Assembly (NCBI GenBank): GCA_963700285.1
Contig: CAVOXA010000013.1
Coordinates: 1-31,918 of the forward strand
Direction: 5' to 3'
Source of the DNA: an uncultured Chloroflexia bacterium
Lineage (GTDB): Bacteria; Chloroflexota; Anaerolineae; JAAYZQ01
DNA length: 31,918 nucleotides
Shown: positions 1 through 31,918 of the stretch, one piece after another
How the letters are laid out: each line of letters starts with the position of its first letter
How positions within the stretch are numbered: position 1 is the first letter of the stretch
The notes under the pieces: generated by a model
Databases searched by the model: none
Told to the model about the DNA's origin: nothing
Seen by the model: the letters and a program-made list of their open reading frames with translations, nothing else
Translations under genes and position numbers: made by a program

Positions 1-771
1 CTTCTTCTTCAGTGTGGTTACTTTGACATGGACGCCAGTATCGTCTAGCTTCAAAGATCGCATTGAGGAGTCGTGGGACGACCCTCTGTATTTCTCGATG
101 GTGACGCCTCTCACGAGACCTCGCCCGTCAAACCATTTGTACAACCTGACCTCGCCCCTTGCCATGTGCGACTCTGCATCGGGTTTGGATATCTCAGGCA
201 GCTCCTCACCGTCAGGATGGTCGTTATCCCGAGGTCGGACAGCAATCGGAAGAATGATTGGAGGATCAGATACTCCTCACTGGGCGGATACAGAACCGCC
301 TAAGAGATGTGACCGAGTCGACTACGACGCGTGAGTATTTTCTGATCTTCATCTCCTGTTTCAGAAGTTCCTGAATGGTGTTTATCGTCATATCCGAAGG
401 ACCTTTCACGGATGTTTGTCTTATGTTCTCTGGCAGGTCTCTGAACATCACGACCCGCCTCTCAGTCGAAATATCCCTGACGGGGTCTTATCGTAGCTCA
501 GAACGTCAGGCGTCCCATCGAAAACGAAGATCTTTGAGATGTCCCACCCGAACGAGGTCATGTTAGCCTTCACCTCGTTAGGGGGTTCGTCTATAGCCAC
601 GTACAGTACCTGTTCGCCGTTCATGGCGCCCTCCATGAGGAAACGCATGGCAATTGCAGTCTTGCCGGTGCCAGCTGTACCAGACACTATGTATGGCCGG
701 GCGGGGATCAATCCGCCTTCAAGCATCTCATCGATGCCAGGTATTCCAATCTCGACTTTATCCTTAATCAT
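1..771 (-). pseudogene. KaiC/RAD55 (GvpD-like) RecA-superfamily ATPase, archaeal type; 3 apparent frameshifts (~483, ~283, ~205); runs off the window start
   Basis: Joined frames read MIKDKVEIGIPGIDEMLEGGL, Walker A GTAGTGKT, Walker B RVVVDS and the C-terminal IEKYRGSSH motif. The break at ~483 is in a C homopolymer, so the gene may be intact in vivo. Confidence 0.85.
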
Positions 772-1285
772 TTCGAGCCCCAGCTCCGACACCCCCACTT
801 GGACAACCCTGCGGGTTGCCCACATTCCCCACCGCCCCGGCGGGATTGCTGCGCAAGAAGAAGGCGCGCCGCCGGGCGGCGCGATGAGGTGAAATCAGGC
901 TGCGATCCGGACCCCGCACCGCTGCCGGGGAATGCGCAACGGGAACACGCCGCTACTGCCATTGGGCGTGCAACGCAACACCTGGGCTCCGGAGAGCTGC
1001 GATGCGCGCGGAGGCGGCTGAAATCGCACCGCAAGGGTCCGAGTTTCCCGCCGATTTTCGATATCTGACGGAGACGGATCTGCCGGTCCGCATTCCTTCA
1101 CCCGCACTCCGCGACGGTGGAAGGCGAACTGGTGCTTCTTCGACGAAGGGGATCGTGCCGCAGAGGCATGGGTCCCCCGGAGACGGCTGCAGATCAGAAA
1201 CCACGCGGAGCGCAAACAGCCCGGGCCGACGGCTAATCGCCACCGGCCCGGAATGGAAGGGCACTAACTCACACTCGTAGCGCCA

Positions 1286-1921
1286 TCATGGGGATGAACT
1301 AGTCTTACGCCGGCGCACCGAGCGAACCGCACCAAGTCCGAGAAGCAGGCCGAGCCCGGTCAGAACGGCCGAAGGAAGCGGAACGACCGCGTAGGTGAAG
1401 TCGTCGATCAACCACCAATTGGCGTCCCCGGATCCGATGAACCTCAGCTCATCGACCGGCCCGGAGAAACTGGCGGTCAGATAGTCGAAGCCGTCGAAGC
1501 CGAGCGACATGCTGGCCGAATCGACGAACGGACTCAGGTAGCCTTTGACTGTGATGGTCGTCGAGCTGAAGCTCCGGCCGAGTCGTTCTGCCCCCAGCCG
1601 ACGAAATGGGCTCCCAAGAAATCGAACTGCGAACCTGTCGTCGTAACGGTCAGCGTGCCGTCGCCGTTGTACGCGGCATAGTCGCCCGACGGGAAATAGA
1701 ATGAGTTGTTGTAGGTCGACCGGAAGTCGGCCTCAGGCTGCCAACTCCCAAGATGTACTCCATGCGAAACCTCCGTAGCTGGAGGCTCCTGCACTCGCGA
1801 ACGTTTCCCAGGTCGCTGAAGTCGACAGCCCTTCGAAATCCAAGACTGTCGCGGCCTTAGCCGAGCTTGCTCCGGCCGCAAGCAGTGCAGCGACAACAAC
1901 GAGAGTCGCCCCTATCTTCAT
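1286..1921 (-). pseudogene. Secreted protein with a PEP-CTERM-like (VPLP-CTERM) exosortase sorting signal; frameshifted at ~1740 and ~1565
   Basis: RBS GGAGG and signal peptide MKIGATLVVVAALLAAGASSAKA, then VLDFEG. The C-terminus IDDFTYAVVPLPSAVLTGLGLLLGLGAVRSVRRRK has the motif, a TM helix and a basic tail. ORFs 1733-1921, 1534-1899 and 1286-1510 join into one protein. Confidence 0.85.
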
Positions 1922-2158
1922 GTTTCCTCCCTCACACCTGGTCAGCGTATGCCTGACCTGCCTCGCATGTGGGGCGCAACGTCAGGTCCGACCGGACCAT
2001 GAACCGCTGTGCCCCTTCCTTGTCATCCATATTGGAGAATGGGGGCTCAGCTTTGCAGGAATCTTGTAAGTCGAGGCCCGAGAGGCACTTGAAGGCGATT
2101 GGGTCTCTGAAGCAGGGCAGTAGTGGGTATCGAGGGAAAATGTTGAGGGGCAACTGTT

Positions 2159-2308
2159 ATGATCGGCTTAGCCCACGGCCACGACGATCTCCTCATCTCC
2201 GCCGCCCTCTGCTCTATCCTCGACCAGCAGGACTGGCCAGGCACCGGTACCGCCGAGATCATCCACCGCCAGGATCCGCTGGACGAAATCGACCACACGA
2301 GTTGGTAG
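2159..2308 (+). pseudogene. C-terminal fragment of a phage terminase large subunit-like protein
   Basis: Not in the ORF track. It translates as MIGLAHGHDDLLISAALCSILDQQDWPGTGTAEIIHRQDPLDEIDHTSW*. HDDLLISAAL matches the last catalytic Asp motif of terminase RNase H-like nuclease domains. It shares the strand and C-rich codon style of the portal gene. Confidence 0.65.
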
Positions 2309-2338
2309 CACTATATCAATGGGGGCGACCGGGGAGCC

Positions 2339-3082
2339 TCAGCCAGCAGAAACACAGAGTTCTCTCCACCTTCGGTCTGAATCCCAGAAGAAGAAAACAC
2401 GGTCAAACTGAGTCGTATAGCGATTGTTGAGGGCAGACTCGGTCAGTTCCACCGAGTTCGGAAATCGAAGGTTGTCGGCGACCATCAATAGCCAAATCTC
2501 CGAGCACCTGCCGCGGTATTTCTCCAGCTTCTTCTCCTTTCCGTCAATCTTGGCCTGGATGTGCTGTTCAGTCAGCTCCGGGACGAACCCGGCGCTGGAA
2601 CAGCACCAGCGATCTCCCTGTTTGGTTGCTCTCGTTGGTCGCTGGAGATACAACCGCGACACCTCTGTCGGCAGAGTGATCTGCTGCCGCGAAACACGCT
2701 TCAGCGTGAGCGATTTGCCTGGCTGGATCTTTGTCTCCCCTATGACGCTGACTATCTCCTGGGCAAGAGCTTCGACATTCTTCCTGGACAGGTGGCTTCT
2801 TGGATGGAAGCTGACCTGCACAAGCAACGGAAAACCGGCAGCCTTTTTCCATAGCTCGCTGGTGCGACTGACGATTTTCTGTGCCCAGTGATCCTGCGCC
2901 TGGGGTGAATAACCGTCTGGTGGCACAGGATGATAGACCTCGGTGTGCTCAACTCCGATAGTTCTGCAAGCGCCATCGATGAGAAAATCCGGGCTTTCAT
3001 GCGTCTCGATCCTTCCCGGCGGAAAACCTGGGAAAACCTGTTTGAAGTGCTTCAGATGCGCAAGCTCACCTGCTTTGTTCAC
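2339..3082 (-). CDS. Hypothetical protein with a putative PD-(D/E)XK-like nuclease fold
   Basis: 247-aa ORF with N-terminal ESPDFLI...IGVEHTE and C-terminal K..KY....EIWLL, a pattern typical of restriction-endonuclease-like proteins. Confidence 0.6.
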   Translation of the reverse strand: MNKAGELAHLKHFKQVFPGFPPGRIETHESPDFLIDGACRTIGVEHTEVYHPVPPDGYSPQAQDHWAQKIVSRTSELWKKAAGFPLLVQVSFHPRSHLSRKNVEALAQEIVSVIGETKIQPGKSLTLKRVSRQQITLPTEVSRLYLQRPTRATKQGDRWCCSSAGFVPELTEQHIQAKIDGKEKKLEKYRGRCSEIWLLMVADNLRFPNSVELTESALNNRYTTQFDRVFFFWDSDRRWRELCVSAG

Positions 3083-3185
3083 TGATCAAGGTTCCCTACG
3101 AGGAGCCGTGCAACAGACCTTTGGTTCAAGTTGCTTCCTGGTCGGCAAGAAAAGTCTTGCCCTGGCACCGCCTCCAACACAGCTC

Positions 3186-4385
3186 TCACGTGCAGTTTTC
3201 GGCGATGTCCAAGATGGTTTGGGGCTCCAACAGAAGAGGCTCCAGCTTCTCAGATAGCACGGAGATGCTCGTGATGGCATCCCACGCTTCAGTCGGCTTA
3301 ACCTCCAATGACCCACCTGTGCTCACCTGTTTGTACAAGTGAGCCAACTTCGTGTTGCGCATCTGCCAGGCAGCAGCGCAGCGTTCAAGGCCACCATCAG
3401 CAACAAAGTCCTCATCAACGAACACGGGCAGGACTATTTGCAGGATCTTCTCTACTGGAGACAATCTCGATAGGTCCATTTGCCTCTTCAGCGTAAAACT
3501 CTTCTCCTGCTGCTCTCGGTTTCCCCCTTCCAGTAGCCGTTGCGTCCTCTCCCAGAATTGAACCACAGCGAACTCAAGGACCGTTGCTGCAGTTAGTACC
3601 GCCATTCGATAGTTCTCGGAGTACAGGAACTCCAAGGACGAGAGCAGAATCTCGGTCTCGGTTGACCATCCGTCATTGAGAAGTGCCTGTATCTCATCGA
3701 GTCGCTCTGGAAACCTGTGAGTCGAGTGTACCGCCTCCCACTTGCTTTTGAACACCCCCGCATGCTTGCCACCCAGGGCGTTGCTGACTTCGTACTCGAT
3801 GTCAGCATCCCCAGTGAACGACGTCAGAGTGATGTCGCCAAAGGCGTCCAGCAAGAACTCCGTGTCGTGTCCGGCGAAGAGGTCATCCAAGACATGGTTG
3901 ACCTGTATACCTCTATGCCGTTGTGCGGCCTGAATGTTCCGTGTCAGCAAACGACCTTGGGCCGAATCCCACGCAAGTGCAACTTTGCACGCTCTGCGAA
4001 ACAGATTAACAGCTGCAAGGACTTGTGGAAACTGCTCTCTCATCTGGTCTTCCAGTTTCATGCGCTCTGCTTCCTGAGCTTCCTTGAGCGCAACACGTTC
4101 TCCTGACTCGATGAGGAGGTTGTCTGTGTCAACGAGTGGAGGTACTTCTAACTCAAAGATAGACAGGTCAACATCCAAGCCTATCTCAAACCGAATGTCG
4201 GTATAGGCGTGCAAATCGGCAACGTCATCCGTTAGTCCCAGGCTCAACCGAAAGACTGTGTCATCCGTCTCCACCCTGAACTCAGTGCCCACCTTGCCCT
4301 TCGCACTCAGGAAAAGGCAGAATGCTAGCAGTCTCTTATCGACAAGGTCTATCCGCCTAAGGTGAACCGTATGAACAACTGACAT
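3186..4385 (-). CDS. Hypothetical protein with a putative C-terminal HEPN (ApeA-like) RNase domain
   Basis: 399-aa ORF. The helix YRMAVLTAATVLE and the Rx5H motif RNTKLAH near the C-terminus are HEPN signatures. Confidence 0.65.
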   Translation of the reverse strand: MSVVHTVHLRRIDLVDKRLLAFCLFLSAKGKVGTEFRVETDDTVFRLSLGLTDDVADLHAYTDIRFEIGLDVDLSIFELEVPPLVDTDNLLIESGERVALKEAQEAERMKLEDQMREQFPQVLAAVNLFRRACKVALAWDSAQGRLLTRNIQAAQRHRGIQVNHVLDDLFAGHDTEFLLDAFGDITLTSFTGDADIEYEVSNALGGKHAGVFKSKWEAVHSTHRFPERLDEIQALLNDGWSTETEILLSSLEFLYSENYRMAVLTAATVLEFAVVQFWERTQRLLEGGNREQQEKSFTLKRQMDLSRLSPVEKILQIVLPVFVDEDFVADGGLERCAAAWQMRNTKLAHLYKQVSTGGSLEVKPTEAWDAITSISVLSEKLEPLLLEPQTILDIAENCT

Positions 4386-4447
4386 TTCCGCCCCCTAGCC
4401 TTGGCTATCAAGCTGCAGCGGCAGTCCGCGAAGATCGTGATTGTCCG

Positions 4448-5299
4448 CTATATGCTCAAGAGCCAGTCATGATCCACGGTGACCTGCTCAATCTCAACCT
4501 TCTCGGTCCGAACACCTAGAGCCAAGTCCTGCAACTTGTCGACCAGTTGGTCTCCGTCAATCAGATCAATGGCAGGAGCACCATCTCTCGTGGCCTCTCT
4601 CACCGCCTCCTTGGAGAAAGTCCCCGTCGTGATCAGGAGTCCTTTGTCAGCACGCCCCACCATCGCGCCGCGGAAGTCACGCACCTCTCCAGCACCCACT
4701 GTACCCTGCCATCGCTTGCACTGAAAGATCACGTGGAAACTCAGCAGACCGCCGAGTCTCATGATACCCTTCCCGTCGATGCCTCTGTCTCCACTCCTCC
4801 CGGTGACTTCCACCTGGACAAATCCGGACTCTCGCAGCATCCTTTGGGCCAGTCGTTCAAAGGCAGACGCGTCCATCTGGATCAACGTACTCAACAGATC
4901 CTCGCGCCAAGACTCGGCAGCCTCGGCTTCGCCCAGCTCTTCCTCGGCTGACGCCTTGGCTTCCCTCATCAGCTCTCGAACTACGCGGACGACATCCTTC
5001 TCATCCACGGTCTCGACCTTTCTGCCCGCTTGGGCTAGTGCCCAGACGCCTCTGGTCGAGTTTTCAAGCACACCATACTTCTTCAAGTAGGTACGAGTCC
5101 ATGCCAGCCGGTAGTCAATCTCTGTCATACCGCCTTTTTCGGGGTTGTGCAAGACCTCCAGCTGTTCATCTGTGAAGCCGGCGATCTCTGCAACCTTGTC
5201 GTTGATCTCCTCGATGGTGCCGGAGCCCCCAAGTTCCCGAAGTGCCTGGATCACGGGGTTCATCATTGAGTCGTATGTCGGCATCGCAACCATGCTCAC
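4448..5299 (-). CDS. mrr: Mrr-family type IV restriction endonuclease (Mrr_N + Mrr_cat)
   Basis: N-terminal PTYDSMMNPVIQAL...YRLAWTRTYLKKYG...RGVW, and catalytic region GRSGDRGIDG...QCKRW...VRDFRGAM...LIDG. Confidence 0.93.
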   Translation of the reverse strand: MSMVAMPTYDSMMNPVIQALRELGGSGTIEEINDKVAEIAGFTDEQLEVLHNPEKGGMTEIDYRLAWTRTYLKKYGVLENSTRGVWALAQAGRKVETVDEKDVVRVVRELMREAKASAEEELGEAEAAESWREDLLSTLIQMDASAFERLAQRMLRESGFVQVEVTGRSGDRGIDGKGIMRLGGLLSFHVIFQCKRWQGTVGAGEVRDFRGAMVGRADKGLLITTGTFSKEAVREATRDGAPAIDLIDGDQLVDKLQDLALGVRTEKVEIEQVTVDHDWLLSI

Positions 5300-5383
5300 G
5301 TCACCGCCTTTCCAACAGGGCGCAAAGAGGGCCAGACCTGCGTCCTGTTTCTAGCTGATCCTGTATGTAGGGGTTTAGCTCCG

Positions 5384-5412
5384 AGTATAACATAAACCAG
5401 CACGGCTGTCTA
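5384..5412 (-). promoter_or_regulatory. sigma70-type promoter for the mrr cassette
   Basis: Minus strand TAGACA-17 nt-TATACT, with an extended -10 TG. Confidence 0.65.
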
Positions 5413-5425
5413 CTTTCTGTAGTCT

Positions 5426-6722
5426 CAGTAGATCCAAATTTCATGGTATAGGCACTGCCGGTGCGACGATTTCATGAACGCAACCGTATCGATGCTCTAT
5501 CGCCCGAACGATGAATCTCGCAAAGCGAGTTAGCGAAAACCGCCGGGTGTCCAGCTGTCGACGCCCAGGTCGCGGCACTTGTGTGTAGAGCCAACGCAGA
5601 TGCAACCAAACGTTCAACAAAAAGAAGCTCAGGCCGATCAGCACAAAGCGCAAAGCCGGGTTCTTGGAGGTCGTCCAAGCTCGAACTTGGCCAGCGCAGC
5701 GATAGCTGGTTTCCACACCGAACCGACGACGATACGAGCGGCGTGCTTGGCGCGGCGTCAGGTCAAGGTTGATCAGGATAAACAGCAACCAGCCAGCGCG
5801 TCGTTTCATCCGTCCTGTCCGTTTGGCCGTGGAGAAGACCCGACAGACGGCTACCTCAGCCGTGAACTGCTTTTTCTCTGCGGTATTGCGGAAGGTGTGC
5901 GTCGTACGGTAGCTCTTGTTACCCTGACACAAAGCACGAGTGCCGCCTGTACGACCGCGGATCGTACAGGCGATGAGAGCGGGCGTCCCGCTCTGCTCGA
6001 GATAGGTCTGGACATCGATACCGGCAAAGCCTTTGTCCAAGAACAAGCATTTTATGCCTATTCCAATCTCCTTAACGCGCTCCAGCAGTGTCTTCAAGAC
6101 ACCGACGATGCTGTCGGTGGGCAGAAAGAAGTGAAGGGCCAGGGTCACCCGCAGCCCGCGCTGGATCACGTAGGCGGTGGCAATCCGGTAGAAGCGGGTC
6201 GTGCCGTCCTTGGCTCGGCTGCGAACCCACAGCCCCTCTTCTTGAGATGTCTTGCCGTAGTAGGGCCGGTCATGCAGGTCGATGGCCATGTCCTGGGCCT
6301 GACGCCACAGGCGTTTCGGAACTTGAGCCGCCAACGCCTCATTCAGGTTGCGTTCCAGTTCTGGCAGTCGCTCGGTCGTCAGTTGCTCGTTCAGATATTG
6401 GCGAACGGTCTCAGCACCAGGTCCACTGCTCAACTCAGCACAGGCAGATTCGATCGTGCACTGCCGGGCGGCTGCTGTCAACAGGATGTTCAGCAGGTCG
6501 TCCGTTGTACATTTGTAGCCCTCTGCCTGCAACGGCAGATGAGCCTGAAGACCTTGGCGTGCGTGTTCCAACACTTGATTAGCCGTCAACTTTGGTGTAT
6601 CATTCATCCTGGGCTTGCTCTCCTTGAATTGTTTGTTCGCAACTTACAGTTTACAAGGATTGGGCAAGCCCATCAACTTTTATGTCCGTAAATGCATTAT
6701 GCCCACAAAATTGGATCTACTG
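5426..6722 (-). mobile_element. Complete ISH3-family insertion sequence (1297 bp)
   Basis: Terminal inverted repeats CAGTAGATCCAA (5426-5437) and TTGGATCTACTG (6711-6722). The 5-bp target duplication AGTCT is at 5421-5425 and 6723-6727. CAG ends and an A...T 5-bp DR are ISH3 hallmarks. Confidence 0.92.
5441..6607 (-). CDS. ISH3-family DDE transposase
   Basis: Intact 388-aa ORF with motifs AIDLHDRPYYG, LFLDKGF and YRRRFGVETSYR. Confidence 0.92.
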   Translation of the reverse strand: MNDTPKLTANQVLEHARQGLQAHLPLQAEGYKCTTDDLLNILLTAAARQCTIESACAELSSGPGAETVRQYLNEQLTTERLPELERNLNEALAAQVPKRLWRQAQDMAIDLHDRPYYGKTSQEEGLWVRSRAKDGTTRFYRIATAYVIQRGLRVTLALHFFLPTDSIVGVLKTLLERVKEIGIGIKCLFLDKGFAGIDVQTYLEQSGTPALIACTIRGRTGGTRALCQGNKSYRTTHTFRNTAEKKQFTAEVAVCRVFSTAKRTGRMKRRAGWLLFILINLDLTPRQARRSYRRRFGVETSYRCAGQVRAWTTSKNPALRFVLIGLSFFLLNVWLHLRWLYTQVPRPGRRQLDTRRFSLTRFARFIVRAIEHRYGCVHEIVAPAVPIP

Positions 6723-6754
6723 AGTCTCTCCTCATATTACGACTCCGAAGCAAC

Positions 6755-6783
6755 TTGACATGCTAGGACAAGTGTCGTATAAT
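6755..6783 (+). promoter_or_regulatory. Perfect-consensus sigma70 promoter upstream of the portal gene
   Basis: TTGACA (6755-6760), 17 nt, TATAAT (6778-6783). Confidence 0.85.
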
Positions 6784-6788
6784 GCTAG

Positions 6789-6815
6789 CGAACAACTGTT
6801 CGCAACATCTGTTCT
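6789..6815. promoter_or_regulatory. Tandem LexA (SOS/Cheo) boxes
   Basis: Perfect CGAAC-AACT-GTTCG (6789-6802) plus imperfect GCAAC-ATCT-GTTCT (6802-6815), over the expected +1. The same motif class lies upstream of uvrB. Confidence 0.8.
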
Positions 6816-6835
6816 ACGGCACGGAAGCGGAGACC

Positions 6836-8278
6836 ATGCCACCAGACCAGCCGTCACTGAAAACCCGCCTGGCCCACGCCCTCTTCGGCGACATAATCCA
6901 GACCGCCGTCGCCGAGGCCACTGCCGCCATCTCCGTCCGCGTCGACGACGCCCCCGGCTGGAACCGCCTCGCCCCCGCCGGCCCCCACGACCGCGACTTC
7001 GCCGAGTGGTACCAGGACCAGGAAGACGCCCTCGAAGCCTGGCGCAAGAACTTCTCATGGTCCGCCGCATCGTCACCCTGGCCCGCTCCTACGTCCTCGG
7101 TGCCGGGCGGCGGAGTCACCATCAGCAGCGACCACGCCTACCTCCAGTCCTTCGTCGCCGCCTTCGCCGCCCACCCCAAGAACCGCCTGGCCGAGCGCTA
7201 CGGCCCCATCTGCGACGAGCTCACCCGCGCCGGCGAGATCTTCCCCGTCCTCTTCACCAACCGCGTCGACGGCATGAGCTACCTCCGCTTCGTCCCCGCC
7301 ACCCAGATCCACCACATCGAGACCGACCCCGACGACTACGAGACCGAACTCGCCTACCTCGGAACCTCGCAGCACCGATCGAACCTCGAACCCAAAACGC
7401 TGGCTCGGCGTCGACAACCCCGCACGCCTGGGAAGTCTGCCACAGACGGAACCCTGCCCGCCCGTCATGCTCCACTTCGCCGTCAACCGGCCCATCGGCG
7501 CCACCCGCGGCGAGGGCGACCTCGCCCCCATCCTCCGCTGGGCGCTGCGGTACTCCAACTGGCTCGAAGACCGCGTCCGCCTCAACCGCGTCCGCACCCG
7601 CCAGCTCCTGCTCGAGATCGATCCGACTAGCGGTCGCCGACGACACCCGCGTCGCCGAGCGCAAGCGCCAGGTCGAGACCGAAGACCCCGTCCGCGCCGG
7701 CATCTACGTCCACGGCCCCGGCGAAGAGGTCACGCGCCCACTCGCTCGACATAAACGCCGACGACGCCGCGACCGACGGCAAGCAGCTCCGCCTGGCCGT
7801 GGCCACCGGCGCCAACACCGCCCTCCACTACCTCGGCGAGGGCGAGGCCACCAACTATGCCACCGCCCGCGAGATGGGCGAGCCCACCGCCCGCTTCTAC
7901 ACCGAGCGCCAGGCCGAGCTGTCCCGCATGCTCACCCGCCTGGTCCAGGTCGCCTACGACCGCAAGGTCGCCCTGGGCCTGGCCCGCAAGCCTGCCAGCG
8001 AGGACTATGGCATCACCGTCGCCGTCACCGAGACCGCCCGCGCCGACAACGCTGCCCTGGCCGAGGCCGCCCGCGACATCGTCCAGGCCCTGTCCGACAT
8101 GCGCGCCCAGGGCTGGATCGACGACGCCACCGCCATCCAGCTCGCCTTCAAGTTCGCCGGCGAGCCCATCCCCCAGGAGGAGATCGAGCGCATCCTTGAA
8201 GCCTGTGGCGAGCGAAGCGAAGCCAACCCTGCCCTGGACCGTAGCCAAGAGCCAGCCGCCGATGAACCCGAAGCCTGA
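6836..8278 (+). pseudogene. Phage portal-like protein with multiple frameshifts between ~7050 and ~7750
   Basis: RBS GGAG + ATG 6836. Joined frames give ...EAWRKNF/MVRRIVTLARSYVLG...HPKNRL...DELTRAGEIFPVL...MLHFAVNRPIGATRGEGDLAPILRW...HYLGEGEATNYATAREM...AFKFAGE, resembling Chloroflexota prophage portal proteins. Confidence 0.75.
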
Positions 8279-8636
8279 CCCGCCGCCCGAGGAGGAACCG
8301 CCCGATGAACCACCCGTCCCGATCCCGTTCCCCTGGTTTCCCTGGTACCCGTGGCCACCGGGCACCCAGCCGCCGCCCAGCCTCCACCTCGAGTACCACA
8401 ACGCCAACCCCAACCCGCGCCGCGTCTGCGGCATCTGCCAGGCCGACATCGGCAAGGTCTTCCGCCTCGAAGACGCGCCCAGGCTGCCCCGCCACCCGCA
8501 CTGCTACTGCTTCTACGTCGTCACCGACGCGCCAGTCACCAAGGAAGGAAACACGCCCATGACCGGCCGCGCCGAGCCAGCTTGCACCGGCCATCTCCCC
8601 ATCTCCCCCTCACCCCCTCGCCCCATCGAACCCTGA
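8262..8636 (+). CDS. Small phage head morphogenesis-like protein (Mu gpF/SPP1 gp7 C-terminal motif) with a Pro-rich N-terminus
   Basis: Overlaps the end of the portal gene. Motif RVCGICQ...G..F.....P.LPRHPHCYC. Confidence 0.65.
   Translation: MNPKPDPPPEEEPPDEPPVPIPFPWFPWYPWPPGTQPPPSLHLEYHNANPNPRRVCGICQADIGKVFRLEDAPRLPRHPHCYCFYVVTDAPVTKEGNTPMTGRAEPACTGHLPISPSPPRPIEP
8591..8627 (+). repeat. Degenerate 8-bp tandem repeat
   Basis: ccatctcc ccatctcc ccctcacc ccctcgcc ccatc. Confidence 0.55.
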
Positions 8637-8767
8637 CCTCGGCCTCAACCCTTAGCGCTGCAAGGCGCCTCATTATGCCCAAAGACGCCCCGATCCAGAG
8701 CGAACAATCCGAAAATCCCGCCAGCCCGATACCCCTGCCAATCAGGCCCACGCACGCACCGGGTCAT

Positions 8768-8839
8768 CCACGAATGTTGGCCACGAATACACGAATGGTG
8801 GCTGTGGGGCACAATCGATTATTCCCGGTTAATTCGTGT
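8768..8839. repeat. CACGAAT short repeats with one inverted copy (REP-like)
   Basis: ccacgaat at 8768 and 8781, acacgaat at 8789, and inverted attcgtgt at 8832-8839. Confidence 0.5.
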
Positions 8840-8884
8840 GAACAGGGCTACCGAGGGTAACTACCGCACTGTTATCATTTCAAG

Positions 8885-8913
8885 TTGACAAAAATACACT
8901 GAATACGTATAAT
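8885..8913 (+). promoter_or_regulatory. Perfect-consensus sigma70 promoter for the large secreted protein
   Basis: TTGACA (8885-8890), 17 nt, TATAAT (8908-8913). Confidence 0.85.
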
Positions 8914-8995
8914 TAGCCTTGTTTTACTTTGTCGCCAGCCCAGGCAGTTTAGCGAGCCTGGATAGCATCCACTGAGGAGCAGGAAGGACGGAATC

Positions 8996-11900
8996 ATGAC
9001 CCGCATTTCCACCGCTTGCATTGGACCCTTGCTCGCGCTGACCCTGATCGTCACCGCTGTCGTGGGCCCCATCAACCGCCGGGCCGCTCTGGCCCATCAG
9101 GGGCCCCAGCGTACCACGCCGGCCGTGGAAGCTCCAGCTCGCCCCGCGAATCCCAGTCCTGAGGCCCTATTGCGGACACTGGACCAGATGCCTCTCAGCT
9201 TCGAGGCCAATCAGGGTCAGTTCGCCACGCCTGTGCATTTTACCACCCGCCAGGCTGGCGGCATTTTCTTCTTCACTACCCACGAGATGGCGGCGGTGTT
9301 CCGCCGGACAACGTCCGACTCTGCTCTAGCGGAGGATCTGGAGATAGAGGGCGAAGGGGAGGGGTCGTTGCCGTACCTTGAGTCCGAAACCCTCGCCCTC
9401 AAGGTCCACTTTCTTGGCGCCTCCCCCACGGTCGAGATAGAGGGACTGGACCCTCTGCCCGGCAGGGTTAACTACTTCAGCGGCAGCGACCCAGTCCACT
9501 GGCAACAGGCCGTGCCCACCTACGCCACCATCCTCTACCACAATCTCTATCCCCACACTGACCTGCGCTACTCCGGCGTGGGCGGCCGGCTCAAGTACGA
9601 CTTTCTCCTGGACCCAGGGGCCGAGGTAGACCGCATTGCCCTGGCCTACACCGGGGTGGAGGGATTGGAGCTCAACGGCGCGGGCCAACTGCAGGTCAGG
9701 ACCGCCTGGGGCACCCTGGTGGAAGATGCCCCCCTCGCCTGGCAGGAGGGCGAGGCGGGGCGCCGCGAGCCGGTCGCCGTGCGCTACCGGCTCCAACCAG
9801 GTGACATTGTGGGCTTCCAGGTGGGCGCCTATGATCCTGCCCGGCCTCTGGTGATCGACCCCACGCTCCGCTACGGCACCTATGTCGGAGGCGGCAGTGT
9901 TGAGCACGGCCGCGACATTGCGGTCGATGGCGAAGGGAACGTTTTAGTCACTGGCTCCACCCAATCCTCCGACTTTCCCACAACGGCCGGGGCCTTCGAC
10001 CGCAACCGCGCCGCCGGCCAGGACGTCTACGTCCTCAAGCTGGCGGCGGACGGAAGTGGTCTGCTGTTCAGCACTTTTGTAGGGGGTAAGGAGAGCGAGT
10101 CGGGCTTTGGCCTGGCCCTGGATGGCGATGGGAATCCCGTGGTCGTCGGCTGGGCCTGGTCCTCGGACTTTCCCACTACTTCCGGGGCTCACGACACCAG
10201 CTATGGTGGGAACAGGGACGCCTTTGTGTTCAAGCTGTCGGCCGACGGCAGCAAGCTGCTGTTTAGCACCTTTGTAGGCGGTAGTGAGCGCGACGCCATC
10301 TATCCGGTGCAGGTTGATGGCGACGGGAACGTCATCCTCACCGGCTATACGCTTTCCACAGACTTTCCCACAACCGCTGGGGCCTACGATGGCACCCACA
10401 ATGGTGACAAGGAGATCATCGTCTGTAAGCTGTCCCCAGATGGGAGCGAGCTGCTGTTCAGCACCTTTGTTGGAGGCAAGCACATGGACCTTGGCCGCCA
10501 CATTGTCCTCGACAGCGCGGGCAACTATGTCGTCACTGGCTACACCTGGTCCTCCGACTATCCCACCACCCCTGACGCCTATGACCGCACCCACGGTGGG
10601 GGAGAGCGCGACATGTTCCTCCTGAAACTGTCCGCTGACGGAAGTACGTTGCTGGCCAGCACCTACGTCGGGGGCAGCGGTGATGAACGCGGCCGTGGCT
10701 TGGCGCTGGATGGGCAGGGCAATCCCGTCATCGCCGGCTATACCAGCTCCTCCAATTTCCCCACCACGCCTGGCGCATACGACACCACTTACGGTGGCGC
10801 ATACGACATCTATGCCCTCAAGCTATCGGCCGACGCCACCACGCTACTGTACAGCACCCTGGTCGGCGGCAGCCAGAACGACTATGCCCGCGGGATGGAT
10901 ATGGACGCCTCGGGCAACATCTTTGTCGTTGGGGATTCCTACTCGAGCAGCTTTCCCACCACCCCTGATGCCTTTAGCACCAAAGGCAATGGAGGTCTGG
11001 ACGCAGTTGTCCTGAAACTGTCGCCGGATTTTAGTTCCCTGCTTTACAGCACCTTTGTGGGGGGCAGCGGTGAGGAGCAGGGACACGAACTGGCGCTAGA
11101 CGGGAAGACCGGTGTCGTGATCACCGGCCACACCAAGTCCAGCAACTTTCCCACCACCTCCGGCGCCCATGATCGCACCTACAACGGCGACCAGGACCTG
11201 TTCGTCTTCTACCTCGACGGGCTGACCGGGCAGGGGCACACTTTGACTGTAAACGTCTCCGGCAGCGGCACCGTGACCAGGGACCCGCACAAGTCCGCCT
11301 ATCAACCCGGAGAGCAGGTCAAGCTGACGGCCAGCCCCAGCCCGGGCTGGGGCTTCTCCGGCTGGTCGGGCGACCTCTCCAGCAGTGCCAATCCGGCTAC
11401 CCTCACCATGGATGGCAACAGGTCCGTTACCGCCACCTTCACTCAGAATCAATTCACCCTCTCTGTCAACGTCTCCGGCAGCGGCACCGTGACCAGGGAC
11501 CCGCACAAGTCCGCCTATCAATCCGGAGAGCAGGTCAAGCTGACGGCCAGCCCCAGCCCGGGCTGGGTCTTCTCCGGCTGGTCGGGCGACCTCTCCAGCA
11601 CCGCCAACCCAGCCACCCTCACCATGGATGGCAACAAGTCCGTCACCGCCACCTTCACCCAGGACCAATACACCCTCTCCGTCAGTGTCTCTGGCAGCGG
11701 CTCGGTGGCCAAGTCGCCCGACCAGGCGGGTTACCACCATGGCGACCAGGTCCAACTCACTGCCAGCCCCAGCGCCGGCTGGACCTTCACTGCCTGGTCC
11801 GGGGACCTGACTGGCGCCGAGAATCCGGCCACCCTCACCATCGACGGCACCAAGTCCGTCACCGCCACCTTTGGCCAGAATGGGTACACGCTGACCGTGA

Positions 11901-12613
11901 ACGTCGATGGCAGCGGTTCCGTGAGCAGAGCCCCGGAGCAGGCCATCTACGTGCTCGGCGAAGAGGTGCAGCTCAGCGCCACCCCAGATCCTGGCTGGTC
12001 GTTCTCCGGCTGGTCCGGCGCCCTGACCGGCGCTGAGAATCCGGCCACCGTCATCATCGGCGGCGACGAGATCGTCACGGCTGCCTTCACTCAGAAAGAG
12101 CACACCCTGACTGTGAGCATCACCGGCAGCGGGGACGTGACCAAGGCGCCCGATCAGGCCAGCTACCATTACGGCGACCAGGTCCAGCTCACCGCCAGCC
12201 CCGGCGCAGGGTGGCTCTTTGCCGGCTGGTCCGGCGACCTCTCCGGTGGTGACAACCCGGCCAGCCTAACCATCGACGGCGACAAGGTCGCAACCGCCAT
12301 CTTTGGACAGACGTGCCACACCTTGAGCACGGAGGCCAGCCCCGAGGAGGGCGGCTCAATCAGTGTCGACTATGACCCCAATTGCGACGACGCTGGCGTC
12401 GCCAAGTACGTTATTGGCACCGTCGTCCAACTGACCGCCAGCCCTGCCCCGGGCAGGTTCTTTAGCCACTGGAGCGGCGACGTCACAGGAAACGCCAATC
12501 CCACCAGCCTGTCTGTGAGCGCGGATGCCTCGGTCCTTGCTCACTTCCAGGAGACGCAGATCCTATTCCTGCCCATGCTCCTGACGGGGCCATATTCGCT
12601 GTCATTCCCTTGA
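8996..12613 (+). CDS. Large secreted/surface protein: N-terminal beta-rich domain, 7 SBBP beta-propeller repeats, 6 InlB-B-like repeats, Chloroflexota-type C-terminal sorting tail
   Basis: Signal peptide and LSFEANQGQ...PLVIDP N-domain. Seven T(F/Y/L)VGG...D..G...FPTT repeats, six TL.V...GSG.V...F.GWSG repeats, and the terminal ILFLPMLL. Confidence 0.9.
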   Translation: MTRISTACIGPLLALTLIVTAVVGPINRRAALAHQGPQRTTPAVEAPARPANPSPEALLRTLDQMPLSFEANQGQFATPVHFTTRQAGGIFFFTTHEMAAVFRRTTSDSALAEDLEIEGEGEGSLPYLESETLALKVHFLGASPTVEIEGLDPLPGRVNYFSGSDPVHWQQAVPTYATILYHNLYPHTDLRYSGVGGRLKYDFLLDPGAEVDRIALAYTGVEGLELNGAGQLQVRTAWGTLVEDAPLAWQEGEAGRREPVAVRYRLQPGDIVGFQVGAYDPARPLVIDPTLRYGTYVGGGSVEHGRDIAVDGEGNVLVTGSTQSSDFPTTAGAFDRNRAAGQDVYVLKLAADGSGLLFSTFVGGKESESGFGLALDGDGNPVVVGWAWSSDFPTTSGAHDTSYGGNRDAFVFKLSADGSKLLFSTFVGGSERDAIYPVQVDGDGNVILTGYTLSTDFPTTAGAYDGTHNGDKEIIVCKLSPDGSELLFSTFVGGKHMDLGRHIVLDSAGNYVVTGYTWSSDYPTTPDAYDRTHGGGERDMFLLKLSADGSTLLASTYVGGSGDERGRGLALDGQGNPVIAGYTSSSNFPTTPGAYDTTYGGAYDIYALKLSADATTLLYSTLVGGSQNDYARGMDMDASGNIFVVGDSYSSSFPTTPDAFSTKGNGGLDAVVLKLSPDFSSLLYSTFVGGSGEEQGHELALDGKTGVVITGHTKSSNFPTTSGAHDRTYNGDQDLFVFYLDGLTGQGHTLTVNVSGSGTVTRDPHKSAYQPGEQVKLTASPSPGWGFSGWSGDLSSSANPATLTMDGNRSVTATFTQNQFTLSVNVSGSGTVTRDPHKSAYQSGEQVKLTASPSPGWVFSGWSGDLSSTANPATLTMDGNKSVTATFTQDQYTLSVSVSGSGSVAKSPDQAGYHHGDQVQLTASPSAGWTFTAWSGDLTGAENPATLTIDGTKSVTATFGQNGYTLTVNVDGSGSVSRAPEQAIYVLGEEVQLSATPDPGWSFSGWSGALTGAENPATVIIGGDEIVTAAFTQKEHTLTVSITGSGDVTKAPDQASYHYGDQVQLTASPGAGWLFAGWSGDLSGGDNPASLTIDGDKVATAIFGQTCHTLSTEASPEEGGSISVDYDPNCDDAGVAKYVIGTVVQLTASPAPGRFFSHWSGDVTGNANPTSLSVSADASVLAHFQETQILFLPMLLTGPYSLSFP
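11252..11683 (+). repeat. Near-identical 216-bp intragenic tandem duplication (B-repeats 1 and 2)
   Basis: Copies start aacgtctccggcagcggcaccgtgaccagggacccgcacaagtccgcc at 11252 and 11468. Confidence 0.9.
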
Positions 12614-13005
12614 CTCCAGATCCACTCAAGAAAGACTGGGCCAGTCTGTTTCCCGTTCCGCGGGCAGGTGACTGTGTATACACTACCGGGATCAGGTTCA
12701 AGGTACAACCGAATGGCATGCAGGCCCATTTCAAGGTTCCTCCCTACGAATGCTCTATGCTACCACAGAACCGCGAGGAACAGCAAAAGGACCGCCTGGA
12801 GCGCCTGGAGCGGTCCGCCGGCTTCATGCACTTGTTTTGGTCTTGTCGATGATGGCTGACGCAAAGCTCGCATTGTTGTTCACCTGGAGCCGGTAGCGGT
12901 TTGCCCCCTGTGTTGCAGGCCATTCAAAGATGGGTCTTTCTCATGGCTCCTGCTGCCATTCACGGGGGATGAAGGCTCCGGCGCCGGCCCATAGTTCGCT
13001 GTTGG

Positions 13006-13128
13006 TCCTGTGAAGAAGAGCATATCATCAACGGCGGTCAGTTTCTTGGGCCATGAGTCTTCTTCAAAATAGTACAGACACTTTGTCGGCACTGTACCGG
13101 AATCGGTGCCATCGCTCCCCCAGAGCTG
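13006..13128 (-). pseudogene. Remnant of an ELWxxDGT-repeat protein
   Basis: Translation QLWGSDGTDSGTV...SWPKKLTAVDDMLFFTG matches one ELWxxDGT repeat unit. Confidence 0.6.
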
Positions 13129-13141
13129 AGTTGATCTGCTC

Positions 13142-13170
13142 TTGACAGATTCGAACGTTTGTGCTACAAT
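13142..13170 (+). promoter_or_regulatory. sigma70 promoter with an imperfect LexA box in the spacer; no large ORF immediately downstream
   Basis: TTGACA-17 nt-TACAAT, with CGAAC-GTTT-GTGCT at 13152-13165. Confidence 0.6.
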
Positions 13171-13390
13171 AGACGAGTAGAGAGGCATGACAGTGCCAAT
13201 GTGCTTGCTGCTAGACAGTCATGCAGGAGAGAATTGACCCGAACACGCTCCCCATCCCGATGTTGAACCCGAAACAAAAAGATCCCGATGCCCGGGTGCC
13301 ATCTGTTGTTGTCGCCTTTCTCAACATCAGCAACATGATCCTTCAACGTGATACATGAGACCAGCACAAGTATCCTTTTTAACCGCAGTG

Positions 13391-13399
13391 TGGTATAAT
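13391..13399 (+). promoter_or_regulatory. Extended -10 element upstream of the MATE-like gene
   Basis: TGgTATAAT, ~75 nt before ATG 13474. Confidence 0.55.
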
Positions 13400-13473
13400 C
13401 CCGCCTATTCTGCGACCCCCTGCCGGCCTGCCTTGAGGGCACGAGCAGAGGGCCACAAGTACCGGACCAACGC

Positions 13474-14790
13474 ATGACCACAAAAAAAGCACCCAGTCAT
13501 ATGCCCGACACGGAGCCGACCCTTCGCCAGATGTTGGCCCTATGGCTTCCCCTGGCCGCCAGCATCGCCATGATGGTCCTCGAACCCTCCGTCATCAACA
13601 TCGGCTTGGGACGTACAGCCGATGCTGAACTGGCTCTGGCTGCCTATGGCGTGGCTTTCAGCCTCGCCCTATTGGTCGAAGCGCCCATCCTCATGCTCCT
13701 CGACGCCTCGGTAGCTCGGGCCACGGACCGGGCGGCCTTTGGTCTGATCCGGCGTTTTGCCCTGGCTCTCGGGCTCATTGTAACTGCGATCGGATTGGTC
13801 GTCTCACTCAGCCCTCTCTATGTGCTGATAGTCGAAGGGCTGATGAACATCCCGACCAACATTGCCGCCGAGGCCCGTCCGACCTTGCAGATACTTGCCT
13901 TTTGGTCTCTGCCCATCGCCTGGCGACGGGCCAACCAGGGTGTGCTGATCCGCTTGCGAAAGACGACCAGCATCAGCGTGGCCACCGCTGTCCGCCTGGT
14001 CACCCTGGCTGTGGCCCTATTCCTGGGCATGTCTCTTCTGCCTGAGCAAGGGGCGGTGGTGGCTGGCTTGGCCATGGTGCTCAGTGTCACCGTCGAAGCA
14101 GCCCTCATCACTGTGTCTGTGCAGTTTGTGCTCCGGTCCGGTGATCTCCCTGCAGACGCTTCCGAAACCGATCAACCTGCCCTCACCTTGCGCGGGCTCT
14201 GGCGCTTCTACCGGCCCCTGGGTACGACGACGATTCTGCGGCAGACGACCCGGCCCGTGCTCAACGCTGGCATCGCGGCCGCCAGTCTGGCCGTCGCCTC
14301 CCTGGCCGCCTGGCCCGTGGTCTGGGGTTTTGCCATGCTGATCACCGGTCCGGCCTGGAGCTTGCAGCAACTCACCACCGCCCTTGCCACGGACCAGATC
14401 GCCTATCGCCGCGTGCGCCGCTTCTCGCTGAGCTTGAGCGTGATCATGGCCCTCACCTTGGGCCTGGTTGCTTTTACGCCGCTCTATGGCATGGTGATGG
14501 GCGGCATCTACAATCTGTCGCCCGAACTTCAGGCGCTGGCGCGGCCGGCCATGCAGCTCCTGGTCATCTATCCCCTGGTGATGGGTTCGCAGTCTCTGCT
14601 CCGTGGCGTGCTCATCCGTACGGGCCGTACGGGAGCGGTCCGGTCAGCGATGACGGCCAACGTCCTGACACTCGCCGGGATGGTACTGGTGGGCATCGTG
14701 TTCCTGTCACCCACCGGCGTACTTCTGGCCGCCGGCGCCACGCTGGCCGGAGCCCTGGTAGAATTGGCCTGGCTGCGCTGGAGGGCCTAG
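13474..14790 (+). CDS. MATE/ANKH-like multi-pass membrane transporter
   Basis: About 12 hydrophobic segments in two homologous halves (LWLPLA / FYRPLG; LAAYGVA / LAAWPVV). Confidence 0.8.
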   Translation: MTTKKAPSHMPDTEPTLRQMLALWLPLAASIAMMVLEPSVINIGLGRTADAELALAAYGVAFSLALLVEAPILMLLDASVARATDRAAFGLIRRFALALGLIVTAIGLVVSLSPLYVLIVEGLMNIPTNIAAEARPTLQILAFWSLPIAWRRANQGVLIRLRKTTSISVATAVRLVTLAVALFLGMSLLPEQGAVVAGLAMVLSVTVEAALITVSVQFVLRSGDLPADASETDQPALTLRGLWRFYRPLGTTTILRQTTRPVLNAGIAAASLAVASLAAWPVVWGFAMLITGPAWSLQQLTTALATDQIAYRRVRRFSLSLSVIMALTLGLVAFTPLYGMVMGGIYNLSPELQALARPAMQLLVIYPLVMGSQSLLRGVLIRTGRTGAVRSAMTANVLTLAGMVLVGIVFLSPTGVLLAAGATLAGALVELAWLRWRA

Positions 14791-14937
14791 TGCATGCTCG
14801 AGACTGATGGTTTGAATGCACAGGTCGCGCCGGCCTGGAAGAGCCAGCGCTATGCCTGAAACCACAAGACTATGGCTAGCACCGCCTGTTTCACGGCGGT
14901 GCGGTCCTGCCTTCGGAAGACTCCTTCCCTGGCGGTA

Positions 14938-14987
14938 TGGACAAATGGCCCTGCAACGGCTATAATACCCACACGAACCTTCGTTCT
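14938..14987 (+). promoter_or_regulatory. uvrB promoter and LexA box
   Basis: TGGACA-17 nt-TATAAT (14961-14966), with CGAAC-CTTC-GTTCT at 14974-14987. Confidence 0.85.
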
Positions 14988-15000
14988 ATAGGGGGAAACG

Positions 15001-17022
15001 ATGCCCGATTTTCAGGTTGTCTCTGATTTCCAGCCGATGGGCGATCAGCCGCAGGCCATTGATCTACTGGTCGACGGCTTGGGCCGGGGCTATCAACATC
15101 AGACACTGCTAGGCGCCACGGGAACCGGCAAGACCTTTTCCGTGGCCAAGGTCGTGGAACGGACCCAGAAACCAACGCTGGTGATGTGCCACAACAAGAC
15201 GCTGGCGGCCCAGCTCTACTCCGAGTTTCGCCAGTTCTTTCCCCACAACGCAGTCGAGTATTTTGTCTCCTACTATGATTACTACCAGCCGGAAGCATAT
15301 CTCCCTCGCACGGACACCTACATCGAGAAGGATGCCGACATCAACGAAGAGATCCAGAAGCTTCGCCTGGCCGCCACGGAAGCCTTGATGACCCGGCGCG
15401 ATGTGATCATTGTCGCCAGCGTATCGGCCATCTACAGCCTTGGTTCGCCCGAGGAGTATGGGCGTGAGGTGGTTGAACTGCGTATGGGGGAAACCCGTCG
15501 CCGTGCCTCGGTACTGCGCCACCTGGTGGCCATCCACTACGACCGCAACGACGTGGCCTTCAAGCGCGGTACCTTTCGCGTACGTGGCGATACGCTGGAC
15601 ATCTTTCCGGCTTACCGTGACACGGCCATGCGGGTCGAATTCTGGGGCGATATGGTGGACCGCATCACCGAGATCGACCCCCTCACCGGCGAGATCCTGG
15701 ACGAACGGCAGTCGATCCAGATCTACCCGGCCAAGCACTTTGTCACCCGTGCCGAGGAGATGACCGAGGCCATCAAGAACATCGAGGCCGAACTGGAGGA
15801 GCGCCTGGCCGAGCTTCGCGCCCAGGACAAGCTGCTGGAGGCCCAGCGCCTGGAGCAGCGTACCCTGTACGACATTGAGATGATGCGCGAGATCGGCTAC
15901 TGCTCGGGCATCGAGAACTACTCCCTGCACCTCAGCCACCGCGAGACCGGCGCCGCACCCTGGACCCTGATCGACTACTTTCCCGACGATTATCTGCTGG
16001 TCCTCGACGAAAGCCATATGACGGTGCCGCAGATCCGCGGCATGTACAATGGCGACCGGGCGCGCAAGGAGGTGCTGGTCGAACATGGCTTTCGCCTACC
16101 CTCGGCGCTGGACAACCGGCCCTTCCAGTTCCGCGAGTTTGAGGAGCGCATCAACCAGGTGATCTATACCTCGGCCACGCCGGGGCCCTACGAACAGCAG
16201 ATGTCAGCTCAGGTGGTTGACCAGATCATCCGTCCCACCGGTCTGGTGGACCCGGAAGTGATCATCAAGCCGACCAAAGGGCAGGTGGATGACCTGCTCG
16301 GCCAGATCCGCAAGCGGACGGAGCGGGGCGAGCGGGTGCTGGTAACGACCCTGACCAAGCGGATGGCCGAGGATCTGGCGGACTACCTGGCCGAACTGGG
16401 CATCAAGGTTCACTACCTCCACTCGGAGATTCAGACCTTGGAGCGCGTAGAGATCTTGCGTGACCTGCGCCTCGGCGTGCACGATGTGGTGGTAGGCATC
16501 AACCTGTTGCGCGAGGGCCTGGACCTTCCGGAGGTCTCGCTGGTGGCCATCCTCGATGCTGACAAGGAGGGTTTCTTGCGCTCTGACACGGCCCTCATCC
16601 AGACCATCGGGCGAGCCGCCCGGCACGTCAACGGCCAGGTAATCATGTACGCGGACCGTACCACGGACTCGATGCAGCGGGCCATTGATGAGACGAATCG
16701 CCGCCGGGCCGTCCAGGAGAAGTATAATGAAGAACACGGCATCAGCCCCGAGAGCATCGTCAAAGAGGTTCGCGATCTAACCGACCGAGTGCGCATGGTG
16801 GCAGAGGAACGGGCAGAATACCGCCTCACAGGCGATCTGCCCCAGGCTGAAGTCACCTACCTGATCGGCGAGCTGGAGGCGCAGATGAAGCAGGCTGCCG
16901 CGAACCTGGAATTCGAGAAGGCAGCCCTGCTCCGCGATCAGATCTTTGAACTGCGCAAGCAGTTGGAGGACGAGGCCGTGCCCGAGTGGGAGCGGATCTG
17001 GAAAGAGAGCCGCAAGCGGTAG
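15001..17022 (+). CDS. uvrB: Excinuclease ABC subunit B
   Basis: [44 protein letters not shown], and a C-terminal UVR domain (FEKAALLRD). Confidence 0.99.
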
Positions 17023-17154
17023 GCTTGAACCAACTTGCGCCTGTTACCAACCCTGGCCCACCTCCTGCGAAGATGTCTCGACCTGAACCTCATCCGAGCT
17101 ATGGTTCACAGATCCCTGGCCAGCCACAGCCCTGGAATTCCGGTTGTCTCACCC

Positions 17155-18207
17155 CTAGGCTGCTTGAAGGACGGCCCTGGCCGCATCCAGCGCTTGGTCA
17201 ATGTCTTCAGCCGTGATGCCATAATGGGTCACAGCGCGAAAGCGACTGCCGCCTATGGCCCCGACCTTGACCCCTCGCGCTGCCAGGCCGGCATGGAACC
17301 TTGCTGGCTCAGGGCCTTCGGGCGCTGTCTCAAAGATGACGAGGTTGGTCGGGACCCGGTCCAGGTCCAGCACGATGCCGGGCAAAACGGCCAGCCCCTC
17401 CGCCAGCTTGTGGGCGTTGGCCTGGTCCTCAGCCATGCGGTCGACCATGGTTTCCAGGGCCACGATACCGGCTGCAGCAAGCACGCCTGCCTGTCGCATG
17501 CCGCCTCCCAGCAGCTTGCGCTGCCGCCGTGTTTCCGCGACGAACGGCGCCGGGCCGCACACCAGCGCTCCCACCGGCGCGGCCAAACCCTTGGATAGGC
17601 AAAACGTTACCGAATCCGCATCGAGGGTGAGGTCAGCCACGGGTACGCCCAGCGCTACGGCCGCGTTAAACACCCGCGCCCCATCCAGATGGACGGCCAG
17701 GCCATGGCGGTCCGCCAGGGCGCGGACCTGGCTCATGTACGCAGGGGTGAGCACGGCCCCGCCGCAGCGGTTATGCGTGTTCTCCAGGCAGATGAGCCGG
17801 CTGTGGGGATGATGCGGGTTGTCGGTCGGCCGGATAGCCGCTTCGATGTCGGCGAGGTCAAGCGTGCCGTCGGGCTGGTTGGGCACCGTCCGGGGGTGGA
17901 TGCCGCCTACGGCAGCAGCACCGCCCGCCTCAAAAAGAAAAGTGTGGGCCATGTGGCCCATGATCGCTTCCTGGCCCCGCTGGCAGTGGGCCAGCAGGCA
18001 GACCAGGTTGCCCATGGTGCCGCTGACCACGAACAGTCCGGCCTCCTTGCCCATACGTTCGGCCGCCATTGCTTCCAGGCGATTGACTGTGGGGTCTTCA
18101 CCCATCACGTCATCGCCAAGTTCGGCCTCGAACATGGCCTGGCGCATGGCGGGGGTGGGCAGGGTTACTGTGTCGCTCCGCAGATCGATGAATCTCGAAG
18201 GCTCCAT
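17155..18207 (-). CDS. ltaE: Low-specificity L-threonine aldolase
   Basis: IDLRSDTVT, GDDV.GEDPTVN.LE, LENTHN, HLDGAR, PLP-lysine CLSKGL and GGGMRQAG. RBS AGGAGG precedes ATG 18207. Confidence 0.95.
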   Translation of the reverse strand: MEPSRFIDLRSDTVTLPTPAMRQAMFEAELGDDVMGEDPTVNRLEAMAAERMGKEAGLFVVSGTMGNLVCLLAHCQRGQEAIMGHMAHTFLFEAGGAAAVGGIHPRTVPNQPDGTLDLADIEAAIRPTDNPHHPHSRLICLENTHNRCGGAVLTPAYMSQVRALADRHGLAVHLDGARVFNAAVALGVPVADLTLDADSVTFCLSKGLAAPVGALVCGPAPFVAETRRQRKLLGGGMRQAGVLAAAGIVALETMVDRMAEDQANAHKLAEGLAVLPGIVLDLDRVPTNLVIFETAPEGPEPARFHAGLAARGVKVGAIGGSRFRAVTHYGITAEDIDQALDAARAVLQAA

Positions 18208-18253
18208 TGCGTTCTTCCTCCTATGTTGAAGGGACTGGCGTTCTTCCAGGGGC

Positions 18254-18282
18254 ATTGTACTGCAACATCAACAAGTTGGCAA
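18254..18282 (-). promoter_or_regulatory. sigma70 promoter of ltaE
   Basis: Minus strand TTGCCA-17 nt-TACAAT. Confidence 0.65.
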
Positions 18283-18319
18283 GAAACCCACGCCCACAGC
18301 ATCCATTCGGCCCCGAGCT

Positions 18320-18428
18320 GTCATTCCCGCGCAAGCTTGGCCCGAGTAGATCTACCCTCCGGGAGTTGCACCTTGGGAACCAACCGGTTTCAATCGGTCA
18401 TTCTCCGCATGCTCCTGGCGGGAATCCA
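18320..18428. repeat. Degenerate REP-like palindromic element
   Basis: GTCATTCCCGCG (18320-18331), a second GTCATTC at 18397, and GCGGGAATCCA (18418-18428). This resembles the GTCATTCCCGCG...GCGGGAATCCA class of short palindromic repeats. Confidence 0.55.
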
Positions 18429-18458
18429 CGTGAGCCCGGCCTCCAGCAACCTGAAACC

Positions 18459-18487
18459 TGGACTTTTCGGATCAGATGCGCTACAAT
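18459..18487 (+). promoter_or_regulatory. sigma70 promoter of the MFS-amidohydrolase-GNAT operon
   Basis: TGGACT-17 nt-TACAAT. Confidence 0.55.
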
Positions 18488-18566
18488 CCGACAGCGAACG
18501 CTGTCAAGGAGGCAGCGCCATGGTTGCTGCAAGGCAGAAAGTCATGTACTCTCCAAGGACGCCCCT

Positions 18567-19817
18567 TTGAGCGATAGCTTGCCGAATATACGCGGGTCTG
18601 CCCGTACGACCACCTGGCGTCTGGTAGCAGCCGGGATGGCGCGCCTATTCCTCAACACAGCGCTGCGCATGGGCTACCCATTTGCGCCAGCGCTCAGCCG
18701 TGGACTGGGTGTGCCGCTCACCTCGATGACCTCGGGTCTCGCCCTCAGCCAGTTGACCGGCTTCTTTGGTATCATTACTGGGCCCATGGCCGATGGCTGG
18801 GGCCGGCGACGGATGATGCTCGCCGGGATGACCATGCTTGCTGGCGGCATGCTGGTTGCGGCAGCCCATCCAACCTTTGTGACCGTGCTGATGGCCCTCT
18901 TTCTAGCTGGATTGGGCAAGACCTTCTTCGACCCGGCGCTAAAGGCCTACGTCGGCGATTGGATTCCCTACGAACGCCGGGGGCGGGTCATGGGCGTTCT
19001 CGAGTTCTCCTGGGCAGCGAGTCTGCTGTTCGGTATCCCACTCGTCGCCCTGTTGATAAGCCGCTTTGGATGGCGGTCTCCTTTTTTTCTCCTGGGTGCT
19101 GCCGGCCTGGTGAGTGCAGCCTCCATACTATTGCTGTTCCCTCGGGGACGCCTGCGGGCGCAGTACTCGGGAGTCGCGGCAGGCCTTCTCAGTGCCTGGC
19201 AGCACCTGGCTGGCGAACCGGCGGCCCTCTGGGTACTTGCTTCCAGTGTGTTGGTCGCCGCAGCCAACCTCGCTCTCTTTGTCGTCTATGGCGCTTGGAT
19301 GGAGCAGTCTTTCTCCTTGAGCATTGTTGCGCTTGGAACGACCGGCTTGCTCATTGGCCTCAGCGAGTTGTTGGGCGAAAGCCTCACCGCCTTAACCTCT
19401 GACCGGATCGGTCTGAAGCACGCGCTCCTCATCGGCTCGGCCCTCCTGGTCGGCAGTTACTGTCTGTTGCCCTGGTTTGGCCACAGCCTGTCGATGGCCC
19501 TGGCGGGCTTGTTCATCGTCTTTGTCTGCTACGAGTTCGTGGTCGTCACCGCAATGTCCCTATCCACCGAGATACTGCCTCATGCGCGCGCGACGATGAT
19601 ATCGGCGCTCATTGTGGCCAGTAGCCTTGGCCGTGCGGTGGGCACCGCTGGTGGGGCACTGGTCTGGGAGGAGGGCGGGCTGCTGGCAATCAGTATCGTC
19701 GCAGCAGTGATCACGGCGTTCAGCTTGTTGTGTTTGGTCTGGGGGCTGCGCAATTGGCACCCCGAGAGCGCACTCTCTCCCCCGGAGCCTGGGGGTCTCG
19801 AGGAGGATCTGGAATGA
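18567..19817 (+). CDS. MFS transporter (start approximate, TTG)
   Basis: Motif A GPMADGWGRR and SDRIGLK, plus ERRGRVMG and about 12 TM segments. Confidence 0.9.
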   Translation: MSDSLPNIRGSARTTTWRLVAAGMARLFLNTALRMGYPFAPALSRGLGVPLTSMTSGLALSQLTGFFGIITGPMADGWGRRRMMLAGMTMLAGGMLVAAAHPTFVTVLMALFLAGLGKTFFDPALKAYVGDWIPYERRGRVMGVLEFSWAASLLFGIPLVALLISRFGWRSPFFLLGAAGLVSAASILLLFPRGRLRAQYSGVAAGLLSAWQHLAGEPAALWVLASSVLVAAANLALFVVYGAWMEQSFSLSIVALGTTGLLIGLSELLGESLTALTSDRIGLKHALLIGSALLVGSYCLLPWFGHSLSMALAGLFIVFVCYEFVVVTAMSLSTEILPHARATMISALIVASSLGRAVGTAGGALVWEEGGLLAISIVAAVITAFSLLCLVWGLRNWHPESALSPPEPGGLEEDLE

Positions 19818-21202
19818 CCGATATTCTCATCAAGAATGGCACCATTGCCACAATGGATCAGCAGGCTAATGTCTACCAAAACGGCAGCCTGTACGTCAAG
19901 GATGGCAGGATTGTCGCGGTAGGAGAGCAAGTGGATGTCTCTGGCAGTCCGGATCACATCATTGATGCGGAACACAAGGTCGTTCTCCCCGGCTTTGTGA
20001 ATGCCCACGCCCACCTCCAGCAGTACTTTCGGGGCGTCTATGAGCTGGTCGGCGAGTTCTACAAGGTCAATCTTCCCCTGGAAGGGTACCGCCGTCCCGA
20101 AGACATGGAATACCTGGGCCTCGCCTCTTGCGCCGAGTTCATCTATGGCGGCTGCACCACGGCCATGGTCATCTATACGTACCCTGACGGTTTTGCCAAG
20201 GCCGTGGAACAAGCCGGAAACAGGGTCATCCTGGCTGCCGACATCGAAGAGGTTGATCTCGACCGGCTGGGGCAAGGTGTCTATGAGTATCTGCCTGAGA
20301 AAGGAGAGGCTGCCTTCGAGCGTGCCCAGGACCTTTACCGAAACTGGCATGGGAAAGCAGGTGGCCGCATAACCACCATCATGGCGCCCAAAGCTTCGGA
20401 TCTGGCTCGGGCCGAAACCTACCTGAAATGCCAAGAGTTTGCGCAGAGGCACGGCCTGAGATTGACCACACACCTCTCCCAGAGCTGGCGTGAGGTCAAA
20501 CAGGTGGAGGAGCTGTATGGCAAGACGCCGCCCCAGCATCTGCACGACCTGGGCATTCTCGACGAACAATTGACCGGTGCTCACTGTACTTACGCTACCG
20601 AGCTGGATACCCAGCTTATCGCAGAGGCTGGCATGGGCATTCTGCACTGCCGATCCGTCACCAATCCGCTCGTCCGCTGGATGGACATGGGCATACCTGT
20701 TGGCCTGGGAACCGACGACTACCACCACGACATGCTCCAGCTCCTGAGGGAGAACCTGGCGGGCCAGGCCGCGCGCGCCCGGCTCATCGAAGGGGCCGAA
20801 GAGATGCTGGCCAGTGACCGGCGTACCTCCCGGCCCAGCTTTTACGAACTCCTCGAGCTGGCTACCCGGCGTGGCGCAGAAACCTTGGGCATCGACGGAG
20901 AGGTGGGCTCCCTGGAGCCAGGCAAAAAGGCCGACATCATCACCATCAACATGCAGAACCCCTACCTGACGCCCACCCTGGATCCCCTCACCAGTATCGT
21001 GCTGTATGGTTCTTCGCGGGATGTTGACACGGTCATCGTGGATGGGCGTGTCCTCAAGAAAGATGGAAACCTCACCAGCCTGGATCTGAAGGAGGCGCTG
21101 GCCACCGGTCAGGCGAGAGTCGAGCAGATCATTGGCAGGTTCTTTCAAGAGCATCCTGATCAGAAAAGCGCCTGGCTGCGCAGGGTCCCGTATTTGGGGT
21201 AG
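19814..21202 (+). CDS. Metal-dependent amidohydrolase (MtaD/AtzA/guanine deaminase-like)
   Basis: ATGA overlap with the MFS stop and RBS GGAGG. Motifs PGFVNAHAH, HLSQ, AHC, LGTD and GSLEPGKKAD. Confidence 0.92.
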   Translation: MTDILIKNGTIATMDQQANVYQNGSLYVKDGRIVAVGEQVDVSGSPDHIIDAEHKVVLPGFVNAHAHLQQYFRGVYELVGEFYKVNLPLEGYRRPEDMEYLGLASCAEFIYGGCTTAMVIYTYPDGFAKAVEQAGNRVILAADIEEVDLDRLGQGVYEYLPEKGEAAFERAQDLYRNWHGKAGGRITTIMAPKASDLARAETYLKCQEFAQRHGLRLTTHLSQSWREVKQVEELYGKTPPQHLHDLGILDEQLTGAHCTYATELDTQLIAEAGMGILHCRSVTNPLVRWMDMGIPVGLGTDDYHHDMLQLLRENLAGQAARARLIEGAEEMLASDRRTSRPSFYELLELATRRGAETLGIDGEVGSLEPGKKADIITINMQNPYLTPTLDPLTSIVLYGSSRDVDTVIVDGRVLKKDGNLTSLDLKEALATGQARVEQIIGRFFQEHPDQKSAWLRRVPYLG

Positions 21203-21232
21203 CCTGCCCGGTTCGCCAAGCACGTCTGTGGA

Positions 21233-21787
21233 GTGAGCGTGATGAGCATCATCCGACAAAATCTGCCCCTCACCATGGTACGGGACAACCTCGAGGGAAT
21301 CCCTCGCCATGGCCTGCCTGTTGGTTATTCGATGCGGAGGTACCAGCCGGGCGACAAACGCCTTTGGGAAGAGATCCACCGCCTGGCCGATCCGTACAGC
21401 GCCATCGCCCCTCACCTCTTCGGCCAGGAGTTTGGGCCTGACGAATCAGTGCTGGCAGAGCGCCAATTCTACCTCCTGGACGCTCGGCAGCGGGCGATTG
21501 GCACGGCCACCGCGTGGTACGATGACGACTTTGAGGGAGTGGGCTATGGTCGCGTTCACTGGGTAGCCATCGTTCCAGAGTACCAGGGCCAGGGGTTGGC
21601 CAAGCCGCTAATGGCGGCTATCTGCTGCCGGCTGCGGGAATTGGGGCATGAGCGCGCCTATCTGAGGACCTCTTCCGCCCGCATTCCGGCCATTCATCTG
21701 TACCTGCGCTTTGGCTTCATTCCCTTGATCGATGGACCTGACGGACTCGGGCTCTGGCGACAACTTGAAAAAGAACTCGGGCGGTGA
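21233..21787 (+). CDS. GNAT-family N-acetyltransferase
   Basis: Acetyl-CoA motif VAIVPEYQGQGLAK and AIHLYLRFGF. Confidence 0.9.
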   Translation: MSVMSIIRQNLPLTMVRDNLEGIPRHGLPVGYSMRRYQPGDKRLWEEIHRLADPYSAIAPHLFGQEFGPDESVLAERQFYLLDARQRAIGTATAWYDDDFEGVGYGRVHWVAIVPEYQGQGLAKPLMAAICCRLRELGHERAYLRTSSARIPAIHLYLRFGFIPLIDGPDGLGLWRQLEKELGR

Positions 21788-21892
21788 GCGCCTGTGGTTG
21801 GACGATGCGGTGATGGTATACCTTCCTCTGTTCCGCATCCCGTCCCGCTCTGCTGTGGGAGGGCCTTTGGTGCACATCTCCAGGCTTGCCCA

Positions 21893-24800
21893 TCATCCCT
21901 CACGAAGGGCATTGTCTATGCATGTGCTCATCTTTTCTGCCAGGACCCGCATGTGGGATTCTTCTACCGCGATACCATGGGCACCAACGATGGATACGTG
22001 ACTGCCAGGGATCTCGTGGACTTGAGCACCTCCCTCCGCAAACTCGCCCCAACCCGCCCGCGGGCTGTCGGCATCGCTCAAAGTCGCCTTGGCCAGAAAG
22101 ATCTCAATCCGACCTGGGTAGGGGCGTGGAACGTAGCGCCTTACGGCCCACAAGTTGGCCAGGACCTTTAGCCTGAGGCGCATATAGTCTCGCTGTCCGG
22201 TGGAGGGTAGTTCAACTATCCTGTGCGTGTGGTGGCCAATGCGTTGCCGAAATGTTCGAAGGAGGTAAGACACAAAGCGTAGGGTGGTCTGCAGCCCAGG
22301 ACTTCGCAGGGGTGAGGGTTCCACCATGGCCAGGAGAGGCACTTTCTGTCCCTGTGCCCAGAGTTGTTGAGCCATCTCAAAGGCCACAACGGCGCCCGAG
22401 CACACCCCAGCCAGGAGATAGGGGCCCTCGTGCTGCACGCGACGGATCTCATGCAGATAGCGTGCAGCCATTGCCTCGATCCAGACTGGGTTCTGAGCCC
22501 CATCCTGGAGGCCGTAGAACGGTTGCTCAGGGCCGAGGTACTGGGCAAGATCGCCGAGATCAGTGAACACATTGCCTACATTGCCAGGGACAACAAACAG
22601 AGGAGGTCTGGAGCCGGCGAGCCGCATCGACACCAGCGGTGACCATGCTGCTGTCACAGATCCCTTCTCCCGGTCCACGGTCGCTGCCAACTCTTCGATG
22701 GTTGGCGCCTGAAAGAGGGCGGCCAGCGGCAGCTCTACATTGAGTGTTTTGTTTATGAGGGCTAGCAGGCGTATGCCCAACAGCGAGTGCCCCCCAAGGT
22801 CGAAGAAGTTGTCATGGACGCCTACCCGCTCAACGCCCAGGACTTGGGCCCAGATACTGGCCAGTGCTTCTTCCCCTGGAGTCCGGGGGGCGGCATAAGC
22901 AGCCCCTAACTGAGAAAGACTCCCGTTGGGCTCGGGAAGCGCGTTCCGGTCGACCTTACCGCTGGGCGTGAGAGGCAGTTGCTCCAGAAACACAAAGGCC
23001 GTAGGGACCAGCGCCGCTGGTAGTTGCTGACTCAGATAGGTTCTCAATTGGCCAGCCGTCGCACGTTCTTCCCTTGAAGCGACCACATAGGCCCCGAGAT
23101 AGGTCTCCCCCTGCTTCTGCTTCCGGGGGATAACCACACAGGCCTCCACGGCCGGGTGGCGGGCCAAGATGGCGGTGACCTCGCCAGGTTCTACACGTAC
23201 CCCTCGGATCTTGACCTGGTCGTCGAGCCGGCCCAGGATCTCGAGTAGTCCGTCGGGCCGATATCTGCCCCGGTCGCCCGTATAGTACAGCAGGTCTCCC
23301 TCTTTGTTGTGGAATGGGTTCGGGGCGAAGCGATTCTGTTCTTCCTCGGAGGCATGGATGTAGCCCAGGGTCCGGAAGGGTGTGCGCAGCACGATCTCTC
23401 CAGGTTCACCAATACCACACAACCGCTTTCTGTCTGTGAGAACCAATGCCTGGGTCTGTGGCATCGGCCAGCCTGCAGGTTGGACACCGGGGAGAGGCTC
23501 GGCTGGCACACGATAGAAACACTTGACCATGGTGGTCTCGGTGGGCCCATAGAGGTTGATGATTTCGCCTCCACCAGAGAAGGTAGCCCGCCATTTGCGA
23601 ACCAGCGCCTCGGTGAGCGGTTCACCCGCAAAGAACACCCAGCGCAGGGCACGCAGAGAGATGCTCGCTGGAGTATGAGCCAGCCATAGTTGGGCCAGAG
23701 ATGGCACCGTGTTCACAATCGTGATGCGCTCATGTTCGAGCCACTGCATGAGATCTTGCGGATCAAGGGCATCCGTACCATCTGGCAGACAGAGCGTCGC
23801 GCCGCTGACCAACGGCAAGAAGACATCCCGTAGAACTGCGTCAAAGGAAAGGCCAATCAACTGCGCTGCCCGGTCTCCTGGTCCGACCGAAAAGGTGTCA
23901 CGCTGCCAGGCAAGGAAATGTCCCAGGCTCTTGTGACAGCCCAATACGCCTTTGGGCACACCCGTCGTGCCAGAGGTGAAAAAGATGTAGGCCGGATCAT
24001 CGGGACTCGGGTCTGGCAAAGGACCTGAATCCTGCCCCTCATCCGGCTCTGCACCCATGAACCGGCCTGTCTCTTGGTCTACCCGTAGAACAACCAGATC
24101 TGGCCCTCCAGCCGACCACCCACCCGCCTCGTAAGCGCCACTGACGCGCAACATTGCCCTCGCAGCAGCCTCTCGCAGCATGAGCTGCTGTCGCTGGAGG
24201 GGAAGTGAGGGATCAATGGGCAAGAGCACGCAGCCACTCATGAATGTGCCGATCATGCTGGCAATCAGACCAAAGCTCCGCGAACCGAACACTGCTACCA
24301 CATCCCCTGGCTGCAATCCTCTGGCTAGCAAATGTCGCGCTAGGGAATGGGCACACTCGGACAATGTGCCGTAGGTCCAGTTTCGTCCAGCTCTGGATGA
24401 CCGCTGGGCTGTCTGGTGCGCGATCTGCCCACGCGGCGAACATTTGCATCACCGTTTCCTGGGGCGGTTCAGCCAGAAGGGCGCGCGGATCAGGCAGCAA
24501 GGGGTGGGCTTCTGATGTCACGAGCGAGTAGGATTGATAGGTTGCTCGGGAGAGAGGACAATCTGCTCGAGCAACTGCCGGTATTGGGCCAGCATCTCGG
24601 CCATGCGCGCCTGGCTGAATAGGTCGGCATTATAGACGAAACGCAACTGAATGCTCTCGCCCTGGTCCGAGACATACACAGTCAAGTCGAAATTCGACTT
24701 TGTCCCCCTGCGAGGGAGGTTGCTGATGCTGAGCCCTTGCAGAGCCAGGGGTGTGTTCCGTGCGGGGAGCATGTTGAAGAAGACCTGAAAGAAGGGAGTA

Positions 24801-25963
24801 CGGCCAAGTTCGCGTTCCGGCTGGAACTCCTCGAGAAGTTTTTCAAAAGGGACATCCTGATGATCATAGGCCGCCAGGGTGGTCTCGCGCACTCGGTGGA
24901 GCAGTTCGAAAAATGATGGCTGCCCGGACAGATCTGTGCGCAGGACCAGATTGTTCAGGAAGAAGCCGATCAAAGCCTCAGTCTCGCGGTGATTCCGGCC
25001 GGCAATGGGTGTACCGACGACGACGTCCTCCTGGCCAGTGAGGCGGTAGAGCAGCGCCTTGAACGCGGCCAGCAAGGTCATGAACAGGGTGGTGCGCTCC
25101 CGTTGGCCGAGTGTTTTGAGCGCATGGGTCACATCTTTTGGTATCTCCAGGGACTGCGTCCCCCCCCGATAGGTCTGCATTGGCGGACGCTGGTGGTCAA
25201 GGGGCAGCTCCAGGTTGGGCGGAGCGCCTTCAAGCTGCTGCTTCCAGTAGCCAAGCTGTTTCTCCAATACCTTCCCCCGAAGCCACTCCCGCTGCCACAG
25301 GGCATAGTCCGCGTACTGGATGGGTAGCTCGGGAAGCGGTGAAGGTTCTCCAGCGGCAGAGGCAGCGTACAGGTCAGAGATCTCGCGGCGGAGGATGCCC
25401 ATCGACCAGCCGTCGGAGATGATGTGGTGGATGCTGAGGAGCAGCACATGCTCTTCATCCTGCAGCCGCCACAAGGCGGCTCGCAGAAGTGGACCCTGGG
25501 CCAGGTCGAAGGGCTGCCGGGCACCCTCCTCAACCAGCCGCTGGACTTTATCCTGCCGCTTGCTCTCGGGCAGCTCTCGTAGATCCACCACCGGCAGGCT
25601 CAAGGCCAAGGCTGGGGAGATCTTTTGCACTGGCCGGCCATCCATGGCGAAGAAGGTGGTTCGCAAAGCCTCGTGGCGCCGTACGACCTCGTTAAGGCTC
25701 TGCTTCAGCGCTGGTACGTTCAGCGGTCCCAAAATCTGATAGGCTCTGGACATAATGCGGACGGGACTGCCAGGCTCCAACTGGTCGAGGAACCATAGCC
25801 GCTCCTGGCCAAAGGAAAGCGGTATCTCGTCGAGATCGTGTCTCCGGGGCCTCACCTGTTGCCGAGTCGGTGCGATCTCCTCCCCCTCGAGGAGGTAGGC
25901 AAGAAGCTCTAGATCCTCCCTAGTGAGTTCATTGCTATCTAGGCGCTTTTCGGTCTGGGTCAC
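21893..25963 (-). CDS. NRPS module C-A-PCP-TE (Cys-type TE); two apparent frameshifts (~24530, ~24385)
   Basis: C domain HHIISDGWS; A domain FTSGTTGVPKG, NLYGPTE, TGD, SGKVDR; PCP LGGHSL; TE GVCSG. ORFs 24518-25963, 24213-24521 and 21893-24364 join across the C-A linker. Confidence 0.92.
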
Positions 25964-27402
25964 GCAGATTCTCTCCTCCGCCTTTGCTTCTCAAACATCC
26001 TCTTGACCTCGTTGGCCGGGATGCCTTCAACCTTGTTCCAGAGTTGGGCGATTCTCTCTGTCTGTCCTGGTCTCTCCTCCCGGGCGATGATCGCCTCTGA
26101 CAGCTCGGCAATCGTGGGCGCCTCAAATATCGTGAGCAGGGGGACCTCTACGCGCAGGGAATCTCGCACGCGGGAGGCAATCTGGGTGGCCAGCAGCGAG
26201 TGTCCTCCCAGTTCAAAGAAGCTGTCGTGGATGCCAATCTTCTCGATGCCAAGGACCTCGACAAAGATGTCGGCCAGCACTTCCTCGACCGGTGTGCGAG
26301 GGACCACGTAGGCCTGCGCTGGTTCGTGTCTTGCCCAATCGGGCTCGGGAAGTGACTGTCGGTCGACTTTGCCATTGGGTGTCAGCGGGAGAGCCTCGAG
26401 CATCGCAAAGGCGGCAGGGACCATATAGTCGGGCAGCTTTTCCCGGAGAAAGCCACGCAGATCAGAGGGAATCAGGGTTGCCCCGCCCTCCGGGACGACG
26501 TAGGCCACCAGCCGCTCGTCGCCCTGTGTCTTTTCCTTGATCAGCGCAGCCGCCTGTCCCACGTCCGGATGTTGCCGCAGGACGGCCTCAACCTCCCCGA
26601 GTTCAACGCGGAAGCCACGGATCTTCACCTGGAAGTCCTTTCGGCCTTGGTGAACAAGGCGGCGGTCGTGCGACATGCTACCCAAGTCTCCGGTGAGATA
26701 GATGCGCTGGTTTGTATCATCTGGATCGTCAAGAAACTTGGCTAGAGTCAGTTCAGGCGTGTAGTTCATGATCTCATGAAGCAGATTGCGATGGCTGTGA
26801 GCGACCCCTTTGGGCTGACCGGTTGAGCCCGAAGTATAGAGCAGAAAGGCAAGCCTATCCGGCGATATGGGTAGACCCGGAGAGTCTGTTGATGTGCTGC
26901 CATCGAGCTCATCTACATCCTGAATTTGGTGCACGCTCTCAGCCAGTATCCTGGCCAAACCCACATTCCGCCTGTTAGTCAGGATGAGGGGTGCCTGCGA
27001 ATCCCGAAGCGAATAGCTGATCCTGGCTTGGGGATAGGTAGGATCCAGCGGGACGTACATCTTCCCAGCCTTGAGTGCCCCCAAAATAGTCGCAATCAGC
27101 GGTGCTCCCTGCTCAAGAAGTACAGCGACGGGCATCTCACGGTCGCCAAGCTGCCGGAGGATGCCATGTGCCACTCGGTTGGCAGCTCTGTCCAACTCGT
27201 CGTAGGTGAGCTCCTGGCTCGATGTCTTGACCGCGAGTTTCTGGCCATACTCGACCGCCAGCTTTTCGAACCGGTCAGGGATCGATTGCTCGATTTCGTC
27301 TCTTGCGAAGGCGATGAACTCACCGCTGGGATGGAACCACTTTCCTTGAGTTTTCCCCTGGCTTTGCGTAGTGCCAAAGGGTAGTCGGGCAGCTTCACTC
27401 AT
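25960..27402 (-). CDS. Stand-alone NRPS A-PCP didomain with an in-frame internal deletion of the A-domain core
   Basis: YTSGSTGQPKG is followed almost directly by PELT...YLTGDLG, so motifs A4-A6 are missing. PCP LGGHSL is present. Confidence 0.88.
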   Translation of the reverse strand: MSEAARLPFGTTQSQGKTQGKWFHPSGEFIAFARDEIEQSIPDRFEKLAVEYGQKLAVKTSSQELTYDELDRAANRVAHGILRQLGDREMPVAVLLEQGAPLIATILGALKAGKMYVPLDPTYPQARISYSLRDSQAPLILTNRRNVGLARILAESVHQIQDVDELDGSTSTDSPGLPISPDRLAFLLYTSGSTGQPKGVAHSHRNLLHEIMNYTPELTLAKFLDDPDDTNQRIYLTGDLGSMSHDRRLVHQGRKDFQVKIRGFRVELGEVEAVLRQHPDVGQAAALIKEKTQGDERLVAYVVPEGGATLIPSDLRGFLREKLPDYMVPAAFAMLEALPLTPNGKVDRQSLPEPDWARHEPAQAYVVPRTPVEEVLADIFVEVLGIEKIGIHDSFFELGGHSLLATQIASRVRDSLRVEVPLLTIFEAPTIAELSEAIIAREERPGQTERIAQLWNKVEGIPANEVKRMFEKQRRRRESA

Positions 27403-27628
27403 CAGATGTCTCCAAAGCAATCAGCCAGGCGCCGGAAATCGCCGTAAGCGCAAAGCCTGACCTCTCCAACATGCCCGTCAACTCCGGGGCGGTATCGTAG
27501 TCCTGCTCCCACCAGTGTAGGCCCCCCTCCCATTTGAACCGCTTTCCTCCACAAGGACGAAGGGGTCCCTTGTCCGCAGCAACAGCTCTGCCTCCGCCCG
27601 TTGCCGGGCTGGGGCACGGAAGTGCCAT
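27395..27628 (-). CDS. Small ORF (77 aa), possibly a remnant of a larger tailoring gene
   Basis: Starts 2 nt after the upstream NRPS stop and overlaps the next start. The C-terminal half (WWEQDYDTAPELTGMLERSGFALTAISG) looks protein-like. Confidence 0.4.
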   Translation of the reverse strand: MALPCPSPATGGGRAVAADKGPLRPCGGKRFKWEGGLHWWEQDYDTAPELTGMLERSGFALTAISGAWLIALETSDE

Positions 27629-27630
27629 CT

Positions 27631-30600
27631 TCAACCATTTGACAGAACGTGGTCGATACGCGCTCGCAGCTTTGCTGCCAAGGCTTGCATGTGGGTTTCT
27701 TCTATTGGGACATCCAGGCCGACAATGGTCGCATGGTTGCCCGGGAACTCGTGTACCTCTGCTGCCGGAACAGCCAGTTCGCGCCAACCCAATTGAGGAT
27801 TGCCGTGGATTCTGAGGGACTCGTCCGTGAGGAATAGGTCCAGCCGGCCTTGATAAGGCACTGGGGCGTAGTGGGTCACGGCCCAGTCATTCGCCCATAC
27901 CTTCAGCTTTAGCCGCAAGTAACCCTTCTGCTCAGCAGCGGGCATCTCCGCAATTCTACTTGCATGGCGGCCAAATCGTCGGAACAGGCGGCCCATCTCC
28001 CAGGCCCCAAGACCGAGGTAGGCGCGAAGGCTGGGAGCTTCTGGATGTGATGGCTCTACAAGGGCCAGCAGAGCTACCTGCTTACCCTGGGCCTGGAGCT
28101 GCTGGGCCATTTCATAGGCCACCACGGCGCCTGAGCATACGCCGCCCAGAAGGTATGGACCCTTCGGTCGGACCGCGCGTATCTCGTCGAGATAATGAGT
28201 GGCCAGTGCCTCGATGCGCACCGGATTTTGTGCGCTGTCTTGCAGCCCATAGAAGGGTTGATCCGGACCAAGGTGATGGGCCAAGTCGCCGAGATCGTTG
28301 AATACATTTCCCAGGTTTCCGGGCAGGAAAAACAGCGGGGGTCTGGATCCGGTGGGTTGCATGAGCACCAATGAGGACCAGGTCGCCGGGCCGGCCTCCG
28401 CGTCTACACTCAGGATTTCCGCTAGCTTCTCGACAGTGGGTGCCTGGAACAGAGCGATCAATGGGAGATCCGTGCCAAATGCCTTGTTGATGGTAGCGAT
28501 CAGGTGCACGGCCAGGAGCGAGTGTCCACCCAGCTCGAAAAAGTCGTCGTGGACGCCAACCTTTTCGACACCGAGAACCTGGACCCAGATCCCGGCCAGT
28601 ACCTTCTCTACCGGCGTACGGGGGGCGACAAGAAGCTGCTTCAGCTCCGCCTCGACCAGTCGGGAGCCGGAAGGGCACGACGATCTGCCTTGCCGCTGGA
28701 CGTCAGTGGCAAAGCTTCGAGTATCACAAAGGCCGAGGGTACCATGTACTCGGGCAGTTTCCTCCTCAAGAAGCCGCGCAGTTCCCCAGTTTCAGGGACC
28801 GGCTCCTGGTTCGGAACCACATAGGCCACCAGGCGCTTTTCGCCAGGCAGATCCTCTCTGGCCAAGACCACCGCTTCCCGCACAGTTGGATGTTGGGACA
28901 GCAGTACCTCGATCTCGCCCAGCTCAATACGGAAGCCCCGTACCTTGACCTGATGGTCGATTCGCCCCAGGAACTCGATATTGCCATCCGGCAGGTAACG
29001 GGCCAGATCCCCCGTATTGTACAGGCGTTTACCCGGCTCATCGCTGAAAGGGTTGGGAATGAACTTCTCCGCCGTCAGCCCCGGCTGGTGTAGATACCCT
29101 CGCGCCAGCCCGATTCCTCCGATGTGCAATACCCCCGGTACGCCGGCTGGCACGGGGTTCAGATGCCCGTCCAACAGGTGGATCTGCGTGTTGGCAATCG
29201 GCCGGCCTATGGGCACCACCTGTGGCTCTTCGTCGCGTCTACAAGCCCAATAGGTCACATCCACGGCTGCTTCCGTCGGGCCGTATAGATTGTGCAACTC
29301 CGCTTCGAGGTGGGCAAAGAACCTCTCTTGAAGATCAGGCGGCAGCGCTTCCCCACTGCAGATCACGCGTCTCAGGGACACACACCTCTCGACTCGGGCT
29401 TCTTCGAGAAAGACTTGCAGCATGGAGGGTACAAAGTGCAGGGTAGTGATCTGCCGCTCGGAGATCAGCTGTACCAGATAGGCGCTATCCTTATGTCCTT
29501 CCGGCCGGGCCACCACCAGGGTTGCGCCGGTCATGAGTGGCCAGAAGAACTCCCACACCGACACATCAAACGTAAAGGGTGTCTTTTGCAGCACTCGGTC
29601 ATCTGTACCTAGCTGGTAGGTCTGTTGCATCCACCCCAGCCGGTTGGCCACTGCCCGATGCCTGTTCACGACCCCCTTGGGCTTTCCCGTCGAACCCGAG
29701 GTATAGATCACATAGGCCGGATTCTCCGGCATCGCCCCCCCCGCTGGGTTCTCCTCACTCTCCCGCATGATGGCGCCCCAGTCGACATCAAAGCACACAA
29801 CTGCAGCGTCGCACACAGGCAGCTGTTCCACCAACCGCTGCTGGGTCAGTAGCGCCGGGGGCCGGATGTCATCCAGCATCAGGGCAATGCGTTCCTTGGG
29901 AAGCGTAGGGTCCAGCGGCACATAAGCCCCACCCGCCTTGAGAATGCCCAGCAGACCCACCACCATCTCCAAGGAGCGCTCAAGAAAGATGCCCACTAGC
30001 GTTTCGCACCCCACGCCCAATCTCTGCAGATGATGGGCGACTTGATTGGCGCGCCGATTCAACTCGCTGTAGCTCAACTGTTGATCCTCAAAGACGACGG
30101 CTGTGGTCTCTGGGGACTGCTCGACCTGGCGCTCAAAGAGGTGATGGACGCACAAGTCACTTGGGTAGTCCGTCTGGGTGTCGTTCCATTCCACGAGCAG
30201 TTGCTGCCGCTCAGCGTTTGTCAGCAGCGGCAGTTGTGAAACTGGCTGGTCTGGGTCTTCCAGGATCCCATCTAGCAGGGTGCTGTAGTGTCTCAGCATC
30301 CGCTTCATGGTCGCCTCTTCAAACAAGTCGGTGTTGTATTCCAGAACCCCTCTCAGCCCTTCGGCCTCCTCCATTGTGAACAGAGTGAGATCGAACTTGG
30401 AAGTACCACTGTCGACCTCAAAAGAGCTCAGGCTCAATGCGGAAAACTGAATCGCCTGAGACTGAGAAATCTGCTGGACGAACATCACTTGGAACAGCGG
30501 TGAGTAACTGAGATCCCGCCCTGGCTGCAGTTCCTCCACCAACTTCTCGAACGGGAGATCCTGGTGGGAGAATGCCTCGAGCGCAACTTGCTTCACACGA

Positions 30601-31742
30601 CTCAATGCCTCTCGGAAAGTGGGATTGCCCGTCAGGTTTGTGCGCAGTACGAGCGTGTTTACAAAAAAGCCAACCAGATCCTCCACTTCAATACGATTCC
30701 GGTTGGTGATGGGAGAGCCCACGACAACGTCTTCTTCACGGGTGTATCGAAGCAGCAAGACCTTGAACGCTGCCAACAGGGTCATGAACAGGGTTGCATC
30801 CTCTTGGCGGCTCAGCGCTTGCAGTCGCTGCGACTTGGAAGCCGGCAGCAGGAGCAACGATTCGTACGCGCCCTCATGCGTCTGCCGTGCCGGCCTGGGG
30901 TGGTCGGATGGCAAGTGGAGGGAAGGCGGAGCGCCGGCCAGCTTCTCTTTCCAGTACGAAAGCTGGGTCTCCAGTACTTTACCCTGCAGCCATTCCCGCT
31001 GCCAAACAGCATAATCTGCGTATTGGATAGGAAGCTTCTCAAGTGGGGATGGTCTGGCGTTCGCGAATGCGTCATAGAGTACCGCTACTTCTCGGAGTAC
31101 TATCCCAATCGACCATTCATCACAGACAATATGGTGCATGTTCAAGAGCAGGAGGTGCTCTGTTCTACTCATTCGTATCAGACTGGCCCTGACGACCGGG
31201 CCAGATGCCAAGTCGAAAGGCTGCTCTGCTTCCTCACGCATTAGCCGACATGCCTCGGCTTCCCGCTCGGTCTCTGGCAAAGCTTCCAGGTCCACCATTG
31301 GCAGGGCTAGGGGCATGGCTGGGGCGATGATTGGGTATGGATTTCCTTCGACAGCAGAAAAGGTCGTGCGCAAGACCTCGTGGCGTTCGATGATCGCATG
31401 GAGGCTCTGTTCCAGCACGTACGCATCAAGCGCACCGGTCACGCGAAAGGCCACGGGGACGCTGTAAAGAGGACTGTCTGGCTCATACTGATCCAGAAAC
31501 CACAAGCGCTCCTGGGAAAAGGACAGTGGTAATACTCCGTCCCGTGAGACAGGATGAATACCTAGTTCATGGACGGTGGTCGCATGCAGGAAGGCGAGGA
31601 TCTCTTTCTTGCGCCTGACGAGCTGCGTCTTTAGTTCAGGTGTCAACGTGCCTTCCGGTGCACTCACGCGTAGCTGATCACCATCCGCTGACACCTTGAT
31701 GTCCTGGGTCCGAAGGTATGACAGGAACTCTTGCAGGGTCAT
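27631..31742 (-). CDS. NRPS module: TubC-N-type docking domain-C-A(Ser-like)-PCP-TE (Cys-type TE); one apparent frameshift (~28650)
   Basis: N-terminus LRTQDIKVSADGDQLRVSAP; C domain HHIVCDEW; A domain FDVSVWE, LHFVPSML, CSGEAL, NLYGPTEAAVD; PCP LGGHSL; TE GVCSG. Adding one G in agg(g)cg restores ...WSRAELKQLLVAPRTPVE. Confidence 0.93.
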
Positions 31743-31918
31743 AGCTCAAACTCCTCACGCTTTGATTGGGTACCCGTTGCGTCGTGAGTTTGGTCCTGCA
31801 CCGCCCATTGGGCGATCTCTATCGATTCGGCCAGGCCTGCAACTGTGCGGGCCTCAAAAAGGTTACGCAGAGGAAGATCGACCTGAAAAGCAACCTTGAC
31901 GCGGGCCGCTACCTGTGC
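31739..31918 (-). CDS. 3' end of an upstream NRPS/PKS: PCP tail and C-terminal docking peptide (partial)
   Basis: Not in the ORF track. It translates as AQVAARVKVAFQVDLPLRNLFEARTVAGLAE...SKREEFEL*, with an ATGA overlap to the next gene. Confidence 0.88.
   Translation of the reverse strand, partial: AQVAARVKVAFQVDLPLRNLFEARTVAGLAESIEIAQWAVQDQTHDATGTQSKREEFEL

What the first reader, a model, noticed from the sequence alone, without database searches (positions are those of the whole stretch)
2159..8636. Nuclease cargo hotspot inserted between terminase and portal genes
Seen: terminase tail (+), three antisense genes with their own promoter, an IS, then portal and gpF-like genes (+). Known: terminase and portal are usually adjacent, and phages and satellites carry variable defence hotspots between core genes. 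Inference: the terminase-portal gap of this Chloroflexota element is a variable anti-phage hotspot that could be mined for new systems.
Basis: partly seen in the sequence, partly recalled or inferred. Interest (0 to 1): 0.7.

Follow-up and report, generated by a model that had tools for sequence, protein, structure and literature searches.

The report
Swappable nuclease islet in dead phage-module
Inside a broken spare copy of a phage DNA-packaging gene set in a Chloroflexota bacterium sits an intact, backwards-facing row of nuclease-like genes whose content differs between close relatives, likely a small anti-phage gene-swapping spot of this genus only, because in the wider group the same gap is tight or holds ordinary phage genes.

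Summary
Observation holds. The 49-aa ORF is only the last ~46 codons of a terminase large subunit. Three antisense ORFs follow: a PD-(D/E)xK-fold protein, a HEPN-like predicted dimer and Mrr. Then come an ISH3-like IS (5-bp target duplication), a LexA-boxed portal that is a pseudogene, and a short gpF-like ORF; no capsid gene follows.

The tail-to-mrr slot has three different fillings: here, in the sister genome (DUF4365 protein, plus an REase-ARP protein behind a duplicated tail) and in a public contig (815 nt). The IS is absent elsewhere. mrr is under purifying selection (dN/dS 0.03-0.10); these portals are decaying.

The class-wide claim fails. Of 104 terminase-portal junctions, 36 are under 200 bp, and long antisense ORFs occur in only 3 rows (2 loci, this genus). 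Other gaps mostly hold co-oriented lysozyme or small genes.

The parent module, an SOS-boxed, mostly single-copy head-gene cluster, is in 72-88 of 401 class genomes and is GTA-like. The scan noted a similar kit earlier in Dehalococcoidia. Defence activity is untested.

The parts
2159..2308 (+). 3' tail only (about 46 codons, HDD motif) of a terminase large subunit; left anchor of the variable slot
   Evidence: homology begins about 2158-2171
2339..3082 (-). 247-aa cargo protein, predicted PD-(D/E)xK restriction-endonuclease fold (invariant E29, P31, D32, G43, E45)
   Evidence: phrog_35865 E 1e-14; 24 homologues; model pLDDT 88; nearest folds largely PD-(D/E)xK nucleases, Z 5-7
3186..4385 (-). 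399-aa cargo protein, HEPN-like C-terminal domain (E271, R343...H349), predicted homodimer
   Evidence: dimer score 0.60 vs best control 0.00
4448..5299 (-). Mrr-family (type IV) restriction endonuclease, Mrr_N + Mrr_cat; fixed first gene of the antisense row and right anchor of the slot
   Evidence: Pfam E 1.5e-29 and 3.6e-21; PADLOC mREase_IV; 92% nt identity in sister genome; dN/dS 0.03 and 0.10
5384..5412 (-). sigma70-like promoter with extended -10 for the antisense row (predicted)
   Evidence: conserved in G261:C13
5426..6722 (-). ISH3-like insertion sequence (transposase 5441-6607), terminal inverted repeats, 5-bp AGTCT duplication; recent insertion between the two divergent promoters
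   Evidence: empty site in G261 and in contigs of runs X1, X2, X3
6755..6802 (+). 12/12 sigma70 promoter (6755-6783) followed by a LexA-type box GAAC-N4-GTTC (6789-6802)
   Evidence: same box before uvrB and lexA-like genes
6836..8278 (+). portal pseudogene in three reading frames
   Evidence: phrog_10963; multi-base insertions at sites shared with sister-genome copies; dN/dS 0.32-0.38 among secondary copies
8262..8636 (+). 124-aa ORF with the gpF-like Cys/His motif; no capsid gene follows
   Evidence: phrog_1657/115/4728 at E 2e-4 to 7e-4; homologue at the far end of the main cluster on C22

Best explanation
This is an intact row of three nuclease-like genes with variable content, sitting antisense inside a decayed spare copy of a LexA-boxed phage-head gene module, and it likely works as a small host-kept anti-phage islet of this genus. 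Shown: the terminase is reduced to its tail, the portal is broken, the cargo ORFs are intact, mrr is under purifying selection, and the DNA between the tail and the mrr stop codon differs in three of three versions seen. Inferred: one promoter before mrr drives the row. Mrr would cut modified foreign DNA, the HEPN-like dimer would act as an abortive-infection RNase, and the PD-(D/E)xK protein would be a further DNase. Inferred: cassettes are swapped by homologous recombination between the conserved flanks (terminase tail on one side, mrr plus portal promoter on the other), which exist in several copies per genome. Unequal exchange at the tail would give the tail-cassette-tail array seen in G261:C13. 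The packaging genes are being lost while the host keeps the cargo.
For: Three fillings of one slot: window 2155 nt (247 + 399 aa), G261:C13 a 459-aa DUF4365 protein, run X3 contig 815 other letters. Homology resumes at the mrr stop codon in G261, X3 and X1. G261:C13 has a second cassette (REase-ARP, Pfam E 5e-20) between full terminase and a 92.5%-identical tail copy. All four identifiable cassette genes at this locus type are nuclease-like. mrr dN/dS is 0.03 and 0.10 against 0.32-0.38 for secondary portals and 0.18 for the main portals. The 399-aa gene is compositionally atypical, 0.7th percentile. One of 3 class homologues of the 247-aa protein lies beside a TIR-like effector and a PDC-S31 gene.
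Against: No activity was tested. Neither uncharacterised protein hits PADLOC or Pfam directly. The fold match is Z 7 at best, within the range the tool calls common. HEPN support comes from distant homologues at E 4e-4 to 4e-3, below Pfam cut-offs. Two of 3 class homologues of the 247-aa protein sit among housekeeping genes. Another copy (G261:C2) holds non-defence cargo. Only two genomes of the genus exist in the collection. The 815-nt filling could not be read. The 247-aa and mrr genes are not compositional outliers (15th and 20th percentile).
Confidence: 0.6

Rival explanations
1. The slot is a neutral landing pad in dead phage DNA that collects any passing gene or IS. Only mrr is selected, and the nuclease look of the others reflects what mobile DNA commonly carries.
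For: G261:C2 holds an ISKra4-like element and DUF1254/DUF1214 genes in the same gap. Other tail relics in both genomes are followed by unrelated genes. The window's gap took an IS. No defence-library hit for the two unknown proteins.
Against: Cassettes are intact, co-oriented with mrr and begin just behind its stop codon, while neighbours decay. Four of four identifiable cassette genes at the mrr-type locus are nuclease-like.
Confidence: 0.2
2. The copies are, or recently were, a capsid-less satellite that borrows particles from the host's domesticated head cluster on SOS induction and carries the islet like P4 does. The window shows a degraded member.
For: G261:C13 joins small terminase-like gene, terminase, islet and portal to a DnaD-like gene (phrog_1701 E 7e-14) and an integrase-like gene (phrog_1 E 2e-9). 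Related LexA-boxed modules lie at other sites in both genomes. Secondary copies are closer to each other (82-84% nt) than to the main copies (72-74%).
Against: Every secondary portal seen is broken. The window has no integrase or replication gene. No end repeat longer than 12 bp was found around the G261:C13 element. No close relative of the window's portal was found in IMG/VR.
Confidence: 0.13
3. One reading: the terminase-portal gap is a general, mineable anti-phage hotspot across this Chloroflexota element family.
For: Gap length does vary from -10 to 4873 bp. Six co-oriented gap ORFs hit PADLOC DNA-modification models.
Against: 36 of 104 junctions are under 200 bp. Of 68 longer ones, 32 hold a co-oriented ORF of 150 aa or more (16 ORFs are a GH25 lysozyme family) and only 3 rows (2 loci) hold long antisense ORFs. 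In 80 further GTDB loci, 19 of 40 gaps are under 100 bp, and two of the three largest hold rearranged capsid genes.
Confidence: 0.07

Closest known systems
P2/P4 defence hotspots (Rousset et al. 2022, PMC9122126; passages and Discussion read)
   Same: A variable set of nuclease-type genes between conserved anchors next to packaging genes. Exchange by recombination is proposed. The paper also proposes that decaying elements leave host-useful cargo behind.
   Different: The P2 hotspot lies between the replication gene and portal, next to cos, in working elements with hundreds of arrangements. Here it lies between a terminase tail and mrr/portal in broken copies, with three fillings seen, and no cos or activity is shown.
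Mrr type IV restriction endonuclease (Pfam PF14338 + PF04471)
   Same: Both domains above cut-off; no methylase next to it.
   Different: Target modification unknown; here it leads a variable antisense row.
ApeA and other single-gene HEPN systems (10.64898/2026.01.26.701840; passages read)
   Same: One protein, unknown N-terminal region, C-terminal HEPN-like domain, predicted dimer.
   Different: 399 aa against about 580 for Ec2ApeA. No PADLOC or PDB sequence match. The family is small, 15 clusters at E <= 1e-30. Higher oligomers and tRNA cleavage are untested.
Gene transfer agents such as RcGTA and CcGTA (PMC11841831; passages read)
   Same: The parent module has terminase, portal, protease-capsid fusion, holin and lysozyme, is mostly single-copy and clade-patterned, is often split over two sites, and carries host SOS boxes.
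   Different: No particles or random packaging shown. No tail gene was recognised by PHROGs among 46 proteins scanned. The window's own copy is a relic, not the main cluster.

Membership tests
Phage/satellite defence hotspot (P2/P4 type) | Variable gene content between conserved anchors | tested here: met
   three fillings between tail and mrr; genus only
Phage/satellite defence hotspot (P2/P4 type) | Holds across the element family | tested here: not met
   3 of 104 junction rows (2 loci) with long antisense ORFs
Phage/satellite defence hotspot (P2/P4 type) | Carrier is a working mobile element | tested here: not met
   for the window: terminase tail only, broken portal, no capsid or integrase
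Phage/satellite defence hotspot (P2/P4 type) | Cargo protects against phage | not testable with these tools
   needs plaque assays
Mrr type IV REase | Mrr_N plus Mrr_cat domains | tested here: met
   both above cut-off
PD-(D/E)xK nuclease superfamily (247 aa) | Restriction-endonuclease fold with acidic catalytic motif | tested here: inconclusive
   invariant PD..G.E motif; best Z 7.0, rmsd 4.2, 119 aligned, with many PD-(D/E)xK neighbours at Z 5-6.5; Foldseek no match at E <= 0.001
HEPN superfamily (399 aa) | Rx4-6H motif and upstream conserved Glu in a helical domain | tested here: inconclusive
   E271 and R343 invariant in 12 rows, His present in all with spacing 4 or 5; distant homologues hit HEPN_RiboL-PSP E 4e-4 and HEPN_AbiU2 E 4e-3, below cut-off
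HEPN superfamily (399 aa) | Homodimer with the motif at the interface | tested here: met
   predicted only: score 0.60, best control 0.00; mark reached by 20 of 30 solved pairs and 1 of 23 single chains; runs agree in 87% of contacts, pLDDT at least 80; residues 347-356 in interface
ISH3 family | Transposase model, terminal inverted repeats, short target duplication | tested here: inconclusive
   NF033541 192 bits against cut-off 225; repeats and 5-bp duplication present
Gene transfer agent (parent module) | Host-controlled, vertically kept head genes without own replication or integration | tested here: inconclusive
   60 of 72 genomes with one terminase match; exact box before 18 of 55 loci; no hit to one integrase query in 80 loci; no general integrase scan was run
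Gene transfer agent (parent module) | Particles that package random host DNA and transfer it | not testable with these tools
   needs induction and sequencing of particle DNA

The most novel reading that the evidence does not exclude
Anaerolineae carry a widespread, SOS-induced, GTA-like head-gene kit, and in this genus a capsid-less satellite split off from it. The satellite stacks new anti-phage cassettes by duplicating the terminase 3' end, giving tail-cassette-tail arrays read from one mrr promoter. The 399-aa HEPN-like and 247-aa nuclease-like proteins would be two undescribed defence systems.
Probability: 0.2. Interest if true: 0.8.

Novelty: new variant of a known kind. Interest (0 to 1): 0.45.

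Why it matters
It yields two testable, unannotated defence candidates and shows a defence islet forming in the remains of a host-controlled phage module. It also sets a limit: the gap is not a class-wide mine. The larger lead is the parent module, an SOS-boxed head-gene cluster in about a fifth of Anaerolineae genomes, with contiguous copies in cultured Leptolinea strains, where GTA-like particle production can be tested directly.

Tried and rejected
Single-sequence fold of the 399-aa protein failed (pLDDT 36) and was not searched. PDB sequence searches with both cargo alignments found nothing meaningful. Atlas searches gave only unnamed clusters; nearest named were MauJ 0.84 and DUF1780 0.80, leads only. 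An exact degenerate tail pattern found nothing in metagenome or viral contigs. No 399-aa relative was found in genome contigs by one pattern and no 247-aa relative in plasmids. No RNA holder was listed, so expression is unknown. Rfam found nothing in the window. No terminator was found at the end of the antisense row. The idea that G176's several tails are cassette arrays was not supported: they are separate relics. The PEP-CTERM-like gene at 1286-1921 is not proof of foreign DNA, because the genome has an exosortase. Paper searches finding no description of the Chloroflexota module: 0 papers each; 5 listed, none about it by title or abstract start; subscription papers are not covered. Search listings only were seen.
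Full report
Setting. The window is a whole contig (C13) of a 7.05-Mb, 22-contig assembly. Carriers of its terminase family are titled Chloroflexota or Anaerolineae in 79 of 80 GTDB records, so the class is inferred to be Anaerolineae. From 8024 on, the contig duplicates C1, which lacks the region under study.

Observation. The 49-aa ORF at 2159-2308 matches the end of ~500-aa ORFs in 40 of 401 class genomes and aligns at their invariant HDD motif. Six of 7 full-length relatives hit terminase PHROGs weakly, and one matches annotated Bacillus phage terminases at 31% over 91%. Only the tail is here. Public contigs continue leftwards from 2171 into terminase sequence, whereas the window continues into unrelated DNA. 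Bases 1-2160 are frameshift-rich and partly atypical, so this junction may be a chimeric contig end rather than a deletion; I could not decide. Three antisense ORFs follow. Mrr is clear. The IS is ISH3-like, 5426-6722, with a 5-bp duplication (sequence), and the site is empty in G261 and in contigs of three runs. The portal has a 12/12 promoter and a GAAC-N4-GTTC box. The same box precedes uvrB (Pfam-checked) and two genes whose N-termini I recognise as LexA-like (recalled, not HMM-tested). The portal is in three frames. Its lesions include multi-base insertions at sites shared with the sister genome's copies, while the neighbouring 9-14 kb differs from C1 by at most 3 indels per kb, so real decay is more likely than read error.

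Cargo. 247 aa: 24 homologues with an invariant PD..G.E motif. The model is confident, and its nearest folds are largely PD-(D/E)xK nucleases such as SfsA, CdiA toxins, the LlaBIII nuclease and Card1, at Z 5-7. That is suggestive only, and Foldseek found nothing. 399 aa: a small family with invariant E271 and R343 and a His four or five residues on. Two distant members hit HEPN Pfam models below cut-off. A homodimer scored 0.60 against a best control of 0.00; the mark was reached by 20 of 30 solved pairs and 1 of 23 single chains, the runs agree in 87% of contacts, pLDDT is at least 80, and residues 347-356 are in the interface. A pass may reflect likeness to solved HEPN dimers.

Variation in the genus. 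G261:C13 reads small terminase-like gene, full terminase, antisense REase-ARP protein, a second terminase tail (92.5% identical over 134 bp), antisense DUF4365 protein, mrr (92% nt), portal relic, then DnaD-like and integrase-like genes. A contig of run X3 joins the tail to the mrr stop through 815 other letters. So three of three versions differ between the same two anchors. By my own NG86 script, mrr has dN/dS 0.03 and 0.10, secondary portals 0.32-0.38 and main portals 0.18. Against a purely defensive slot, G261:C2 holds an ISKra4-like element and DUF1254/DUF1214 genes. Only two genomes of the genus are held.

I located terminase ends in loci L002, L005, L037-L244 and the window; the short loci L007-L036 were left out. 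Of 195 ends, 122 had a portal downstream, 11 upstream and 62 none in the held DNA. After removing exact duplicates, 104 junctions remained, 36 under 200 bp. Of the other 68, 32 held a co-oriented ORF of 150 aa or more and 3 rows held an antisense one: the window and G261:C13 counted twice. ORFs were called by a home-made composition score. The largest gap family, 16 ORFs, is GH25 lysozyme (4 of 4 checked). PADLOC on all 101 gap ORFs hit, outside this genus, 4 SspD-like and 2 methylase ORFs, all co-oriented. In 80 more GTDB loci, 19 of 40 gaps were under 100 bp; the largest held rearranged capsid genes or host genes. The gap is therefore not a family-wide defence hotspot.

Parent module. The terminase family occurs in 72 of 401 class genomes, with one match in 60 of them, and the portal in 88. 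An exact box lies within 2 kb upstream of the terminase in 18 of 55 loci, against 0.067 per 2 kb overall, and one integrase query hit none of 80 loci. Protease-capsid fusion and holin are recognised; tail genes were not. This resembles a gene transfer agent (PMC11841831, passages), but particles are unshown. Searches found no paper on it.

Mechanism. Shown: relic flanks, intact cargo, swaps bounded by the tail and the mrr stop, selection on mrr. Inferred: one antisense transcript, nuclease and RNase activity against phage, and exchange by recombination between the repeated flanks, with tail duplication stacking cassettes. This parallels the P2/P4 hotspots and the decay route to defence islands discussed in PMC9122126 (Discussion read). 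A hotspot survey preprint (10.1101/2024.10.15.618418, passages) does not mention Chloroflexota in its main text; its supplements could not be seen and may bear on this.

Verdict. A real but narrow hotspot in dead copies of an interesting module: new variant of a known kind, interest 0.45.

Noticed in passing
window 1-2160: Contig start of low quality or foreign origin: a KaiC-domain gene and a PEP-CTERM-like gene, both on the minus strand and each with several frameshifts; KaiC part at the 0.2th compositional percentile; no match in the sister genome. Possibly a chimeric read end, possibly an upstream cassette.
   Followed up: partly
window 8024-31509 vs G000:C1:1303941-1336059: The rest of the contig duplicates C1 (96-98% up to 27.9 kb; 77% at 30.2-31.5 kb). 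C1 has only the last part of the portal and lacks the islet, so the two look like strain variants of one site. C1 has an extra IS at window 22487.
   Followed up: partly
G000:C22:136677-151100 and 200283-202700; G261:C17: Main head-gene cluster with open-frame portal, protease-capsid fusion and LexA-type box; its terminase module lies about 50-60 kb away on the other strand in both genomes of the genus.
   Followed up: partly
class survey: LexA-boxed terminase-portal-capsid-holin-lysozyme module in 72 (terminase) and 88 (portal) of 401 genomes, mostly one copy; contiguous in two cultured Leptolinea genomes (exact box not found there); GTA-like candidate.
   Followed up: partly
L039:8808-11319; L084:10263-13175; L043:10536-12095: Repeated three-gene module (DUF5763-like, DnaD-like, integrase-like), behind a LexA-type box in two of the three copies.
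   Followed up: partly
L050:14523-20000 and L056:480-3617: In portal-first versions of the module, a type ISP/IIG restriction-modification gene (and AbiEi/AbiEii in L050) follows the last module gene: a possible second defence site at the module's end.
   Followed up: partly
G000:C10:499-1820: Two terminase-tail relics in tandem, each formed by an internal deletion, one at a short palindromic repeat and one at a short shared word.
   Followed up: partly
window 8996-12613: 1205-aa surface protein (SBBP propeller, InlB-type repeats) with its own 12/12 promoter, absent from the matching site beside uvrB in G261.
   Followed up: no
window 21893-31742: Minus-strand NRPS genes (condensation, adenylation, carrier, thioesterase, TubC-type docking domain), several in pieces.
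   Followed up: no
L197, L202, L209, L210; L113, L200: Co-oriented PAPS-reductase/SspD-like and N6/N4-methylase genes in the terminase-portal gap of some IMG/VR contigs, possibly DNA-modification genes.
   Followed up: no

Follow-up and report, generated by a model that had tools for sequence, protein, structure and literature searches.

Why should phage head genes in a bacterial chromosome stand behind a promoter that seems to belong to the SOS system of the host? The question arose from a stretch of 31,918 nucleotides, here called the window, which is the entire contig C13 of an Anaerolineae assembly (G000) and a 96% sister of part of its contig C1. A sequence-only reading had proposed a host-controlled, split head or packaging module in Chloroflexota. 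This held for the family to which the locus belongs, which is split, boxed, vertically inherited and poor in integrases, but not for the window locus, a truncated copy. We favour, with somewhat more confidence than doubt, the explanation that the window carries a truncated second copy of a vertically inherited kit of phage origin, predicted to be LexA-repressed, which in its intact form likely makes small particles packed with host DNA after damage. The window's own copy is of little importance; the interest lies in the family-wide kit.

Table 1. Features of the module and its surroundings in the window (positions in nucleotides of the 31,918-nt stretch).
Feature	Position	Strand	Remarks
terL scrap, last 45 codons of large terminase gene	2171-2308	+	remainder deleted here
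Mrr restriction endonuclease	4448-5299	-	within an insertion of about 4.5 kb that separates terL from portal
IS element with terminal inverted repeats	5424-6724		weak DDE_Tnp_1 match, ORF 5441-6607 on minus strand
Consensus sigma-70 promoter TTGACA-17-TATAAT	6755-6783	+	17-nt spacer
Perfect LexA-type box CGAAC-N4-GTTCG	6789-6802		covers predicted transcription start; 5 nt behind -10
Second box, core	6803-6814		one mismatch; abuts first box
Portal gene	6836-8278	+	ATG at 6836; five frame changes in this assembly; pieces match phrog_10963
Small minor-head (head morphogenesis) ORF	8262-8636	+	CxxC and HPxCxC motifs; matches minor-head families
Deletion breakpoint	8559-8568	+	homology to contig C2 of G001 ends at 8568
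Host promoter and intact beta-propeller/InlB-repeat gene	8885-12613	+	right boundary, outside module
Exact box core in uvrB promoter	14975-14986		internal control

The promoter was found as it had been described, with perfect -35 and -10 hexamers ahead of the portal gene and a perfect box right behind them. The reported second box is present about 20 nt before the portal ATG, but it is imperfect and abuts the first one rather than overlapping it. Perfect sigma-70 promoters are common in this genome (119) and only three of them carry an exact box; thus the box and not the promoter carries the information. Exact GAAC-N4-GTTC cores occur twice in the window, in the portal promoter and in the uvrB promoter, so that the latter, as had been suggested, serves as an internal control. 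Elsewhere in G000 the motif is found in the promoters of lexA, of one of two recA genes and of two recA-like genes. A LexA motif of the Gram-positive type is in use in Chloroflexota. Because the promoters of lexA, uvrB and recA have the motif in common, it is the predicted LexA site of the host, and on these grounds very likely the actual one. GAAC-N4-GTTC-type motifs are known as the Gram-positive LexA motif (PMC3323433).

Two observations concern the SOS genes of G000. Its full recA genes are at C10:720719, without a box, and at C10:1823368, with a box. Behind lexA at G000:C9:95001-96626 (L028, L030) stands another gene for a LexA DNA-binding domain, whose own promoter contains two perfect boxes. 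In the window, 30 bp separate the -35 of the portal promoter from the IS element upstream. That the IS supplied this -35 was ruled out, since copies free of the IS share an identical -35.

What follows this promoter is incomplete. The locus had been read as phage portal and head genes. A portal and a minor-head gene are indeed there, but the portal is split by the five frame changes and a capsid gene is absent from the window. In related phage contigs the minor-head domain is the start of a protease-capsid ORF, and a longer copy on contig C2 of the related genome G001 continues past the breakpoint into protease-capsid sequence. Upstream of copies that match the window locus G001 has longer pieces of terL. 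The copy on its contig C13 represents an earlier state with terL, inserted genes (Mrr in the equivalent position), a promoter with both boxes kept, and portal; the IS is missing there and from contigs of two sediment runs. Window-type copies number three, each truncated at a different point, and one, differently truncated, is on contig C1 of G000. The earlier statement that no integrase, repressor or replication gene is visible agrees with a Pfam scan of 39 of the 136 listed window ORFs, in which none of these domains was detected.

The frame changes of the portal were compared with short-read contigs of near-identical strains from two runs. These match 7037-7234 with one mismatch and 7526-7835 with five, and at four of the five breaks in the frame they lack the added bases; the fifth, near 7370-7390, is outside the compared segments. 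Therefore, the frameshifts may be assembly artefacts, and they may be due to polishing or be real decay. Generic long-read error was considered as a cause and fits poorly, because nearby host genes are intact and the inserts, 1-10 nt in length, are at sites common to the G001 copies. Short, unlike insertions at identical sites were seen in three portal copies from two assemblies (window 7054-7745, L324 and L325); these are either polishing chimeras or repeat-derived insertions. Whichever way the frameshifts are read, the window copy is truncated. We are rather sure that it is a remnant and, to judge from its genes, it most likely yields no particle alone.

Could portal and minor-head gene nevertheless be a working stand-alone SOS operon, e.g. 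a second portal for the head encoded on contig C22 or a device for satellite-like interference? The strong promoter and its boxes are intact, the short-read contigs are free of the extra bases at four of five breaks, and the window portal compared with two G001 copies gave dN/dS values of 0.17-0.21. However, the three window-type copies are cut at three different points, and on C2 of G001 the box is degraded. We consider this explanation very improbable.

Two further observations were made on the window. Positions 8024-22487 and G000:C1:1303941-1318410 represent the same region in two forms, C13 and C1, with about 180 small indels clustered at 13.9-17.4 kb, where the window genes are intact. 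The minus strand of 21893-31742 encodes an NRPS cluster, in part fragmented, whose domains are TubC_N docking, condensation, adenylation, carrier and thioesterase.

A fuller gene set is on contig C22 of the same genome. Behind a boxed promoter, 14.5 kb encode portal, protease-capsid and adaptors as well as a lysin-like piece and tail proteins. The terS-terL pair is 64 kb away from this portal set on the opposite strand; its promoter is homologous to that of the C22 portal, but has a weaker box. Both C22 loci share their host flanks with G001. The C22 genes are also frameshifted in this assembly. G000 (89% complete) has a single capsid gene, the one on C22, and scraps of a second gene set are on C5, C9 and C10. 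The terminase belongs to a divergent family which was detected only with relatives as queries; Pfam Terminase_6N had no match anywhere in the genome. Among the matches listed for G000 there was no large serine recombinase. Judged by integrase, repressor, replication genes, a full virion and one contiguous block, neither the window nor C22 is an intact excisable temperate prophage. For a 475-residue C22 protein the single-sequence fold had a pLDDT of 37 and was not used; an atlas link to P22 gp10 (0.88) was taken as a lead only.

Copies of the C22 promoter are dispersed in G000. One at G000:C1:90282-93190 (L334) is boxed and precedes three genes, of which one resembles terS, one encodes a replisome organiser and one has a weak integrase match; this region may be satellite-like or a dispersed early module. 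Another at G000:C10:1421190-1424170 (L335) precedes a broken primase-polymerase close to type I restriction genes. A second adaptor and tail gene set is at G000:C10:1947000-1951830 (L336), where an internal window-type promoter with a perfect box precedes the last two genes.

The relatives of the portal were collected with a seven-sequence portal alignment as query; the best 80 of 313 matching GTDB stretches and the best 80 of 381 IMG/VR stretches were taken. The family is present in 88 of 401 genomes of the class Anaerolineae, nearly always as a single copy. In the phylum it was found in 61 of 301 genomes (the unpublished G691 is counted in this tally alone), near all-or-none by family: 22/24 and 6/8 versus 0/20, 0/19 and 0/18. 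Cultured carriers are, by record, Bellilinea caldifistulae (L062), Leptolinea tardivitalis (L070), Anaerolinea thermolimosa (L083) and Thermanaerothrix solaris (L090). The best named matches of the portal are to unrelated phages at 24-28%. The usual gene order is box, terS, terL, portal, protease-capsid (PF25209), holin, GH25 lysin, adaptor and tail tip, in a module of typically 10-12 kb flanked by host genes; holin and GH25 lysin are present in many modules.

TerL accompanies the portal in 34 of 45 portal-positive genomes versus 2 of 17 portal-negative ones, and of the 11 portal-positive genomes without it four have a terminase of a second type. Its motifs, which we take to be of the ATPase and nuclease type, are invariant. 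PDB searches with TerL and adaptor profiles gave nothing useful, the TerL profile matching no PDB chain. One conserved tail protein (pLDDT 87) resembles distal tail proteins (Dit) with an inserted carbohydrate-binding domain, and its neighbour resembles baseplate hubs. Sheath, tube and tape-measure families were not seen among the conserved module families in a scan without profiles dedicated to them. Thus, phage-derived head, portal, terminase and tail genes are on the chromosome in the family, and the window copy has no capsid and just a scrap of terL. In many Anaerolineales the module is beside Tad/Flp pilus genes, upstream or downstream of them (L054, L058, L061, L062, L064, L070, L072, L075, L081, L088, L100, L107 and L110). 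The f2 loci (L212, L213, L215) have a lone portal with no capsid gene within 12 kb; here a common motif, without a box, precedes both portal and terL.

Conservation of the upstream box among Anaerolineae portal homologues, as expected for host control, was borne out for most of them. A box is located at most 4.5 kb upstream of the portal at 45 of the 60 GTDB loci with enough flank versus none of 65 downstream windows; for IMG/VR loci the figures were 7/27 versus 0/36 controls. Automatic calling placed it at at least 44 of 93 module heads versus 3 of 358 flanking genes, and as the caller missed some visible boxes the former value is a lower bound. The box stays at the module head when the gene order differs. 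Around separate or duplicate terminases 11 of 20 regions have a flagged box upstream of terL, and a perfect core is found at all five f32 terminase loci. In these (L314, L315, L316, L317, L318) a sigma-70-like gene follows terL in the boxed operon and the portal/capsid operon is unboxed, an arrangement suggestive of a possible two-step cascade. There is no box in f2 and none at the f57 terminase loci, and 23 of 25 loci, mostly from outside Anaerolineae, have none within 1.5 kb of the portal. Therefore, the LexA link holds for most, not for all, Anaerolineae.

Is the kit inherited with its hosts? FastTree trees were calculated from 70 of 80 genomes searched for RpoB, and RpoB splits with a support of at least 95 were regarded as strong. 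Portal recovered 28 of 38 strong splits, TerL 26 of 33 and capsid 25 of 37; shuffled trees recovered about 0.1 on average and 3 at most. Strong conflicts with RpoB numbered 6, 4 and 10, respectively. Over 13 close pairs dN/dS was 0.005-0.30, mostly 0.1-0.2, and dS in general did not exceed that of rpoB; together with the values for the window copy this agrees with the predicted purifying selection. In the single-contig genomes G161, G346 and G095 portal and TerL are 55, 59 and 135 kb apart. Among the matches listed for these genomes there is no integrase within 300 kb, the nearest tyrosine recombinase is more than 330 kb away and large serine recombinases are absent. Each of 26 Anaerolineales picked from 44 has one portal, and in 2/26 an integrase is within 30 kb, a count among the matches listed with the view limited by contig ends. 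Such criteria have been used for alphaproteobacterial GTAs (PMC5721377, PMC5026251), with the caution that congruence is not proof of vertical descent (PMC5721377). The argument for domestication is built on congruent trees, single copies, split loci and purifying selection, all read from sequence. The genomic signature of the family is that of a domesticated, GTA- or PBSX-like kit, and we think it probable that in most lineages the kit is kept by the host.

The family also has mobile members. By gene content, as far as the contigs reach, L129 and L134 are intact temperate prophages, in which serine integrase, repressor pair and Rep precede the late genes; both nest inside the host-embedded f49 clade. 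L114, L121 and L117 carry recombination, DnaD or primase genes. A box precedes terS in L134 and in L117, an IMG/VR contig with primase. Direct control by host LexA had been proposed as a mark of domestication. By itself it is not such a mark: because some phage contigs of the family carry the box too, LexA control is insufficient as proof, and the box may have been inherited from a phage. Homologues in complete mobile prophages had been named as evidence against domestication. L129 and L134 look like such prophages, whereas the modules of G161, G346 and G095 are split with no integrase nearby. Integrases are 3-26 kb from the portal in G238, where one is 3 kb upstream, G376, G286, G395, G429 and G419, and f52 has kept a repressor pair and Rep. 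Hence the suggested absence of integration and replication genes applies, among the matches listed, to G161, G346, G095 and 24 of 26 Anaerolineales, but not to G238, f52 or L129/L134.

The portal of the window belongs to a clade with 100% support in which many contigs carry genes for Erf, excisionase, Rep, DnaD or primase. It is sister to its C22 paralogue (99%) inside a 20-row clade with L114, L117 and L121, and it conflicts with the RpoB tree in that G001 groups with G376. Since the window portal is in a phage-rich clade off the host tree, this genus, as far as the trees indicate, most likely acquired its kit from a phage, and at a later time than the other lineages. Vertical inheritance of the portal, as proposed, is thus general enough to recover most strong RpoB splits, but the window's genus is an exception.

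These relatives bear on a different explanation: the family would consist of small temperate phages of narrow host range whose late promoter is repressed by LexA, and the chromosomal copies, that of the window included, would be decaying grounded prophages. L129/L134 would be the complete-looking mini-prophage, replication genes adjoin the nearest relatives of the window, a replisome-organiser homologue stands behind the matching copy on C13 of G001, and several copies in G000 and G001 are broken. In addition, dS between window-type copies is 0.10-0.14 versus 0.35-0.37 for Mrr and rpoB, which may reflect recent spread. For the window copy alone this explanation may well be right. Yet it does not account for whole families with a single intact copy in each genome, for congruent trees, for dN/dS near 0.1 at host-like dS, or for splits of 55-145 kb with host genes in between and boxes kept on the split pieces. 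For the family we regard it as rather unlikely.

How might a domesticated kit operate? DNA damage would activate RecA, LexA would be cleaved and the boxed promoters would fire. A terminase without a preferred phage genome would cut chromosomal DNA and pack it through the portal, and adaptor and tail-tip proteins would close the head. Where present, holin and GH25 lysin would accomplish release. In f32 the unboxed capsid operon would be activated by the sigma-70-like protein whose gene follows terL. The genus of the window would have obtained its kit from the phage-rich branch and hold two copies; the one on C22 appears complete but split, and the one in the window would have lost terL, capsid and tail in place.

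That the kit transfers genes may be considered from its gene content, though we lean slightly against it. All genomic evidence for domestication fits equally with an SOS-controlled kit that does not transfer genes and acts as a PBSX-like killer particle, as a decoy or as a route for lysis and DNA release. PBSX, although it packs host DNA, works in the manner of a bacteriocin (PMC7667829), and a lysis function is encoded in many modules. Against a killer particle, sheath, tube and tape-measure families are missing from the conserved module families scanned, the tail genes look like a Dit-like protein plus hub-like tip or like a P22 gp10-like hub, and the terminase motifs have remained invariant. 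We regard a kit without gene transfer as distinctly unlikely. Returning to the packaging kit, its boldest form would be a GTA of Chloroflexota's own which is of sufficient age to track the Anaerolineae tree, is wired directly into the SOS regulon with boxes copied to every piece at splits, and is time and again re-captured from living LexA-boxed mini-phages. We entertain this as a tentative proposal, somewhat less likely than not. If true, host DNA would be delivered for repair exactly when the chromosome is broken.

A literature search, from which supplementary prophage and GTA tables that may list such loci were left aside, returned no description of this system and no Chloroflexota GTA. For one Anaerolineales genome a 6.3-kb 'incomplete prophage, head' has been listed (PMC8597652), which may be this module; the accessible part of PMC9377139 does not mention it. 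Because production would be tied to damage, direct LexA control would put the idea that GTAs serve DNA repair to a test. A single family with phages still alive as well as split forms on chromosomes would make the steps of domestication visible. Further, many short 'viral' IMG/VR contigs of the portal family may be host modules.

Among known systems VSH-1 of Brachyspira is induced by mitomycin. It is a GTA encoded at two chromosomal loci (PMC5026251). It is from another phylum, and its likeness to the Anaerolineae kit is one of locus layout. PBSX of Bacillus subtilis forms a single block (about 28 kb), encodes a long contractile tail and is under an Xre repressor of its own. It does not excise, is inducible by mitomycin and packs random 13-kb host fragments (PMC7667829). 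The Anaerolineae kit, as read from its genes, is likewise a phage-derived, non-excising cluster; it differs by a size of 10-15 kb, frequent splitting, host LexA boxes and a stub tail. In SaPIs operon I/terS is directly repressed by host LexA. In tectivirus GIL01 host LexA directly represses phage genes at P1-P3 (review PMC13492144). These LexA-repressed phage promoters match the boxed phage contigs L117 and L134; however, such elements replicate and are mobile, whereas most chromosomal Anaerolineae modules are without replication and integration genes.

The RcGTA type of Alphaproteobacteria is also alike, with phage head and packaging genes in several loci, purifying selection, largely vertical descent and rarely an integrase next to it (PMC5026251, PMC5721377). 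These properties recur in most lineages of the Anaerolineae kit. RcGTA has a dedicated sigma-like activator, GafA (PMC6363796), to which the sigma-70-like gene of f32 may be compared. The phylum is a different one and the genes appear unrelated, and the Anaerolineae kit is known from genes alone. Its protease and capsid are fused, tube and tape measure were not seen, and mobile phage relatives persist. In RcGTA LexA acts indirectly through CckA (PMC6363796), and the Caulobacter GTA is controlled by the LexA-like RogA (PMC9632790). In contrast, the box of the Anaerolineae kit sits directly on the promoters of structural and terminase genes.

Follow-up and report, generated by a model that had tools for sequence, protein, structure and literature searches.

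Two Cys-His-Glu thioesterase domains from a Chloroflexota-centred family on short non-ribosomal synthetases of an uncultured Chloroflexia bacterium

How do two thioesterase (TE) domains release their chains when each carries Cys and Glu at the sites where most thioesterases of their type have Ser and Asp? Both domains lie in the window, a stretch of 31,918 nucleotides from an uncultured Chloroflexia bacterium, at the ends of two non-ribosomal peptide synthetase (NRPS) genes (Table 1). A first-pass annotation had suggested that they might form strained four-membered rings, as do the Cys-TEs of ObiF (obafluorin) and SulM (sulfazecin), or perform another unusual release or a trans-acylation. Cys-nucleophile TEs are described as about 2% of known TEs (PMC13288461). 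Those that have been tested are reported to perform closures that the Ser mutant cannot, giving a beta-lactone in ObiF, an N-acyl-indole macrolactam in BulbE-TE and a macrolactam in MacB-TE.

Table 1. Features of the synthetase cluster in the window
Feature	Positions	Strand	Basis
TE2, C-terminus of NRPS2	21896..22657	-	PF00975, 56.4 bits
NRPS2 A (DARNFALMVK) and T (Ser codon 22784-22786)	22658..24364	-	Pfam, A code, codon reading
NRPS2 C domain (HHIISDG)	24518..25963	-	Pfam
A-T protein or module (T Ser codon 26197-26199)	25960..27420	-	Pfam, comparison with C1
TE1, C-terminus of NRPS1	27634..28395	-	PF00975, 73.1 bits
NRPS1 T domain (GGHS, Ser codon 28519-28521), in the TE1 frame	28396..28650	-	frame and codon reading
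NRPS1 N-terminal part: TubC_N docking, C, A (DVWHISLVDK)	28641..31742	-	Pfam, A code
3' end of upstream synthetase gene: T-domain end and C-terminal tail, cut by the contig end	31745..31918	-	translation

TE1 and TE2 are type I NRPS/PKS thioesterases (alpha/beta hydrolases scoring above the PF00975 cut-off of 26.4 bits) and represent a real Cys-His-Glu variant. Each is directly preceded by a carrier (PP-binding) domain with an intact GGHS motif. The residues were read from their codons as Cys86 (TGC, 22400-22402), Glu113 (GAA, 22319-22321) and His220 (CAC, 21998-22000) in TE2, and as Cys87 (TGC, 28135-28137), Glu114 (GAG, 28054-28056) and His221 (CAT, 27733-27735) in TE1. The motifs GVCSG and VEPS are present in both, with the VEPS Glu at Cys+27. 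The first-pass annotation had reported these Cys codons and VEPS in place of the usual triad Asp; sequence and translation confirmed both observations, the Glu being the acid at that site. The paralogy that it proposed was also upheld, with 140 of 252 residues identical (56%, E 3e-99), and its shared motif PGN.GNVF.DLGDLA..LGP.QPFYGLQD is real and kept across the family. It had further judged a sequencing error to be unlikely. The Cys was recovered in a second genomic copy of the cluster on contig C1 of the same assembly, where TE2 residues 58-254 are 100% identical and P0188 reads GVCAG, as well as in a short-read metagenome contig (L083, 71% identical to TE2) and in 138 of the 139 members of the clade described below. 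Thus, it is neither an error nor a chance event.

The placement of the two domains was examined with FastTree, using 265 TE domains that comprised the homologue matches and the two window domains; only stretches that covered query residues 20-235 were kept. TE1 and TE2 fell within a clade of 139 domains with an SH-like support of 100. Besides the window, this clade consists of 137 sequence clusters, largely from uncultured Anaerolineae and other Chloroflexota and mostly from metagenome-assembled genomes (MAGs). In the clade alignment the Cys is found in 138 of 139 members, the Glu in 138 (the remaining one has Asp) and the His in 136, while Cys and Glu occur together in 137. Judged by sequence, TE1 and TE2 belong to a large, uncharacterised, Chloroflexota-centred thioesterase family, and no biochemistry on any clade member was found in the literature. 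Its Pfam architectures include A-T-TE, C-A-T-TE and KS-AT-ACP-TE. Protein lengths were 800-1000 aa in 43 of the 137 and 1300-1450 aa in 34, many of the short database proteins being parts of longer genes that short contigs cut off. Among 86 upstream A domains, Asp235, which binds the alpha-amino group, is present in 40 and absent from 46. Thr codes were found four times and Gly codes three times, beta-Ala types also occur, and none of the 86 has a Ser-like code; most are not for beta-hydroxy amino acids. The window cluster contains two TEs of the clade, as do its C1 copy and the contig that encodes P0151 and P0153. An acetyl-CoA-synthetase-like gene is present at the L083 locus.

The fold was modelled with AF2 (pLDDT 92.1), giving strands at 81-85, 108-112, 184-189 and 211-216 (TE2 numbering) and lid helices at 122-148 and 152-174. 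By these strand positions, Cys86 lies at the end of beta5, Glu113 at that of beta6 and His220 at that of beta8. With HMMER, Glu113 and Glu114 aligned with the triad Asp of AB3403, and Glu113 also with the Asp of 7crn. The acid thus lies directly after beta6, at the canonical position I, where AB3403, MacB-TE and BulbE-TE have their triad Asp. By published positions, the Cys+27 spacing is the same in MacB-TE (Cys89/Asp116/His218), in BulbE-TE (Cys961/Asp988/His1097) and at the vacated site of ObiF1 (Cys1146/Gly1173). In the clade alignment, the residues 29-30 positions before the His are Lys190-Ala191 in TE2 and Asp-Glu in TE1. Position 191, after beta7 and 29 residues before the His, holds a second acidic residue in 80% of the clade, including TE1, and Ala in TE2; an acid there is also common in Ser/Asp/His relatives. 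Since TE1 has this second acid, a triad acid after beta7 (position II) is possible for TE1, but we infer that Glu113, rather than residue 191, pairs with His220.

The best solved relatives of the family are the AB3403, Pks13, FAS, Sky and EntF thioesterases. A family profile searched against the PDB matched AB3403 best (E 2.9e-30), followed by 7crn, FAS TE, NocB, EntF and Pks13 among the best 60 of 63 matches at E up to 10, and VIA-align gave Z scores of 20-24 to at least 30 solved TE entries. AB3403 (ABBFA_003403 of Acinetobacter baumannii, PDB 4zxh) resembles NRPS1 and NRPS2 in its C-A-T-TE order, its G-x-C-x-G elbow, its acid at +27 after beta6 and its His after beta8, although the acid is Asp and not Glu. 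It aligned with the window TE at Z 23.0 (rmsd 3.4, 234 residues, identity about 22-23%); 7crn gave Z 23.1. One published account names AB3403 as the sole further NRPS TE of known structure whose nucleophile is Cys, with its Asp at position I (PMC11298585). Being itself uncharacterised, it offers no chemistry for TE1 and TE2. MacB-TE (macolacin) and BulbE-TE (bulbiferamides) are Cys-dependent macrocyclases with a Cys-His-acid triad arranged as in TE1 and TE2, again with Asp in place of Glu. They act on long lipopeptide or ureidopeptide lines, unlike the one- or two-module lines found here. With Cys and an acid at the canonical site, both are reported to form ordinary macrolactams, and Ser cannot replace the Cys for cyclisation. 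The closest folds were the Pks13 TE of Mycobacterium tuberculosis (Z 24.2, rmsd 3.4, 232 aligned) and the human FAS TE (Z 23.6), which were also among the best sequence matches. Both have Ser-Asp-His triads, in contrast to Cys-His-Glu here; the former transfers a mycolyl chain to trehalose and the latter hydrolyses palmitoyl-ACP. EntF shares with NRPS1 both its domain order, C-A(Ser)-T-TE, and a Ser-activating A domain, and its TE was among the sequence and fold matches. The EntF TE, however, is Ser-Asp-His and performs an oligomerising trilactone chemistry.

The synthetase genes are interrupted in the window. The N-terminal ORF of NRPS1 stops at a ±1 frameshift near 28655, just ahead of the T domain, and the C domain of NRPS2 is split from the following A domain by two more, near 24522-24534 and 24393. 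A fourth is possible near 25960-25995. The A domain of the A-T protein lacks its core (Pfam positions about 196-384); relative to the C1 copy, 551 bases are missing at the junction 26757/26758. The gene cut by the contig end encodes a product 56% identical to the C-terminus of an A-MT-T protein in the C1 cluster, and the product of this cut gene is likely the docking partner of NRPS1. Because of the frameshifts and the A-core deletion, the window copy may make no product, and decay into a non-functional cluster with idle TEs would also fit the 1.3-kb insertion sequence (IS) inside TE2 of the C1 copy. A further copy of this element, 99.9% identical, lies on contig C9, and the same IS family occurs in the window at 5441-6607 (transposase 70% identical). 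However, the window lies on a noisy MAG contig: the two copies of the cluster are 96-98% identical, and stretches of the window contig (C13) compared with C1 contained 202, 49 and 8 gap columns, most of them single bases outside homopolymers. At both frameshift sites between C and A the C1 copy stays in a single frame, and a short-read contig from run X1 carries an additional base behind 24534, which compensates a frameshift. The domains are free of internal stops and degraded motifs, and the catalytic residues and all three GGHS sites are intact. We therefore regard decay of the window copy as rather unlikely.

Closure of a serine beta-lactone or a beta-lactam on the terminal residue, as in ObiF and SulM, is suggested by the Cys nucleophile in both domains, by the Asp-Glu after beta7 in TE1 and by the A code of NRPS1, which is Ser-like by comparison with the Stachelhaus Ser code, DVWHLSLIDK. 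The substrate of ObiF is a beta-hydroxy amino acid, and a chain ending in Ser on TE1 would permit the same. NRPS1 is a lone C-A-T-TE module that follows a docking domain and may therefore yield a small product, like obafluorin and sulfazecin. The Ser-type terminal A domain invoked by the first-pass annotation is, however, confined to NRPS1; the one before TE2 has a different, unassigned code. The position of the acid also told against its proposal. In ObiF and SulM the triad Asp is described in the loop after beta7 (position II), giving a RifR-like triad, position I being non-acidic (Gly in ObiF1), and restoring Asp at position I did not regain ObiF1 activity (PMC6668435, PMC11298585). By published residues, no such shift was found in TE1 or TE2, where position I is Glu, as in 138 of the 139 clade members, and TE2 has Lys-Ala at the site of position II. 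RifR itself scored E 0.009 by sequence and Z 19.9 by fold. The Gln-Cys-Asn motif of SulM, a mining criterion for SulM-type TEs (PMC11298585), is absent from TE1 and TE2, which both have Val-Cys-Ser. The upstream A domains of the clade, with no Ser-like code, four for Thr and 46 not for alpha-amino acids, argue in the same direction. The ObiF1 TE (6n8e) was absent from the 40 matches of TE2 to the PDB at E up to 1 and from the best 60 of the 63 family-profile matches at E up to 10; the entry is in the searched set, as the match of its C-A part to NRPS1 (2e-116) shows. Apart from the Cys, TE1 and TE2 thus appear to lack the marks of known beta-lactone and beta-lactam formers. The strained-ring reading is not supported, and we consider such closure very improbable; the milder alternative in the first-pass annotation, another unusual release or a trans-acylation, may still hold.

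It is instead probable that TE1 and TE2 are type I TEs that take the chain onto Cys as a thioester, which is then attacked by an amine, a hydroxyl or water. The finished chain would pass from the carrier domain to the TE cysteine as an acyl-S-Cys thioester, to be resolved by cyclisation, by transfer to an acceptor or by hydrolysis. TE1 would off-load a Ser-ending chain and TE2 whatever the A-T / C-A-T-TE line makes. By analogy, capture by a nucleophile of the substrate or of an acceptor would be more likely than plain hydrolysis, because Cys-to-Ser exchange shifts the outcome of three biochemically tested Cys-TEs toward hydrolysis: cyclisation is reported to give way to hydrolysis in BulbE-TE and ObiF, and macrocyclisation to be abolished in MacB-TE. 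TE1 and TE2 may also hydrolyse, a hydrolase, the human FAS TE, being among the closest folds. A ligase-like off-loader would hand the acyl, aminoacyl or peptidyl group on its Cys to an amine, hydroxyl or thiol from outside or to a further carrier domain, much as Pks13 TE transfers to trehalose or the type II TE LgnA between T domains. Such transfer is suggested by the commonest clade architecture, a single module with its own TE (the two length classes above), although short database proteins are often fragments on short contigs. Carboxylic or beta-amino acids are the likely substrates of the 46 of 86 A domains lacking Asp235, and to hydrolyse such units would be futile. The paired TEs noted above, the Pks13 TE as top structural match and the thioester intermediate, reported to be more activated for aminolysis than an oxoester, also fit, and chain translocation by a TE has a described precedent (PMC8748450). 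However, likeness of fold proves no function, and no conserved acceptor-making gene was found beside the TEs in the few loci that could be read. We consider this ligase-like reading of the clade as a whole quite unlikely.

Unlikely too, but worth stating for what it would imply, is that Chloroflexota evolved an off-loading clade (Ser to Cys, Asp to Glu) on single-module synthetases, more than half of them loading non-alpha-amino acids, in which the TE works as an acyl transferase that preserves the thioester and links building blocks to external acceptors or to each other, and as neither a hydrolase nor a classical cyclase. If so, the two window TEs would link what two short lines produce. A Cys codon is by itself no predictor of strained-ring formation; the position of the acid and the terminal residue need to be checked too. 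To our knowledge, few non-ribosomal products have been described from Chloroflexota, and a clade with a fixed Cys and an unusual Glu on very short assembly lines provides a candidate set for new off-loading chemistry.

TE1 and TE2, the C-terminal thioesterases (TEs) of the synthetases NRPS1 and NRPS2, both read GVCSG in sequence and translation, with the TGC codon at 28135-28137 and 22400-22402, as the first-pass annotation had noted. The VEPS motif that it had seen in both lies 27 residues after the Cys, and the likeness between the two domains comes to 140/252 identities (56%). A sequencing error was rejected as the origin of the Cys, in agreement with the annotation, since the residue occurs in both paralogues, in the copy of the locus on contig C1 of the same assembly, in L083 (a metagenome contig locus) and in 138 of the 139 members of their clade.

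Reading frames of the NRPS genes in the window
Feature	Coordinates	Strand
End of upstream gene (T-domain end and tail), cut by contig end	31745-31918	-
TubC_N docking domain, C, A (NRPS1)	28641-31742	-
T-domain end and TE1	27631-28509	-
First half of A domain, then AMP-binding_C, T domain	25960-27420	-
C domain	24518-25963	-
A, T, TE2	21893-24364	-

With E ≤ 0.001 as the limit, a HMMER search with TE2 against 1.84 billion representatives recovered 30,699 proteins, of which 398 had E ≤ 1e-30. Of the 181 TE stretches aligned to TE2 from the 150 best proteins, 117 had Cys, 54 Ser and 10 a different residue as the nucleophile; as the acid, 85 had Asp, 69 Glu, 14 Asn and 13 something else. A FastTree phylogeny of 265 TE domains, made up of the HMMER hits spanning query residues 20-235 and the two window domains (ObiF, SulM, MacB-TE and BulbE-TE were not among them), placed TE1 and TE2 in a clade of 139 with an SH-like support of 100. 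Cys and Glu occurred together in 137 of these, the exceptions being one Ser+Glu and one Cys+Asp member; in the clade alignment Cys and Glu were each conserved in 138/139 and His in 136/139. The clade included A-T-TE (about 870 aa), C-A-T-TE (about 1350 aa) and KS-AT-ACP-TE (about 1255 aa) proteins, and its named sources were Anaerolineae, Caldilineae or Chloroflexi MAGs. Among 80 TE stretches from species-representative genomes, two had Cys-Glu-His, each from a member of the Chloroflexota. Two Dehalococcoidia and one Syntrophia had Cys-Glu with no His aligned, two Gammaproteobacteria had Cys-Glu-Asp, and 51 stretches, mostly from cyanobacteria and acidobacteria at 30-40% identity, had Ser-Asp-His. 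A scan of genome contigs gave 80 loci, the best 45% identical, and a scan of metagenome contigs gave nine, of which only L083 was close (71%).

Many of the more distant relatives (e.g. the database proteins P0002, P0033, P0057, P0066, P0074 and P0086) had two TE-like domains per protein or a mid-protein TE in a multi-module synthetase, and they often combined GYCFG with an Asn or Asp as the acid. Some of their second TE copies had Asp or Gly at the nucleophile position and are likely to be inactive.

In the AF2 model (pLDDT 92.1; TE2 numbering) strands were found at 81-85, 108-112, 184-189 and 211-216, which places Cys86, Glu113 and His220 behind beta5, beta6 and beta8, respectively. HMMER aligned Glu113 to the Asp in both AB3403 and 7crn, and a loss of the triad acid was rejected, as Glu occupies the Asp position. 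The literature gives the same Cys+27 spacing for MacB-TE (Cys89/Asp116; PMC13288461) and for BulbE-TE (Cys961/Asp988). In ObiF1, according to PMC6668435 and PMC11298585, this site is vacated (Cys1146/Gly1173), and in ObiF1 and SulM the Asp follows beta7, 30 residues before the His (Asp1254/His1284 and Asp2926/His2956). The place of that Asp is taken by Lys190-Ala191 in TE2 and by Asp-Glu in TE1. An acid at position 191 was present in 80% of the clade, and cyanobacterial and acidobacterial relatives of the Ser/Asp/His type often had one as well. Glu/Asp191 was considered unlikely to be the real triad acid, given this distribution and the Ala of TE2. We take Glu113 to be the presumptive triad acid of TE2, because it has the alignment and the +27 spacing of the site after beta6 (position I), because TE2 has Ala191, and because an acid at 191 is common in Ser/Asp/His relatives.

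The best PDB match to the family profile was AB3403 (E 2.9e-30), followed by 7crn, human FAS TE, NocB, EntF and Pks13, with RifR at 0.009. Comparison of folds (VIA-align Z) gave Pks13 TE (24.2), FAS TE (23.6), 7crn (23.1), AB3403 (23.0), an OocS-type branching TE (22.7), EntF (22.7), NocB (22.6) and RifR (19.9), and the Foldseek order was similar. The PDB set searched includes an ObiF1 entry, whose C-A part matched NRPS1 at 2e-116, and its TE gave no match at E ≤ 1 in a sequence search with TE2. ObiF and SulM were not among the best 50 matches listed by Foldseek or VIA-align, an absence without excluding force. The combination of Cys with an acid at position I is shared with AB3403, MacB-TE and BulbE-TE.

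Ten-residue A-domain codes were extracted by alignment to the window NRPS1 A domain, with code positions set from the GrsA numbering. Among the matches, the read-out recovered what are presumably the canonical Gly, Thr, Cys, Val and Asp codes, in support of this extraction. NRPS1 had a Ser-like code (DVWHISLVDK), and the NRPS2 code (DARNFALMVK) was left without an assigned substrate. A complete A domain preceded the TE in 86 of 137 clade proteins; Asp235 was present in 40 of these and absent from 46. Four of the 86 codes were for Thr, three for Gly and several were beta-Ala-like, and none was Ser-like. Thus, the clade as a whole is not bound to beta-hydroxy or beta-amino terminal residues. The C domains of NRPS1 (residue about 202-208) and of P0188, a C-A-T-TE protein of the C1 cluster, carry HHIV(C/S)DEWS, with Glu at the Gly position of the usual HHxxxDG; in the C domain of NRPS2 the motif has its common form (HHIISDG).

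The source assembly is a MAG (7.05 Mb in 22 contigs, 89% complete, 6.5% contamination), of which the window makes up contig C13 in full, and the best named relatives of the window UvrB, from Anaerolineae and Chloroflexota MAGs, had 83-86% identity. About 20 kb of C1 (1303941-1325644) was 96-98% identical to window 8024-27859. Most of the differences were indels of one base outside homopolymers, and the three pieces of the alignment had 202, 49 and 8 gap columns; the pattern is one of assembly noise on top of some real divergence. The differences that look real include the absence from the window, at 26757/26758, of 551 bp of A-domain core (motifs A4-A6) present in C1. The junction is clean and the reading frame continues over it into AMP-binding_C and the T domain; the gap may be a deletion or a misassembly. 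A 1.3-kb IS in the TE2 of the C1 copy (C1:1318406-1319712, at the equivalent of window 22485), with a 388-aa DDE transposase and inverted ends, also looks real, and a second copy, 99.9% identical, was found on contig C9. A transposase of the same IS family, 70% identical, lies at window 5441-6607 (-) and adjoins an Mrr-type restriction gene (4448-5299). The duplicate includes a second uvrB; the window copy (15001-17022) is intact, and that of C1 has 1-bp indels throughout. The two copies in one MAG probably reflect a variant strain or a poorly polished duplicate contig, which fits the contamination estimate, and the locus, from a noisy MAG, may be damaged.

A ±1 shift near 28655 splits the A and T domains of NRPS1, and others lie near 24522-24534 (between C and A of NRPS2) and near 24393. 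At both NRPS2 sites the C1 copy runs from C domain to A domain in one frame. The frame of C1 is also continuous over the T-C boundary (25960-25995), though C1 is noisy there. In addition, run X1, from a relative of roughly 91% identity, gave a short-read contig with one extra base behind 24534. The window frameshifts are for these reasons probable assembly errors, short of proof. The matching DNA runs shared at most 0.19 of the sampled words, and no RNA run was listed among the matches. Contigs from four runs gave patchy cover that bridged 24534 and left 24393, about 28655 and 26757 unbridged.

The C1 cluster has the order A-MT-T / C-A-T / C-A-T / C-A-T-TE (P0188, with GVCAG) / A-T / C-A-T-TE. 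The window departs from it to the right of 27859, inside TE1, where identity falls from 97% to about 60-70% (protein level). NRPS1 was 45% identical to P0188, and its C domain resembled the first C domain of the C1 line (77% DNA identity). One module, C-A(Ser)-T-TE, stands in the window where C1 has three, which could reflect module loss, recombinational exchange or mosaic assembly.

Convergent with NRPS2, window 18207-21787 (+) holds an MFS transporter, an amidohydrolase (PF01979) and a GNAT acetyltransferase, which could have roles in export, self-protection or tailoring; conservation of this neighbourhood does not extend to L083. A 1205-aa protein (8996-12613, +) has DUF7948, beta-propeller repeats and six InlB-B-like (Flg_new_2) repeats, and its gene contains internal DNA repeats with a 216-bp offset (11247-12074 against 11463-12290, 78% identity). 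Upstream of the C1 cluster, L002 (C1:1336000-1355999) encodes a GFO/IDH/MocA oxidoreductase, a hexapeptide acyltransferase, a FemAB-family protein, three GT4-type glycosyltransferases, a polysaccharide deacetylase and a GHL10 hydrolase, which may form an envelope-polysaccharide locus of their own or else be genes for tailoring.

The analysis establishes the family and fold of the domains, the three residues and how well they are conserved, and the canonical placement of the acid. The chain would pass from phosphopantetheine to Cys86 by transthioesterification, the thiol being activated by His220 and Glu113, and the Cys-bound thioester would then be resolved. In the literature, a Cys-to-Ser change turned cyclisation into hydrolysis in ObiF (PMC6668435) and in BulbE-TE and abolished macrocyclisation in MacB-TE (PMC13288461), and the activation of thioesters is far above that of oxoesters for aminolysis, though not for hydrolysis. 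By analogy with these results, the chain would more likely be captured by a substrate or acceptor amine or hydroxyl than be hydrolysed. The first-pass annotation had proposed that release might close a four-membered ring (beta-lactone or beta-lactam), as in ObiF and SulM. We consider this very improbable for TE1 and TE2, since their acid is at position I and the clade is not restricted to beta-hydroxy or beta-amino terminal residues. A role of the clade TEs in acyl transfer is unlikely too, and was kept in play because many clade members are single-module proteins with their own TE and because non-amino-acid A domains are abundant.

In open-access papers and bioRxiv, the terms Cys-His-Glu, thioesterase and nonribosomal occurred together in one unrelated lecture only, 'GXCXG' occurred in the ObiF paper only, and searches for Chloroflexi or Anaerolineae NRPS thioesterase domains gave nothing on this clade, of which no characterised member was found. 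The TE that PMC9802089 mentions is the Dieckmann-cyclising one of a PKS-NRPS. Cys-TEs were known before, and so was their chemistry; as far as searches of this literature go, what is new is the fixed Cys-His-Glu combination and the spread of a clade that carries it over short assembly lines of Chloroflexota.
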